A stretch of 64,000 nt of DNA from the IMG/VR virus record IMGVR_UViG_3300031786_000572, positions 1 to 64,000 of that record; one strand, 5' to 3'. The stretch is from a virus (Duplodnaviria > Caudoviricetes). A program made the position numbers and the translations under genes. The notes under the pieces are model-generated. The model ran no database searches, was not told where the DNA came from, and was given only the letters and a program-made list of their open reading frames with translations. Of this stretch, positions 1 through 64,000 are shown in pieces (positions within the stretch are counted from its first letter, which is position 1; each line of letters begins with the position of its first letter).

Positions 1-114
1 CGCGGAGATTCCAAATTTAATAAAGCCGCGGATCCTATGGCAATCGCAACACGAGATAAAATATTTAAAGTTTCTAAAGAATCAGAAGATGAGGTTGCAT
101 CTATCTTAAAATAA
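1..114 (+). CDS. 3' end of an upstream gene (partial, RGDSKFNKAADPMAIATRDKIFKVSKESEDEVASILK*)
   Basis: Open frame from base 1 to TAA at 112-114, same strand as neighbours. Confidence 0.5.
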   Translation, partial: RGDSKFNKAADPMAIATRDKIFKVSKESEDEVASILK

Positions 115-134
115 AGAACTATTATATTACTTGT

Positions 135-144
135 GAATATATAA
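135..144 (+). promoter_or_regulatory. Putative phage late-type promoter (GAATATATAA)
   Basis: Same G(A)ATATATA motif recurs in intergenic gaps at 13200, 18123, 20032, 29864, 48458 and 62701. Confidence 0.45.
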
Positions 145-184
145 TCTATAACCATGTGATCTTTAATCACGCAAAACTACATTT

Positions 185-523
185 ATGTTAAAAAGATTTT
201 TTAACTTCCTATTCGGGAAAAAAGAGGTTCCTACAGTATCAGTTGAATTAAACACAATCGAAGTTTCTGCACCAGAAACGGTTAAACCAATTGAAGATGT
301 GTACTTTCCTGTAACTGCTCTTGCTGAAGCTACTCCAGTGGTTGAAAAACCAAAGAAAGCTCGCAAGCCAAGAGGACCAAGAAAACCAAAAGCGGTTGCA
401 ACTGAAACTGTTGCTGCAGATGCTGAAACAGCAGAAGCAAAACCAAAGAAACGCAGATACTACAAACCGCGTAAAAAGAAAACTGACACTGGCTCAGCAA
501 GTTCACAAGAAAAGAGCCTTTAA
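185..523 (+). CDS. Hypothetical basic, Lys/Arg/Pro-rich protein
   Basis: 112-aa ORF with KPKKARKPRGPRKPK and KKRRYYKPRKKK tracts; followed by a terminator. Confidence 0.7.
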   Translation: MLKRFFNFLFGKKEVPTVSVELNTIEVSAPETVKPIEDVYFPVTALAEATPVVEKPKKARKPRGPRKPKAVATETVAADAETAEAKPKKRRYYKPRKKKTDTGSASSQEKSL

Positions 524-538
524 TTAGGCTCTTTTTTT
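511..538 (+). terminator. Rho-independent terminator
   Basis: AAAGAGCCT-ttaatt-AGGCTCTTT stem-loop followed by a T run. Confidence 0.8.
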
Positions 539-567
539 AATGATGAAATCAATAGTAAATAAATTAT

Positions 568-1719
568 ATGAAAAACGACAAATCTCCTAAGATATGTCTT
601 AATATGATCGTTAAGAATGAATCTAAGATCATAAAAAGATGTTTGGATTCTGTAATGCCATTTATTGATACTTGGTGTATAGTTGACACCGGATCTACTG
701 ATGGAACGCAGGATATTATTAAGGAGCTCCTAAAAGATAAACCAGGAATCCTATATGAAAAACCTTGGATTAATTTTGGTCATAACCGTAATGAAGCATT
801 AGAGCTTGCAAGATCGTGGGGCGATTTTATTCTTTTAACTGATGCTGATATGGTATTAGTAGATAAAGGATTTGATAAAAACCAATTAAACAAAAACGTT
901 GATGTATATGATATTATGCAAGATAACTTAGGTACTTGCTATAATAACATGCGTATATTAAACACAAAGAAAACCTGGCAATGTCATGGAGTAACTCATG
1001 AATATTACGGACCAGTGGAAGGTGTTGAAACACGTGACTTTATTAATACTCTTTACTTTGATGATATATCAGATGGAGGTTCTAAAGCTGATAAATTCCC
1101 ACGAGATATTGCATTACTTGAGCAAGGACTAATTGATGAACCTGATAATTATCGTTATATGTTTTATCTAGCTCAATCATACCGTGATTCAGGTAATCCT
1201 GACAAAGCTATTGAATGGTACACAAAACGAGTTGAAGCAGGTGGCTGGGAAGAAGAACAATGGTTTGCGCAATATATGATAGGATGGTGCATGTTTAATA
1301 AAGGTATGTCTTTTGACGAAGTCTATCCTACATTAATGAAAGCATGGATGATGAGACCTTGGAGATCTGAACCTATTGCTGCACTTGCTGACCACGCAAA
1401 AGCAAAAGGAATGTGGCAACATGCATATCAGTTATTTAAAATAGTTGCAACTACACCTTGGCCTACAAATGATGTTTTATTTATTACAAAACTTATTTAT
1501 GGTCCTTATGCTGCTGATGAGTTTGCTGTTGCTGCGTATTATTCTGGACACCCTGATGAAGCTGAAAAGGCAGGTCTAGCGGTATTAAATGATCCAGAGG
1601 TTGATCCTAACCAAATACCGAGAATTAAGAAAAATATTTGGTTCGCTAGAAAAGCTATGGGTGTATTCTCACCAGAATCATTAAACAAATACATTGAAGA
1701 AAAACGCAAAAGAATATGA
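568..1719 (+). CDS. GT2-family glycosyltransferase with C-terminal TPR region
   Basis: ICLNMIVKNE...IVDTGSTDGT and TDAD (DxD) motifs; C-terminal helical repeats (RYMFYLAQSYRDSG..KAIEWY). Confidence 0.9.
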   Translation: MKNDKSPKICLNMIVKNESKIIKRCLDSVMPFIDTWCIVDTGSTDGTQDIIKELLKDKPGILYEKPWINFGHNRNEALELARSWGDFILLTDADMVLVDKGFDKNQLNKNVDVYDIMQDNLGTCYNNMRILNTKKTWQCHGVTHEYYGPVEGVETRDFINTLYFDDISDGGSKADKFPRDIALLEQGLIDEPDNYRYMFYLAQSYRDSGNPDKAIEWYTKRVEAGGWEEEQWFAQYMIGWCMFNKGMSFDEVYPTLMKAWMMRPWRSEPIAALADHAKAKGMWQHAYQLFKIVATTPWPTNDVLFITKLIYGPYAADEFAVAAYYSGHPDEAEKAGLAVLNDPEVDPNQIPRIKKNIWFARKAMGVFSPESLNKYIEEKRKRI

Positions 1720-3329
1720 ATATAGCAGTAATGGCATCTGTTTATGGTTATGCGCCTGAACAGATAAAACCGTGGATAGAAAGTTTAAAATCATCAGGAT
1801 TTAAAGGTAAAGTATTTGTGATTGTTTATAATCCTGACGGTGAAGAATTATTACAGTACTTAAAAGATAATGGCGTGTTTACTTTCACTTCTTATTTAAA
1901 CGGTGAAACTAATATGGCAACTCAAAGATTCTTGCAATATCAAGAAATTCTTAAAAGTGAATACTCTGATGATGTTGATGTGGTTATTACAACAGACATA
2001 CGTGATGTTGTGTTTCAATCTGACCCTGGCGTTTGGGTAAAAAATAACATACAAGATTATGATTTATTAGCAACATCAGAAGGTGTTACTTTTAGACATG
2101 AAGATTGGGGTGGTGAAGCTCTTGAAACACATTTTGGTAAAGAAATGTTTTTAAAGTTTGCTGATAGAGAAACTATCTGTTCAGGCGTGATAGCAGGTAA
2201 AAAAGAAACTATGATTAAACTTTTTGAAACTGTTTATGAATTGGCATTCTTTTCTCAAGATCCTGGTGCATTCATTGACCAAATCTTTTATGCAATCGCA
2301 ATTTATGAAATCTACAATGATATCACTAAAATAGTTCCTGCAACTGAAAACTGGTGTGCAAATCTTGGAACATTGAAAGCAATACCTGAAAACATGCCTT
2401 CATGGTCAACAGGTACAAGAACGGGAACAGCATCTTACGAAAGGTTTAGAAAGAATAAAACTTTTGTTGAAACTATGAAATGCAAAGTTCCAGTGATGAA
2501 AGACGATGGTTTAATATACGCAGATAATGGATTACCGTTTGCTATAGTTCATCAGTATGACAGATATCAGCCGTGGAACATAAAAATACTTAATAGGCTA
2601 AAAATAGATCTTCCTATTTTAAACAGACCTATGATGGGCACTCCTTATGATAAAAGCAAGTTAGACAGATTAAAAGTAAAGTTTGATGGTGTAGAAAAAA
2701 TAAGTAGAAATACTTCTCAATGTTATCAAGATTTATTTGTATTAGCTGCCACTAATGGAAAACGTAATGGTACTTTCCTTGAGATTGGTGCACAAGATGC
2801 TCAATTTTGCAATAATACATACATATTAGAAAAATTATATGATTGGAAAGGAATATCAATTGATATTGATGAAGTTCATAAAAAATCATTTGAATATTTT
2901 GATAGATCTAATACTAATCTTGTAATCCAAGATGCACTTACTATTGATTACACAAAGTTATTAAAAGATAATAACATGCCTTCCCATATAGACTTTTTAC
3001 AACTTGACATTGATCCGTCGGAAATTACATTTGAATGTTTAATGAAAATTCCGTTTGACAAATACACTTTTTCAGTTATTACATATGAAACGGATTTCTT
3101 TGCTAAAAACAACACAAATGAGGAAGAACTTGTAAAGATACGTAAAGAATCTCGTGAATACATTCAATCTAAAGGATATGTTCTATTAGCCGGTGATGTT
3201 TGTGTAACTAATGCTAATGAACCTTTTGAAGATTGGTATGTACACCCATCATTTGTAGATTTAGAAAGATTAAAACCACTAATGGTTGGAGATTTTCATG
3301 ACACCGCAGAAAACTTAATGTTAAACTAA
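1716..3329 (+). CDS. Fusion of a GT-A-like glycosyltransferase domain and an FkbM-type SAM methyltransferase
   Basis: N-terminal ITTDIRDVVFQ (DxxD) and VHQYDR motifs; C-terminal FLEIGAQD, IDFLQLDID and FSVITYETD motifs. Confidence 0.75.
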   Translation: MNIAVMASVYGYAPEQIKPWIESLKSSGFKGKVFVIVYNPDGEELLQYLKDNGVFTFTSYLNGETNMATQRFLQYQEILKSEYSDDVDVVITTDIRDVVFQSDPGVWVKNNIQDYDLLATSEGVTFRHEDWGGEALETHFGKEMFLKFADRETICSGVIAGKKETMIKLFETVYELAFFSQDPGAFIDQIFYAIAIYEIYNDITKIVPATENWCANLGTLKAIPENMPSWSTGTRTGTASYERFRKNKTFVETMKCKVPVMKDDGLIYADNGLPFAIVHQYDRYQPWNIKILNRLKIDLPILNRPMMGTPYDKSKLDRLKVKFDGVEKISRNTSQCYQDLFVLAATNGKRNGTFLEIGAQDAQFCNNTYILEKLYDWKGISIDIDEVHKKSFEYFDRSNTNLVIQDALTIDYTKLLKDNNMPSHIDFLQLDIDPSEITFECLMKIPFDKYTFSVITYETDFFAKNNTNEEELVKIRKESREYIQSKGYVLLAGDVCVTNANEPFEDWYVHPSFVDLERLKPLMVGDFHDTAENLMLN

Positions 3330-3330
3330 C

Positions 3331-4293
3331 ATGAAAAAAAGAGCTTTAATTACAGGAATTACCGGTATGGACGGCAGTCATTTAGCTGAGTTCCTCCTTA
3401 AAAAAGGATATGAAGTATACGGAATAGAAAGACGTACTACTGCTGAAGAAAGAACAAATCTAAAAGGTATTGAAAATGATATAGTTTTCTTAACTGGTGA
3501 TATTACTGACCAAAACAGTTTAAGAAGATGTTTAAAAGAATCAAGACCACATGAAGTTTATAATCTTGCAGCACAATCCTTTGTTGGTGAAAGCTGGAAC
3601 ACACCAGAACATACTTCTGAAGTAACAGGAATTGGTGTATTAAGAATCCTTGAAGCTATCCGTGAATATGACAAGAGTATAAAATTTTACCAAGCGTCTT
3701 CATCTGAAATGTTTGGTAAAATGACTACTCCTATTGCAAATGAAGAAACTCAATTTTATCCAAGAAGTCCTTACGGCGTCTCAAAATTATACGGACATTG
3801 GATGACAAAGAATTACCGAGAATCTTATGGTATGTTTGCTTGTAGCGGAATATTATTTAATCACGAGTCTGAAAGAAGAGGACTATCATTTGTAACAAGA
3901 AAAATAACTGACGGCGTTGCTAAAATACATTTAGGTAAAAAAGACCATATATCTTTAGGAAACTTAGATTCTCAAAGAGACTGGGGTTATGCACCGGATT
4001 TTGTTGAAGCAATGTGGTTAATGTTACAACAAGATGCTCCGGATGATTATGTAATAGCAACAGGAAAGAAACATTCTATTAGAGAATTTTTACAAGCTGC
4101 ATTTGCTGAAATAGGTGTAACAGATTGGGAGAAATATATCAAACAAGATCCGCAATTTATGAGACCTGCTGAAGTTGATGTTTTACTTGGAGATTACACA
4201 AAAGCAAAAACTGAATTAGGATGGGAACCACGCACTCCTTTTGATGTTATGGTAAAAAGAATGGTGCAAAACGATATTAAATTAAATAAGTAA
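3331..4293 (+). CDS. gmd: GDP-mannose 4,6-dehydratase
   Basis: ALITGITGMDGSHLAE, YNLAAQSFV, YQASSSEMFG, PRSPYGVSKLY, GILFNHES, RDWGYA and RPAEVDVLLGD motifs. Confidence 0.96.
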   Translation: MKKRALITGITGMDGSHLAEFLLKKGYEVYGIERRTTAEERTNLKGIENDIVFLTGDITDQNSLRRCLKESRPHEVYNLAAQSFVGESWNTPEHTSEVTGIGVLRILEAIREYDKSIKFYQASSSEMFGKMTTPIANEETQFYPRSPYGVSKLYGHWMTKNYRESYGMFACSGILFNHESERRGLSFVTRKITDGVAKIHLGKKDHISLGNLDSQRDWGYAPDFVEAMWLMLQQDAPDDYVIATGKKHSIREFLQAAFAEIGVTDWEKYIKQDPQFMRPAEVDVLLGDYTKAKTELGWEPRTPFDVMVKRMVQNDIKLNK

Positions 4294-5990
4294 TGGCAAA
4301 AATCACAATAGTAGTTCATCGCTATTATCCGTATCCAGGAGGCTCTGAAAATAATGTAAGAAGAGCTGCAGAAGCATTACAACAAGCAGGCCATGATGTA
4401 TGCGTTTATGCAGGAGGCCACCAAGGCCCTCAAAATGGTGTTGATGTAAATTATGATATTAGTAGTCTGTATAATAGAGACTTGGTAATTATTCATGGCG
4501 CTGGTGTTTGGATCCAGGACCAAATTATTAAAAACATTAATCACATTAATTCACCGATAGCATTTTGGATTATAAGACCTGATACTTCATACGAACAAGC
4601 TTTGGCTATTAGAGACTCTGATTTAATTGGTTGGGGTACACAATATGATATTGATAGAGTTTCTAGAGAAGGTGATGAATACTTACACAAGTTATGCCAC
4701 ATACCGTATATCCTATCAGAAGATTCTATTGGTAAACCTGGTTTCAAGAAAAAACACGGAATAGAAACTGAAAGAATGATTTTATCATCAGGAGGTTTCT
4801 GGCCACATAAAGGTCACCAAGAACTAATTAATGTGTTTGAGGAAAACTTAAATGACCATCCTAATACTACATTGGTGATTACAGGTTATACTGGCGCTGA
4901 TCATAATTTAAGTTATACTTCTAACCAAGTAAAAATTCTTTACTTACCGGAAATGTCTGATGTTTATAATGGTATGTTAGAGGCTGATCTTTATGTAATG
5001 AATTCTTACGATGAAGGTTTTGGATTAGTTCTTTTAGAAGCAATGCAAAATAAAACACATTGGATATCTCGTCATATTGCAGGAGCTGATACGTTAAAAG
5101 ACTGGGGAGTTACATATACCGATACTGATGGTTTAAAAGCTGCATTAAAAACAGATCAATCTAAATCAGACTTACAAAATGCTTATGCATATGTTTTGGA
5201 AAATCATTCAGCAAAAACTATGGTGCATGCAATTAATGGCATGTTAACCCGCTTGGGAAAGACATTAGACATTAAAGAACCAAAGAAAACTGCAATTCTT
5301 CTTACGGGAAATTTAAGAACGTGGGATTTATGTAAAGAAAACTTTATTAAAACGTTTGGTGAGACCGCAGATATCTTTATTTGCGTATCAGACATAAAAT
5401 ATGATTATGCTCCATACATACAAGAAACTTACACAGGATATGAAGATTCATATCTAACAGAAGAAGATATCTTAAATAGTTTTACTGGACTTAACATCAA
5501 GAAAATATTGATAGAAAGTAAAGAAGAAGAACTTGCATACATTGAAAAAGAAGTTCCAAAATTTAAACTTGATGTGTCAGGAGATTTTAATCCGCCACAG
5601 AAATTTGGAAATGTTTTAAAGATTAAGAAAGGTCTTTCTTTAATAGAAGAATATGAAAATGAAAATAGCATAAAATATGATACAATAATTAAGACAAGGT
5701 TTGATGCTGTTTATAATCAAGTTGTTTTAGATATTAATGATAATGACATTTTAATAGATAGCGGCAACTGTTTTCCAAACGATCAATTTTTAATGTCTAG
5801 CAGGGACTCTATGTATGATGTTATTAACTTTATGTATGATGAATTTTACAACCCAGTGTATTCTGATAGTCACACGGTTCCTCCACATACTTTACTGTTA
5901 AATGGAATGAATCATAATAAACTTAACATAGTTAAGAAACCAATAATTAACTACATACATCGAAAAGATTATGGACCACAACGTTTCTAA
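4293..5990 (+). CDS. GT4 (GT-B) glycosyltransferase fused to a second putative glycosyltransferase-like domain
   Basis: YYPYPGGSENNV and DEGFGLVLLEAM (ExFGxxxxEA) motifs; C-terminal domain starts KTAILLTGNLRTW and has IIKTRFDA. Confidence 0.8.
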   Translation: MAKITIVVHRYYPYPGGSENNVRRAAEALQQAGHDVCVYAGGHQGPQNGVDVNYDISSLYNRDLVIIHGAGVWIQDQIIKNINHINSPIAFWIIRPDTSYEQALAIRDSDLIGWGTQYDIDRVSREGDEYLHKLCHIPYILSEDSIGKPGFKKKHGIETERMILSSGGFWPHKGHQELINVFEENLNDHPNTTLVITGYTGADHNLSYTSNQVKILYLPEMSDVYNGMLEADLYVMNSYDEGFGLVLLEAMQNKTHWISRHIAGADTLKDWGVTYTDTDGLKAALKTDQSKSDLQNAYAYVLENHSAKTMVHAINGMLTRLGKTLDIKEPKKTAILLTGNLRTWDLCKENFIKTFGETADIFICVSDIKYDYAPYIQETYTGYEDSYLTEEDILNSFTGLNIKKILIESKEEELAYIEKEVPKFKLDVSGDFNPPQKFGNVLKIKKGLSLIEEYENENSIKYDTIIKTRFDAVYNQVVLDINDNDILIDSGNCFPNDQFLMSSRDSMYDVINFMYDEFYNPVYSDSHTVPPHTLLLNGMNHNKLNIVKKPIINYIHRKDYGPQRF

Positions 5991-7362
5991 TAGAATTAAA
6001 CTTATACTTTTTGATCTTGATGGAGTTTTGGTTGAAGCAAAGCAAATTCATTATGATAGTTTAAACAAAGCTCTTAGTGAAATTAATCCATCATATGAAA
6101 TAAGCTGGCAAGAACATTTGAGTTTGTATGATGGATTAAAAACATCACAAAAGTTAGAAATGCTGCATGAACGCAAAGGACTTCCAATAGAATCGTTTAC
6201 TAAAGTTTGGGAAAGAAAGCAGGAAATAACTTTAACTGAATTAGAACTTTTACAACCCAATGAAGATTTAATTAATCTTTTTAAAGTTCTTTCTAACGAT
6301 TACAAAATTGCTTGTTGCTCAAATTCTATTCGTAATACAATTATTAAAGTTTTAACTAAGTTTGGAATCATTGAGTATTTTGACTTTATTATATCAAATG
6401 AAGATGTTAAGAATAGCAAACCTCATCCTGAGATTTATTGGAAAGCAATGTCTTGGTTTGGAATGCTTCCTGAAGAAACCCTTATTTTAGAAGATTCACC
6501 GTATGGACTTTATGCGGCTGCAAGATCCCAATCTCATATACTGCGTGTTAAGAATCCGTCAGAAGTTACTCTGCCTAACATTAATAAAAAAATATCTGAA
6601 ATAGATAACCACCCAATTATGAAACCTAAATGGACTGATAAAAAACTGAATGTGTTAATTCCTATGGCTGGTGCTGGTAGCCGGTTTGAACAAGCAGGGT
6701 ATACATTTCCTAAACCACTTATAGAAGTTAACAAGAAACCTATGATTCAGTTGGTTATAGAAAATCTAAACATAGATGCAAATTACATTTTTATCGTACA
6801 AAAAGTTCACAGAGAAAAATACAATCTTGATGCGCTACTTGGACTAATTACACCAAATTGTAAAATCGTAGAGGTAGACGGTATAACTGAAGGCGCTGCT
6901 TGTACGTCATTACTTGCTAAAGAATTTATAGATAACGATAATCCGTTGTTCTTTGCAAATTCTGACCAATTTGTTGAGTGGGATTCCACTGAATTTATGT
7001 ATAAGATGAATGAAACTGATTGTGATGGCGGAATTGTAACATTTAAAGCAACACACCCAAAATGGTCTTTTGCTAAGATTAATGAATCAACGGGTCTTGT
7101 TGAAGAAGTTGCGGAAAAAAGTACTATTAGTGATGATGCAACTGTTGGATTTTACTATTGGAAGCACGGTTCAGATTTTGTTAAGTACGCTGAAGAAATG
7201 ATTGAGCAAAACATAAGAGTTAATGGAGAATTTTACGTATGTCCTGTTTTTAACCAAGCAATTAAAGATGACAAACATATTAGAACATTAACTATAAAAG
7301 AAATGTGGGGTTTAGGTACTCCTGAAGATTTACGTTACTATTTAGAAAATTACAACAAATGA
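5971..7362 (+). CDS. HAD-family phosphatase fused to a sugar-phosphate nucleotidyltransferase
   Basis: LFDLDGVL, SKPHPEIY and ILEDSPYG HAD motifs; LIPMAGAGSRF..GYTFPKPLI and GLGTPEDL nucleotidyltransferase motifs. Confidence 0.88.
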   Translation: MDHNVSNRIKLILFDLDGVLVEAKQIHYDSLNKALSEINPSYEISWQEHLSLYDGLKTSQKLEMLHERKGLPIESFTKVWERKQEITLTELELLQPNEDLINLFKVLSNDYKIACCSNSIRNTIIKVLTKFGIIEYFDFIISNEDVKNSKPHPEIYWKAMSWFGMLPEETLILEDSPYGLYAAARSQSHILRVKNPSEVTLPNINKKISEIDNHPIMKPKWTDKKLNVLIPMAGAGSRFEQAGYTFPKPLIEVNKKPMIQLVIENLNIDANYIFIVQKVHREKYNLDALLGLITPNCKIVEVDGITEGAACTSLLAKEFIDNDNPLFFANSDQFVEWDSTEFMYKMNETDCDGGIVTFKATHPKWSFAKINESTGLVEEVAEKSTISDDATVGFYYWKHGSDFVKYAEEMIEQNIRVNGEFYVCPVFNQAIKDDKHIRTLTIKEMWGLGTPEDLRYYLENYNK

Positions 7363-7802
7363 TATACATAGCTCATAGAGGAAATACTAATGGTAAGTTT
7401 GAATCATACGAAAATGAACCAAATTACATTGATGCAGCAATTAATCAAGGCTACGATGTTGAAGTTGATGTATGGTTTATTGACGGACTATTATATTTAG
7501 GTCATGATAATCCTCAATACGGAGTTGATTTTAGATGGTTTAGAGATAGACTATCAAAACTCTGGATTCATTGTAAAAATGTTGAAGCTATGGAATATTT
7601 TGTAAAAGGAGGATATGACTTTAATTTCTTTTGGCATGAAACCGACACATTAACATTAACTAGCTTAGGGCATGTTTGGGTTTATCCAGGTAAACAACCT
7701 ATAAAAGATTCCGTTGCGGTTCTCCCCGAATTATTTGATGATGATGTTAGTCAATGTTCAGCTATATGTTCAGATTTTGTAGACAAGTATAAAAGTTGTT
7801 AA
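7359..7802 (+). CDS. Glycerophosphodiester phosphodiesterase (GDPD)-like protein
   Basis: IAHRGN, ENEP, DVEVDVW and LYLGHD motifs; translationally coupled to the nucleotidyltransferase. Confidence 0.8.
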   Translation: MIYIAHRGNTNGKFESYENEPNYIDAAINQGYDVEVDVWFIDGLLYLGHDNPQYGVDFRWFRDRLSKLWIHCKNVEAMEYFVKGGYDFNFFWHETDTLTLTSLGHVWVYPGKQPIKDSVAVLPELFDDDVSQCSAICSDFVDKYKSC

Positions 7803-7860
7803 TAACTTTAGTCCCACAAATTTTTATTTGTGGGTTTTTTGTATTAATTTTAACTATCAA
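7797..7860 (+). promoter_or_regulatory. Host-type (Bacteroidota-like) early promoter with upstream TGTTAATAACTT box
   Basis: TAATTTTA at 7845 plus ACTATCAA; the -33 position reads TTTT rather than TTTG. Confidence 0.65.
7813..7840 (+). terminator. Rho-independent terminator within the cassette (end of the glycan operon)
   Basis: CCCACAAAT-tttt-ATTTGTGGG followed by T6. Confidence 0.75.
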
Positions 7861-7878
7861 TATAAAACTATACACTAT

Positions 7879-8097
7879 ATGAACGCATTCTGTGAAAATC
7901 TTAAAGGAGTCGAAAAGGTAATGTACAAATCAGCATTTAACTTTCATATGAAATATCATGCAGGCGCTACTGATGAATCTGCACATGAGGCTGGTCTTAA
8001 AGAATTAAAAAGATTAGGAAAACTTAGAGAAGAGCATTCAAAACCAGAAGTATGGGTTGATTTATCAACTGGAGAAAAACATTTAGCAAATTACTAA
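7879..8097 (+). CDS. Hypothetical protein, 72 aa (start corrected to ATG 7879)
   Basis: The track's longer start lies inside the promoter repeat; the ATG follows an A/C-rich leader. Confidence 0.75.
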   Translation: MNAFCENLKGVEKVMYKSAFNFHMKYHAGATDESAHEAGLKELKRLGKLREEHSKPEVWVDLSTGEKHLANY

Positions 8098-8149
8098 TCA
8101 TAGAAGAAACTAAACCAAAGGTTACAAGAAATTAAGAACACTTAAAATT

Positions 8150-8213
8150 TGTTAATAACTTTTTACCCCAAAGTTTGCTACTATCAACAATAATAGTTAA
8201 ATTTAACTATCAA
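8150..8213 (+). promoter_or_regulatory. Host-type early promoter with TGTTAATAACTT box
   Basis: TTTG(8174)-N20-TAAATTTA(8198)-ACTATCAA; resembles the Bacteroidota -33/-7 consensus TTTG..TAnnTTTG. Confidence 0.75.
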
Positions 8214-8239
8214 TTAAAAAATAATTAAAATTAATCGTT

Positions 8240-8647
8240 ATGTTTTTTAACAATCCTGACAAACGTCCAAAGATGGCAGAACTAGAAGAAAAAATGTTTT
8301 CTGTTGTCGAATCTATGCTTAAAGCACCTGACTGCATTATTGAAATAGATCCTGATGATATGAGTTACATGCTATCATTAGAAAAAGAACAATATTACAT
8401 GTTATTAGACGGTAATGGTGTTCAATTTAGTAATCACGGTTTTATTGTGATTAAGTCGTATTCTTCCAAAGTTCTTGACTACTTTAAACACACAGTCAAA
8501 AAGGAAACTATGCGCAGAAGAAAACTTCGTAAAAATGAAATCTTCAAAAACGAAGGTAACTTGCTAGTTAGCATCAATGAAAAACTAATTAAGCGCATGC
8601 CTGTAGAATTTCCATTACAGGTTGTAGGCATGTCGGCTGACGCATAA
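8240..8647 (+). CDS. Hypothetical protein
   Basis: 135-aa ORF directly after a promoter. Confidence 0.75.
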   Translation: MFFNNPDKRPKMAELEEKMFSVVESMLKAPDCIIEIDPDDMSYMLSLEKEQYYMLLDGNGVQFSNHGFIVIKSYSSKVLDYFKHTVKKETMRRRKLRKNEIFKNEGNLLVSINEKLIKRMPVEFPLQVVGMSADA

Positions 8648-8649
8648 AG

Positions 8650-8714
8650 TTTAACAAAATTTTAACATTCTAAATTTGCTTTGCATTGGTATTTTGGTTA
8701 ATTTTAACTATCAA
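8650..8714 (+). promoter_or_regulatory. Host-type early promoter with TTAACA-N5-TTAACA direct repeat
   Basis: TTAACA at 8651 and 8662; TTTG(8675)-N20-TAATTTTA(8699)-ACTATCAA. Confidence 0.75.
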
Positions 8715-8730
8715 ATTAAAAATACACAAA

Positions 8731-8847
8731 ATGAAAACCGTTACTTTTACAATGCAAGAGATTTGGGCAGCTTCTAAAAGATCTGTTCAAAAGAATAAGA
8801 AAAAATACGACCGTAAAGAAAAACACAAAAACTTTAAAAACAAATAA
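8731..8847 (+). CDS. 38-aa basic peptide with an ArfA-like motif (not in the ORF track)
   Basis: MKTVTFTMQEIWAASKRSVQKNKKKYDRKEKHKNFKNK; first ATG after the promoter; stop is 1 nt before the next ATG. Confidence 0.7.
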   Translation: MKTVTFTMQEIWAASKRSVQKNKKKYDRKEKHKNFKNK

Positions 8848-8848
8848 T

Positions 8849-9124
8849 ATGAAAAGATTCTTAATCTTAGCCACATTGGTTTTATTACTTGCTTCTTGTA
8901 CTGACCAACAAATGGCAAAAGACTGGGGTGGAACGTCTACCGTAAATTTGCCAGCTGGTGAAAAACTTGTAAACGTTACCTGGAAAGGTGAAGCTGACAT
9001 CTGGTACTTGACTCGCCCAATGAATGCAAAAGATTCTGTTGAAACCTATACATTCCGTCAAGAAAAAGGCTCAGTCTTTAATCTTACTGGAGACGGAGTG
9101 GTAATCATAAAAGAATCCAAATAA
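8849..9124 (+). CDS. Putative lipoprotein
   Basis: MKRFLILATLVLLLASC lipobox signal peptide. Confidence 0.75.
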   Translation: MKRFLILATLVLLLASCTDQQMAKDWGGTSTVNLPAGEKLVNVTWKGEADIWYLTRPMNAKDSVETYTFRQEKGSVFNLTGDGVVIIKESK

Positions 9125-9144
9125 GTTTAACAAAAACCAAAATT

Positions 9145-9468
9145 ATGCAAAACACAATTAACACGAAGTTCAAGATTAACACAGCAGCTGTTGTTACAGC
9201 TCTAAACAAAATTGGAAAAGCAACTGTTATTATTGCTGCGATTGCCATAGGTTTCATTTCAGGTGATATCTATAACAACTACAAAAACCACACAAAAATG
9301 TCGAGTATGCAGAATGCTCGCAAAACTGATGAAACTTCAGTTGCAGTCAATGAACGTGGTGAATTAATGATCATTGACAGAAAAACCGGAGCATACACTC
9401 TGTATGAAAACGGATTAGGACAATCTATCTTCAACATCTACGCAAACCGTATCTATCAGAAAAAATAA
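9145..9468 (+). CDS. Putative single-pass membrane protein
   Basis: Hydrophobic segment ATVIIAAIAIGFISG. Confidence 0.7.
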   Translation: MQNTINTKFKINTAAVVTALNKIGKATVIIAAIAIGFISGDIYNNYKNHTKMSSMQNARKTDETSVAVNERGELMIIDRKTGAYTLYENGLGQSIFNIYANRIYQKK

Positions 9469-9476
9469 TAGAGCCT

Positions 9477-9992
9477 ATGAAGGATATGCTAAAATCACTG
9501 ATCATTTTTATGATCGTGGGGTTGGCCGCCTTCTGGCTTTACATGAAGAACGAAACAACCTTCAAATTGCCAGATGCGCCCGTGATAGACCAAACGTCCC
9601 CACCGTGTCTGCAAATGTATTATCTCATAGATAAGTACGCAGAGCAATATGACATCCCAAGAAAATATGCTTATGGGATTGCTTATTGTGAAACCCGTTA
9701 TACGAATCCATTTCAATGGAATTACAATCATAAGCAAACTTCTTTTGCTGGAGCAGTTGGTCCTATGCAGGTCATGGTCCCTACTGCAAGAATGATGTGG
9801 CCAGGAAAGAAATTCACAAAAGCGGATTTAAAAGATAACATACAATTTAACGTTGAGACAAGTATGAAACTACTTAGGTACTTGCACAACAGATATGGAA
9901 ATTGGAAACTTGTCTTTGGTGCTTATAATACTGGAAGACCTATGGTTAACCAATATGCACTTAATGTTTATAACTACAATCTAAAATTCTAA
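9477..9992 (+). CDS. Lytic transglycosylase (SLT domain) with N-terminal membrane anchor
   Basis: IAYCET (catalytic Glu), AVGPMQV and GAYNTG motifs; hydrophobic N-terminus. Confidence 0.88.
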   Translation: MKDMLKSLIIFMIVGLAAFWLYMKNETTFKLPDAPVIDQTSPPCLQMYYLIDKYAEQYDIPRKYAYGIAYCETRYTNPFQWNYNHKQTSFAGAVGPMQVMVPTARMMWPGKKFTKADLKDNIQFNVETSMKLLRYLHNRYGNWKLVFGAYNTGRPMVNQYALNVYNYNLKF

Positions 9993-9993
9993 C

Positions 9994-10236
9994 ATGAAAA
10001 AAGTATTACTTATTTTATTTGTCATGGTCGGGTGTGAAAGAGCACCCGACTTTGTCAAAGATGGCAAAAGCTATTGGATAAACACTCGTTGTGTTAAGTC
10101 ACATAGTGAAAGTAAATTTGGACCGCATTATGGGTATAACGTAATGAAAGGAAAATATGAATGGCACAATGGAACTTACACTCATACTATTTGTGATAGT
10201 TCTGTTACTGATACAATAGAAATTCCAAAGAAGTAA
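9994..10236 (+). CDS. Putative lipoprotein
   Basis: MKKVLLILFVMVGC signal/lipobox. Confidence 0.65.
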   Translation: MKKVLLILFVMVGCERAPDFVKDGKSYWINTRCVKSHSESKFGPHYGYNVMKGKYEWHNGTYTHTICDSSVTDTIEIPKK

Positions 10237-10238
10237 AG

Positions 10239-10303
10239 TTTAACAAAAATTTAACATTTAGAATTTGCTTTGCTTATATAAATTGGTTAATTTTAACTAT
10301 CAA
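10239..10303 (+). promoter_or_regulatory. Host-type early promoter with TTAACA-N5-TTAACA direct repeat
   Basis: TTAACA at 10240 and 10251; TTTG(10264)-N20-TAATTTTA(10288)-ACTATCAA. Confidence 0.75.
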
Positions 10304-10322
10304 TATTAAACAAACACATATT

Positions 10323-10556
10323 ATGGAAAATGTTACCAATGCAATTTTAACTGCTCTATTACAGAAACTTGGTCAACCTTATACAATCGAAGGTTCTGTC
10401 TTAATCATTAATCCTACATCGTCTCCACTATTAGAGATCTTGCCTGGAGAATGGGTTAACACTGAAGATACTACTCAGTTACATGTAGATCTTAATACAT
10501 TCGATGCCATCGATTATATGACGGGAATTATCAATTCATTAGCAAAAACTATCTAA
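10323..10556 (+). CDS. Hypothetical protein
   Basis: 77-aa ORF after a promoter. Confidence 0.7.
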   Translation: MENVTNAILTALLQKLGQPYTIEGSVLIINPTSSPLLEILPGEWVNTEDTTQLHVDLNTFDAIDYMTGIINSLAKTI

Positions 10557-10568
10557 TACTTATTCATT

Positions 10569-10865
10569 ATGAAAAATCAAATTAACAATCAAGCAGATTT
10601 CTTAAATGTTACTCTTAATCAAGTATCTCAAATTTATGTCGGGAAAGACCATTGTTGCCGATGTGGATGTGGAGGAACTTATGTTTCAACTTCATTCATG
10701 AAAGACGCAAGGAGCGATGTAAATGATTCGTTAGCTCAACGCAGATTAACCAAAGCACAAAAATTAGTTAGAGAAGGTGCATTTGCAGAATATGAAGGAT
10801 CTTATGCAAACATTGTTTCTGGAGATAACCGAGCAATCTGTATCTACTTTGACGAAATTGCATAA
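10569..10865 (+). CDS. Hypothetical protein with a CCRCGCGG motif
   Basis: 98-aa ORF containing YVGKDHCCRCGCGGTY. Confidence 0.7.
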   Translation: MKNQINNQADFLNVTLNQVSQIYVGKDHCCRCGCGGTYVSTSFMKDARSDVNDSLAQRRLTKAQKLVREGAFAEYEGSYANIVSGDNRAICIYFDEIA

Positions 10866-10880
10866 GTAAATTTTAATATC

Positions 10881-11123
10881 ATGAGTAAAACTAAAAAATT
10901 CGTTGTACTTGAGCATTTACTAATGCCGGACAGAGGTTTCCGTTTTTGGACTACCAATACAGAAAATAACACACATCTAAATACCGGTGAATTAGCTTAC
11001 AAGGAAATCTTGTTTACTGATGATACGGAGGAAGCTATTAAAGTTTCCGGTCAATCAAATAGAGAAGCAATCCCTACTATGAGAGAGATTGAAGAATACG
11101 TTAAACAAAAATACCAAAGTTAA
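10881..11123 (+). CDS. Hypothetical protein
   Basis: 80-aa ORF with TAATG coupling to the next gene. Confidence 0.7.
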   Translation: MSKTKKFVVLEHLLMPDRGFRFWTTNTENNTHLNTGELAYKEILFTDDTEEAIKVSGQSNREAIPTMREIEEYVKQKYQS

Positions 11124-11593
11124 TGAGAGTCGCATATTTACATGGCCTTGAGGCGCCGCATAAAACAGTTAAAAATGAATACCTGTCTGAAACATTTGAG
11201 TTCGTCTATGATCCTCCAATGAATTACAAAGATCTTGGTTTATTTGGTACAGTACTGCAAGGTGTAAAAGAACATAAAATAGATCTTATAATTGGTTCTT
11301 CAATGGGTGGATTCTTTGCTCATAGACTTTCCACGCTTACAGGTATTCCTGTTTTACTTTTTAATCCTGCCGTTGTTGACCGTAGTTTTGATCCCGTTTC
11401 CCACATGGGTGTTGAACGCGCAGAACATACAATTGTATTAGGTGCACATGATACTGTAATAAACCCAATCAAATCTTTGGATTACTTTAAATCATGGGGT
11501 GCTAATCCTGGGCATATTCATATAGAAAATACAATGGAACATAGGATTCCACTTGATGTATTCAAAAAATATGTTAATAACTTTGTGAAATAA
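11123..11593 (+). CDS. Alpha/beta-hydrolase, YqiA/YcfP (UPF0227)-like esterase
   Basis: YLHGL, IIGSSMGG nucleophile elbow, LLFNPAV, D and H triad candidates (GAHDTVI, MEHRI). Confidence 0.85.
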   Translation: MRVAYLHGLEAPHKTVKNEYLSETFEFVYDPPMNYKDLGLFGTVLQGVKEHKIDLIIGSSMGGFFAHRLSTLTGIPVLLFNPAVVDRSFDPVSHMGVERAEHTIVLGAHDTVINPIKSLDYFKSWGANPGHIHIENTMEHRIPLDVFKKYVNNFVK

Positions 11594-11635
11594 AATTTGC
11601 ATAGTTCAATCTATTTGGTTAATTTTAACTATCAA
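11572..11635 (+). promoter_or_regulatory. Host-type early promoter with TGTTAATAACTT box
   Basis: TTTG(11596)-N20-TAATTTTA(11620)-ACTATCAA; the upstream box lies in the last codons of the esterase gene. Confidence 0.75.
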
Positions 11636-11652
11636 ATTAAAACAACCATTAT

Positions 11653-11913
11653 ATGAAATCATACGTTTCAACTTATTACGATACTCAAAACCAAGCCTTG
11701 GAGGCTGTGTACGCTGAAATTGCTCGAGAAAATCGTTATGAAATTGTTTTTCCTGACAATATCTGGACCGAACACGTAGCCTACGGTCATACTGTGTTTT
11801 ACAATCTGGAGTTAAAAGTAAAAAGAACTGGGAACCCTGATAAAAAATTTTTACATATCACACTATATAGAATGCCTTCAGGTTCTTATGAATTAAATTT
11901 TTACAAAGCATAA
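11653..11913 (+). CDS. Hypothetical protein
   Basis: 86-aa ORF after a promoter. Confidence 0.72.
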   Translation: MKSYVSTYYDTQNQALEAVYAEIARENRYEIVFPDNIWTEHVAYGHTVFYNLELKVKRTGNPDKKFLHITLYRMPSGSYELNFYKA

Positions 11914-11960
11914 GAACTATTTTAATTAATCTAAATATAAACAATACTAAATACTTATCT

Positions 11961-13100
11961 ATGAATCACAACCAAGAAGTTATTGAGCAAATCCAAAAAG
12001 GATCTGCTGAGTTCCTTGAAAGACTAGCAGACAGATCTACAAGTGAACTAAAAATTAAAGATTTAGAAATTGATGCTAAAGGTATCTCTCACAATGGTAT
12101 TCCGGTGAAAGATAAAGCGTTGGACAAAATCTTTGGAATGTTAAGAGTTAAGAAAAACTTTTCTGACTTTGCCAACAAAATGACAGAAGAAGATTGGCGT
12201 TCTGTATCAAACAAATTAAAAACCGTTGAAGGTGACGTAAAAATGTTTGGCTCTGTAATTAAAGACGAGCAAGGTAATCAAGAAATTATTGACGTACTAC
12301 CTTTTAAAGACGGAAAGAAAAATGAAGATGATGCTTCTTATCGTCAGTATTTTGATTGGATTACTACATCTTTGGAAGAGTCTGAAAAAGAATACACATT
12401 AAAATCCCTAAACTTTGACAATCGTAAAGACGATGTTGAACTTATCTTATTAAACCAATCTGAAACTGTAGATGTTTTTGGAACTGATGCTGACCTATGG
12501 AAAATGGGTGATCGTTTTGCTTTTAATGGATTACAGTTTAACTATGCTCCTTTCTTTGAGCGATTGGTGTGTACAAATGGAAACACTGCCAATCAATTTG
12601 GTTTTGGTGCCAACATTTCTAAAAATACATTCAATAACAAGAAAATCCAATCTGTTATTGAGAAATCTATCAAGTTTCATTCAGAAACTATGCCTGCTAC
12701 TCTTGAGCAAGCTGTACAACATTTAAAAGCAAATAACATTTCAATTAAAGAATTTTATCAATTCCGTGAATTTTTCTCAAGCAGAAATGTTGACGGAGTT
12801 TATGATAGATTACTGTTAGATTACTTTGATGATAAACCATTCTATAAAGGATATGGTATGGACATTGCTTCAAAATCTCGTAAATGGAAAGGTACTGCTG
12901 ACTCAGGTATTAATGCTTATGATTACTTCAATGCATTAACTTATATTGCGAGTCACCCAGACGAGATTAAGTTAATTAATAATCACAGAGCTGAGTTACA
13001 AATTCATGCGTCTGACTTGTTATTCAAAAAAGAATTAGATCTTGAGGATATTGCAACTGGTGTAAAAATTGATTACCCACGTTTAATAATCATGAACTAA
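11961..13100 (+). CDS. DUF932-like protein
   Basis: PFFERLVCTNG motif (RxxCxNG is typical of the DUF932/DUF945 families). Confidence 0.65.
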   Translation: MNHNQEVIEQIQKGSAEFLERLADRSTSELKIKDLEIDAKGISHNGIPVKDKALDKIFGMLRVKKNFSDFANKMTEEDWRSVSNKLKTVEGDVKMFGSVIKDEQGNQEIIDVLPFKDGKKNEDDASYRQYFDWITTSLEESEKEYTLKSLNFDNRKDDVELILLNQSETVDVFGTDADLWKMGDRFAFNGLQFNYAPFFERLVCTNGNTANQFGFGANISKNTFNNKKIQSVIEKSIKFHSETMPATLEQAVQHLKANNISIKEFYQFREFFSSRNVDGVYDRLLLDYFDDKPFYKGYGMDIASKSRKWKGTADSGINAYDYFNALTYIASHPDEIKLINNHRAELQIHASDLLFKKELDLEDIATGVKIDYPRLIIMN

Positions 13101-13152
13101 AAAGAATAGTCCAAAGAAAAGCATCTGCTTCATTTAGGACTTGTGTGTGGTC

Positions 13153-13183
13153 AAGGACTCTCCCATAGGAGAGTCCTTTTTTT
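13153..13183 (+). terminator. Rho-independent terminator
   Basis: AAGGACTCTCC-cata-GGAGAGTCCTT perfect 11-bp stem plus T run. Confidence 0.9.
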
Positions 13184-13199
13184 ATACATTTCTATTAAT

Positions 13200-13209
13200 G
13201 AATATATAA
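13200..13209 (+). promoter_or_regulatory. Putative late-type promoter (GAATATATAA)
   Basis: Between the terminator and the start of the capsid-targeted protein cluster. Confidence 0.5.
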
Positions 13210-13228
13210 AGAAAATATTACAACACTA

Positions 13229-14398
13229 ATGCTGAATTACACAGACTTTTTAATTGAGACATATGACGTTCAACACAATGCAAAATCCAAAGAAGCATTT
13301 CTTATGGCTTGCGCAGTTAAAGGTGGTGCATCACTTGAGGAAAGTGAATCTTTAATGTTCTTTATTAATGAAGGGTTTGTTAATGATCTTTTTGAAACTT
13401 GCTTATCTGTAAACGAAGAAAGTTTTGCTGAAAAGTTTAAAGCACTCGCTGCTGCGGCAAAAGAAAAGATTAAAGAAAAAGGAAAAGAATACGCAGACAA
13501 ACTTGGCGCAAAATCTCAAGCAGCATTAAAATTTGGTGGACAAATCTTATCACCGCTTAAAGCTGTCTTAGGTAAAATTAAAGAAATTTTAGCTAAAGCG
13601 TGGGAAATGACAAAAGATGCTGCTCGCTCTTCTGTTGAAAAAGCAAAAGAAAAGATTAAAGAAAAGATTAAACCGTATCTTAAAGATTCAGATAAAAGAA
13701 AAAAGATTTCTGAAGAAATCAAAAATTTATCTGCTATGGGAACTGCTGTTGCAACTTGGGCATCGGGTGGATTTCCTAGTACATTAGCTAAAGCCAGTCA
13801 AACTGCCGCTACTACAGAAGAATCATATGATTACCTTGCTGCGTTTGAGTCAGCTTTTTATTATGCAGCAGCTGAAACGCTAAACGAAAACTATACCATA
13901 GATGAAATACTTGCAGAGTGTAAACTTTTTGAAAGTGAACACGGCGAAGCAAAAGGTGGATTACAGATTCCATTCATTTCGTCAATTATGAATAAACTTG
14001 CACACATGCCGCCTTTCTCGGTGTTCCATAAGATTGAAGCTAAAGTTTCTAAAGCAGCGGACACAGGATTGGAAAGAATGTCAATACTTGCTACTAAAAT
14101 TGCTGGAGCACCTGGACCGTTTAAATTTCCTGTAGTTGCTGGAATAGTTGGAATTGCTGCTGGATATCTTGCAGAGACAACATTTAAAAGTGGTATTATT
14201 AGCTTACAGGATTTAGCGGCAAAAGGACTTGGGTTTGCTATTCCAGGATTTGGTATGGCAATTAAGTTTATGAAATACGGAGGTCTTGCTTTAGCAATTT
14301 ACGGAGTTTTAAACGAACTTGTTGGCGGTGAAGGTAAAGATAAGAAAGAAGAAACCGAACCTAAAGAAGAAACCAAGAAAGATGAAGAAACTAATTAA
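13229..14398 (+). CDS. Putative internal head protein with C-terminal hydrophobic helices
   Basis: N-terminus MLNYTDFLIE resembles the T4 capsid-targeting sequence; Gly/Ala-rich hydrophobic C-terminal segments. Confidence 0.6.
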   Translation: MLNYTDFLIETYDVQHNAKSKEAFLMACAVKGGASLEESESLMFFINEGFVNDLFETCLSVNEESFAEKFKALAAAAKEKIKEKGKEYADKLGAKSQAALKFGGQILSPLKAVLGKIKEILAKAWEMTKDAARSSVEKAKEKIKEKIKPYLKDSDKRKKISEEIKNLSAMGTAVATWASGGFPSTLAKASQTAATTEESYDYLAAFESAFYYAAAETLNENYTIDEILAECKLFESEHGEAKGGLQIPFISSIMNKLAHMPPFSVFHKIEAKVSKAADTGLERMSILATKIAGAPGPFKFPVVAGIVGIAAGYLAETTFKSGIISLQDLAAKGLGFAIPGFGMAIKFMKYGGLALAIYGVLNELVGGEGKDKKEETEPKEETKKDEETN

Positions 14399-14570
14399 AA
14401 CATACGAAGAATTTATTGGAGATGAAACTACCGATAAATTAAAGGCTCAAGCATTAGCCCAAGCTGCTGAAGACGGTGATGTTGATTACTTTGCTGGCCC
14501 CGAAAGCGGTGAAGATAGTACATCAGGATCTGATGATAGCGATAGTTCAGGCAACGAAATGGGTATATAA
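14382..14570 (+). CDS. Small acidic putative internal head protein (start corrected to ATG 14382)
   Basis: MKKLIKTYEEFIGDE is close to the T4 CTS MKTYQEFIAE. Confidence 0.65.
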   Translation: MKKLIKTYEEFIGDETTDKLKAQALAQAAEDGDVDYFAGPESGEDSTSGSDDSDSSGNEMGI

Positions 14571-14588
14571 AAAATAAGTAAATACAAA

Positions 14589-14912
14589 ATGGGAGTAATT
14601 AAAAATTTTAGCGACTTCGTTAAAGAAACCGAAACTTTAGGTTCTGACGAAATTAAAGCAACAAAACCAACTGCATTATCTGAAGCATTATGTGAAAAGT
14701 TAAAAAGCTGTATGGAAATGGCAATGGCTGAATGTAACGAATGGCATAATGATGAAAACACAGATCATACAGCGGATGGATATCTTTCTGAGTGTGACTC
14801 TTACATGAAAGAATGTATGGAAGGACTTAGATCAAGCTGTGAAGGACTTATGAATATGCCAGATGCCCCAGATGGAGATATGCGTCAAGGAAACACACAA
14901 GATTTAAACTAA
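14589..14912 (+). CDS. Putative internal head protein
   Basis: N-terminus MGVIKNFSDFVKE; acidic, Cys/Met-rich body. Confidence 0.6.
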   Translation: MGVIKNFSDFVKETETLGSDEIKATKPTALSEALCEKLKSCMEMAMAECNEWHNDENTDHTADGYLSECDSYMKECMEGLRSSCEGLMNMPDAPDGDMRQGNTQDLN

Positions 14913-14913
14913 T

Positions 14914-15255
14914 ATGGCAAAGATTTTAGAGTTTTCAGATTTCGTAACTGAAAAGAAAAATAAAGGTCTGTGGGCTAACATTCACGCAAAAAGAAAACGC
15001 GGTGAAAAACCAGCTAAACCAGGTGATGAAGATTACCCGGATGAAAAGGCGTGGAAAGCTGCGCAAGAAAGTGAAAATGGAGATCATGAGGTTTCAATGG
15101 CAGGTGCTCAATTAGATGACATCATTAAAAATGCTGCTGAGTTAAAAGCAAAGATCGGTAATATGGAAATGGACATACCAGCTTGGTGTCAAGATCATAT
15201 TTCACAAGCACAAAATTTTATAAACCAGGCAAACACTGGGTTTGATGAAAAGTAA
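14914..15255 (+). CDS. Putative internal head protein
   Basis: N-terminus MAKILEFSDFVTE; GLWANIHAKRKRGEKPAKPG and DHEVSMA modules, recalled from T4-like phage head-associated proteins. Confidence 0.62.
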   Translation: MAKILEFSDFVTEKKNKGLWANIHAKRKRGEKPAKPGDEDYPDEKAWKAAQESENGDHEVSMAGAQLDDIIKNAAELKAKIGNMEMDIPAWCQDHISQAQNFINQANTGFDEK

Positions 15256-15273
15256 CATTTTAAAACAATCAAT

Positions 15274-15495
15274 ATGAATCACTGGACAGTAAGAGTACGT
15301 GTGACAACTGAGGATTTAGACTCAGGAAAATTAAGAGCAAGAGTAGAAACATATCTTATTCAAGCAGAAACAATAGAAGCAGCACAAACACTAGTTCGTG
15401 AATACTTCAAAGGAATGACAATGGATCATGAGATCCGCAGCATTAGTGGTAGCAATATAATTGAATACATTTCAGCTGAAACACTAAACCAATAA
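15274..15495 (+). CDS. DUF4494-like small protein
   Basis: W.VRVR...E..DSGK.RARVETYLIQAETIEAAQ pattern resembles the Bacteroidota DUF4494 family. Confidence 0.55.
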   Translation: MNHWTVRVRVTTEDLDSGKLRARVETYLIQAETIEAAQTLVREYFKGMTMDHEIRSISGSNIIEYISAETLNQ

Positions 15496-15510
15496 GAACC
15501 GTTTATAGGA

Positions 15511-15582
15511 ATGAAACACATTAGTACATTTGAATCTTTATTAGTGTTTAATCCACAAAAGAATCTGCATATAGTAAAGTAA
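15511..15582 (+). pseudogene. Truncated remnant of a capsid-targeted protein gene (MKHISTFESLLVFNPQKNLHIVK*)
   Basis: N-terminus resembles MKHIQSYESF/MKHIKLYEDY; the ORF ends just before the cassette repeat. Confidence 0.3.
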
Positions 15583-15600
15583 ATGAATTATTAAAGCAAA

Positions 15601-15688
15601 TTGTTAATAACTTTAGTCCCGCAAATTTTTATTTGTGGGTTTTTTGTATTAATTTTAACTATCAATTTAAAACTATACACAATATGAA
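15601..15688 (+). repeat. 88-bp terminator/promoter cassette, copy 2
   Basis: 85/88 identical to 7796-7883; hairpin CCCGCAAAT-tttt-ATTTGTGGG plus T6; TAATTTTA at 15650. Confidence 0.95.
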
Positions 15689-16004
15689 ATCAATGCAAGA
15701 TTACTTAGAGCAAGACGGAAACATCGGATTTAACATTTCAATCTATAATCGTTTCTCTACTATTGGTGATTCTTCATACGCTAGTATCTGCGGAGGATTT
15801 ATTGACGGTGTCTATCAATGGGCAGATCATAACATTGATGATGTAACCGAAGTGTCTAATCATAAATACACCGGCTGGATTATTCTGTTTAGTTCGGGTG
15901 CTGAGCGCCGAGTGTATATTCCTAACTGGGTTATGGATGTTAAACCAAGAGATTGGAAACATGCCAAAAACTTGTTTAACAAGTATCTTCAAGTTAAACA
16001 ATAA
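15684..16004 (+). CDS. Hypothetical protein, 106 aa (start corrected to ATG 15684)
   Basis: The track's start lies inside the repeat; this ATG is at the same offset as in copy 1. Confidence 0.72.
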   Translation: MKSMQDYLEQDGNIGFNISIYNRFSTIGDSSYASICGGFIDGVYQWADHNIDDVTEVSNHKYTGWIILFSSGAERRVYIPNWVMDVKPRDWKHAKNLFNKYLQVKQ

Positions 16005-16056
16005 GCAATATAAATGACATTAAAGCAACTTTAATTTACCTTAAAATATTATACCT

Positions 16057-17496
16057 ATGAGTATTAATAAGTTTCACGAGATTACTTTAGAAGGCACTAA
16101 CATTTACCTTAAGAAGCCTTACAGTAATAAAAAAGTTATACTCGGTGTATTGGATCTTAACGATGAACGCTATGTAGAAAAACTAAATGCTATCAAAAAC
16201 GTTCTTTGTGAAGATCGCTTCAATGATATTCTTGAAATCATTTATGATCGTCTACCACCTTCTGCAAGAAACGCCGGAACCAAAGTAATTAGCCGCTTAA
16301 TTAAAGTGTTCTATAATGGCGGTTTGGAAAATCTTGACATGGTAACGGATATGATTAAAAATCCTGCATACATTTCTGCAGAATCTTTAAGTGGTGAACC
16401 TGTAGATATCATATCGGTTTTGGCAAATCATTATAACTTTTTTGCGCCGGAGTTCTTTGAGGAATTATTTAAAGAACAGCCTGGAGATATGGGTCCAAGT
16501 GAATTAATGTTCTCATGTTTCACTACTTTCCAAAAAGGGTCCAAAGGTGATCTTTGGGATCCTGTTACTGAAAGAGGTATTGAAGTAAAAGGTAAAATGG
16601 GTAGGCTTGCTGGTATTGGGAAGGTTGCCAATGGTTTAGATGCTTTGGATAAACTCAACAAGATGTTTAACATTGACGTGGATTTTCGTACGCTATCTTC
16701 TTCATATCTTAAGGCATACATATATCCACTTATTAAAGACGGAATATCATATGCTGATGCTGAGAAGTTTATCATGGCATTATCACAACACCCAGAAACA
16801 TTCCTTACTTATAAAAATGAATTAATCACAAGAGTTCATAATGGGATAAGAAATAAGGAAGAACTCTCTAACATATTTCTTGCAGTTCAAATACTAAACT
16901 ATTACGATTATTCTGGCTTTGATGATTTGCTAATCTTTGGTGATGGTAAAGATGAAAATCCAAAATGTAAACTGTTTAAGATTAATGGTGCTACTCTTGA
17001 TGAAATCTTGGAGTACGGCAAAATCATATCTTACTCCGGTTGGGGTGTAGGTCAAGAAACTTCTATAGGTGTAAGTATTCGTAAATCTGACTGGTTACAG
17101 ATTGAAATTAGCAAATACGGTAGGATGACAAAAGCTGAACGTGAAGCATACATTAAAGAATACCCAGAGATGCTTGATTATTCTGATGAATTAGAAAAAT
17201 CTGTTGAATTAGAAAAAGAAAAACAGCGTGCAGCATCTCGAGCTCAAATGGAAAGGATTAAAGCAGATCCTGTTCTACTTGCTAAGTACCGAGAAAAGCA
17301 AAGAGCTCAGTCTGCTGCTTTAAAAGCAAAAATTTACGCAGACCCGGTTTTACTTGCAGAGTACCGTAAAAAACAACGGGAACAATCAGCAGCAGCCAAG
17401 GCTAGACTTATGGCAGATCCTGTTAAGTGGGAAGCACATAAAGCAAAACAACGTGAGGCATCTCGTAAAAAGAAAGAAAGAAAAACTAATTCATAA
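16057..17496 (+). CDS. PD-(D/E)xK-like nuclease with C-terminal 25-aa basic tandem repeats
   Basis: MGPSELM...GDLWD...IEVKG motif; three ADPV repeats spaced 75 nt apart (17263, 17338, 17413). Confidence 0.6.
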   Translation: MSINKFHEITLEGTNIYLKKPYSNKKVILGVLDLNDERYVEKLNAIKNVLCEDRFNDILEIIYDRLPPSARNAGTKVISRLIKVFYNGGLENLDMVTDMIKNPAYISAESLSGEPVDIISVLANHYNFFAPEFFEELFKEQPGDMGPSELMFSCFTTFQKGSKGDLWDPVTERGIEVKGKMGRLAGIGKVANGLDALDKLNKMFNIDVDFRTLSSSYLKAYIYPLIKDGISYADAEKFIMALSQHPETFLTYKNELITRVHNGIRNKEELSNIFLAVQILNYYDYSGFDDLLIFGDGKDENPKCKLFKINGATLDEILEYGKIISYSGWGVGQETSIGVSIRKSDWLQIEISKYGRMTKAEREAYIKEYPEMLDYSDELEKSVELEKEKQRAASRAQMERIKADPVLLAKYREKQRAQSAALKAKIYADPVLLAEYRKKQREQSAAAKARLMADPVKWEAHKAKQREASRKKKERKTNS

Positions 17497-17560
17497 CTTT
17501 TTTATGACGAAAAACTATCTTACACTTGGTGAATATAAATAAAACAAAAAATATACTATT

Positions 17561-17791
17561 ATGTCAGAAAATACTGAAAACATAATCCCAGAAGTTGTTA
17601 ATGAATGGGATAGCGTGATTATCCAAATTAATAATGGAGAAGATGGCGCCGGAGCAATTCGTATGATGAAACAAGATATTGATGCTCTTATGGAATTACA
17701 TGGTGAAAGTAGAGGAACAATTTTAGACATGTGTCTATTAGCTGTTGAGACTACTCCAAAAGAAAACTTTGCACAACCTGAAGAAAAGTAA
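17561..17791 (+). CDS. Hypothetical protein
   Basis: 76-aa ORF preceded by GAATATAAATA (17531-17541). Confidence 0.7.
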   Translation: MSENTENIIPEVVNEWDSVIIQINNGEDGAGAIRMMKQDIDALMELHGESRGTILDMCLLAVETTPKENFAQPEEK

Positions 17792-17794
17792 GAA

Positions 17795-18121
17795 ATGCCA
17801 TTTCATCAAGATTTTGGAGAACTATACGGCAAAGGGCAAATGTCCGTTAACCCTTACGGTTGGACACCTTTGGAAGTTGAGTACGGTTATAAAGATATTG
17901 CCCGTCAGAAGAATTTCTTTTGGCGAGTTAAAGGAACTCAACATACGTTCAGAATACCTCTTACTTCTTTAAATGAATTTTCACACGGAGACTATGAACA
18001 TCATATCGAATATGTTTTGGAAAATTTTAGGCAAGAGTACCTCTCGTGGGCAGCACAAGGATTCCCAGTTGAGTGGATGGCCGAATACCACCGAGAATAT
18101 AGAAACTACCTTGAAATCTAG
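17795..18121 (+). CDS. Hypothetical protein
   Basis: 108-aa aromatic-rich ORF in operon arrangement. Confidence 0.7.
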   Translation: MPFHQDFGELYGKGQMSVNPYGWTPLEVEYGYKDIARQKNFFWRVKGTQHTFRIPLTSLNEFSHGDYEHHIEYVLENFRQEYLSWAAQGFPVEWMAEYHREYRNYLEI

Positions 18122-18146
18122 TGAAATATATACTAAAACAAATAAT

Positions 18147-18722
18147 ATGAGTCTTAAAACATATCAGTGGATCAAAGGTGAAAAAGCCGGTGATGTTGTA
18201 AAATCTGATGGTGCAATTATTAATGATGAAGGAGTTGATTTTATTATTTTTACTGATGGCAGTAGATGTAATAGCAATCTTTTAGGTGATTATATAATAG
18301 AAGTTCTTAATGATAATCCAGAGAATCTTTTTATGCTTAATGACCTTTCGCCAGAACCTTTGCGCAAGATAACGTCTAACGAAATACCACAAGCGCCGCC
18401 AACACCCGCTAAGCCAACACAAACTATAGCACCGGTTGTTAGTCCATTAGAAGCATTACTTACTACGTCTAAGAAAACTGAAAAGACAGTTAAAGTGTCA
18501 TTAAAAATTAATGTTCCACCTTTTGATTTAATTAAAGTTTTGGCAGCATCTTTTGATGATGGACAAGATCAAGTTCTTAGCTATTTACAAAATAGTATAA
18601 CACCAGAAATGGTTGAAAACTTGAAAAGACAAATTGCAATAGAACTAACTTCTGATATCTTTGAAATTCCAGAGAACATTGAAGAACCACAAGAAAATTT
18701 AGAAAATTATGAAAGAGTTTAA
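18147..18722 (+). CDS. Hypothetical protein, 191 aa (start corrected to ATG 18147)
   Basis: The track's start overlaps the previous gene; this ATG follows GAAATATATA and an A-rich leader. Confidence 0.7.
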   Translation: MSLKTYQWIKGEKAGDVVKSDGAIINDEGVDFIIFTDGSRCNSNLLGDYIIEVLNDNPENLFMLNDLSPEPLRKITSNEIPQAPPTPAKPTQTIAPVVSPLEALLTTSKKTEKTVKVSLKINVPPFDLIKVLAASFDDGQDQVLSYLQNSITPEMVENLKRQIAIELTSDIFEIPENIEEPQENLENYERV

Positions 18723-19251
18723 AACATTAAAGAGCTTCAAAAACTTTGATGTAATCCAGATAGAAGGTCATCAAAAGATTAAGATGAAAACGATGTCGGT
18801 TGCCGTTATGCCTTTTACGACTGATGACACTGGTATGATTAGCAAAATTGGACTTCTTAAAGAATATAACACTTTAAGAGAAGGTGATTTTTGTCATACA
18901 CTTATTACAGGAACTATAGATAACGAAGATGAAGATTTACTATCAACAGCAAAACGTGAACTAACTGAAGAAGGTGGGTTCATTACACCGCCTGAGGAGA
19001 ATCAAAGATGGATTTATTTGGGTAACTTTTTTCCATATAAAGACAGTGACAGACAAGTACCTACATTTGCTGTAGATGTCACTGGATTATCACAGTCAAA
19101 ACCAGAAGGTGATGGTTCAAAAAAGGAAGAACTTTCAGAATTAATTATGATGCCGTCTAATGAAATTTTAGTTTCAGAAGAGACTCTTGCATTAGCTGCA
19201 TTCCTCAGACTATTTAATTACTTTTACTTAAAATCAACAGGGCATGTATAA
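18709..19251 (+). CDS. NUDIX hydrolase
   Basis: GTIDNEDEDLLSTAKRELTEEGG Nudix box. Confidence 0.85.
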   Translation: MKEFKTLKSFKNFDVIQIEGHQKIKMKTMSVAVMPFTTDDTGMISKIGLLKEYNTLREGDFCHTLITGTIDNEDEDLLSTAKRELTEEGGFITPPEENQRWIYLGNFFPYKDSDRQVPTFAVDVTGLSQSKPEGDGSKKEELSELIMMPSNEILVSEETLALAAFLRLFNYFYLKSTGHV

Positions 19252-19570
19252 CAGAAGACAAAGAAGAGAGCTTGAGAAAAAAGCTGGTCTATTAAAAATT
19301 TATCAAAATATGTCTGAGGCAGATAAAGCGGAGTTACGAAAAAGACGCGCTGCATCAGGAAAACAAATACATTTACAAAATGTTCAGGCTCGTGAGCAAT
19401 ATGAAATGGAACAAGAAACACTTCGTTATACCAAAATGATTGAGCGTTTTCAATCTGAAGGCATGAATGACGAAGAAGCAACAGCTGCTGCAGATGCAAT
19501 ACTTAAAGCTGAACAAGATCGTTGGGAAAAGAAACACACAAAAAGAGTCCCACTTCAAGAAAACGAATAA
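19244..19570 (+). CDS. Hypothetical charged/helical protein
   Basis: MYNRRQRRELEKK N-terminus; coupled to the Nudix gene. Confidence 0.7.
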   Translation: MYNRRQRRELEKKAGLLKIYQNMSEADKAELRKRRAASGKQIHLQNVQAREQYEMEQETLRYTKMIERFQSEGMNDEEATAAADAILKAEQDRWEKKHTKRVPLQENE

Positions 19571-20002
19571 ATGAATCTATACATAACAATAGAAGATAAA
19601 AGCAAATTAAAGAAGGCTTTCCTTAACTTAAGAAAACAGCAAATCATTGTCGTTGATGAGGTTGTAGTTGAACTTGGGTATGAAGTTGGAAAGGTGGATG
19701 ATTATGCTTCATTTATTGTTAATCAGAGAATAAAGAAAATCATAACGTCGACTGCGTCAGGCAAAAAGATGCAGTCAATTATTTACGTTAACCATAATCT
19801 TAATGATGAGATTATTCGCGGTCTAATCCATTTTTGCCAAGACAGCACGGTAGTTGACCGTGTAATACTTCTAACAGAAAAAGGAAAGAATGAAGAACTA
19901 TACGAACTCTTTGATGAAATCCTATTCTTTCCTACTATTAAAAAAGTGCATATCATAGAATGCATTACAGTTCCGGTCACTTGGCTAGAAGAAACTGAAT
20001 AG
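19571..20002 (+). CDS. Hypothetical protein
   Basis: 143-aa ORF abutting the previous stop. Confidence 0.72.
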   Translation: MNLYITIEDKSKLKKAFLNLRKQQIIVVDEVVVELGYEVGKVDDYASFIVNQRIKKIITSTASGKKMQSIIYVNHNLNDEIIRGLIHFCQDSTVVDRVILLTEKGKNEELYELFDEILFFPTIKKVHIIECITVPVTWLEETE

Positions 20003-20031
20003 ACTCCTATTACCTTAGATTTTGCTTGTAT

Positions 20032-20039
20032 GATATATA
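20032..20039 (+). promoter_or_regulatory. Putative late promoter (GATATATA) heading the tail/baseplate module
   Basis: Intergenic motif about 40 nt upstream of the first structural gene. Confidence 0.5.
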
Positions 20040-20079
20040 CTTAAAATAGACTATAAGTCTAAGAAAATCATTTAAGCAA

Positions 20080-22212
20080 ATGGCAGAGAATAAAGAAGTT
20101 TATGGGTATGATATCATAAATTATGGTAATAAGACAGCTGGATATGGAATCTTGGTGTTTAAACCAGGTGATAATGCACCCAAAGAACAACGAACTTTCA
20201 TTTACGCTAAGAATTTCCCTGGGAGATACAAAGGTAACTGGAATTACGTAGAAGCAGCGGTTAAAGACTTAAAAAGTCAATACCCAGGCGTTGAAAAAAT
20301 GCAGCCGCGCCCTACGCCGCAGCCTACGCCGCCGCAGCCTAATACAACTGTTGCTGATGTTAAACCAATTCAAACACTTGAACCTACTGACTTACGTCTT
20401 GTTTTTGCAACGAGTGCTGACGGACAAGTTGTTTATTCTATGTCAGGAGAACCAAAGAATACACATTTACTTGTTGATGGAATGCAATTTTCCGAAGGAA
20501 CTGATGAAGCATCTGCTAAGACAGGAAAAAGGAAAATGGAAAATGAGTTTACCGCAGAAGAATTACAAAATAAAGCAATTGAATTTGCCGGTGTACCTGC
20601 ATTAATTAACTCTAACTCATATATTAACTTACAAGCAGCTGGCGGAAAAATTAACAATAAGTACTTAATAGACCGAGAAAATAGTATACGTTTTTATAAC
20701 ATATCTGAACCTGGTGTTGGTGATGGTAGCGGTGTTCAGGCGTCTTCCGCACCAACTGTAAATCAAATAGTTGCATGGAGTAGATCAAATGACTCAAATG
20801 CTGCTAAGTTCCCTTATAAGTTTACCGACTTTGCATTTTTAAAATGGTGGAAGAAAATTCCTAATAACTATCTTATTACATTAAGACGTTATCCGTTTCC
20901 TGTTAATGATGCAGTTATAAGTGGAGAAGAAGCTAGAAAAGATCTTAAACTTGATAAACTAAAACCGGTAGCAACTATGCTTACGTTTTTAGGTGAAGAC
21001 ACGGGTAACAAAATATCTTCTATTTTAGGTCCTATTGAAACTGGTCTTAAGTGGAAAGATTTTGAAGCTAAAGTATGGGAAGTAAGTACCTCAGGTGATG
21101 CGGCAAGTGTAAATAACCCAGCGCCTGGATTAGCAAAAATGCTTGGGTTTTTAGCAACTGGTGATGCACGTGGAACAAGCGCAACTGTAACACCGCCGGA
21201 TCCTTATAATAATGGTCCATACGCAAACAAGATCATTGGTCCTGTAAACGTAATTAATACAACTAAAGGTCGTGATCAAGGACTAACATTTGCGCACAAG
21301 ATGGAACTTGTATTTGAATATAGTTTAAGAGGTATTGGTGGAATTAATACAAAGGCAGCGGGATTAGATATTATTGCAAATGCAATGTTAATGACATCGG
21401 CAACTGCACCATTTTGGGGCGGTCAAAACAGATACTTACCAAATGCTGGTTCTGGGCAAGGTGACCCATTTCTTGGCGGGTCTGAAGGCCGAAGTGCTTG
21501 GTTACGCGGTGATCCTGCAGGATTTTTGTCTGCATTAAAAAATCAATTTATGAGTATTGGGGATAACTTGAGTGACTTGTTTAACAAATTCTTTACGGGA
21601 GACGGTATGTCTCTTGAAAGTATTGCAGGTGGTGCCAAAGATGCTGCCAAGCTATTTATGAAAAACAGTGTTACGGAATCAACCAGAGTTACTACAGGTA
21701 TTCACTCGTTATTAACCGGAGCTCCTGTTGGCGAATGGCATGTATGTGTTGGACCACCAATGAATCCAATGATGATGATGGGTAATATGATTGTAACTAA
21801 TGCTAAAATTGAATTTAGTGATGAACTTGGTCCTGATGATTTCCCAGCAGAAATAAAAGTAACAATTACAATTGAACATGGAATGCCTCGTGATAAAGCA
21901 GGCATTGAATCTATGTTTAACAAAGGACGAGGTAGAATTTATGCCTTACCTAAAGGATATGAAGAAACTCTTGCATCAAGTTCACAATCTCCAGTAGATA
22001 CATCAATCGAAGCAAGATACAAATATTCTCGTAATGATCCTTCTTCAAATAAAGAAGCAGATGGCAAAACCGCTGACCAAAAACAAACGGAAAAAACTGA
22101 TGCAGGGTCAACAAATAAAGCTCCTACCGTAGGGTCTGTATACGCTGCTCTATATTCGCAAGGTTCGGGTTATTCACCAGCAGTTCCTAAACCAGCAGAG
22201 AAAAAAGAATAA
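20080..22212 (+). CDS. Putative baseplate/tail-tube-associated structural protein (gp48/gp54-like position)
   Basis: Context upstream of the gp53-like gene; beta-rich C-terminal tube-like segment (GNMIVTNAKIEFSDELGPDDFP..IKVTITIEH); Pro-rich linker. Confidence 0.5.
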   Translation: MAENKEVYGYDIINYGNKTAGYGILVFKPGDNAPKEQRTFIYAKNFPGRYKGNWNYVEAAVKDLKSQYPGVEKMQPRPTPQPTPPQPNTTVADVKPIQTLEPTDLRLVFATSADGQVVYSMSGEPKNTHLLVDGMQFSEGTDEASAKTGKRKMENEFTAEELQNKAIEFAGVPALINSNSYINLQAAGGKINNKYLIDRENSIRFYNISEPGVGDGSGVQASSAPTVNQIVAWSRSNDSNAAKFPYKFTDFAFLKWWKKIPNNYLITLRRYPFPVNDAVISGEEARKDLKLDKLKPVATMLTFLGEDTGNKISSILGPIETGLKWKDFEAKVWEVSTSGDAASVNNPAPGLAKMLGFLATGDARGTSATVTPPDPYNNGPYANKIIGPVNVINTTKGRDQGLTFAHKMELVFEYSLRGIGGINTKAAGLDIIANAMLMTSATAPFWGGQNRYLPNAGSGQGDPFLGGSEGRSAWLRGDPAGFLSALKNQFMSIGDNLSDLFNKFFTGDGMSLESIAGGAKDAAKLFMKNSVTESTRVTTGIHSLLTGAPVGEWHVCVGPPMNPMMMMGNMIVTNAKIEFSDELGPDDFPAEIKVTITIEHGMPRDKAGIESMFNKGRGRIYALPKGYEETLASSSQSPVDTSIEARYKYSRNDPSSNKEADGKTADQKQTEKTDAGSTNKAPTVGSVYAALYSQGSGYSPAVPKPAEKKE

Positions 22213-22223
22213 AAATCTTAATT

Positions 22224-22847
22224 ATGTTAGAGTTTTTTAAAACACAAGATAGTAAACCTTTAGTTAAGGATAAAAAAGGAACAGAAATAGTTAATTTTAT
22301 TGAAAAAGATATGGTAGCCTCACAAATTGGTTACCGTCCTATTATTATTGACTATTATTTGGTTACCGCTGAGGATTCTATGCGAGCCGATTTAATTACA
22401 CAAAAAATGTATGGCTATTTGTCAGCAATCGAAGGTGTACTTAAATTTAATGAAATAAGTAATCCGTTTGCGATTGATGAAGGTGATGTTCTATATACGT
22501 TTGACATACCAAGCATGAATGCAAATATGAGAACAGGAACTACCAATGATTCATTAAGAGCTGATATTCGAGATCAATACCTAACACCAGAAAAGAAATC
22601 TACAGTAGATCCTGCTTTACGTGCTTTTGATAAACGTGACACACCGAGAAAACCAAATCCCGCAAAAGGTAATCAACCAGCATTACCGCCAAACTATGCT
22701 GCATTTGGTGATACTGAATTACAAGTAAGAAACGGAAAAATTGTATTTGGTCCTGGGGTTACAAAACAAGATGAAGATTGCGATAAACCATTATCAAAAA
22801 GCGAATTCATTTCAAGATTAATTAAGAATAGACTAAATAATAAGTAA
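22224..22847 (+). CDS. gp53-like baseplate wedge protein (LysM-like)
   Basis: RADLITQKMYG...VLKFNEISNPFAIDEGDVLY motif. Confidence 0.7.
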   Translation: MLEFFKTQDSKPLVKDKKGTEIVNFIEKDMVASQIGYRPIIIDYYLVTAEDSMRADLITQKMYGYLSAIEGVLKFNEISNPFAIDEGDVLYTFDIPSMNANMRTGTTNDSLRADIRDQYLTPEKKSTVDPALRAFDKRDTPRKPNPAKGNQPALPPNYAAFGDTELQVRNGKIVFGPGVTKQDEDCDKPLSKSEFISRLIKNRLNNK

Positions 22848-24397
22848 TGGCGCAACCAGAAAAAACAATCATAAGATCTTTACTTGACCCTAAGATAAAA
22901 ATCGATAGGCTTGAGGTGGAAGATGCGTTCACAGGAACAAGTGAAAAACTTCCAGAAAGCAAGAAAGGCACTTCTACTGGTCATCAAATACAAAATGAAT
23001 TGGGTATTTCATATCCTTTTTTATCAATTAACAATTATGTTTTTGATGCTGATGAAATAGATTACTTTATGATTGATGCTACTGGGTTTTTACCTCAAGT
23101 AACATTTATTTTTACATTACATAAAACCGACGCATTCAAGTCACAAGGTTATCCAAAAGATGGTGACATCTTAAGTGTTTTTATTCGTGCTAAAAATAAT
23201 GCCTTTAAGCCAATTCGTAATGATTACATAATTAAGAATGTATCAAGTGGAGAAGGCGGTCAAGATAATGCTGGTGGAACAACTACTATTTCAGGTGAAT
23301 TGTTTATTCCTCATATTAAAGACCAACTTATAAAATCATACACTGGAAATTCTTTTGATGTTCTAAATCAAATTGCGCAGGAATTACAAATGGGCTATGC
23401 AACTAATGAAACATCTACTAGTGATTCACAGGCATGGTTATGCGCTGGAAGCAGCTGGGAAGAATACATTCAACATATTGCTGCCGCTTCTTGGAAAGAT
23501 GAAAACAGCTTCTATAAATGTTATATAGATGTTTACTACCATTTAAACTTCATTAATGTAAATAATCAATTAGAAGGTGAAGGCCAACTTGCTGCCGGTA
23601 TTCTTGATGTAACTTTAACCAAAGATTTTTACAGTGATAAGATTGGCGAAGCTGAAAATGCACAAAAACAGATTGGTAAGTTCTTAACTTCATTAGCAAA
23701 TATGTCAGGTACTAACATGTACATCCAAGGATACAAGACAAAGAATGAAAGTTCAAGAATACACGAAGAACATGGTTATAAGTACAATGTGCAATTCTTT
23801 GATATGAAAAGTTTAAAGTATTGGAATATTTTTGTAGACCCTAAGACTTCTGACGGCGCAGAACAGAAAAAGATTATTTTAAAAGGTAGAACATTTCCTA
23901 AAAAGGAAGAACAAACTAAAGATGGAAAATCTCCGTCTGCTGAAGAGTATTGGAAAACTCAAAATCGTTTTGTTTGGAAAGGTATTCAGAGTACCAACGT
24001 TCATGACAAGTATACATTTGCTATTGCACATAATGAAAGAAACCTTCTTGAGCTTAAAAAGTTATATCTTGAAGTAAATGTACAACGTTGGAACCCAAAT
24101 ATATACAATGGAGAGCGTATACCTCTTTTACTTACATCACAAGCTGATGAACTTAAAGCAAGAATAGATGCATCAAATGCTGATAAAAAAGTTTTAGACC
24201 AAGACCAAGGTGGAGGCGCGCCTCCAGTACTTGACCAATTTTATAGCGGATACTATATGATTAACGGTGTGCAGTTCGTATATAATAAGCAAGGACCAAG
24301 AGAAACCAAAGGTGAAAACGCTGGAAAATATAATGGACCTGCATTTTATCAAACTTTTATAATGACACGTCGAGAATGGCCAACACCTCTCGGATAA
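22847..24397 (+). CDS. Putative baseplate hub protein (gp27-like)
   Basis: Position between the gp53-like and gp5-like genes; hub-like segments (SFDVLNQIAQELQMG, YIQHIAAASW). Confidence 0.55.
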   Translation: MAQPEKTIIRSLLDPKIKIDRLEVEDAFTGTSEKLPESKKGTSTGHQIQNELGISYPFLSINNYVFDADEIDYFMIDATGFLPQVTFIFTLHKTDAFKSQGYPKDGDILSVFIRAKNNAFKPIRNDYIIKNVSSGEGGQDNAGGTTTISGELFIPHIKDQLIKSYTGNSFDVLNQIAQELQMGYATNETSTSDSQAWLCAGSSWEEYIQHIAAASWKDENSFYKCYIDVYYHLNFINVNNQLEGEGQLAAGILDVTLTKDFYSDKIGEAENAQKQIGKFLTSLANMSGTNMYIQGYKTKNESSRIHEEHGYKYNVQFFDMKSLKYWNIFVDPKTSDGAEQKKIILKGRTFPKKEEQTKDGKSPSAEEYWKTQNRFVWKGIQSTNVHDKYTFAIAHNERNLLELKKLYLEVNVQRWNPNIYNGERIPLLLTSQADELKARIDASNADKKVLDQDQGGGAPPVLDQFYSGYYMINGVQFVYNKQGPRETKGENAGKYNGPAFYQTFIMTRREWPTPLG

Positions 24398-24412
24398 AAA
24401 TAATAATGACCC

Positions 24413-26353
24413 ATGCAATACGCAGATAGTGTAACCAAATCTTTTTTAACGTACGGTAATCCTTCAACGGTTACATTACCGCCTGGTTCTATGTCAGATT
24501 GGCAAGATCCTACTTACATGGGATTTCAGATAAGATTAGTGACTAGCCTAAATAATGAAGTTGACTTAGATGATATGCCGCACGGACTTTTCTGTGGAAC
24601 TTATAGTCAAAAAGATAAAGAAAACGCTAGTCAATATACACACAGTAACAAATACTCTACATATAACTACTTAATTAATCGTGGTGAATATAAGAGAGCT
24701 GAATACATAAGATTATTTGAAACTGGGTTTGGTACATTACTTAATGAATGTCCTTGGTATTTTGTAAAAGTATCAGGACTTGCAGATGCTTGGAAAATTG
24801 ATTCTAAGAATAACTGGAGAGGTAAAGATAAAAAAATTACGGTAGAAACACTAGAATCTATTGATATGAAAATGACATATCTAATAGACTGTTATCGTAA
24901 AGCAGTATTTGATGCAAATTGGATGAGATGGGCTGTGCCAGATCATATGCGTTGGTTTAAAATGGATATCATTATTAGTGAAGTTCGTCCTATGAAAATT
25001 GGTAAAGTTGCTGAAGAGACAACCAATAATCCTGGGCCTGACACATCTACAGAGCCATCAACAAAATTAGGAAAACTTGCAAAGAAAGTAGGTACTTCGG
25101 TACAGCAAAAAGCAACATCAGCATTAGCTGATGTCGCGGCAAGTGCTGGTTTAACTTTAGGCCCGGGTACACCTCGTGAATATGGATTGGTTACAGATAA
25201 AACACCAGAGCCTTGGTCAGCTGCTACTTTTATAAAGTTTTCATTTGAACACTGTGAAATTGATTTAACTGAAGCTCCGCCATATTTAGATACGGTAGGG
25301 ATCATAGGTGACACCGTTGCCTCTAATAAGTTTGTAATTAAAACGGGAGTTATTCGCGAGAGTAATACATACGGTCTTCTTGGAGCAATTCTTGACGATA
25401 CATTAACATGGGACGCGTATGGTAAAGATGCAGCAAAAGAAGCTAAAGTTATAAATTTCCAAACTGCTAAAGATACTGCCGCAATACCAAGTTCTTACGA
25501 AGTTAATCCAACAAGAGCTGATACACAAAAAGCATTTGATTCCGCAAACGGGAAACCTAATTCAGGTGGTCTTTTAAGTCAGATAGGCCAGAAGGCACTT
25601 TCTGGAATAACAGCGGCTGCAACGGATCTTATTAAGAATGCTGTGAATGGTTTCTTATTAGGAAATGTATATAATGCGTCTCCACTTGGATTATTTAATG
25701 CTGCACAAGGTATTCTGAATAATCCAACCGGGGCAGTAGAAGGTTTATTAAGAAGACAAAGTAGTCCAGGTATTGCTGCTATGATGGCAAAGAAAGTAGA
25801 ACTTACAGGTGCGGAAATAAACTTGGTTAAAACTCTTATTGGGCAGACTACATTAGAAAGCGCAGCACCGGAATTAAATAGCCCGGGTAATGTTGGATTA
25901 GTGGGAGCTGTTAACCCACCAGAAACTTTAGGCAAAGAAAGTTTAACTTCTCCAGATACTCAAACAACTCCGCCGGGGAAAGTTGTATTATCAGCTGTGC
26001 CTTCAGATAATACAACTTTAGGTAGTACTACATTTGAGTTACCAAATATAAATACTGGAGGCGCGAGTAAAGTTGATTTATCAGGTCCTGAAATACCAGC
26101 GGCTAGTCCACAGAAAACAAACTTGGAGGCATTTGCGTCTGCAGGCATACCTTCTTCTAGAGCTAATCTTACGGCTCCTAATAAAAAGGTAGCAACACAG
26201 CAGAATGTTAGTCTTGAAGGTGCCACTGTTACTACAAGTGATCTTGGAGAGGCTGATTTAACAGGCGCACCTGCGGAAACTGCTACATTAGGAAAAGCTG
26301 ATTTAACCGCAGCACTTGTACCACCAACCACATTAGGAAAAGCTGATTTATAA
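24413..26353 (+). CDS. Tail/baseplate structural protein with C-terminal 15-aa repeats
   Basis: Context; ten full plus one partial 15-aa repeat at 25883-26350. Confidence 0.55.
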   Translation: MQYADSVTKSFLTYGNPSTVTLPPGSMSDWQDPTYMGFQIRLVTSLNNEVDLDDMPHGLFCGTYSQKDKENASQYTHSNKYSTYNYLINRGEYKRAEYIRLFETGFGTLLNECPWYFVKVSGLADAWKIDSKNNWRGKDKKITVETLESIDMKMTYLIDCYRKAVFDANWMRWAVPDHMRWFKMDIIISEVRPMKIGKVAEETTNNPGPDTSTEPSTKLGKLAKKVGTSVQQKATSALADVAASAGLTLGPGTPREYGLVTDKTPEPWSAATFIKFSFEHCEIDLTEAPPYLDTVGIIGDTVASNKFVIKTGVIRESNTYGLLGAILDDTLTWDAYGKDAAKEAKVINFQTAKDTAAIPSSYEVNPTRADTQKAFDSANGKPNSGGLLSQIGQKALSGITAAATDLIKNAVNGFLLGNVYNASPLGLFNAAQGILNNPTGAVEGLLRRQSSPGIAAMMAKKVELTGAEINLVKTLIGQTTLESAAPELNSPGNVGLVGAVNPPETLGKESLTSPDTQTTPPGKVVLSAVPSDNTTLGSTTFELPNINTGGASKVDLSGPEIPAASPQKTNLEAFASAGIPSSRANLTAPNKKVATQQNVSLEGATVTTSDLGEADLTGAPAETATLGKADLTAALVPPTTLGKADL

Positions 26354-27132
26354 TGATAAAAGGATTAAGTAAAGAAGAGATAATTGGGAAGATATTCTAC
26401 GGCGAAGTTGTAGATAATAATGACCCGCTTCAAGAAGGGCGTTGCCGAGTTAAAGTTTTTGGTATCTTTGATGATATTCCAGACGCAGATATTCCATGGG
26501 CATCTCCGGGTTCTTCCAATTCATTTGGAGGAGGAGAAGATGGAGGCTTTGGCAATATATCAATACCAAAGAATAAAGCAATAGTAAGACTTAGTTTTGC
26601 TGATGGTGAACTCTATAATCCAGAGTGGTTTAGCATTGCGTACATCAACCAAGAAGTTAAGAATGAAATTGCTGATTCTTATTTAAACTCACATGTTCTT
26701 ATGTATGATGTTGATGAACAGATGAGAGTTTTTTATACACCGTCTAAAGGGTTTGAAATTTACTTTAAGAAATCACATATCACAATTAATCCTGATGTAA
26801 GTATTACAATAGAACACGCAGACTCACAAAGTATTATTGAACTTATAGGCCCCGATTGTAATATTACTACACAAGCAAACGTTAATGTAACCGCTGCTAC
26901 AAAAATTGAAGAAACTGCTGAAACTTGTATCATAAACGGAACTCAATTAACACAATTAGGTCCAACGGGCAATTTTAGTGCAGTGGGAGCAGAACCGTTA
27001 TGGGCATTCTTAAAATCCCTATCTGCAGCAGTAGATCTTAAATGGCCTCCTTCACCAGGAGCAAATGCCTCTGCGGCAGCTGCAGCGGAAACAGCATCAA
27101 CATCAACCATTGTGACTGTCACAGTACCTTAA
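26353..27132 (+). CDS. gp5/VgrG-like baseplate central spike (OB fold plus short beta-helix, no lysozyme domain)
   Basis: FYGEVVDNNDPLQEGRCRVKVFG...IPWA and IPKNKAIVRLSFADGELYNP motifs. Confidence 0.82.
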   Translation: MIKGLSKEEIIGKIFYGEVVDNNDPLQEGRCRVKVFGIFDDIPDADIPWASPGSSNSFGGGEDGGFGNISIPKNKAIVRLSFADGELYNPEWFSIAYINQEVKNEIADSYLNSHVLMYDVDEQMRVFYTPSKGFEIYFKKSHITINPDVSITIEHADSQSIIELIGPDCNITTQANVNVTAATKIEETAETCIINGTQLTQLGPTGNFSAVGAEPLWAFLKSLSAAVDLKWPPSPGANASAAAAAETASTSTIVTVTVP

Positions 27133-27141
27133 TCATGAAAC

Positions 27142-29832
27142 ATGGCAGATCTATCACCAGCAGCTCAAGCAATAGTTGAAGCACTAAAATCTAAAGCAAA
27201 AGTTATAGACGGAGTTCCCTACATGCCCACTGGGTTTGAAGGTAAATCTGCGTCTGAACTTTTAGACGCAGTGAATGCTTCATATACTAAAATTGGAAAA
27301 GCAACTGTAGGTTCAAATAAAAATGCAGCTGGTTTAGGTGGAGGCGCAACTCGTAGCAATGCGGTTATACCAACAGATATTACGGCAGCACCATCGTCAA
27401 CAACAAATATTCTTCCAAATTATTCTAAAGAAGAAATTGAAGAAGTTGCTAAGGAAGCTGTTCAAGAATGTGAAATTCGCAAAGCAGTTCCTAACATTTT
27501 AAATAACGTTCAGTTATCTGAAGCTATTGATGCAAAGTGTGATATTAAACCACCTGTGCCATTCTTACCTGCTGAATTTTTACCTGACACTCCAGTTGAG
27601 TTAAAGCCAGAACCTGAGCCAGAAGATTCTTTAGCACCTCCTAAATATACGCTTGTCACATTGGTTAATCTTGATGGATTAACTGCAAACGGAAATGAAT
27701 ATGCTGAAATAAAAGTTCTTAAGAATGATGGTGATAAAGTTTCTTGTGGAGAAACTATCATGGAAGTTGGTGGAATAGCTGTTACTTGTCCTATAGTTGA
27801 TGGGACAGTTAAAAAAATAATCACCAAAGAAAAAGCTGTTAAGTTTAGCCAGCTATTTGTAGTAGAAGAACCTAATCCAGTAGATACATCGAAAAAAGTT
27901 TTTGCTGAAGCTGATAATCTTAAAAAGAAGATTGATGAAATGATTCTTCTTAAAGAAAGATTAGGAGTACTTGAGCCACAAGTATGGCACTCAAAAATTA
28001 TCTGGGGAATCTTTGAAGGCCAGTACCAAGGATACATTGCATATTATCAAAAATTTAATGATCTTATAACTCAAAGAAATACTCTTAATGATGAGTTTAT
28101 TGAAAATAGAAAGAAATTAGAAGATCTTTTTTATACGTATACTTATACTACTACATCACAATCAAAAGCGGATCTTGTTGCAGCTATAACTACAAGAACT
28201 GAAAAGTTTATCTTACCTAATGATTATAACAGTAATAAGAAAAAACAAATTACTGAATTACTTGCAAGACAGGCTGAACTTGTTACATTAATAGGTAATG
28301 TTACATCACAACTTGATGCTGTAAGAGCTGAACAGCCTACTTATTTTGCATTAGATAAGACTAAAGAAATTAATGCAAGTGTTACTTCTGTCCCGTTTAC
28401 AAAAGGTGTTAAAGGATCACAATACACAATCATACCATTTAAGTCAGGTGATAAAATATCTTCTCCGTATATTGACATATTAAAAGGATTACCTGCTATT
28501 ATAGAGCCTTTTACTAATAACATATTATTGGCAGGTAGATACTTTAATAGGTGGAGTGATATTCCTAATCCTTTACAACCAAATGTTCATTTTGATATTA
28601 ATCAAAAAGGAATCTTTTCTTATAACACATTAATTAGAGTAGAAACTTCACCAACTGATTATGATTTTGAAGTTAAAGGAGGTATTCGTAGATGGTCAGG
28701 AAGTATGTGGAAAACCCGATACGATTTCTTTAACACAGCAACAGCAGTTTCTAAAGGTATTAAACCGTCAGATGATCCTGATGAAGTAACGCAAAAGACA
28801 GGTGATTTAAGTTTACAAGAAAGAGCGTTACCTGCGGTAATAGAAAAACTTGCTACCGATAATTATAATGCGGTTGTAGAATACTGTAAGAACTTTGGTT
28901 ACTATTTATTAAATGATGGTTCAATATTCATACAAAACGGCAAGAATAAAACTACTGAACTTGATAAGAAACGCAAAGATGCACAAGCGGCATTTGATAA
29001 ACTTCATGATGAATATGCGGCTATTCGTAAAAAAATAGTAGAAACAGAGATATACATAGACTCATTTCCAAATATCATTAAAAACATAACTACAAGTGGT
29101 TGTGGAATGGTAGGCGGTGGTCCTGCATCAGTTGGTAAGTATGAAGGTAAGAAAGCTAAAATCATTCCTTGGCCGTTTAGTGATGGTGGGGGTGGTGCTG
29201 GTGCTGGTGTCCCAGGTGATAATGATAAAGAAAACGGAAACCCAGACCCTAATTCTCCGCCATCAACATCTCTTGCATATTGGAAAAAATATTGTAAGCG
29301 AGCAACTACGGTTAACTTGCTTCCTACATACTGGCCTATCGGTATTATTATACCTACACCAAGTGGATTAATTAAGATACCTTTTCCTATTATCTGGACA
29401 CCGCTTGCAGTTATTCCGTCGGATCTTGCACTAATTGTGATAGGAATAACAATGTGCGGTATTTGCCCAGGACCTTTTATCTATATAGTAAACCCGGGTT
29501 GGCCGTTTCCTATAGGAATGGTTAAAGCAAAAGAATCTTGGTTTGTGGTAGGAAATCGTGGACCAAAAAATATTGATTCTATTACTACATCTGAAGTTTC
29601 TGCGCTTGACATACCTACAGTTAACATACCGTTAAAATACACAAAGAATGGACAGACTGTTAAGACTAATGTCAAAATTAACGTGGGACCTATTGTAACT
29701 CAACTTTTACCTTTTATACAAGATGATTTACCTGTGTATGAAAGATTAACCATGACAAATGTTGTCTACTTATTATATCTTGCAAAATGGTGCAAGCAAG
29801 GAAAAAACACATACGGATTCTTTACAAGTTAG
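27142..29832 (+). CDS. Large baseplate-associated protein (lipoyl-like domain, coiled coils, Pro-rich hydrophobic C-terminus)
   Basis: Directly follows the spike gene; see findings. Confidence 0.5.
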   Translation: MADLSPAAQAIVEALKSKAKVIDGVPYMPTGFEGKSASELLDAVNASYTKIGKATVGSNKNAAGLGGGATRSNAVIPTDITAAPSSTTNILPNYSKEEIEEVAKEAVQECEIRKAVPNILNNVQLSEAIDAKCDIKPPVPFLPAEFLPDTPVELKPEPEPEDSLAPPKYTLVTLVNLDGLTANGNEYAEIKVLKNDGDKVSCGETIMEVGGIAVTCPIVDGTVKKIITKEKAVKFSQLFVVEEPNPVDTSKKVFAEADNLKKKIDEMILLKERLGVLEPQVWHSKIIWGIFEGQYQGYIAYYQKFNDLITQRNTLNDEFIENRKKLEDLFYTYTYTTTSQSKADLVAAITTRTEKFILPNDYNSNKKKQITELLARQAELVTLIGNVTSQLDAVRAEQPTYFALDKTKEINASVTSVPFTKGVKGSQYTIIPFKSGDKISSPYIDILKGLPAIIEPFTNNILLAGRYFNRWSDIPNPLQPNVHFDINQKGIFSYNTLIRVETSPTDYDFEVKGGIRRWSGSMWKTRYDFFNTATAVSKGIKPSDDPDEVTQKTGDLSLQERALPAVIEKLATDNYNAVVEYCKNFGYYLLNDGSIFIQNGKNKTTELDKKRKDAQAAFDKLHDEYAAIRKKIVETEIYIDSFPNIIKNITTSGCGMVGGGPASVGKYEGKKAKIIPWPFSDGGGGAGAGVPGDNDKENGNPDPNSPPSTSLAYWKKYCKRATTVNLLPTYWPIGIIIPTPSGLIKIPFPIIWTPLAVIPSDLALIVIGITMCGICPGPFIYIVNPGWPFPIGMVKAKESWFVVGNRGPKNIDSITTSEVSALDIPTVNIPLKYTKNGQTVKTNVKINVGPIVTQLLPFIQDDLPVYERLTMTNVVYLLYLAKWCKQGKNTYGFFTS

Positions 29833-29863
29833 AGTCCTTAAAAATATATGATCAAACATCGCG

Positions 29864-29871
29864 GATATATA
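29864..29871 (+). promoter_or_regulatory. Putative late promoter (GATATATA)
   Basis: Intergenic, 15 nt upstream of the bS1-like start. Confidence 0.45.
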
Positions 29872-29885
29872 CAAAAAGCAAAAAT

Positions 29886-31091
29886 ATGGAACTAAAAAAA
29901 CAAGACGAAATTTTCGATGACAACTATTGGGCACTCCTTGCAACAAATGGCAAGTTAGTACCAAATGCGAAATTAAGTAGTAAAGCAGGCAATGCTGTTT
30001 ATTGCCACGAATCATACGCTGAAGATTTATTGGCGGTGTATCAAGGAATGACTGAAACGGCAAATAAAGAGCCGAAAGTAGGTGAAGTTTATAAACTTGT
30101 AGATGTAAGAGTCGGTGTTAACCGTGAACTATACGTTACACTTACAGGTTTTATTGATGCAACAGTTAATCTGGAGCAAGAGAAGAAATTCCTAGCAATG
30201 TTAGGAATGACTGAAGAAGAATTGGTAGAGAGTTTAAAAACCGAAGACGGTAAAAAACATTTCTGTGCTAATCAGTATCATGTAAGAGTTGAGATGATTA
30301 AACCTTATGTTAAGGTATCTCTTTATGAAGGGCAGCTTTCTCATATCAAAGAAGATTTCTTTGGGCAGATTGGAAAACCTACAACAGCTTACTATGGAAC
30401 TATTACAGGTAAGAACCAAGGTGGATTTATTATTGCGGTTCAAGGTATTAATGGTTTCCTTCCTGGATCTCTTGCGGCAGCTAATGTGGTACGAGACTTT
30501 GATAGTATGATTGGTAAAACAGTTCCAGTGATGGTTGAAGATTATCTTACAGAGAGTAGTACATTCGTATTCTCTTATAAGAAATATCTTGCTTATGTTC
30601 TTCCAACAAAAATTGAAGAACTTGACCTTGATGCAAAATACACAGGGACAGTTACAGGTATTGCAAAATATGGTATCTTTGTTGAGTTTGATGAAATCTT
30701 TACAGGATTACTTCATAGCAGTAAAATGTCTGCGGCTCTTAAAGAATCGTTTAAGAACTTTGAGTTTAAACCTGGAGATACGGTTGACTTCTGGATTAGA
30801 GAGATTACGCCAGATAAGAAAATCATTTTATCTGATGAAGATCCTTCATTCCGTAGAAAAGAACTTGAAGAATTTAAAGATCAAAACGTTGGAATTATTC
30901 GCAGCGGGGAAGTGGTGTCAATTCAACCATTTGGTGCACTAATTAAAATCCAAAAAGATATGGTTGGTCTTATTTCCCAAAAGGAAATTAAAATGAAAAA
31001 GAAACGATTCAATGTAGGTGATGAAGTTATGGTCACTATTGAAAGAGTTGCTAACGATAAAATTTTCTTAACATTACCAAGCGAATCGTAA
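29886..31091 (+). CDS. Ribosomal protein bS1-like multi-S1-domain RNA-binding protein (start corrected to ATG 29886)
   Basis: S1 repeats: YYGTITGKNQGGFIIAVQGINGFLPGS, YTGTVTGIAKYGIFVEF..FTGLLHSS and SGEVVSIQPFGALIKI..MVGLIS; probable degenerate fourth at the N-terminus. Confidence 0.85.
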   Translation: MELKKQDEIFDDNYWALLATNGKLVPNAKLSSKAGNAVYCHESYAEDLLAVYQGMTETANKEPKVGEVYKLVDVRVGVNRELYVTLTGFIDATVNLEQEKKFLAMLGMTEEELVESLKTEDGKKHFCANQYHVRVEMIKPYVKVSLYEGQLSHIKEDFFGQIGKPTTAYYGTITGKNQGGFIIAVQGINGFLPGSLAAANVVRDFDSMIGKTVPVMVEDYLTESSTFVFSYKKYLAYVLPTKIEELDLDAKYTGTVTGIAKYGIFVEFDEIFTGLLHSSKMSAALKESFKNFEFKPGDTVDFWIREITPDKKIILSDEDPSFRRKELEEFKDQNVGIIRSGEVVSIQPFGALIKIQKDMVGLISQKEIKMKKKRFNVGDEVMVTIERVANDKIFLTLPSES

Positions 31092-31092
31092 G

Positions 31093-31233
31093 ATGGCTGA
31101 ATGTCCAAGATGTAAAACTAGTTTAGGTTGCTCATGTCAACTTAAGAATGCATCAGACGGAACTGAAGTATGTGAAGAATGTATAGAAAATTACGAATTA
31201 AAATTAAAGGCAAAGAAACGCAATGAAAGTTAA
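31093..31233 (+). CDS. 46-aa Cys-rich putative zinc-binding peptide (not in the ORF track)
   Basis: MAECPRCKTSLGCSCQLKNASDGTEVCEECIENYELKLKAKKRNES; CxxC..CxC..CxxC; fills the gap between two genes. Confidence 0.7.
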   Translation: MAECPRCKTSLGCSCQLKNASDGTEVCEECIENYELKLKAKKRNES

Positions 31234-32629
31234 AAAGTCTTATACCGAAGCTGAAATCCTTGACGCCGGAAAGATTGGATATGAATTTGAGTTTTATTCA
31301 AATTTATCCATTGAAAAGACCGCTCGTGGATTAGCCAAGTATATCCAAAAGAGGGTGGTTATTCCTATGGCACTTAGTAACATACAAAAGCCTAAACCTC
31401 TTTATCATTCGCCAATCACGCCTACTGCTGATATCTTTAAACTAGAGCCTGATTATTCAGGAGGTAAAAATATGATGGAACTTGTTACGGGCCCTATGTC
31501 TTATAAAGATGCCCGTAATGTTCTAATCAAAGTTTTTGAGTGGATTAAAGATAACGGATACACAAATGAAAGATGCTCTATACATGCTAACATTAGTATA
31601 GATCCTAATAAGTTACCTACGCTAGTAAATATTCCTCAAATGAATGTTGCCAAATTCATACTTGATTTTGATGAAGGTAGAATTTACGATGTATTCCCAC
31701 AAAGAAAAGATTCCGTTTATGCAAGAAGTATAAAAAATCTTAGACCTAATAAGGTTATGTTTTATTCTCCTTCTTTAGAAGAGTTTAGTCGTTCAACTAT
31801 GGCAATACCTGATGAAAAGTATTTTGGGGTGAACTTTACAAAGTTGGAAAAAGGATACTTAGAATACAGATATATGGGAGGTAAAGATTATCATACTAAG
31901 GCTCGTAAGATTCTTAGTCTTGTTGATTATTACATCTTACATATGTTTAGTGTTTTAAACTTTAATGGTCAATATTCACAAGTTGACCGAGCTAAGTTTA
32001 AGAGCATGATGGAAAAACAAGAAATCATATACAAATCATTTATTAAATACGGAGAGTTTAAAAAGAACTATCCTGACATTGAGCTTTCAATGGATATGAT
32101 TAAAGATGATCAAACTCTATCTGCTGTTTGGGGTAATCTACGAGAAAAACTATTTGATCTTGTAGTTACTGGAGGAATGACTAAAGGTAAATTTAATTAT
32201 GATACTGATTTAGGTCGCTTCCAACTTCAAGACACTAAACTAAATAACTGTAAAGTTGAAGACATTGAGTTTATTAATTGTGAGATCCAAGGTGTTATAG
32301 ACCGTTCATGGTTTTATAACTGTACTGTAAAGAACTCTAGAATTACAAATTCGTGGGCTATGAAAGAGAATGTTTTTGAGTTCTCTAAAATTGCTGATAC
32401 TCCACTTCACGTTACTAATGTATGTAATGACTGTTTCATCGAGAATAAACGTTTCGTTATTAACTGTGAAGTCAATAAAGGAGTTATTCGTAATGGTGAA
32501 ATTGGTAAACTTGCAAAAGTTTCAAAAGAAACTATGATTGTTGAACTGATTGAGCCATCTGAATCTGACGGCGGATTTAAAAGTGAAGAAACAGGAAAGA
32601 AAGAAGAAATAAAAAAAGCAAAGAAATAA
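31223..32629 (+). CDS. Putative amidoligase (COOH-NH2 ligase type 2) with beta-repeat C-terminus
   Basis: IGYEFEF, LEPDYSGG..MELVTGP, CSIHANIS, KYFGVN and LEYRY motifs. Confidence 0.75.
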   Translation: MKVKKSYTEAEILDAGKIGYEFEFYSNLSIEKTARGLAKYIQKRVVIPMALSNIQKPKPLYHSPITPTADIFKLEPDYSGGKNMMELVTGPMSYKDARNVLIKVFEWIKDNGYTNERCSIHANISIDPNKLPTLVNIPQMNVAKFILDFDEGRIYDVFPQRKDSVYARSIKNLRPNKVMFYSPSLEEFSRSTMAIPDEKYFGVNFTKLEKGYLEYRYMGGKDYHTKARKILSLVDYYILHMFSVLNFNGQYSQVDRAKFKSMMEKQEIIYKSFIKYGEFKKNYPDIELSMDMIKDDQTLSAVWGNLREKLFDLVVTGGMTKGKFNYDTDLGRFQLQDTKLNNCKVEDIEFINCEIQGVIDRSWFYNCTVKNSRITNSWAMKENVFEFSKIADTPLHVTNVCNDCFIENKRFVINCEVNKGVIRNGEIGKLAKVSKETMIVELIEPSESDGGFKSEETGKKEEIKKAKK

Positions 32630-32631
32630 AG

Positions 32632-32928
32632 ATGAAACACATTAAACTATATGAAGACTATATTAATGAGGGTTCTATAAAGCAATTTGATAAAGATGTT
32701 GACACTTTAATTAAAAACATCAAAAGTGGTTATGGCTGGATTGAACCAGAATACGTAATAGATTCATGGGATAACGTAAGTAATACTATTAGCTTTGAAT
32801 TAGTTAAAGGTGAAGTTTTAAAAAGATTATTTAATGCTGGTGTTTTATATCACTCTTCTGCTAATGGCAAAGAAAAGGGTGCAAAAGTTACATTAAGCGA
32901 AATAGGAGCATTAGCGCTAATGCGCTAA
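32632..32928 (+). CDS. Putative internal head protein
   Basis: N-terminus MKHIKLYEDYINE (CTS-like). Confidence 0.62.
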   Translation: MKHIKLYEDYINEGSIKQFDKDVDTLIKNIKSGYGWIEPEYVIDSWDNVSNTISFELVKGEVLKRLFNAGVLYHSSANGKEKGAKVTLSEIGALALMR

Positions 32929-32952
32929 CTTATTGTAAATAAAAGAATCAAG

Positions 32953-33195
32953 ATGAAACATATACAATCGTATGAATCCTTTCTTAACGAAGGATTAGAA
33001 GTTAATACTAACAAGTATCAATTTGCGCATGGAAAGAAACCTAATGGTAATGGGATGTGGGCATTTAAGTTATCTGGGCACCAGATAGAACAAGACGTTT
33101 GGGCTCCAAATGCAATGAATTACAACGATGCTGTGAAATGGGCAAAAGAAGAAGCTAAAAAAATCGGAGCAACTCGTATTGATGTGCTTTCATAA
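32953..33195 (+). CDS. Putative internal head protein
   Basis: N-terminus MKHIQSYESFLNE (CTS-like). Confidence 0.62.
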   Translation: MKHIQSYESFLNEGLEVNTNKYQFAHGKKPNGNGMWAFKLSGHQIEQDVWAPNAMNYNDAVKWAKEEAKKIGATRIDVLS

Positions 33196-33201
33196 AACAG
33201 T

Positions 33202-33933
33202 ATGACAAGAGGAGAACTTATAGAAATGGTAACCGGTGAAATCACAGCAAGTGGTTCACTTCCTTATTCTATTCCTGAGCGTGAAGCAAATCGTATCATT
33301 GACCAAGCACTTAATTGGTTTTATGTTAATTATGGTCCTGCTGTAGAAACTCAATATTATGTGATAGGAAAAGATTGGTTTAAACAGCCTGAATTTAAAA
33401 AGACAAGAAGTGTTTTATTACCTGACTGTGTTGTTACAGTTTTTGAGGTAAAAGAAATAACAGGTGGTGGGCGTCTTGGTACTGTTGACCGTGATTTTGC
33501 TGATAACCGACTTATTGCTTCAGAATTATTTTTATCACCATTTCAATCTGATGACCTTGTTCTTAGAACTGCACAATATTCTTATTGGGATTTAACAAAA
33601 GCATTTATTCTTGAAAGAATTGGGTTTGACTATAATCGTAATACTCATCGTTTAAAAATTGTAGGGCGTGATCCTAAAAGAAATGTTTTCTTGCAAACAT
33701 ATGCAAAGATTGAAGAAAGTAAACTATATGATGATTGGTTCTTCCAAAGATACATAATTGCACAAGCAAAAATATCTTTAGGTAGAATACTTGGAACATT
33801 TAAGTTTAATCTTCCAGGTGGTATTGAAGTTGATGCAAGTGGAATTAAAGATGAAGGTAATGAAGAGCTTAAAGAAATTAAACAAAGAATAGATGATGAA
33901 AACAGTCCAGACTGGTTCTTCTTATTCCACTAA
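33202..33933 (+). CDS. T4 gp13-like neck protein
   Basis: C-terminal QAKISLGRILGTFKFNLPGGIEVDASGIKDEGNEELKEI matches the gp13 pattern. Confidence 0.75.
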   Translation: MTRGELIEMVTGEITASGSLPYSIPEREANRIIDQALNWFYVNYGPAVETQYYVIGKDWFKQPEFKKTRSVLLPDCVVTVFEVKEITGGGRLGTVDRDFADNRLIASELFLSPFQSDDLVLRTAQYSYWDLTKAFILERIGFDYNRNTHRLKIVGRDPKRNVFLQTYAKIEESKLYDDWFFQRYIIAQAKISLGRILGTFKFNLPGGIEVDASGIKDEGNEELKEIKQRIDDENSPDWFFLFH

Positions 33934-33947
33934 TATTAAGATGTCTA

Positions 33948-34310
33948 ATGTTAAGAGAGATATACTGTAGAAATGTTAATGATCCAAGTTATAAACCTTT
34001 TCAATTAGAAACTGGTAGCGAGTTAGAAGCTCTTCTAACTAAAATTCGTATGATCATTTTTACACAAAAAGGTGAAGTTCTTGGTTCTCCTAATTTAGGA
34101 TTAAGTCTTGAAGAATATTTATTTGATTTTAATGTCAATACTGCACAATTACAAAATACATTTTATGGTCAACTTGCTGCTTTTGTTCCTGAGGCTGGAA
34201 AATACAATGTAGAAATCGATGTAAAGTTTCAACCTGGCGAAGTGAGGGATTTATGTTTCATTGATATATACATAGATGGATCCAAATTCATTGGTGTCCT
34301 CGCAAAATAA
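33948..34310 (+). CDS. gp25/GPW-like baseplate wedge protein
   Basis: IRMIIFTQKGEVLGSPNLGLSLEEYLFD motif; size and position. Confidence 0.78.
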   Translation: MLREIYCRNVNDPSYKPFQLETGSELEALLTKIRMIIFTQKGEVLGSPNLGLSLEEYLFDFNVNTAQLQNTFYGQLAAFVPEAGKYNVEIDVKFQPGEVRDLCFIDIYIDGSKFIGVLAK

Positions 34311-34320
34311 GCAGAGATAA

Positions 34321-36012
34321 ATGGAAATATTTAAAGTCAATAGGATATCCTTTAGTCAGATGTATTCTGATGTTAGGGAGTATCTTACAAGTACATTTCA
34401 ACAATCGGCTGAAGTATTCAGCCCAGCAAGTGCGTACGGTCAAATACTGTCCGTAGTTCTTGACATGGGTAAGCTTATTTTATACTATATTGAGGACAGT
34501 ATTACTGAACTTAATATTTATACCGCCACACGCGACATTTCTATTAAAAGTTTAGCCAGAATTGCTGGTCACAACCCTACTCGTGCTATCTCAGCAAACG
34601 GTACTCTTATTTTATCTTATAGCGGAGAACAAATTGATATGTATGGTAATACTGTAATCATACCAAATTACACAAGAATGGTTAATGATGCTACGGGATT
34701 ACCTTATCTTATAGTTTTAAACACAGAAGAAACTCGTCTTGAACTTGTTGCTAAAAAATCTATTGAAGTTAAACTATTCCAAGGTGAAGTTGAGTCTCAA
34801 CAAGTAACTGGAACTGGGTTACCTCTTCAATCATATTCTGTTAATCCTAAAAGAGGTTATCAAGTTGACAATGGATTTGTTAACGTTTATGTGAATAATG
34901 AAAAATGGAAAGTTTATGATTCTATTTATGATATTCCGTATGAAGCAAAAGGTGTAGTTGTTAAGACAGGTATTAACGGTGGTCTTGATACTTACTTTGG
35001 TAATTCATACTTTGGAAGTATTCCTGCATTAGGTTCTACTATTAGAATTGAGTATTTAACCAATGCTGGTAATGCTGGTAACATTTTTGACAATAGCCAA
35101 CCAAAGTTTTCATTTGCTGATGATGGATTTGATTTAGCAGGTGATACGGTAGATCTTAATACTGCCTTAAATGTAAGAGTTGGCCTACCTATTAACTTTG
35201 GTGCTGACAGCGAACCTGTTTATTTAACTCGTATACTTGCTCCTAAAACGAGTCGTGCGTATGTCTTAGCAAATGCGGATAATTATGTTTACTTCTTAGA
35301 GAAGTTTAATATGTTTAGTGTAATTGATGCATTTAGTTCTTTCAATGATAACGATCTTACTGATGATAATGTAGTTTACCTATTCCTTATACCTGATGTA
35401 AATAAACGTAAACCGTCAAATGCAGATTATTTTAACATACCTCTTAATTTATTCTTATTATCAACAGAAGAGAAGAATAAGATATATGATCTTATAGAAC
35501 AAAGCGGTCAAAAAATTCTAACAACAGTTGTTAAGATTGTTGATCCTATTGTTAAAAAATATGTAGTAAACATTAGTGTTCGTTCTTTTGAAGGATACAG
35601 CAAAGACGTTATTCGTCAATCTATAGTCTCAAAATGTTCGGATTATTTTTTAAAGAATCGTCGTAGAGACAAGATTCCAAAATCTGATTTGGTTTCTATT
35701 ATTGAAAGTGTAGCTGGTGTTGACTCAGTTAACGTTTGGTTTGTATGTGAAGAAAATGAAGTTTTCAAATCTGATCCTGCAAATGCTGAGGCTGCACCTA
35801 AAGGTCTTGATGAATATGGAGATGTACTTATTGGCCGTGGTGAATATGCTCTTATTCGTGGAGGTTGGAATGATCGTACAGGTTTTACATATTATGATTC
35901 AACAGATGCTTCTAAACCTGGAAGTATAAACGTGGTATTTGGTAAAGATTCAGAAAACACATTAAACATGGAACTTCACCGAATTAACATTGATGCAATA
36001 AAAAATACGTAA
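34321..36012 (+). CDS. gp6/baseplate J-like wedge protein
   Basis: SIKSLARIAGHNPTRAISA, SRAYVLANADNY and VAGVDSV motifs; follows the gp25-like gene. Confidence 0.8.
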   Translation: MEIFKVNRISFSQMYSDVREYLTSTFQQSAEVFSPASAYGQILSVVLDMGKLILYYIEDSITELNIYTATRDISIKSLARIAGHNPTRAISANGTLILSYSGEQIDMYGNTVIIPNYTRMVNDATGLPYLIVLNTEETRLELVAKKSIEVKLFQGEVESQQVTGTGLPLQSYSVNPKRGYQVDNGFVNVYVNNEKWKVYDSIYDIPYEAKGVVVKTGINGGLDTYFGNSYFGSIPALGSTIRIEYLTNAGNAGNIFDNSQPKFSFADDGFDLAGDTVDLNTALNVRVGLPINFGADSEPVYLTRILAPKTSRAYVLANADNYVYFLEKFNMFSVIDAFSSFNDNDLTDDNVVYLFLIPDVNKRKPSNADYFNIPLNLFLLSTEEKNKIYDLIEQSGQKILTTVVKIVDPIVKKYVVNISVRSFEGYSKDVIRQSIVSKCSDYFLKNRRRDKIPKSDLVSIIESVAGVDSVNVWFVCEENEVFKSDPANAEAAPKGLDEYGDVLIGRGEYALIRGGWNDRTGFTYYDSTDASKPGSINVVFGKDSENTLNMELHRINIDAIKNT

Positions 36013-36013
36013 G

Positions 36014-36283
36014 ATGGCAGAACCAAGAGAAGGTAAGTATTTAACTCGAGAGAGCTATTACCAATATATGATACATATTCAAGATGATTTAAAAAATACT
36101 GGGTATGACTGGAGAAATAACTTGTTTAGAAAGTCTTTTTCTACTTATTTATTATCAGATCCTAAAAGAGAAGGAATCTTAATCGAACTTCAAAAAATGA
36201 TGGTTTATATGATTGACCGAGTAAGCATGATTAAAAAAGCTATGAATTACACGGTTGATAAAAACTACAAATATCTTAACTAA
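36014..36283 (+). CDS. Small baseplate-associated hypothetical protein
   Basis: 89-aa ORF coupled between the gp6-like gene and the giant gene. Confidence 0.65.
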   Translation: MAEPREGKYLTRESYYQYMIHIQDDLKNTGYDWRNNLFRKSFSTYLLSDPKREGILIELQKMMVYMIDRVSMIKKAMNYTVDKNYKYLN

Positions 36284-39200
36284 TGTTATTAAACAGACAA
36301 TTTAAAGTTTTTAACAAAAGCGGAAATAACATTAACTCTACGGAGATTTTACCTATTACCGCAACTGTTATAGATCCTACTGGTGCAGGCCAAGGTGGTG
36401 AAATCCGTGTGTACACTGATTACGCTGGAACTATGCAGTATGTACAGATTGTCAATCCAGGTATAAATTATAGTTCAGATACTTATGTAAATTTTGAAAC
36501 TCGCCCTATCATTAATAAACGATGGGACAGTGATTCAGCTTGTTTAGGATTAAGTGTGCTGGGAGAAATTACTTCTTTTAATTTTGCCGGAGATCCAACT
36601 TCAGTGTATAATACATTAGGCTGGCCGATTGTTGCTAATACAATTAGCAATTCATGTTATCTCCCACCTGTTTCTGCAGGATTAATTGAATCTGAAAATA
36701 TTTTCATAATTGAAAAAATCTTGGATTCAAATGGAAACACTTCATATGTTTTACCAAGAATTGATCTTTACACACAACCTGTGCAAAGTGTTGTGACTAA
36801 TGGATCTTCTGCTACATTAGAAGTTGAAAACTATCAATCTACAGGTATAGTAAACGCTGTAAACTCTTTTGTTATTACAGGAATTAGTCCTGCGGTAATT
36901 AGTCAGTTATCTACTAATATGACCGTGTTAGGTAATGGAATATTATCTAACACACTTATATTAGAAATTAATGTAATACTTGGAGAAATTACTTTAAGTA
37001 GACCTTCTACAAGTATAGGCATAACAAATACATATGATTTTTATATTCCACATAACTTAAAAGTAGGTTCTCCTATTAATGTGTATGGTGGTCCATTGGC
37101 TGGATCTTATACAGTTACACAAGTTCTTCCGTATAAATTTTCATTTGACACACTTATATCAACAACAGTTGTGCCAATTTCATATGCAGCTATTCCACAG
37201 TTTGAGGCAAGAATAAGAACAGGAACAGATCCTGAATGGTTTTTATATGAAGTAGAATACGGGGTAGATTATCCAACGATTAAGAAATCGCAAACTATTA
37301 TATTTACGTTAGATTCATCTGACCCATATTCATTACCCGATGCTATTATTCAACAGTCTAATAATCTAGGACCTAACGGTGAAATTATTCGCCAGGTGTT
37401 TGAACCTAATTTACTTAAAGCGCCTTTACAAATTAATTTTGGTTTACAAGCTGATGTTGAGGGTGTTTATGCAGGACAACTTGAAATTGTTGATGTAACG
37501 TATGTAAATAAAGAAACTATTCTATTTTCATTAAACATTGAAGGTGAAATAGTTGCTGAGGATGAACGTCTAGGTTCTATGCTTGAAAACTTAGGACGTG
37601 ATATTACAACAGACCAAGAACTTATACTTAGAGATTCTGATGTTAATGAAGATAATCCTGACTACATTTTACTTAACGAAAAACGAAAAGAGATGCTTCT
37701 CCAAGGAGACCAGATCTGGCCGTATGTTGGTGCATATAAAGGTTTAGTCAATATTATAAATTGGTTTGGTTATTATGATATAAGAATTAAAGAATACTGG
37801 CTAAACGTAAATGTTGATGATGCTTATTATAATAAGTACAGACAAGTTCCTATTGCGTTTCAACTTAAAGATAAAACTGCAAGTGGAGAACAAATTGGTT
37901 TACTACCAAGTAAACACTATAAGAAATCAAATCTATTTGGACTTTTTTATGATATCGTAAGAGACTCTGCTCAAGTTGATGAGTACGGTATTCCTGTAAC
38001 AGAAGATGCTTTTGCATATACTAATGAAGAAGTCTTAATCAAGTTATTTGCACTTAAAGGATATCTTAAACAAAAATTCCTTCCACTAAATACAAGAATT
38101 GTTGATATTACTGGTGAAGGTGTTTATTATGAAAGATATGCAGTTAATACTTGGAATGATAGAACTGATAGACATTTAATTAATGCAGGTAAACGATTAA
38201 ACTTTACAAATACACAAAGATCTCAAATTGTAGATCTTAGACCTTATAATGCAAACGGCGGACTGTTAACTCCTGAAGTTACAGATTCATTATCTATTTA
38301 TGCTGATTCATACGACATTAGTGATGTTATCATTACTTACGGTGGAAGTGGATTTTTTGGGGAAATTCCTTTAATAACTTTCCCAGGTTCTGCTTTACAA
38401 CAAGCAAGAGGTGAATGTAAAGTTCGTGCTGAGGCTGCACCCTTTCCTATTCCTATAACCGGTGCAATCCCAGGTATAAATTTTCAAGTTGGTGATATCA
38501 TAACTCTTAAAGGAGGTACTTATGATGTACCTATAAGACTTGAAGTTGCTGGTGTTAATTTAGGAGGTGGTGTTACTGACTATGTTATAAATGCTGGTCC
38601 TCAACAAGGAAGCAACTACCGTTCATTGCCTACAACGTTTGCACAGTCAACTGTTTTACGCCCGGTTGGAAATCAATATGAAATTCCATTAGGAGCTATT
38701 GGATTTACTATAGATGCATCACAAATTTCATTTGAAGTTGAAGAAGTTACTTTATATGATAAAGGATTGAGTTACGGCGTTTATCCTACTATTCAGTTTT
38801 TATGGAACTCTCCTTTAGGCGTTTCTCCAACAGGAACCTTAGTATTAACGAAAAAGACTTCTTCACCTGTAAGCTATTTTAGTGATAGTGAAAGTGTTAA
38901 GAAATACAGTGATTCTGCCAACATTCCAATTGGTGCAATCGTTGACTTAAATACCTCTTTTGATGTAACTTGGGACGAATTGCCGTTTCCTTGGTTAACT
39001 TTCACTGGAAGTAATAATGCAACATTAAAAGCATACGGAACTTTATTACCGAGTGGTGGTGGAAATATTACTGCGGTAGAAATTATTAATCCTGGAAGTG
39101 GTTATAATTATGCGCCAGTGATTAAAGTTGCTGGTGGTGGAGGCTATGGAGCAACGTTTTCATCACAAATAAGAGATGGCAAACTAAACATTGTAGAATA

Positions 39201-42200
39201 TACTGTATCTAATGTTGGTACATGGGGCGGTGGTAATGATCTACTTACGTTATCTCCAAGTATTCCTGTCGGTGGATTATCTGCTATCAGTATTGGTAGA
39301 ATTGTTAAAGGTTTAGGATTACCTGAAGGTACTGTAATTGGAAACATTATAGGTAATGACATCTATTTAGAAAAATATGATGCAAGCGTAATCTTTTCAA
39401 CAATACAAGTTGGTGCAAAAATATATGTTCATCAAGGCGTTGGAGTAACTTTTGGCGGATTTGGATATACGTCTGAACCTTTAGTTTACACAAGCGGTGG
39501 TCATACAACTGTTATGTATACTTGGGATGAATTAGGTAGAGCTGACTTTTATCAAATGGAATGGAAAGCTACATTAACAAGTCCTACTGACCCTACACGA
39601 GTTTTTCAATATAGATCTGGAGTAAATACCATTGACGAATTAATTCGTCATACTGTGATTTTACCTTACACTGGAAAATACACAATAGAACTTGATGTAT
39701 ATGACACAACAAATAGTAAGTCAAATAACATAAAACGTGATGCTGTTGAAGTATATGTTCCAGAAGCTGATTTTGCTTTCATCAGTAAAAACGTTGATGA
39801 TTCCAAAGATACTTGGGATGAATTTGCACAAATACAAGCACAAGGTCTTAATCCTTCATTAGCACAAATACAAGCTAACGTACCTATTGATGCGCCTAAT
39901 CCAATTAGATATGATTGGGACAATGCAAATAGCAGTTGGGTTAACATAACGTTTAATCCTACACGTTGGATGGATTGCGATGTTAACTGGGATACCCTAG
40001 TTGTGACTGATTTATCGGATGTTAATAATCCATCGTTCCCGCCATGTAATGAAATCGAGGTCCTTCAAATATCCTCTCGAGATCTTGCAGAAGGTGTTGT
40101 GTTAAGCTATTCTGATAATGCATCTGCATTTCCTTCAGTTAATCCTACGATTGTAGTTGCAGGTCAAATAATTAGACAACCGTTAGATCCTTCATATGAT
40201 CCAACTGATTGGATTTATATTCGCAGAGACGGAGTCATATATCAGTTAGAAGTTATATCCGCAGATTATTCTGTTCCAGGACAAACTTCTATTGAACTTG
40301 CTGTTAAACCTCCTCAAGCATTTATTGCAAGTCCTAGTACATGGGAAGTTCTTAGAGAAATAGAAGGAACAGTTGCGGTAAAAGGAAATCAAATTTATGA
40401 TGAAACTACTAATCCAAATGGATTTAAAACTGGTGAATATCTTGTACTAACAAAAGAGGGGTCAACTCCTATTTCTAGTAGAAATGTTATTCGTAGTAAA
40501 GATCCTGATGATATTTTTGAAATTGCCGGTGCTGCAGGTAGTACTATTCTTAATAAGAAAGGCGCTTATGGTAGAATTTATAAAGTAAGAGATAATAATT
40601 ACTTAAACGGAAATCTTAATTGGTCAAATAATGTAACTGCGGTAGATCCACTTGGATTTACATTTACAGGATTTGGTGCGCCAGGACCTGCATCTTTTAT
40701 TAATGTGCCTCAAACTTCTGCATCAGGTGGAGGTGTAAACTCTATGTGGAACATTGACATAGATGTATTAGGCAATTATACAATTACATTAGCAAATGGC
40801 GGCAGCGGGTTTTCTATTGCTGAAACCGTATTTATTGATGCAACAGCTATCGGTGGAGTTCCAGGGTTTAATGATATTACAATAACTGTAAATAACACAG
40901 TTTCTGAGTCTGCTTGGATGTACATAAATACAACTCCTAATGATCCAGAAAAAAGTGATCATATTGGTCAATTAGTTTTTAACACTAAGCAGTTAACTTG
41001 TAATCCTATAGATGAAATTCGTCCCGGGTTTACAAGAATGCGTTTATACGTATATGACGGTGTACAAGAAATTTATACACAAGTGTTTAGAACTAAACAT
41101 GCTTACTTAAATACAAGTAGTACTACATCTATATTCCAAATGTGGAATGCTGAATATTATACGATTGATGTGATAGGTTTAAATGGAGGTGAATTAAATG
41201 AACTGAATACTCAGCTTAATACATTCTATAATAATGGAAATTCTATTTATTTAGAATATGAATATGATGACTTTACAACTCGTCAACGCTGGGCGCAAGA
41301 TTTTAATACAGATTTAACTATTATACCTGACTATAATTCATTTCCTCCTGCTGGTGCATTTTCTAATGCAACTAACTTTGGTCCTGCTTATGAAGTTGAT
41401 AATCGTAATTGGTTTTATGATCATGGGATAGTTGGAAATAGTTATTCTATGAAAATACTTAACACAGGTACTTGGAAAGGTGGAGTAGGCACTTTATTAA
41501 CTCTTGATGATAATAATCTTGAGCTGTATAGAAGTGATACATATTTCCATGCTTGCCAACAAAGGTTTGATGAAGATTACGCCGAAAGACATTTAGGTAC
41601 TCGAGTTCAAACATGGGAAAACTATGAAGAGCTTACTTGGGATACTTTTAGTGGAAATACGTTTGACACGCTTGATTATGTAGATAATTTATGGTGCGGA
41701 TATGTTATTGATACAGTTGACACAAATGGAGGTATAAAGTTTAATGAATTACCTACATTTAATTTTGTAGGTATAGTTGGAGGAATGAGTGATTCAGAAA
41801 AATTTGCACAAGCACTTTGGGAACTTAATAATTCTGATAATCCTGGAATTAGTAAATTTAACTATGGGTTATATAGTGCAACAAATAATTCTTTATTGTA
41901 CATTGATGCAAACTATGTTAATGATAACTATTTTACTGCGCTAACCGGCGGATTTCAATATATAGGAAAAACTAAGATAAACACATATCTTGTGCCTGAT
42001 GGTGTTTTTTATGAAAACAGTGTAACAATTACAAATGGAGATGTTTTATATTCTCCTCTTGTTGAACCTGCATCAAAAGTTACTTCAATAGCACCAGCAT
42101 TTTCAATAGATCCGCTATTAACAAACTATAATGTTACTTATCTAAATAAGAATATTCCTAAGAAAGGTTCTTTTGTTGCAAATGGTGTTTCTGGGAGCTA

Positions 42201-43143
42201 CCGTTTAAAAAATATACAAGGATTACATGAAGGTGTAATCAGAGTAGGTGAAGTAGTGTCTGGTGTTAACTTACCTGTTGCTCCAGCAATACCTGCTACA
42301 GTTTTAGAAATCTTTGCAATTAACGGAATGGTTCGTGAAATTGTTCTTAGTCAACCATTAAGTGGAAATGTAACAAATGGAAGTTATGTAATTGAGCAAA
42401 TAACACTTCCTAATGCAACAATTACAATACCGTTTTTATCTAACGGATTAACACAAAATGATATTCAGATATTTGCGTTTGCAACAAATCCAAGTGTAGA
42501 TAACTTAGGTTATTTAGTAGGAACTAATGGAGTTACATTCTTACCTCCACAAAATCCTAGCGCCACTATTAACACATCAATAGCACATACATATCCAATG
42601 AATAATTTTTATCAATGGTTTGGGTTTGGTGATAATAAAGTAGGATCATTTGAATATGGATTACAACAGTTCTTAACCAAGTATCGTTATGCTCAAACTT
42701 ATATAAATTTAGGTACAGCTCCTTGGGGTGTTCCAGGTTGGTACCCTGCGGATAATTTACCTTACAAGTATTCTTATACTAATGATCCAATATTTAGCAA
42801 TTATCTAGAAGCAAAATCACAATCTGAAAGATTGCCGTATGCAAGAGCTATTGGTGGATCGTATACGTGGGATGAAACAAGAATTGGTAAATATGTAACC
42901 AAAATTCCGTCTGGTAGTTCTGTAATGTTATCAGCAGAAGCAAGTGATATGGTTGGTAAGACAGGATATCTTTGGAAATTAAAAGACGGAAATATTACCC
43001 TTGCTGAAACTATTGATAGCCGTATGTTATGGACATTTGATTACACAGGCGCTTTTGATGTTGAACTAACTATCACAGATACAAATGGTAATCAAAAAAC
43101 ACAATCTAAAAAGTCATTCTTAAACGTATATGAAGCAAGATAA
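36283..43143 (+). CDS. Giant (2286 aa) baseplate wedge/structural protein, gp7-like position, with PKD/Ig-like domains
   Basis: YVGAYKGLVNIINWFG segment; repeated IINPGSGY-type beta modules; C-terminal FDYTGAFDVELTITD PKD-like end. Confidence 0.6.
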   Translation: MLLNRQFKVFNKSGNNINSTEILPITATVIDPTGAGQGGEIRVYTDYAGTMQYVQIVNPGINYSSDTYVNFETRPIINKRWDSDSACLGLSVLGEITSFNFAGDPTSVYNTLGWPIVANTISNSCYLPPVSAGLIESENIFIIEKILDSNGNTSYVLPRIDLYTQPVQSVVTNGSSATLEVENYQSTGIVNAVNSFVITGISPAVISQLSTNMTVLGNGILSNTLILEINVILGEITLSRPSTSIGITNTYDFYIPHNLKVGSPINVYGGPLAGSYTVTQVLPYKFSFDTLISTTVVPISYAAIPQFEARIRTGTDPEWFLYEVEYGVDYPTIKKSQTIIFTLDSSDPYSLPDAIIQQSNNLGPNGEIIRQVFEPNLLKAPLQINFGLQADVEGVYAGQLEIVDVTYVNKETILFSLNIEGEIVAEDERLGSMLENLGRDITTDQELILRDSDVNEDNPDYILLNEKRKEMLLQGDQIWPYVGAYKGLVNIINWFGYYDIRIKEYWLNVNVDDAYYNKYRQVPIAFQLKDKTASGEQIGLLPSKHYKKSNLFGLFYDIVRDSAQVDEYGIPVTEDAFAYTNEEVLIKLFALKGYLKQKFLPLNTRIVDITGEGVYYERYAVNTWNDRTDRHLINAGKRLNFTNTQRSQIVDLRPYNANGGLLTPEVTDSLSIYADSYDISDVIITYGGSGFFGEIPLITFPGSALQQARGECKVRAEAAPFPIPITGAIPGINFQVGDIITLKGGTYDVPIRLEVAGVNLGGGVTDYVINAGPQQGSNYRSLPTTFAQSTVLRPVGNQYEIPLGAIGFTIDASQISFEVEEVTLYDKGLSYGVYPTIQFLWNSPLGVSPTGTLVLTKKTSSPVSYFSDSESVKKYSDSANIPIGAIVDLNTSFDVTWDELPFPWLTFTGSNNATLKAYGTLLPSGGGNITAVEIINPGSGYNYAPVIKVAGGGGYGATFSSQIRDGKLNIVEYTVSNVGTWGGGNDLLTLSPSIPVGGLSAISIGRIVKGLGLPEGTVIGNIIGNDIYLEKYDASVIFSTIQVGAKIYVHQGVGVTFGGFGYTSEPLVYTSGGHTTVMYTWDELGRADFYQMEWKATLTSPTDPTRVFQYRSGVNTIDELIRHTVILPYTGKYTIELDVYDTTNSKSNNIKRDAVEVYVPEADFAFISKNVDDSKDTWDEFAQIQAQGLNPSLAQIQANVPIDAPNPIRYDWDNANSSWVNITFNPTRWMDCDVNWDTLVVTDLSDVNNPSFPPCNEIEVLQISSRDLAEGVVLSYSDNASAFPSVNPTIVVAGQIIRQPLDPSYDPTDWIYIRRDGVIYQLEVISADYSVPGQTSIELAVKPPQAFIASPSTWEVLREIEGTVAVKGNQIYDETTNPNGFKTGEYLVLTKEGSTPISSRNVIRSKDPDDIFEIAGAAGSTILNKKGAYGRIYKVRDNNYLNGNLNWSNNVTAVDPLGFTFTGFGAPGPASFINVPQTSASGGGVNSMWNIDIDVLGNYTITLANGGSGFSIAETVFIDATAIGGVPGFNDITITVNNTVSESAWMYINTTPNDPEKSDHIGQLVFNTKQLTCNPIDEIRPGFTRMRLYVYDGVQEIYTQVFRTKHAYLNTSSTTSIFQMWNAEYYTIDVIGLNGGELNELNTQLNTFYNNGNSIYLEYEYDDFTTRQRWAQDFNTDLTIIPDYNSFPPAGAFSNATNFGPAYEVDNRNWFYDHGIVGNSYSMKILNTGTWKGGVGTLLTLDDNNLELYRSDTYFHACQQRFDEDYAERHLGTRVQTWENYEELTWDTFSGNTFDTLDYVDNLWCGYVIDTVDTNGGIKFNELPTFNFVGIVGGMSDSEKFAQALWELNNSDNPGISKFNYGLYSATNNSLLYIDANYVNDNYFTALTGGFQYIGKTKINTYLVPDGVFYENSVTITNGDVLYSPLVEPASKVTSIAPAFSIDPLLTNYNVTYLNKNIPKKGSFVANGVSGSYRLKNIQGLHEGVIRVGEVVSGVNLPVAPAIPATVLEIFAINGMVREIVLSQPLSGNVTNGSYVIEQITLPNATITIPFLSNGLTQNDIQIFAFATNPSVDNLGYLVGTNGVTFLPPQNPSATINTSIAHTYPMNNFYQWFGFGDNKVGSFEYGLQQFLTKYRYAQTYINLGTAPWGVPGWYPADNLPYKYSYTNDPIFSNYLEAKSQSERLPYARAIGGSYTWDETRIGKYVTKIPSGSSVMLSAEASDMVGKTGYLWKLKDGNITLAETIDSRMLWTFDYTGAFDVELTITDTNGNQKTQSKKSFLNVYEAR

Positions 43144-44497
43144 CAGAAATAGCATTTCAGTAATTCAAAGAAATCTTGATGAGGCTTTACGAGTTAATCC
43201 TATTGAGGATGGCAATACTCCGCTTAATGATCCAAATCAAGGATATATGTATACGTCAGAAATAAATGATCCTGACTATACAGATGCATATAAGTTTATA
43301 GTAAATAGCATTTTTTCAAACAAAACTAAAACAGGTAATAACAACTATTATCAGATTACTGTTACTTATGAAGTAACAGATAATGGTGCATATGGAGGTT
43401 TATTTGGTAATAACTTGATAAAAGTTGGTGATACATTTGTCTTAAAAGATGATTTAATGCAAGACTTTAACTGGGTGAAAGGTTCTGTTATTGCAATAAC
43501 CAATGTAAGTTTAAATTCAACTAATGCACCAATTATTGAATACACGTATACTTTATCATGTGCAATTTCAGAAGGACTTACTAATAGATTGCCTCAAGGT
43601 GTTTTAGCTGCTGGGGATGTAATGTTTTATACTGATAGAAGAGTCTTTGTTGAAAAAGATGATAGCGCACCTATTAACTTATTATCATCAATTAAAAATG
43701 GGAAAGTTTTGTTTTCGTGGGACGATCCTACAAATAAAGCGGTTAAGTATAACTTTACATTTAGGTTAGAAGATAATTCATATAATAATGGTATAACAAC
43801 AATATGTGGAAATTCATATAACTTTAATGGTAATGTACAAGCAAAGTTAAATTCATTAGGAGCAATTCAATATGTTAAAATAATTGATCCAGGTAAGGAT
43901 ATAGCTTGGCAATTTGAGATTCCGAATGTAATAACAAGTACACTTGGAGTTACTCCACCTGTCATAACCTTCTATAATGATAGCTGTGGAAGTTTGGGTA
44001 TTAAAGAATGTCAAATCGTTGAAGTTACTGCCGTAAATGCAAGCACGGTTACTTGTAAATTTAAAGACATTTCTACTTTTATGTTTGGCAGCGGTGGTGC
44101 TTTTTGGCCACGAGTTTATGTAGACTTATACCAAAATAAAAATTTAGGTGATCAAACTTGGTTAGACGTAATAAATGGTTCTGTTGGAGAATATTACGAT
44201 GTTAATATTAAATGGGATAGTTCTTTTAGTTATAACAGTCTTTCTGACGCGCAAGCTGATTTAGTAGGTAAAAGATTCAAAGCACACACAGGTGTATATG
44301 TGGTAAGTGCTGGTTTAAATATGAATAAAGAACCAAAAATCTTTTGTGATAAATATATTGAAAATACAAAAAATGTAATAGACGCAGGTAATTTTCCTAC
44401 TCCAGGCACATATTACTGGAAAGTTGCATCTATCTTTGATTGTAATGAAAAATCTTATACTGAATGGAGTCAAGAAGTCAAGTTGATAATACCGTAA
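43130..44497 (+). CDS. Structural protein with a split FN3-like domain
   Basis: VLFSWDDP...YNFTFR and GTYYWKVASI...YTEWS motifs. Confidence 0.5.
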   Translation: MKQDNRNSISVIQRNLDEALRVNPIEDGNTPLNDPNQGYMYTSEINDPDYTDAYKFIVNSIFSNKTKTGNNNYYQITVTYEVTDNGAYGGLFGNNLIKVGDTFVLKDDLMQDFNWVKGSVIAITNVSLNSTNAPIIEYTYTLSCAISEGLTNRLPQGVLAAGDVMFYTDRRVFVEKDDSAPINLLSSIKNGKVLFSWDDPTNKAVKYNFTFRLEDNSYNNGITTICGNSYNFNGNVQAKLNSLGAIQYVKIIDPGKDIAWQFEIPNVITSTLGVTPPVITFYNDSCGSLGIKECQIVEVTAVNASTVTCKFKDISTFMFGSGGAFWPRVYVDLYQNKNLGDQTWLDVINGSVGEYYDVNIKWDSSFSYNSLSDAQADLVGKRFKAHTGVYVVSAGLNMNKEPKIFCDKYIENTKNVIDAGNFPTPGTYYWKVASIFDCNEKSYTEWSQEVKLIIP

Positions 44498-45048
44498 ATG
44501 AGGTAACTATTAAAGGAAAGAAATCTGTTAAACTTGCAGTTTTTGATCTTGATGATACTCTTATCATTTCAGCAGCAATGATACAAGTTCTTGACGTCAA
44601 AACAGGAAGAGTTATAAAATCATTAACTCCCGCAGAATTTAACTTTTTTAAACCCAATAAGAAGACCTCATTATCCTTTAGTGAATTTGAAGATTTTGAA
44701 ATCTTAAAGAAATCCAAATTCATTGTAGAAATTCTTGATAAATTACTTGCTTACTATAAAAGTGGTGTTCACGTGTCAATTTTAACTGCTAGATCAAACA
44801 GTGATATGATTCGTAAATTCTTTTTAGTAAATGGAATTGATATACACCCTGAACTCTGTATTGCTGTAAATGATGCCCGCTATGGTTTCACTGGCAATAT
44901 TGCACAAAGAAAAAAAGAAGCTTTGCATGGTCTTGTAGACCAAGGTTATTCTGACTTTATTTTCTTTGATGATAATCATGAAAATCTCGAGTTAGCAAAA
45001 GAGATTGAAAAAGAGAAAGACGTTAAAGTTAAAACCGTAAAAGTTTAA
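44464..45048 (+). CDS. HAD-superfamily phosphatase (polynucleotide 3'-phosphatase-like)
   Basis: AVFDLDDTL (DxD), ILTARS and IFFDDNHENLE motifs. Confidence 0.8.
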   Translation: MESRSQVDNTVNEVTIKGKKSVKLAVFDLDDTLIISAAMIQVLDVKTGRVIKSLTPAEFNFFKPNKKTSLSFSEFEDFEILKKSKFIVEILDKLLAYYKSGVHVSILTARSNSDMIRKFFLVNGIDIHPELCIAVNDARYGFTGNIAQRKKEALHGLVDQGYSDFIFFDDNHENLELAKEIEKEKDVKVKTVKV

Positions 45049-45051
45049 CAT

Positions 45052-45306
45052 ATGAATATACTTCATATAGCCGAAGGATGGTATAATAGCTTTTTAGATA
45101 GAGCACACCTCCTAGACCCTGAGATAAGAGAACTTGGTGATAAGCGCCTGTCTGCTTGTTCAAATTGTCCGATTCGCACGGAAAATCGATGCGATAATAC
45201 CAAAACACACATTAACACCTGGGGCACGCCATTTAACGGTTGCGGTTGTTACATAGACAAAAAAGTTTTATGTAAAGAATGCACATGTCCTGGCGGATTC
45301 TGGTAA
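45052..45306 (+). CDS. Small Cys-rich protein (DUF6171-like)
   Basis: RLSACSNCP...CGCYIDKKVLC..CTCPGGFW. Confidence 0.6.
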   Translation: MNILHIAEGWYNSFLDRAHLLDPEIRELGDKRLSACSNCPIRTENRCDNTKTHINTWGTPFNGCGCYIDKKVLCKECTCPGGFW

Positions 45307-45319
45307 AAAAACAAACACT

Positions 45320-46048
45320 ATGGCTGTAAGAAGAAAAACTAAACCGGTGGTAGAAGACCTTGTACAAGAACTAAAACCACAAGAAAGATTACTTATGAAA
45401 ATAAGAGTTGATCTTAAATGTAAAAATGATCGCCAGAAAAATTTCATTAGACTAATAAATAAGCATGACATTGTAGTCTGTGCAGGTCCAGCTGGAACTG
45501 GAAAAACATTCGTTGCTTGCGCTGAAGCTCTAAAATTGCTAACTACACAAAATCACAAGTATAAGAAAATCATAATCGTAAAATCTGTAACTGTTTTAGA
45601 AGGCGAAGAAATTGGTTTCCTAAAAGGGACAATGAAAGAAAAGATGGAGCCGTTTATGATATCTTTCTTAGATAACTTTCATAAACTTATAGGTAAAGAA
45701 CTAACAGGAACAATGTTAAATTGTGAAATGATTGAAGTACTTCCACTTGCTTATGTTAGAGGAAGAAGCATTGATAACGCAATCATTATTGTTGATGAGG
45801 CACAAAACATTACATTGAAAAACATGCGTTCAACAATGACTCGTTTAGGTGAAGATTCCAAAATCATTATTACTGGTGATACCAAACAGATTGATATGAA
45901 AGCTGGAAATACCTCATCATTAGAAAAAGTAGTTCAATACTTTACACCGATGGAAGAAGTTGGTATAATGGAATTTGGTAGAGAAGATATAGTTCGTAAT
46001 CCGTTAATCATCAAGATTGAAGAAATCTTTGAGAAACATATGGGTTAA
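45320..46048 (+). CDS. phoH: PhoH-family ATPase
   Basis: AGPAGTGKT Walker A; LAYVRGRSI, IIVDEAQN, TRLG and ITGDTKQID motifs. Confidence 0.93.
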   Translation: MAVRRKTKPVVEDLVQELKPQERLLMKIRVDLKCKNDRQKNFIRLINKHDIVVCAGPAGTGKTFVACAEALKLLTTQNHKYKKIIIVKSVTVLEGEEIGFLKGTMKEKMEPFMISFLDNFHKLIGKELTGTMLNCEMIEVLPLAYVRGRSIDNAIIIVDEAQNITLKNMRSTMTRLGEDSKIIITGDTKQIDMKAGNTSSLEKVVQYFTPMEEVGIMEFGREDIVRNPLIIKIEEIFEKHMG

Positions 46049-46488
46049 AAATCAATTATGTTAATTCTATCCTTTTTATTTGCAACCCAATAAGGACCGT
46101 AATTAACAGTAAGTTGTTCTCCCACGTTTATATCACGTAAAGTCTTAACACCTATTAAGCGGTTTTCAAAATCGCGAAAGAACTCAGAATTATTATTACC
46201 GCTGTGATTATAGATACTTAAATATCCTAACATCACAGCGGTTTTTGGTTCATCAGATTCATCAGGCCAACTCATACCGTATTGGTCAAGAACAATATCA
46301 TCAATACTTATACCATCTCCTTGCGCCATATACATAGCTATGGTTATAAGTTTTTGTGGATATGTAAAGATTGGAGATAACTCAATAATAGTATCAGCTG
46401 GAATAGTTTCATAAGTAAAAACTCCCCAGCCGTTTATTTGTGGTATGTCTTTAAGTTCAAGACAGTTAAGAATAAAAGGTTTATTCAC
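46045..46488 (-). CDS. SET-domain protein-lysine methyltransferase
   Basis: GWGVFT, LGYLSIYNHS and TLRDINVGEQLTVNYG motifs. Confidence 0.85.
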   Translation of the reverse strand: MNKPFILNCLELKDIPQINGWGVFTYETIPADTIIELSPIFTYPQKLITIAMYMAQGDGISIDDIVLDQYGMSWPDESDEPKTAVMLGYLSIYNHSGNNNSEFFRDFENRLIGVKTLRDINVGEQLTVNYGPYWVANKKDRINIIDF

Positions 46489-46753
46489 TTGTAGAAATCA
46501 AATCTTCTGGAATACCTTTTATTTTTCTAGCGTAGAAGTCAGGTATTTTACCGCATGATCTGCAGATGATAATGTCAGCAGGTATAATCTCTTCTTTTGC
46601 AGTTGGGCTAAGTAAAGGTGATACTTTCTTAACCATTACTGCTGAGTCAAAAAGTCTACCTCCACATGAACATTCTACCCAGGGTAATGAATCTACGTCG
46701 ATTCGTGGCGCAATATGAGCTTCTTGTCCACCTTGTATGTTTTCAAAATTCAT
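46481..46753 (-). CDS. Zinc-ribbon hypothetical protein
   Basis: CSCGG and CRSCG pairs; overlaps the start of the SET gene. Confidence 0.72.
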   Translation of the reverse strand: MNFENIQGGQEAHIAPRIDVDSLPWVECSCGGRLFDSAVMVKKVSPLLSPTAKEEIIPADIIICRSCGKIPDFYARKIKGIPEDLISTSE

Positions 46754-46900
46754 AGAATTACTTTCTTTGTAGTTTACTACTTAGTCTAATCAATCTATCT
46801 ACCGTTCAATCAATAGATATTAATTTTTATACACAATTTAAAAATAGTTCTTAGGAAACTAAATACATATTTATGTATATAAAATCTAAATAAATCTTAT

Positions 46901-47605
46901 ATGTTTACTCAACAACAACTTAACAAACTACTTTTCTTTGACATCGAGACTGCAGGACAATATCCATCATATGAAGAGTTTAAAGCTCAAGATCCTGAAG
47001 GAGCCAAAATATATGCAGGAAAATGTGAAAGAATGGGATACGGTGATCCTGCTGATGGGTATGAAAATAAAGTTTCTTTATTCCCTGAATTTGGTCGTAT
47101 TGTTTGTTTATCATACGGTCTTTGGAAAAATGGAGATATCCAAGTACAAACTATTTCAGATTTAAACGAGGCTGATCTTATAAAGAAAACAGCTCACCTA
47201 TTTAATAAAGCAACAGCAAGCGGTTTAATCCCTTGCGGCTGGAATATTAAGAATTTTGACATTCCTTGGGTTTATCGTAAAATACTTATGTACGGATTCC
47301 TAGTTCCTGAATGTGTAAATACTTGGGGCAAAAAACCTTGGGAAGTAAACATTGTTGATTTAAAAGAATGGTGGAAAGGATTCTCTAATCTTGATGTTAC
47401 TTTTGAAGAAGCAATGTACGGATTAGGATTACCTTCTCCTAAAGATGAAATGAATGGCGGCCAAGTTCATTTTGAATATTGGGCAAATCATAACACAAAC
47501 GGTATCATTAAATACTGTGAGAAAGATGTTATCGGAATGATTCGCATGATTGAAAAAATACATAACACTTATTATAAACCAGCCGTAGGCACAACACTTA
47601 TTTAA
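46901..47605 (+). CDS. 3'-5' exonuclease, PolB-proofreading-like (DNA_pol_B_exo2)
   Basis: FFDIET (ExoI), WNIKNFDIPW (ExoII) and YCEKDV (ExoIII). Confidence 0.88.
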   Translation: MFTQQQLNKLLFFDIETAGQYPSYEEFKAQDPEGAKIYAGKCERMGYGDPADGYENKVSLFPEFGRIVCLSYGLWKNGDIQVQTISDLNEADLIKKTAHLFNKATASGLIPCGWNIKNFDIPWVYRKILMYGFLVPECVNTWGKKPWEVNIVDLKEWWKGFSNLDVTFEEAMYGLGLPSPKDEMNGGQVHFEYWANHNTNGIIKYCEKDVIGMIRMIEKIHNTYYKPAVGTTLI

Positions 47606-47606
47606 T

Positions 47607-48449
47607 ATGCCAGAATTAGCGGAAGTTAAAATCATGGGTGATTTCATTAATCACGTTGTTGATAATGAAGGATTCTTTGAAAAGATTGAGAAATCAGAGT
47701 CTACTAAAGTAAAAACAGATCTTGATATCTTTGACGGCGGAGTATTTACATTACGAGCAAAAACTCGTGGCAAAGAAATGATACTTCATCTTGAAATGGT
47801 GGGTGGCGATATTAATGGAGCCGTCACTAAAGATATGGGAGTTACTTTAGGTATGAGTGGCAACTGGGCATACATAAGAAAAGAAAGTGAGCATTTAGAA
47901 AAAGTGCTTAAGCATTCTCATTTAAGATTTATCACAACAAGAGGAAACTATTTAGTATTACATGATGTTAGACGTTTTGCTAAATGGAAATGGGTAAATG
48001 ATTGGAACGCTGGTCGTGGTCCTTGTCCGCTGACAGAATATCCTAAGTTTATTGAAAATGTAAAACTATATTTTAGTAAACACAAAGCATTTAACTTACC
48101 TATTAATGAATTGCTGATGAACCAACGATTCTTTAATGGAATAGGAAATTACCTAAGAGCTGAAATACTCTATAGACTAAACATTAATCCTTTTACTATC
48201 GCAAATGAGATTAGTCTTAAAGATTGGGACCATCTGCTTCTTCTTTGTCATTTATGCGTTAGAGACGCATATACTTTGGGCGGCGGGCAATTAAGTGATT
48301 GGAAAAATCCTAATGGAGTTGATGCTAAAGACTTTAAAGAATGGAAGAAATGCTATGGAGTTTTATCGTCTTTAACCGATGGTACAGGCAGAAGATTTTG
48401 GTATGATCCAAAATGGGAAGAATATGTACCTAGTAAGTACACTCAATAA
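47607..48449 (+). CDS. Fpg/Nei-family DNA glycosylase/AP lyase, NEIL1-like
   Basis: N-terminal PE, RGKE, GMSG, DVRRF, H2TH LLMNQRFFNGIGNYLRAEILYRL; no zinc-finger cysteine pairs. Confidence 0.92.
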   Translation: MPELAEVKIMGDFINHVVDNEGFFEKIEKSESTKVKTDLDIFDGGVFTLRAKTRGKEMILHLEMVGGDINGAVTKDMGVTLGMSGNWAYIRKESEHLEKVLKHSHLRFITTRGNYLVLHDVRRFAKWKWVNDWNAGRGPCPLTEYPKFIENVKLYFSKHKAFNLPINELLMNQRFFNGIGNYLRAEILYRLNINPFTIANEISLKDWDHLLLLCHLCVRDAYTLGGGQLSDWKNPNGVDAKDFKEWKKCYGVLSSLTDGTGRRFWYDPKWEEYVPSKYTQ

Positions 48450-48457
48450 AAGACTAT

Positions 48458-48465
48458 GATATATA
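48458..48465 (+). promoter_or_regulatory. Putative late promoter (GATATATA)
   Basis: Intergenic, where structural genes resume. Confidence 0.5.
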
Positions 48466-48494
48466 AATTAAAGGTAGAAAAAATATATCATTAA

Positions 48495-49355
48495 ATGGCA
48501 ACAATTACAATCACAGAAATTCTCGGTACAGATAATATCGCAGGATCACGCCCAACAATCAATGACAACTTCAAAAAGGTAGCAGCTGCAATCAATACGT
48601 TAGAAACGTATCTTGATACATCGTTTGTGCCCGGAGCTGCTTTAAATGTTGGAAGCGCTTTAGTTAAAAAATACACTCGTCCAATTACCGACCAAATCTT
48701 TACATGTGAAGCAACAGGTCTTTTTGGAGGAAACCTTAATGTAGGACAAGATCTTGGTATAACAAGAGATTTTACAGTAGGAAGAAATCAAACTGTTCAT
48801 GGAAATCTAACTCTAGATGGAACTGTAGGTATTAACAGTATCTTTACTTCAACTATTCCAGTTTCTGTTGATGCTTCTTTAATTAATCAACAGTTTTATA
48901 ATGGTTTAGGTGGCGGTGTAAACGGTCTTAATATTGATACACAAGCATTAACAGCTCCTACAACAACTTCAGTAACAAGAAACATCACAACTACAACATC
49001 TTTCCCAAAAGTAAGTGTTATACGTTTAAGTTGGTTAAACTTTACAAATACGGGTACTAATAACTGTACTGCTGTTCAATTACCTGCTGTATCTGATGCA
49101 AATGTTAAAAAAGGTCAAATTATAACTCTTCTTGTGGATGCAGTTCCAGTAGCTTCAACTGCAGCTATTGATTTTGAACTTAGTACAACTAATCTTGATT
49201 CTTCATATGCTAGTGTTAAGTTCAATGATTCAGGTGCTGTTGTTCCAGTTTTAAATAATGATACTAGAATTAGACAAGCGGCAATTACATTATATGCTGA
49301 TAGCACAGGTTGGAGAATCCTTAACTCTGTAGGAGTTACTGTAGTAATTTCATAA
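48495..49355 (+). CDS. Putative tail fibre/baseplate-attached protein
   Basis: N-terminal ITEILGTDNIAGSRPTINDNF anchor motif; beta-rich T/S/G composition. Confidence 0.55.
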   Translation: MATITITEILGTDNIAGSRPTINDNFKKVAAAINTLETYLDTSFVPGAALNVGSALVKKYTRPITDQIFTCEATGLFGGNLNVGQDLGITRDFTVGRNQTVHGNLTLDGTVGINSIFTSTIPVSVDASLINQQFYNGLGGGVNGLNIDTQALTAPTTTSVTRNITTTTSFPKVSVIRLSWLNFTNTGTNNCTAVQLPAVSDANVKKGQIITLLVDAVPVASTAAIDFELSTTNLDSSYASVKFNDSGAVVPVLNNDTRIRQAAITLYADSTGWRILNSVGVTVVIS

Positions 49356-49371
49356 AAATACATTCAGATAA

Positions 49372-51522
49372 ATGGTTGCACCATTAATAAAACCTATCCG
49401 TGTGCAAGGTGGAACGTTCTATACGTTTTCATCAGCGTCTGAGGATCTTGGATTATCTTTTAATGATTCACAAACAAAATTTCGTTTTTCGAAGTTTGCA
49501 TTATTAAACATTCCAGATATTGGAAGTCCAGCAGTAGGTGAAAACCTAATGAACTTTTCAAATTCACCAGGCGGGTTTGCAGAAATAGACGGATCTAAAA
49601 CACTCAATGATTACTTAGCAGAATCGTTCCAAAACTATTGTCTTAATCTTGAGACAATGATTTCTTCTTCTACCAATTATGATTCGAATCTGAACACAAC
49701 TGTAAGTGAGCGTGTTTTCTTTAAGTGGTTAAAAGAAACGGGCGCCATCCGTTTCCGTGAAGCTGCTATAGGTTCAGAACAATCTGCAACTCTTTATGGA
49801 ACACACTTTGTTGAGGAAGATGAATCTTTAACATATTCTAAAGTTATTAAGTACATTGGTGACATTAACATATTAAACACAGTCAGAAATAATGCAAATG
49901 CTTTTTCTGAAGTTTATGTGTATGTACCAACATCACAAGGTAATACTCCAGTAGTCTTGTTTAAAACTCTTGATGATGCTAATTACGGCGTTTCATCAGT
50001 TTTTACAAATACGCCAGCTGATCCATTAAATAATGAATACATATACGGAAGAACAGGCGCAACTATTCAACCAGCAGGTTTAAGTATACAAGCATTCTTT
50101 GATGCTGATTCTAATAATTTTTCTACACTTGACCCATTTGGTGCTCCTGCGGATTTCTTCTATTTTAATCCTACAATTAACGGATGGATTCAAGAAGGTA
50201 ATCCTGGGTTTCAATGGTGGTATTCTAATCCTATTGCAAATTCATTCTTTACTGAGCCAGGTTCATTTTTAGATGCAACTAATGATAGATTTAAAATTGA
50301 CAGTGTAAACAAAACTGTTGAATTTACACGTTCTCGCCTTGACGGTATCACAATGGAATTTAATCCAAGTGTGTATGCTGGTATTAGTGTAGGTGGTGCC
50401 TCTGATTTTGGTACTTATAATGAAACTGCAGCAGCACAAACATTTGACTTCAATGCAATACTTGTTTATTATGATCTGTATGATCCAGCAAGTGGAGCGG
50501 TATCAGCAACAAACTTATTTGGTATCTTATTCTTAGATAATGTTGACCCTCTTGCTTCAGGAGGCGGTTACATTCCTAGATTAACAAAGTATAAGCCAAA
50601 CTCATTTACTGGTGATAATGGTAACTCTTATGCTTTCCGTATTAATATCAAGTTTGATGTTAACTCACAAGATACTGCGGTAGAGACTTCTATTAATGAT
50701 TACAATCCGTATTCATTAGAACTTTACATGGACGCATTAAATAAAATGGTTGATGCTTACACTATCTTATTAGAAAATAATGCTTCATTACAAACATTAA
50801 CTGATGAAGTAAATTCACTTAAGAATCTAGTGTTTACCGCAACTGGTATTGATGAAGTAAATGCGCAATTAACAAATATACAAGCACAGATTACTGCCAA
50901 TGCAGCAATCTTTACAAATACAGATAATCTTTTAAATCTTATACAAAGAAATTACGAAGAAATCACAAACATATACAAAAACTATACTAGTGTGCAGATG
51001 TCATATAATATTGACTTGTTATCACCAGGTAGAGGTATTAGTTTGGATAAATCACAAGCAGGAAGTGTTAAGATAATTAACACAAACCAAATGTTTAACC
51101 TTGGAACTAAACCAATCATTTCTATTGCTAATGATTTTACAATTAATCCATCAAGTTTTTCTTATCAACATTCTTTACTTAACTTTACAAATTACATTAA
51201 GATAACTGACGGATCAACAAATGCTCCTTATAATGTAGATAGAGATGTAATCATATACATTGATGATGCTTTATTACCTTGGGAGGCTGGTCAGGTGACA
51301 AGATTCTCGTTTAAATACGGTTTAGATTTATCAAACACAAATGGTAACTTTAACTTTATTGTTTACACTGATTCATTAGACAGACTTAACACAGGATTCC
51401 CTTATTCAGCAGAAGCGGCATTTGTAACTTATCTTGATTTTGAAAATAAAGGAAACTCACCAATCATTGAGGTAATCTGTATAGACCCAGCTACATATCA
51501 ATTTTCGGTTGACATATTCTAA
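49372..51522 (+). CDS. Large putative virion structural protein
   Basis: 716-aa ORF, beta-rich with a central coiled coil; in the structural operon. Confidence 0.55.
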   Translation: MVAPLIKPIRVQGGTFYTFSSASEDLGLSFNDSQTKFRFSKFALLNIPDIGSPAVGENLMNFSNSPGGFAEIDGSKTLNDYLAESFQNYCLNLETMISSSTNYDSNLNTTVSERVFFKWLKETGAIRFREAAIGSEQSATLYGTHFVEEDESLTYSKVIKYIGDINILNTVRNNANAFSEVYVYVPTSQGNTPVVLFKTLDDANYGVSSVFTNTPADPLNNEYIYGRTGATIQPAGLSIQAFFDADSNNFSTLDPFGAPADFFYFNPTINGWIQEGNPGFQWWYSNPIANSFFTEPGSFLDATNDRFKIDSVNKTVEFTRSRLDGITMEFNPSVYAGISVGGASDFGTYNETAAAQTFDFNAILVYYDLYDPASGAVSATNLFGILFLDNVDPLASGGGYIPRLTKYKPNSFTGDNGNSYAFRINIKFDVNSQDTAVETSINDYNPYSLELYMDALNKMVDAYTILLENNASLQTLTDEVNSLKNLVFTATGIDEVNAQLTNIQAQITANAAIFTNTDNLLNLIQRNYEEITNIYKNYTSVQMSYNIDLLSPGRGISLDKSQAGSVKIINTNQMFNLGTKPIISIANDFTINPSSFSYQHSLLNFTNYIKITDGSTNAPYNVDRDVIIYIDDALLPWEAGQVTRFSFKYGLDLSNTNGNFNFIVYTDSLDRLNTGFPYSAEAAFVTYLDFENKGNSPIIEVICIDPATYQFSVDIF

Positions 51523-51538
51523 AAACTAAATAACACCA

Positions 51539-54500
51539 ATGGCAGAGACATCAAATAGTTTTGCAACCATACTTGCGGATTTTATCCGTCTTCAAAATAA
51601 TTCACTTGAGCAATTACAAAAAGTTTCTCAAGCGGTTACTACGAATGCAGATACAGTTACAGTTACACAAACAAACTCAGACGGAACTACAAGTACATTT
51701 ACTTTACCATCTTTTGGATTCTTAAAATCAAGTATTGAAAGAATAGACAAGACGGTAAGTACTATGCTTGGCTTTGATGGTTCAGAGGCTTACATTCGTA
51801 TGCCTGATGGAACTTTTAAAAAAATCTATCAGTCAAAGAATGTTACTGACCCATCACCAGTAGGACAAGTTACTGTTCCAGCTAAATTTATTGCTGAGAA
51901 CAATTACTTCTTTGAGTCTTTATTATCACCTGCTTTAAAAGTTAGCATTGATGTTTCCAAATATGTTCCACAAGAAGAAAGTAAGATTTACGTAAAACGT
52001 ATGATTCTTAGTCTTGACACTGACGATAAGATTCAATACTTTAATAATAGTCTCAAAGGTAAGAATGATATTAATTATGTTAACTTACTTGTAGAATTGC
52101 AAAAACGTAACATTACATATTTTGTTGATGAAGGTGTAAATGATCTTCCTCTTTCTATTGTAAGATACACTGGAGATTTCATAACAGTTAATATTGAAGA
52201 TAGAACATACAGTAATCCTGATGGAAGTACTTCAACTAAACGTTGGTACCTTCTTAATACTTTAAAATATAATGATAATCTTTCATTAACTAAAGATACT
52301 ATGGTTCTTAAGCCTGGTGACAAGTTATTAAAAGGTGAATCTATTTATGAAGTATCAGAAATTGATAACTCAACAAATTTCATTAGAATTAACCGCACTA
52401 GTGGTTATGATCCTTTAGTAGTAGGTGAACCTGTAATATTCTATTCTGAAACATTCTCACCTAAAGTTGCTAACGTTGGAATTGGATATGATGAATATGA
52501 AGTTGTGTTCTTTAAGAGTGTAAATGATACTGAAAACCTGTTATCATCTACATATTCACCGGGTGTTGCTTTTTACACAAATGAATTAACAATAGATTTA
52601 ACTACAGGACCTAAGTTACTTAGTGATTTTTATAATGAATCTGTTCTTGACTTTGGAAGTATGCTTCTTGCAGGTTCTAAAGAAAACAAAATTGCTGCAG
52701 TAAATGGTCTTGTACCTAATGCACCCGTTCTTAACGAAGTTAACTTTAAAGTAGTTTCGGTTAATGATCATAAACTTGACCAAGCTGAAATACAAGCTAT
52801 TCGTAAAAAGCAAGCAGATAAAGTTCGTCTTGAATCAGAGATAACCGAATTACAGAAATCTATTGACAAAAAGAAAGAAGAATTAAACACAACTAAATTT
52901 AACTCAGATACTGAAAGAAGAGCTGTGAAAAACCAGCTTGACTCTCTTATTCGAGAAAAAGATACAAAAACAGCTCTTTATGCTTCAATCGTTAAAGAAC
53001 TTGCTGTTACTGCACAACAAAAACCCGCTGCGCTTGATACACCTAAATATCGTATCCGTGGATTCTATGCTATCCCAGAACCTGTAAAGGATTCTAACGG
53101 TCAAGAACAAAATGTAATACAGTTCTATACATACTATAGATATGTTCGTCCAGATGGCTCTGCAAGTGACATAAAGCAATTTGATTATACAGATACAAGC
53201 GGTGCAATTAAAAGAGCTACTTATAGTAATCTTAATGAAGTAAAATCAGAGATTCGCAAAAAAGTATATGATCCTGTAAGAGGGATATATGTTTGGCTTG
53301 AAGAAGACATTACTAATCCTGATGTAGTAAATATTAACCAAGTTGATATTCCAATATCTAATGGTGAAAAAGTTGAGTTTTATGTGGTATCAGTTTCTGA
53401 AGCTGGTTGGCCAGAAAACCCAATTCTTTCAGTACCGTCTAATATCATTTCTATTACTTTTCCACAAGATCTTGTTTCTGAAGACGAAGCTACTATTGCA
53501 CTTCGTGAAGCATCACAAGATATTGTAAGAGTAGATCTTGAAAATGATTTAGCTGCTAAAGGACTTGATGTTCACCTTGCTTCTTCATTTAATGCAATAG
53601 AAAAATACTATGCGCATGATACTTCAGTAATCTCTTCAAATGTTTATACAGCTCAAGGAACTGTAATATCATTAGAAGATTACATTACTAGTCTTAACTT
53701 GAGAATACAAGATCTTGAGAATAGACTGAATAAAGTTGTGGGAGATGTTAAAGTTTACATTGTAGATGAAGAGAAAAATGCAAAACTCCCTGTTAAGAAC
53801 GGCGATGTAGTAACTCTATTTGCTGGCTACTATACAGATGCAGTTAATTTACTTCCTGCAACAAGTCGTCGTGGTGCAATTATTAATAAGTCTTATAAAA
53901 TTTATCTTGAAAATGAAGAAGCTTCACCGCTTCAACTTATTTCAAGATTACCTGGCGGTATTGCTGAAGAACTACCAGATAGTTTTTCTTCCTCGGTTCC
54001 TCCTGGAATTAATGACCCAGACTATAATCTTTATAGAAAATATGATATCACTCCTATTGTTAACCCATCGGTTAATCCAGCTGATACAAATAATGCTAAT
54101 AAGATTGCTACAGCTTTCTACCAAAGCGGGCAACTTAAAGGCCAATTCTTATACAGTAGATATACTGATGTAGGATTAGTTAATCCTCTTTACCAAGCGC
54201 CAGGTACAGGAACTAACAGATACATTGTTCCATCTACTGATTATTCATCAAATGTTACACAACCTTGGATTTGGAACAGATTATCAGTAGGTCCTGGCAC
54301 TGGACCTATTGGAGGTGGAACCGCAAACAATTTTACTATTCATATTGACCACCCTGCAATTAATCCTCCAGCTGCAGGAACTACTGCTACACTTGCAAAT
54401 TTACAAACTCCGGTAATTGCTATTGATCCTATTTCAGGTAATCCGCAATCACCAGAAAGAGTTAGTACTTTTAGACATGCATACGGGTTTAATCAACTTG

Positions 54501-55102
54501 GTGATAAAAATACGCCAGCAAAACAATTAGAATATAAGAAAAACTGGCCTTCTTCTACTGGACCAACTGGGCCTTACACAGGTTTAACTGCAACAACACC
54601 AACATTAGGTATTTTACCTGATAAGTATGGTTTTGTGAATGATGATAGATATTTAATAGGCGCTGATACTTGTGGTGCTTACTTGTTCTTAGGACCTGTA
54701 ACATACAATCAATTATTAGTTAACGGTGTAAATGCTTTAGCAAGTCGTTCATTAGAAAATGGTTCAAATAATGCAATAGTTATTCCAGTGATCTTTCAGT
54801 ATAGAATGACTGATTATTACGGACCTTCTATTACATCTTCTTCATCAGCAGGTGGTAATGGAATCATTGGCGGATATAATGTAACAAACACAGTTCCTCC
54901 TAAGAATATAACTTATGTTAGACAAATAGGATTAGACTTATATCAACAAGATAAACAAACATTCTCTTTCGATATTCAAGTTGCAGCTACATATCAGAAA
55001 GATTCATTAATCCAACTTTATGAAACAGGATTACCAACAGCAACCAAACAAGTTAAAGAGGTAACCTATGATAAAGCAACCATTAAACGTATATTCTCGT
55101 AA
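51539..55102 (+). CDS. Large putative virion structural protein with coiled coils
   Basis: 1187-aa ORF; heptad regions near QKSIDKKKEELN and ITSLNLRIQDLENRLN. Confidence 0.55.
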   Translation: MAETSNSFATILADFIRLQNNSLEQLQKVSQAVTTNADTVTVTQTNSDGTTSTFTLPSFGFLKSSIERIDKTVSTMLGFDGSEAYIRMPDGTFKKIYQSKNVTDPSPVGQVTVPAKFIAENNYFFESLLSPALKVSIDVSKYVPQEESKIYVKRMILSLDTDDKIQYFNNSLKGKNDINYVNLLVELQKRNITYFVDEGVNDLPLSIVRYTGDFITVNIEDRTYSNPDGSTSTKRWYLLNTLKYNDNLSLTKDTMVLKPGDKLLKGESIYEVSEIDNSTNFIRINRTSGYDPLVVGEPVIFYSETFSPKVANVGIGYDEYEVVFFKSVNDTENLLSSTYSPGVAFYTNELTIDLTTGPKLLSDFYNESVLDFGSMLLAGSKENKIAAVNGLVPNAPVLNEVNFKVVSVNDHKLDQAEIQAIRKKQADKVRLESEITELQKSIDKKKEELNTTKFNSDTERRAVKNQLDSLIREKDTKTALYASIVKELAVTAQQKPAALDTPKYRIRGFYAIPEPVKDSNGQEQNVIQFYTYYRYVRPDGSASDIKQFDYTDTSGAIKRATYSNLNEVKSEIRKKVYDPVRGIYVWLEEDITNPDVVNINQVDIPISNGEKVEFYVVSVSEAGWPENPILSVPSNIISITFPQDLVSEDEATIALREASQDIVRVDLENDLAAKGLDVHLASSFNAIEKYYAHDTSVISSNVYTAQGTVISLEDYITSLNLRIQDLENRLNKVVGDVKVYIVDEEKNAKLPVKNGDVVTLFAGYYTDAVNLLPATSRRGAIINKSYKIYLENEEASPLQLISRLPGGIAEELPDSFSSSVPPGINDPDYNLYRKYDITPIVNPSVNPADTNNANKIATAFYQSGQLKGQFLYSRYTDVGLVNPLYQAPGTGTNRYIVPSTDYSSNVTQPWIWNRLSVGPGTGPIGGGTANNFTIHIDHPAINPPAAGTTATLANLQTPVIAIDPISGNPQSPERVSTFRHAYGFNQLGDKNTPAKQLEYKKNWPSSTGPTGPYTGLTATTPTLGILPDKYGFVNDDRYLIGADTCGAYLFLGPVTYNQLLVNGVNALASRSLENGSNNAIVIPVIFQYRMTDYYGPSITSSSSAGGNGIIGGYNVTNTVPPKNITYVRQIGLDLYQQDKQTFSFDIQVAATYQKDSLIQLYETGLPTATKQVKEVTYDKATIKRIFS

Positions 55103-58100
55103 TGACAGGACCAAATTTTTATACGATTGATTTTTCTAGAGAAGTAGTTCTACAAGGAAAGTCAACAACATTCATAACGATAGGCAGAAATGAAGGTATT
55201 AACTTACTGCCAACTGAGGATTTGTATGTAATCGTTATGCCTAATACGAGAACGTTTAATTCTTATTTAAGTGGTACACAAACACCAGGCGGTACTGGGT
55301 TAACTGCTATTCAAGAAGTTGAAGTTACTACAACAACTACTAATGTAAGCCCAGGAGTTTTAAGTTTTAACAACATAGAACCCGGTATGACTGTTAAGAA
55401 TGCTTGGGATTTTCAAAACTCTGGAGCAACAGGACCAATTTCGGTAACAGTAGGTTCTACAGTAGATAGTCAGATAAATGAAAAAATCATTAGTTTGACA
55501 GGATCTCCTGGTTTTGTAACAAATGATGGACCTACCAATATTCATATAGGTGAATGGGATGATAGCGGTAAAAACCGATGGAAAATAAATGGTAAAGTTT
55601 TAAGTGATTACGAATACATTGCATATACATCTCCACCATCTAATCAAGATGTAATTAACTTGCCAAATATATTTGATGGTTCAAAAGAAACTTTTGTTGG
55701 ACCTTCTAGTACTTTAGTTGGTACTGGTTACGTTGGTCGTCAAAACGGTGGTTGGGTAGTAGTTAAAAGTAATCCCAAATTACCGAATGCTTCTGTTACA
55801 TTGAGAATTGATTACGATGGGACAGATCATTCACATATGAAGTTTAATCTTATAATCTTTAAAAAATTAATAAATAGCGGTTTACTTACATATCAAGCGC
55901 CGCTAAATTTACCAACAAGTGTATCACCTAATTCTGAAGATTATGTTACAGTTCCATTTGGTGTTAAGTCAGGATCTTCTACATTAGGATTAACAAATTA
56001 TCTTGACTATCAAGAAGTTCATTTCTTTGGTTATAAAGATACTGATACCAGAACTTCAAGAACAACCTATCAGAATGATTATCAATCAGAAACTAAAATC
56101 TATGATGATCGTACTTCATATTCATTATTAAAGACAAATCCTAAAATTTCGGGTAACGTTAAAATTACTTTAGATTCTACAGGAAACTTGTGGTTAAACT
56201 CTATTGATGCAAATAACGAATTAGCAGATTCTGCATATAAGAAATACCCTGTTAGCCCATTATCTACATACCCAAGAGACCTTTACAAGTTCTTTAAGAA
56301 TGGACAGACGCCAACCTCAATTATTTTTGATCTTTATCAAGTTGACAATCTTTATCAAAATACCAAAAGAAATTTATACGAACAGTTTGATAACTTTTAT
56401 AACTACGGAGTTGAGCAATTAAAAAGTAAATATTATGATGAAAACTTTTCATTCTTTGCACCACTTTGGTTAAGAAAGAATGTTCCAGATTTCTTTATAG
56501 TATTTCGTTTAGATCACCCGGTTTCTGAAGAGACATATAAAAATGCAAGTAATCCTGAAGTATTTAAAAGTTTCTTTAAAGACGCAAGAATAGTTAAAAC
56601 ATTTGACATGCGTGAGAAATCACAGCTTGGTACTTACTTGCGTAAAATTACCACGGATCCTCGTTTTAAAGAACGTCCACTTGACGTTAGTTTTGATAGT
56701 GACATTCCTACTGTTTGGAATGGTATTTCTTATGCAGATGGCACAATGACAGGTAAAGGTGAGTTCTTATTTGATTACTGGAAGCAAGATCGTCCTGTAA
56801 TTGAATTAGAAGAATACATCACAGGTGGTTACCAAAGAAACGGAATTATTAGTTCAAATCTTGTTAACTTAGAGTTCTTATTTGATGATGAAGAAGCTAC
56901 TCCATATTCTATTAATCGTTACTTTGGTTTATATGTAACTGAAAACCAATTAGCAAACTTTCAAATTGATTCTACTGCATTAGGAAAAATCTCAGGTCAA
57001 ACACCTCTTCCTAAAGTTGGAGTTGACGGTGAACCGTATAGTACAAAAGAATTCATTCAGAATAATCCAAATGGGATAGAAATTCCTGTAAGATATTTTC
57101 ATAATCCTAGCGGTGTTGTAAATAACACTAATATACCTTCATACCAAGGTGATGTGATTGGAAAGTTTCCACTGCCAAGTTTTGTGGAAGATCCTCTAAG
57201 AATCTTTTATGTTAAAGACAGAGAAGATGCGTTTAAACGTATCACAGCATTATCTGAAGTAGATTATGGAAACCCTGGCACCGACGATTACCGCAGAGTA
57301 ACTCAAATTAAACTATTTGATAATACTGAAGACATGAGCAAATATGCAGGTGTTAATCAAATATCATCACAGTTTAATGCAAGTCTTTTAAATGAAGGCG
57401 CTTCACAGTTAAGATTACATTTAGCGCAACATGATTCCGCAAATGTTTTTGCCGATGATGAAGTTATAGAACTTACAGTTAACCAATATAATGCAGATCC
57501 TCGTAATCGTCAGTATTGGATAAGAACAAAAAATACTACTGCCACTGATATAACATTTGAAGTATTTTTAGATCAACAAGCATACCCATTAACTAACCAA
57601 GCATACACAATGCCAGCGGTAGGAGCTACTACTGTAATTTCAGTTAATGACAACTTTCATACTTTTGTGGTTGGCGAACAAGTTTGGGTTTCTGGTCTTG
57701 GTTATTTTCAAATTAAGTCTATAGCAGCTACAACTAATTTAACTGTTATGAATACTGGAGAAGCTGGCAATGCAGCGCCAGGGACAATCATACCAATGTT
57801 TTATAATGCTGTTATAAGTAGAATTTCTCCTACATACATATCAACATATAATTATACCCCGTTTTCAGACATTTTAACAATAGATACTGTCTTATCATTA
57901 AAATTACAGAGTACTAATTTATTCGTGCATCAATTAGGGTTTTGGAGAGTTGAAATTAAAGATACGCAAGTATCTTCAACATATATTGCAGGCTCAGGAC
58001 AACCGGACCTTGAACCTTTAGCTTCTCCAATATCTCAGCAGTTTAAGTGGAGAATGACAGCAAGTCCTGTTGCTTTAGCTGCGGGGCAGTCTTGGAATTA

Positions 58101-61100
58101 CCCAGTAGCTGATCCTAATGGTTATGATTATACAACCAACTTTAGTAACGAGGGAACTCCTTCACAGGTTGCTACTGCATTAGCGTCCGCAATAAATTCA
58201 TTTGAAAATAGACCGTGTGATGCACTTGCTATTGATGATGTAATTTATCTTAAAGCAGTACGCGCAGGATTGGAAGGTAATAACATACAATTAACTCGTA
58301 AAATGATTGACGGGCAAAGTAATGTGTTTAACATGGGATTTTATGAAAGATCTAATGTAAACCTTACTTATGATGTTAGTGTTGTAAATTTACCGGGTTC
58401 AGCAACAGCTCCTGTATATTTAAAGAATAGATCTTCAATCGCAGGTCATTCTTATACATTCGTTGAAGTATACAAAACCATTACTGGAGTTTATTTTCAA
58501 CTTAGAGAAGGTGTTACACCTACATCTTTACTTGATGCATCTTTATCGGGTTCAGTATCTTATGAAGTTGCTGCAGCTAACACAAAAGAATATTCAAATC
58601 CTAACTTAAATTTTGCAATTGATATATCTGGACTTAGCCTTAATGTTTATCACCAGTTTGTTGTTGAAAGTAATGTAGGTCCACTAGAAATTAAGCAATT
58701 ATTTGTAGGAGGTTCAGAACGCAATCGTAATAGAGCAAGTATAGGCTTTGTAGACTCTCAGAGGTACTTTAGTGACCGCAGATTAAATCTTACGGCAAAT
58801 ATTATTACTGGCTCAAATGTTCTTTCTAATGTACTTGTAGATAACATATATGTTGGCGCTCCTGTAATTGGAGATGGAATACCTGCAGGCACTTATGTGA
58901 ATGAAATTGATTACTTAAATAATCAACTTATTGTAAGCAATGCGGCTACTTTGGGTACCCCAGCAATTCCTGCTACATTAACAACACCGTTTATTCCAGC
59001 TAAACCGTATCTTTCAAATATCACGGTTGGTGAATTGTCAATCTTAAATAATGAAACAATTAAAGATCAATGGTACCAAGCACAAAAAGGATTCTATTCT
59101 CAAATGAAACCTTGGGAAATCCAAGGAAAATATGTTTATTCATTACCTTACCTTGAAGAAAAGGTCGAGGATAGATTTAACAATGTTTCAGATTATACAA
59201 ATCTTGGTGAATATAGTATCATACAATTAGCCAATAATACAAATGAATTTTATCAAACAACAGATAAACGAATTGTTGCGTATGATATTTATAGACCTAT
59301 TGTAGGTATCTTTTCAATATTTCCTATTAAGGAATTTGATGTTGATTTTTACTTTTCAGATTATTCATACACACCTATTTTAGAAGCTTTACGTTACTAT
59401 TTTAATGAAACGGTAAATAAAGATGGTTCAATAGTTTTACCAAGCGATGAAAATTATAAGATAACTCCGATTGATGTTTCAGGCAATGAAATACATAGTG
59501 ATCTTGATATAAAAATAGAAGCTCTTAATCCTGACACAAATACTTGGGATGAAATTGAAACCATATCTTTAAATGAAGAATTGCCTGTTAGAATTAGCAA
59601 TAATAAATCATACATAATTAATACTTATTATCCGTTTTACGTATATGATGAACTTGAACAGCCACAAGTTCCTAGTGATCCGTCTAACTATTATATAGGT
59701 GGGTCAGGATTGCGTAATTTTATGAGACGTAATATTTCATCAGTTGATGACAGTGGTAATGTAACTGAAAAAGTTCCACATTCATACAGATTATCTTTTA
59801 GCAGTTCTAACACAAATTTTGCAGGTGTTAACATAGTTAAAAATGATTACTATAATGATAATGATTTAAAAACTTTTCAAGGGTTTTCAGCATTAAGTGA
59901 CATATATTCTCCTGAAGATGCTGATGCAGTTCGTGGTTTACTTAATGATGAAAAATATGTAGAAGCATTCTTGTATCAAGCATTGCGTTCAGAATACGAT
60001 CGTCTTAGAGAAAATTTTAATAAAGATTATGCTTTAAGATCTCGAGTAGTTCCTTACATCAGCAAATGGGTGCAAGAAGGAACAGATGCTCGTGATAACT
60101 ATTATCGTTTAGATAATTCTAGGGCATTTGGTATTACTAACTTTTCGCCTGACACGAATGTAAAATTTGCGGAGCCGTCATTATTAACTAATGAGTTTCC
60201 GTATCTTGATACTGTGCCTAAAGATTATCCAATAGAATCTTTAGAAGGATCACGCTCTTATATGTTTGCAAAACTAGGTGACGCAGCAAAAGGTACACAA
60301 ACTTGGCTAGACTTGTTAACTACAAATGATGATGATGATTGGTTCACTAAATACTTTGCTGTTGGTTATCCTACAGAGATAAACCCAGTCAATAGTCTTG
60401 TGCCTAAATCTCGTGATGAAAGATTTACCTTTATGATTTATAATGAAGGTATTAAAAGATCACAAACCTTATTTAGAGGTGGAAAAATTCAAGTTCTTGA
60501 TATAAATGATCAGCTTATTCCACCAACAGAAATTTCTGACTCAACTAAATATAACGACTATAAGTTTGCAGCTATTGCAAGAATTGTACCATACGATCCT
60601 TATTTTGTAGAAAAGATAGACCCAACCAAATCATTAATAGGAAATAATCTTAACAATGGTAAAACGCAAAAACCAGTTGATATAGAGGTTTATCGTAATG
60701 ATAAGTTTAAGTCAATCACTATGATTATTACTGTGCGTGTACAAGATTATCGTGTACAATCAGGATTAAGCGATTACTTATTCTTATATGCTGTAAATGA
60801 TCAACTTAAAAACTATAATCAAACACAAGTTCCTATTGGGAACAGAAGTGCAGGAATTGGCTATAGTAATGCTTTAAGTATAACTGACTTTATACCGTAT
60901 GCTTTAGTAGCAAGTCCCGCTTCATATACAGAATTTGCTACTATGATGCCTAGACAAGGTTTCTTTGGTGGTGGATATCTTGAACTAGGAGATACTCGTT
61001 TAGGTGGTCTTGTTCATGAAAATAATGGTTCAATTGGAACTAATCCACAGTTTATCCCAACATCAGGAAATTTAATTCTTAAGTACAAATCGGTTGATCC

Positions 61101-62700
61101 TAATTATGGTTTTTCAGTGTTAAATGAAATTATTCCTACATTGGATAACTATACAAATAAAGATAATGTATTTAGTTTGCCAGCAGTTCTAAATATAACT
61201 CCTACTTCATTTACAAAAGCAGGATCAATCTTTAAATTAATAAATGCAGGTTTAGGTATTAATAATAGAATAGTTCATATTGATCGTACAAATTCACGAT
61301 TAGTAAATGATCAATACTTACCTGAACAAACAACATTTGGTAGTACAGGTAAACCTTTATTTTCAGTGATTGTTCCTGGCACCATTACAACTATAAATGA
61401 ATTAAGTGTTAAACCGCTTACACCTGGACCAAATTATGCATCATCCCCATTATGTGAATTAGATACGTTTAACATTAAGGGTGGAACTGATGCGTATGTT
61501 CATATCAAGAACCTATTAACGTATGCTTCAATCCAAGAATTTATTAATAGTGATTCAGAATTTATTGAGTACTACAAAGTAGAGGGTAACAAGAAAACGA
61601 CGGTATCTGATTTTAAGTTAAGATTTATTAACCCTGACCAAATTGTTAAAACTGGAGTTCTTGCTTATGTAAATGATGAAGATAAACCTATTGAGTATAT
61701 TGGTTCACCTGTAATAGGATATGACATTGTGAATACTAATCAAAATGAAGTTGTGTATCGTCATAGAGGTTCTTATGAACCAAAGTCAAATGATATCTTA
61801 TCATTCTGGGTTCGTGAAGATAAAGAGTTCACTGAGCATTATGAAAAAGATTACTTACTTTTTAATACCCATTTTAATGATCAATCTCCTCTTAGTGGTT
61901 TATTAAGAAACTATGGAATTAATAAAGTTGCTGATGCTGAAGTTTTAAAAATTCAAAGTGGTGGTGCTTATAAGAGTGTTTACCCTCTTGTTGGTGAAGT
62001 ATCTGTTGATGCAGCAGAAATCTTTGTTCTTAATAGCACATGGGATAAACATTACTACCGTAGATATAATAGTACAACTGACTGGGCGGCTATAGATGGT
62101 TATGAAGAAATGAAAGAGTTTAAATCTTTCTTAGGTTCTAAAACCATGAACATTCCTAAAACCCAAATTTTAGAAACATATAATGAAACTGAAGCAACGT
62201 TTTCAGTACTTGAGCCTGCTGAAGTAGTTGGTGTGAAACTTTTATCCAAGAAAGCAACATCTTTAACTGATGTACAAGGAAACACCAAACCAATTCTTAC
62301 TATTAATTTAAACATCAAAGAAAGATTACTTAGAAAACTATATGAAGATATTGATCTTCCTACAAGTTTTGATGAGTTTTCATGGTTAACTACATTAGGT
62401 GTAACAGAATTACAAGCGCTTACAGCAACTGACGTTGAAAGACTTAAAAAAGAATACTTATTAAAGAACATATTAGAACTATACACAATTAGTGAAATTA
62501 AATTATATGCGCTTTCAAAAGAAGGAATCCCTCTTTTTGACATAACTATTGATGACAGAGCTAAGATTGCTGCGGGATATCGCGTAGACAAAGATTGCAA
62601 AGTAACTAATGTTGACGAATGGAACATTAGAATAACTAAAGAACTTGACACTAAGAAGCCTTATGGTTATGCAGTAAGTGCTACTATAAAACGTATCTAA
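55102..62700 (+). CDS. Giant (2532 aa) putative virion structural protein
   Basis: Uninterrupted ORF, TAATG-coupled; beta-rich fibre-like inserts. Confidence 0.55.
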   Translation: MTGPNFYTIDFSREVVLQGKSTTFITIGRNEGINLLPTEDLYVIVMPNTRTFNSYLSGTQTPGGTGLTAIQEVEVTTTTTNVSPGVLSFNNIEPGMTVKNAWDFQNSGATGPISVTVGSTVDSQINEKIISLTGSPGFVTNDGPTNIHIGEWDDSGKNRWKINGKVLSDYEYIAYTSPPSNQDVINLPNIFDGSKETFVGPSSTLVGTGYVGRQNGGWVVVKSNPKLPNASVTLRIDYDGTDHSHMKFNLIIFKKLINSGLLTYQAPLNLPTSVSPNSEDYVTVPFGVKSGSSTLGLTNYLDYQEVHFFGYKDTDTRTSRTTYQNDYQSETKIYDDRTSYSLLKTNPKISGNVKITLDSTGNLWLNSIDANNELADSAYKKYPVSPLSTYPRDLYKFFKNGQTPTSIIFDLYQVDNLYQNTKRNLYEQFDNFYNYGVEQLKSKYYDENFSFFAPLWLRKNVPDFFIVFRLDHPVSEETYKNASNPEVFKSFFKDARIVKTFDMREKSQLGTYLRKITTDPRFKERPLDVSFDSDIPTVWNGISYADGTMTGKGEFLFDYWKQDRPVIELEEYITGGYQRNGIISSNLVNLEFLFDDEEATPYSINRYFGLYVTENQLANFQIDSTALGKISGQTPLPKVGVDGEPYSTKEFIQNNPNGIEIPVRYFHNPSGVVNNTNIPSYQGDVIGKFPLPSFVEDPLRIFYVKDREDAFKRITALSEVDYGNPGTDDYRRVTQIKLFDNTEDMSKYAGVNQISSQFNASLLNEGASQLRLHLAQHDSANVFADDEVIELTVNQYNADPRNRQYWIRTKNTTATDITFEVFLDQQAYPLTNQAYTMPAVGATTVISVNDNFHTFVVGEQVWVSGLGYFQIKSIAATTNLTVMNTGEAGNAAPGTIIPMFYNAVISRISPTYISTYNYTPFSDILTIDTVLSLKLQSTNLFVHQLGFWRVEIKDTQVSSTYIAGSGQPDLEPLASPISQQFKWRMTASPVALAAGQSWNYPVADPNGYDYTTNFSNEGTPSQVATALASAINSFENRPCDALAIDDVIYLKAVRAGLEGNNIQLTRKMIDGQSNVFNMGFYERSNVNLTYDVSVVNLPGSATAPVYLKNRSSIAGHSYTFVEVYKTITGVYFQLREGVTPTSLLDASLSGSVSYEVAAANTKEYSNPNLNFAIDISGLSLNVYHQFVVESNVGPLEIKQLFVGGSERNRNRASIGFVDSQRYFSDRRLNLTANIITGSNVLSNVLVDNIYVGAPVIGDGIPAGTYVNEIDYLNNQLIVSNAATLGTPAIPATLTTPFIPAKPYLSNITVGELSILNNETIKDQWYQAQKGFYSQMKPWEIQGKYVYSLPYLEEKVEDRFNNVSDYTNLGEYSIIQLANNTNEFYQTTDKRIVAYDIYRPIVGIFSIFPIKEFDVDFYFSDYSYTPILEALRYYFNETVNKDGSIVLPSDENYKITPIDVSGNEIHSDLDIKIEALNPDTNTWDEIETISLNEELPVRISNNKSYIINTYYPFYVYDELEQPQVPSDPSNYYIGGSGLRNFMRRNISSVDDSGNVTEKVPHSYRLSFSSSNTNFAGVNIVKNDYYNDNDLKTFQGFSALSDIYSPEDADAVRGLLNDEKYVEAFLYQALRSEYDRLRENFNKDYALRSRVVPYISKWVQEGTDARDNYYRLDNSRAFGITNFSPDTNVKFAEPSLLTNEFPYLDTVPKDYPIESLEGSRSYMFAKLGDAAKGTQTWLDLLTTNDDDDWFTKYFAVGYPTEINPVNSLVPKSRDERFTFMIYNEGIKRSQTLFRGGKIQVLDINDQLIPPTEISDSTKYNDYKFAAIARIVPYDPYFVEKIDPTKSLIGNNLNNGKTQKPVDIEVYRNDKFKSITMIITVRVQDYRVQSGLSDYLFLYAVNDQLKNYNQTQVPIGNRSAGIGYSNALSITDFIPYALVASPASYTEFATMMPRQGFFGGGYLELGDTRLGGLVHENNGSIGTNPQFIPTSGNLILKYKSVDPNYGFSVLNEIIPTLDNYTNKDNVFSLPAVLNITPTSFTKAGSIFKLINAGLGINNRIVHIDRTNSRLVNDQYLPEQTTFGSTGKPLFSVIVPGTITTINELSVKPLTPGPNYASSPLCELDTFNIKGGTDAYVHIKNLLTYASIQEFINSDSEFIEYYKVEGNKKTTVSDFKLRFINPDQIVKTGVLAYVNDEDKPIEYIGSPVIGYDIVNTNQNEVVYRHRGSYEPKSNDILSFWVREDKEFTEHYEKDYLLFNTHFNDQSPLSGLLRNYGINKVADAEVLKIQSGGAYKSVYPLVGEVSVDAAEIFVLNSTWDKHYYRRYNSTTDWAAIDGYEEMKEFKSFLGSKTMNIPKTQILETYNETEATFSVLEPAEVVGVKLLSKKATSLTDVQGNTKPILTINLNIKERLLRKLYEDIDLPTSFDEFSWLTTLGVTELQALTATDVERLKKEYLLKNILELYTISEIKLYALSKEGIPLFDITIDDRAKIAAGYRVDKDCKVTNVDEWNIRITKELDTKKPYGYAVSATIKRI

Positions 62701-62708
62701 GATATATA
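62701..62708 (+). promoter_or_regulatory. Putative late promoter (GATATATA)
   Basis: Immediately after the giant gene's stop, upstream of the fibre gene. Confidence 0.45.
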
Positions 62709-62803
62709 AGTATATCCACCTATTTAGCAAGAATTTACATACTAAAAGGATTGTGATAAATAAACAATAAACCTATAGTATAAAAAGATAAAATCAATAC
62801 GGA

Positions 62804-64000
62804 ATGTTAACACTTCAACAACTGCTTGAAAGCGATAGTATATCTACATTTATTGCCAAAGCAAATTTAAACTTTCAGCAAATTGCTGTATCTGGAGGAG
62901 GACCTCAAGGTATTCCTGGAGAACAAGGTATTCCCGGACTACCTGGTAGACAAGGACCAATAGGTCCTACTGGAGTAATGGGTCCTACAGGTTCTGTTGT
63001 AGGAATCATACCTTTTGCAAGCCAGACAGGTGGTAGTACCGGTCCTACTGGAGTTGCTGGCCCCTGGAATACATATTCATACGAATATCTTAATAACATT
63101 GTAGGAACAGGAACAAATCAAGCTGGTCATATTTGGATTGATCATTTTAATGATGGTTTCTGGCGTTATAACGTTAATATTGATGGTCCAACGCCATACA
63201 CAGACAGTCCATATACAAATCCATTCCCAGGAACTACACCACCAGATGGTACAGGTTATTTTTCTGGAGACGGCTGGTACTTTTATCCGTTAAAAAACAC
63301 AGGTGGTGGAAATGCTGGCGATGTTTGGATTAATGATATTTCTACATATCAAACAGCGCCACCGTTTGGAACAGGACCTTTTAATACTCCGTCTCCTCTT
63401 ACAGTTAAAAATGCTCGTCTTTTAAGTAAATATGGAACAGTTTGGATATCGTCAGGTAATGGAGTAGATCTTGCTGGTAATGTTGATGAAAGCAATTTAA
63501 CTACACCAAATCTATATGAATGGGGTGTAAACACTGTAGGACCTGGTTTACCTTCGCAACCTGCAAGATATAACTCGGGTATTGATCGTTTATACTTTAA
63601 GCAAAGTATTGACACTTTACCATACCGTTCAAATATTAATGTAAGAAGTTATACTGAGCCTACCAATGCGCCAGGCGGTGATCCAGGTGACGATCAATCA
63701 ACATATCCTAATAACGGTGGTACAATAGAAGGTGCACCATTTTGGGTTAAGCCTTTATATAATCCTTCTTTGGATTATTTTTCACCTATTCAATTTTATA
63801 CTGAACGTAAAGAAGATTATAATTTATACCCGCCTGGGTTAGAATATGGTTCTTTAGGTTTATACGCATATACTTCTTCAGAGTCTGGTATAAACGTTGG
63901 TAATTACGAATATAGAAAATCATTGTGGGTATATTCAACAAGAACCGCTATTACTCCTAACGAAAATAATCCTGCTACTCCTATTACCGATGCAGATACA
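62804..64000 (+). CDS. Collagen-repeat tail fibre protein (partial, runs off the window; not in the ORF track)
   Basis: MLTLQQLLESDSISTFIAKANLNFQQI anchor, then (G-X-Y)10 at about 62900-62992; frame stays open to 64000. Confidence 0.75.
   Translation, partial: MLTLQQLLESDSISTFIAKANLNFQQIAVSGGGPQGIPGEQGIPGLPGRQGPIGPTGVMGPTGSVVGIIPFASQTGGSTGPTGVAGPWNTYSYEYLNNIVGTGTNQAGHIWIDHFNDGFWRYNVNIDGPTPYTDSPYTNPFPGTTPPDGTGYFSGDGWYFYPLKNTGGGNAGDVWINDISTYQTAPPFGTGPFNTPSPLTVKNARLLSKYGTVWISSGNGVDLAGNVDESNLTTPNLYEWGVNTVGPGLPSQPARYNSGIDRLYFKQSIDTLPYRSNINVRSYTEPTNAPGGDPGDDQSTYPNNGGTIEGAPFWVKPLYNPSLDYFSPIQFYTERKEDYNLYPPGLEYGSLGLYAYTSSESGINVGNYEYRKSLWVYSTRTAITPNENNPATPITDADT

What the first reader, a model, noticed from the sequence alone, without database searches (positions are those of the whole stretch)
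47607..48449. Phage glycosylase that looks like human NEIL1 rather than bacterial Fpg/Nei
Compared from memory with human NEIL1, long blocks match: GRGPCPLTEYPKFIENV vs GRGPCVLQEYQQFRENV; KAFNLPINELLMNQRFFNGIGNYLRAEILYRLNINPF vs KAFDRPICEALLDQRFFNGIGNYLRAEILYRLKIPPF; LLLLCH vs LLELCH; FKEWKKCYGVLSSLTDGTGRRFW vs FRAWLRCYGMPGMSSLQDRHGRTIW. Candidate equivalents of the void-filling Met81/Arg118/Phe120 (GMSG, DVRRF) are present, and it has a zincless finger instead of the Cys4 finger of bacterial Fpg/Nei. A NEIL1-grade enzyme in a bacteriophage bears on the origin of the animal NEIL1 lineage (inference).
Basis: partly seen in the sequence, partly recalled or inferred. Interest (0 to 1): 0.78.

Follow-up and report, generated by a model that had tools for sequence, protein, structure and literature searches.

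The report
NEIL1-type DNA repair glycosylase in phage
A large uncultured freshwater phage carries an intact DNA-repair glycosylase that is far closer to animal NEIL1 than to bacterial Fpg/Nei. It belongs to a big, mostly phage-borne family that is the nearest known non-eukaryotic kin of NEIL1, but which side donated the gene cannot be resolved.

Summary
ORF 47607-48449 (+, 280 aa) is an intact Fpg/Nei-superfamily glycosylase. Its best solved relatives are all human NEIL1 (E 8e-40, 36% identity over the whole catalytic core, fold TM 0.77-0.85). Bacterial Fpg, E. coli Nei and mimivirus Nei1 score only E 1e-8 to 4e-3. Catalytic Pro2/Glu3/Lys56, the Met/Arg/Phe intercalating triad, the H2TH Asn and the zincless-finger Arg are invariant in the family, and dN/dS is about 0.1.

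The host record is a large tailed phage. The gene is translationally coupled to a DEDDy 3'-5' exonuclease in about 20 related phages. The family is large: 110 clusters (at 50% identity) score below E 1e-30, and at least 363 IMG/VR contigs carry it. It is mostly phage-borne, with sporadic chromosomal copies in Poribacteria.

In a careful ML tree the NEIL1-type superclade splits from Fpg/Nei with 100/99 support. Eukaryotic NEIL1 (animals, choanoflagellates, Amoebozoa) is one clade (100/87) among about 20 phage/bacterial lineages. An AU test does not reject simple sisterhood (p=0.42), so the direction of transfer is open.

No paper I could search describes this clade, but this scan had already met it on other phage DNA.

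The parts
47607..48449 (+). NEIL1-type Fpg/Nei DNA glycosylase/AP lyase gene (280 aa)
   Evidence: ORF. Human NEIL1 is the best solved relative, E 8e-40. AF2 pLDDT is 91.5 and the top 50 Foldseek hits are all NEIL1. dN/dS is 0.10 against L002.
47607..47987 (+). N-terminal beta-sandwich catalytic domain (residues 1-127) with Pro2, Glu3, Lys56, Met83, Arg122 and Phe124
   Evidence: Pfam PF01149, E 2e-12, residues 1-127. These residues are invariant in the 20-sequence family alignment and align with NEIL1 P2, E3, K54, M81, R118 and F120.
48060..48269 (+). Helix-two-turn-helix DNA-binding domain (residues 152-221), including the FNGIGNYLRAEILYR block with Asn177
   Evidence: Pfam PF06831, E 1.8e-9. 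The block is nearly identical to NEIL1. N177 is invariant.
48330..48407 (+). Zincless finger (residues 242-267): a beta-hairpin carrying Arg262, with no Cys4
   Evidence: Pfam PF09292 (Neil1-DNA_bind) scores 21.5 bits, below the 25-bit cut-off for this protein, but is recorded on many family members. AF2 strands lie at 254-257 and 263-266. R262 is invariant and aligns with NEIL1 R277.
46901..47605 (+). DEDDy 3'-5' exonuclease (PolB-exo-like, 234 aa), translationally coupled to the glycosylase (TAA-T-ATG)
   Evidence: PHROG 25228, E 8e-32. Pfam PF10108. D14, E16, D120, Y205 and D209 are invariant. The gap to the glycosylase is at most 7 nt, or the genes overlap, in 17 of 21 loci, and the order is reversed in the distant locus L082.

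Best explanation
The gene encodes a functional, compact NEIL1-type bifunctional DNA glycosylase/AP lyase. After removal of Met1, the N-terminal proline attacks C1' of a flipped-out oxidised base and forms a Schiff base, assisted by Glu3 and Lys56. Met83, Arg122 and Phe124 fill the gap left in the helix. The H2TH motif and the zincless-finger Arg262 hold the phosphate backbone. Beta,delta-elimination then cuts the strand. Likely substrates are oxidised pyrimidines, hydantoins and Fapy lesions. The phage most likely uses the enzyme to start base-excision repair of its own large replicating genome in oxic, sunlit fresh water. It is co-expressed with a DEDDy 3'-5' exonuclease that may process the ends the lyase creates. 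Shown here: family, fold, conserved catalytic residues, purifying selection, phage context and gene coupling. Inferred: substrate range, the lyase chemistry, the role of the exonuclease and the benefit to the phage. In evolutionary terms it belongs to a large, mainly phage-borne clade that is the closest known non-eukaryotic kin of eukaryotic NEIL1.
For: Human NEIL1 is the top solved relative by sequence (E 8e-40) and by fold (TM 0.77-0.85, top 50 hits). The model is confident (pLDDT 91.5). P2, E3, K56, M83, R122, R123, F124, N177 and R262 are invariant across 20 members at 49-75% identity. dN/dS is 0.10-0.17. Phage context: baseplate and adaptor genes, gp32-like SSB, primase and helicase. At least 363 IMG/VR contigs carry a relative, including T4-like phages with Gp23, Gp20 and topoisomerase II. 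The nearest Atlas clusters are 84-93% viral, mostly Uroviricota. The exonuclease coupling is conserved and is rearranged but retained in a distant lineage. The tree separates the NEIL1-type superclade from Fpg/Nei at 100/99. Primate NEIL1 scores only 26 bits against mimivirus Nei1, compared with 140-158 bits against this protein.
Against: There is no biochemical evidence. NEIL1 lesion-loop residues K242 and Y244 align with G227 and L229 in the phage family, so substrate preference may differ. PF09292 is below its cut-off for this protein. DEDD exonucleases normally need a 3'-OH, so their ability to clear a 3'-phosphate is doubtful (my own knowledge). No PNKP, Xth or Nfo homologue lies in the 87.6 kb available, but the record is only about 28% complete. 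Transcription is not shown.
Confidence: 0.78

Rival explanations
1. The enzyme is not mainly a repair enzyme. It acts on host DNA, on modified or non-canonical bases, or as a counter-defence or takeover nuclease that uses its glycosylase/lyase activity to nick particular DNA.
For: In the T4-like carriers the gene sits among nucleotide-metabolism genes: dCMP deaminase, thymidylate-synthase-like and topoisomerase II. The lesion-recognition loop differs from NEIL1. The window carries glycosyltransferase and sugar-nucleotide genes.
Against: The whole NEIL1 catalytic and DNA-binding apparatus is conserved. Chromosomal copies in Poribacteria are the only Fpg/Nei homologue in those MAGs, which suggests a housekeeping repair role. 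No base-modification gene is linked to it in this record.
Confidence: 0.12
2. It is an ordinary bacterial Fpg or Nei picked up from the host, and the NEIL1 resemblance is superficial.
For: NCBIfam Fpg and Nei models give weak hits (E 1.6e-23 to 7e-11), as expected within one superfamily.
Against: All those hits fall far below the curated cut-offs (83 bits against 203). The gap to NEIL1 is about 30 orders of magnitude in E-value. There is no Cys4 finger. The ML tree separates the clades at 100/99.
Confidence: 0.02
3. The sequence is eukaryotic or giant-virus DNA, or a recent capture from an animal, rather than a long-standing phage gene.
For: The full-length holders are runs labelled 'fungus metagenome'.
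Against: The contig has tailed-phage structural and T4-type replication genes on one strand. The gene keeps the same synteny in about 20 related phage contigs of up to 238 kb. Family divergence goes down to about 35% identity within phages. It does not branch inside the eukaryotic clade.
Confidence: 0.02
4. It is a decaying or non-catalytic relic.
For: None.
Against: The frame is intact, all catalytic residues are invariant and dN/dS is about 0.1.
Confidence: 0.01

Closest known systems
Human/animal NEIL1 (endonuclease VIII-like 1; PDB 1TDH, 5ITX, 6LWx)
   Same: They share 36% identity over the whole catalytic core. They also share the same fold, the N-terminal Pro-Glu, the catalytic Lys, the Met/Arg/Phe intercalating triad, a near-identical H2TH block and the zincless finger with its Arg.
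   Different: The phage protein lacks the roughly 100-residue disordered C-terminal tail. It lacks the roughly 21-residue insert at NEIL1 198-218. NEIL1 lesion-loop residues K242 and Y244 are replaced by G227 and L229, with an invariant W232 nearby. It branches outside the eukaryotic clade.
Mimivirus Nei1 (MvNei1, L315; PDB 3A42/3A45/3VK7), the published 'viral NEIL1 ortholog'
   Same: It is a virus-encoded, zincless-finger Fpg/Nei enzyme.
   Different: It is much more distant. MvNei1 scores E 1e-8 against the phage protein and only 26 bits (E 4e-5) against primate NEIL1. I had no sequence reference for it, so I could not place it in the tree.
Bacterial Fpg/MutM and Nei (E. coli, Bacillus), and the Fpg genes of cultured phages (Bacillus phage G gp292, SP-10, YungSlug)
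   Same: They belong to the same superfamily, with the same two-domain architecture and N-terminal Pro-Glu chemistry.
   Different: Those carry a Cys4 zinc finger and form the outgroup clade at 100/99. They are only 21-29% identical to the query. No cultured-phage record in the phage collection searched (INPHARED) holds a NEIL1-type gene.
Chromosomal NEIL1-type genes of pelagic Poribacteria and Neomarinimicrobiota MAGs
   Same: They are the same short NEIL1-type architecture, 36-40% identical, and lie inside the same radiation.
   Different: They sit in a cellular context: sulfatases, RlmL, and phoH-ybeY-corC. They are the sole Fpg/Nei homologue in those MAGs. They are sporadic within the phylum, found in 3 of 81 genomes sampled.

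Membership tests
Fpg/Nei (H2TH) glycosylase superfamily | N-terminal catalytic domain with Pro2-Glu3 directly after Met1 | tested here: met
   PF01149, E 2e-12, above the cut-off. The MPE start is invariant.
Fpg/Nei (H2TH) glycosylase superfamily | H2TH DNA-binding domain | tested here: met
   PF06831, 37.9 bits against a 34.7-bit cut-off.
NEIL1 subfamily | Zincless finger (beta-hairpin with a conserved Arg, no Cys4) in place of a zinc finger | tested here: met
   There is no Cys4. The AF2 hairpin lies at 254-266, and R262 aligns with NEIL1 R277. PF09292 scores 21.5 bits, under the 25-bit cut-off, but is recorded on many relatives.
NEIL1 subfamily | Void-filling Met81/Arg118/Phe120 and catalytic Lys54 | tested here: met
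   M83, R122, F124 and K56 are invariant and aligned.
NEIL1 subfamily | Closer in sequence and fold to NEIL1 than to any other Fpg/Nei clade | tested here: met
   140 bits against at most 39 bits. The top 50 Foldseek hits are all NEIL1. The superclade has 100/99 support.
NEIL1 subfamily | Placement inside the eukaryotic NEIL1 clade (orthology in the strict sense) | tested here: not met
   The query lies in a separate phage clade (100/98). The eukaryotic clade (100/87) excludes it.
NEIL1 subfamily | Disordered C-terminal interaction tail and lesion-loop residues K/R242 and Y244 | tested here: not met
   The protein ends at residue 280. K242 and Y244 align with G227 and L229.
NEIL1 subfamily | Excision of Tg, 5-OHU, Sp/Gh and Fapy lesions with beta,delta-elimination, including on bubble and single-stranded DNA | not testable with these tools
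   This needs enzyme assays.
Bacterial Fpg (MutM) / Nei equivalogs | Score above the NCBIfam equivalog cut-off, and a Cys4 zinc finger | tested here: not met
   TIGR00577 scores 83 bits against a 203-bit cut-off. PRK10445 scores 42 bits against 252. There is no Cys4.

The most novel reading that the evidence does not exclude
Eukaryotic NEIL1 (Holozoa plus Amoebozoa) descends from this phage/bacterial NEIL1-type radiation. An early eukaryote would have acquired a compact phage- or bacterium-borne zincless-finger glycosylase and later added the regulatory C-terminal tail. In phages the enzyme works with its coupled DEDDy exonuclease as a minimal, self-contained two-gene base-excision module.
Probability: 0.35. 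Interest if true: 0.75.

Novelty: new member of a known kind. Interest (0 to 1): 0.58.

Why it matters
NEIL1 is a heavily studied human repair enzyme. In the literature it is treated as an animal-lineage gene whose only viral relative is mimivirus Nei1. This window shows a large, diverse and mostly phage-borne family that is several-fold closer to NEIL1 than mimivirus Nei1 is. That gives the origin of NEIL1 a concrete and testable outgroup. It also provides compact natural variants without the tail, which could be used to dissect which NEIL1 features are ancestral: the zincless finger and intercalating triad on one side, the lesion loop and tail on the other. Finally, it indicates that large aquatic phages invest in oxidative base-excision repair.

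Tried and rejected
(1) Complex prediction on the glycosylase and exonuclease returned no verdict (score 0.00). This is neither support for nor evidence against binding.

The genomic context of the unnamed short sequences nearest the eukaryotic clade (P0200, P0159, P0156, P0191, P0137) therefore could not be read. Viral-contig scans with P0287 and P0137 found nothing. The scan with P0186 led to T4-like phages.

(3) treekit's own constrained search had not converged after about 1800 s. I ran the AU test directly on its best constrained tree.

(4) Laid RNA libraries gave one identical 170-nt contig inside the exonuclease gene (X19) and only 90-95% relatives elsewhere. Nothing covered most of the glycosylase, so transcription is not shown.

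(5) Searches of the record for PNKP-type phosphatase, Xth-type and Nfo-type AP endonucleases found none. The record is about 28% complete, so this says little.

(6) Promoter and terminator scans around the gene pair were at chance level.

(7) I had no reference for mimivirus Nei1, NEIL2, NEIL3 or plant/fungal Fpg sequences, so they are absent from the tree.

(8) The control-genome loci I hoped to get from the genome search were not returned. Outgroups came from annotated E. coli and phage records instead.

Full report
OBSERVATION

Pfam finds the Fpg/Nei N-terminal catalytic domain (E 2e-12) and the H2TH domain (E 1.8e-9), both above their cut-offs. It also finds a sub-threshold match to the NEIL1 zincless-finger family PF09292, at 21.5 bits against a 25-bit cut-off. 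NCBIfam Fpg and Nei equivalog models hit only far below their cut-offs, for example 83 bits against 203. PHROGs places the protein in a family of unknown function.

Against all PDB sequences, the 15 best matches are all human NEIL1, at E 8e-40 to 2e-38 and about 140 bits. The next best are T. thermophilus MutM (6e-9), mimivirus Nei1 (about 1e-8), E. coli Fpg (1.5e-8) and E. coli Nei (4e-3). BLASTP against a primate NEIL1 obtained by id (P0270) gives 36% identity over 295 columns, E 2e-50. E. coli Fpg gives 27% over 164 columns.

An AlphaFold2 model built on a 20-member family alignment is confident (pLDDT 91.5, pTM 0.87). Its 50 best Foldseek matches in the PDB are all human NEIL1, with TM 0.77-0.85.

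ANATOMY

In an alignment of 20 family members (49-75% identical to the query), several residues are invariant. They are listed here with the NEIL1 residues they align to:
- Pro2 and Glu3
- Lys56 (NEIL1 K54)
- Met83 (M81)
- Arg122 and Phe124 (R118 and F120)
- Asn177 in the H2TH motif
- Arg262 (R277, in the zincless finger)

The C-terminus has one cysteine and no Cys4 motif. The model puts Arg262 on a beta-hairpin at 254-257/263-266.

The protein differs from NEIL1 in three ways. It has no C-terminal tail. The roughly 21-residue NEIL1 insert at 198-218 is absent. The lesion-loop residues K242 and Y244 align with G227 and L229, with an invariant W232 nearby.

dN/dS against the closest relatives is 0.10-0.17. 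The gene is under clear purifying selection.

WHAT CARRIES IT

The window is the first 64 kb of an 87.6 kb IMG/VR record that CheckV rates about 28% complete. Its genes include:
- baseplate hub and wedge and a head-tail adaptor
- a gp32-like SSB, primase, helicase, an exonuclease and a Hoc-like protein
- PhoH and a SET-domain protein

Nearly all genes lie on one strand. It is therefore a large tailed phage. Syntenic relatives reach 238 kb.

The gene directly upstream (46901-47605) is a PolB-exo-like DEDDy 3'-5' exonuclease, and its catalytic D14, E16, D120, Y205 and D209 are invariant. Its stop codon and the glycosylase start are one base apart, TAA-T-ATG. The pair is adjacent in 21 loci. In 17 of them the gap is at most 7 nt or the genes overlap. 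In the distant locus L082 (43% identity) the order is reversed but the genes are still contiguous. This points to a functional link rather than inherited synteny alone.

The stretch is present without differences in DNA runs other than the possible source samples. Holders are labelled fungus, lake or freshwater metagenomes.

THE FAMILY

The word-indexed search found 1972 hits. The best 120 are all 48-95% identical proteins of about 280 aa, either unnamed or called 'endonuclease VIII-like 1' by JGI.

The exhaustive search of 1.84 billion representatives found 110 clusters (at 50% identity) below E 1e-30 and 390 below 1e-10. Short proteins of 250-300 aa dominate. Longer ones appear from about 1e-37, and on look-up these are animal NEIL1s: tuatara, capuchin, tinamou, Aplysia, crab and tardigrade. 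Other eukaryotes also appear: choanoflagellates (Salpingoeca, Mylnosiga), Amoebozoa (Endostelium, Planoprotostelium) and a euglenid transcriptome.

IMG/VR holds at least 363 contigs with a relative. Clustering of flanking genes shows two main syntenies. One is the query's group. The other is a larger T4-like group with topoisomerase II subunits, helicase, dCMP deaminase and thymidylate synthase. A further lineage also sits in a T4-like phage with Gp23 and Gp20. The nearest ESM Atlas clusters are 84-93% viral, mostly Uroviricota.

No cultured phage in the INPHARED collection has a NEIL1-type gene. Only Fpg-type genes at 21-29% identity were found there.

Among 185,579 prokaryotic species genomes, only 11 loci matched, all in MAGs. 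Two of them, binned as Saprospirales and Flavobacteriaceae, look like mis-binned phage contigs. The Poribacteria loci are genuinely chromosomal: they sit among sulfatases, RlmL, YkuD and the phoH-ybeY-corC operon. In all five MAGs searched, among them two Poribacteria, the gene is the only Fpg/Nei homologue. It is sporadic in that phylum, in 3 of 81 genomes sampled.

PHYLOGENY

I built a careful ML tree of 105 rows under LG+C20+F+G4 PMSF, with 1000 ultrafast bootstraps and SH-aLRT. Six canonical Fpg/Nei sequences served as outgroup: E. coli Fpg and Nei, and four phage Fpg. The results are:
- The NEIL1-type superclade separates from the outgroup at 100/99.
- All eukaryotic sequences form one clade at 100/87.
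- The query falls in its own phage clade at 100/98.
- Poribacteria plus Neomarinimicrobiota form a clade at 100/99.

The eukaryotic clade is one of about 20 lineages in a poorly resolved radiation, with backbone support of 80-91. It is nominally nested among phage and bacterial lineages.

Forcing all non-eukaryotic rows into one clade costs only 6.3 lnL units and is not rejected (p-AU 0.42). The kinship is therefore solid, but the direction of transfer is not established.

As a calibration, primate NEIL1 scores only 26 bits against mimivirus Nei1. The phage clade is much closer to NEIL1 than the one published viral 'ortholog'.

MECHANISM (inferred from family knowledge)

The expected chemistry is as follows. 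Met1 is removed, Pro2 acts as nucleophile and forms a Schiff base, and beta,delta-elimination leaves 3'- and 5'-phosphates. Likely substrates are oxidised pyrimidines, hydantoins and Fapy lesions.

The most likely role is to start base-excision repair of the phage's own DNA. The coupled exonuclease may process the nicked or blocked 3' end. This is speculative, because DEDD exonucleases usually need a 3'-OH. No PNKP, Xth or Nfo gene is present in the partial record. The altered lesion loop leaves room for a different substrate preference or a non-repair role, which I put at about 12%.

NOVELTY

The published nine-clade Fpg/Nei scheme lists NEIL1 as metazoan, with mimivirus Nei1 as the viral relative (PMC3188539). 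A survey of NEIL1 homologues covers animals only (PMC7797072). Six full-text searches found no description of a phage or bacterial NEIL1-type clade. Databases hold these proteins only under automatic labels.

This scan had already noted the same family on other phage DNA (e1-5322261, e1-5367281), with conclusions that my independent tests reproduce.

I file it as a new, undescribed member clade of a known kind of enzyme. It is of moderate-to-good interest because it bears on the origin of NEIL1.

Noticed in passing
window 46045-46488 (-): A 147-aa SET-domain protein (PF00856, E 6.6e-13), a lysine-methyltransferase fold, is encoded on the minus strand of an otherwise plus-strand phage genome. 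It is conserved in about 20 related phage loci.
   Followed up: partly
window 46481-46753 (-): A 90-aa protein with CxC...CxxC spacing, possibly a zinc ribbon, lies next to the SET gene. It is conserved in 16 related loci and has no family hit.
   Followed up: no
window 36283-43143, 55102-62700 and 62804 onward into L113:1-5379: Three giant ORFs of 2286 aa, 2532 aa and about 2190 aa. The first two were too long to scan. Neighbouring large ORFs (716 and 1187 aa) have no Pfam hit. They are probably structural or fibre proteins.
   Followed up: no
window 568-7362: A sugar-metabolism cluster: a beta-1,4-glycosyltransferase, a nucleotide-sugar epimerase, a second glycosyltransferase and a HAD hydrolase fused to a domain of unknown function. 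It may glycosylate the virion, host glycans or DNA.
   Followed up: no
L083-L085, L087 and L089-L092 (Poribacteria MAG contigs): A chromosomal NEIL1-type glycosylase occurs in two distinct cellular syntenies, one beside phoH-ybeY-corC. It was the only PF01149 hit in both of the Poribacteria MAGs searched, and the phylum sample shows it in 3 of 81 genomes.
   Followed up: partly
P0244, P0258, P0249, P0252, P0236: NEIL1-clade proteins occur in Amoebozoa (Planoprotostelium, on a 103 kb genomic contig, and Endostelium), in choanoflagellates and in a euglenid transcriptome. Eukaryotic NEIL1 is therefore not restricted to animals.
   Followed up: partly
L102:9045-10665: In a T4-like carrier, a GIY-YIG/NUMOD3 homing-endonuclease gene lies directly beside thymidylate synthase, just downstream of the glycosylase.
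   Followed up: no
window 47315-47484: A freshwater metatranscriptome library (X19) holds a 170-nt contig identical to part of the exonuclease gene. This is too little to show transcription.
   Followed up: partly
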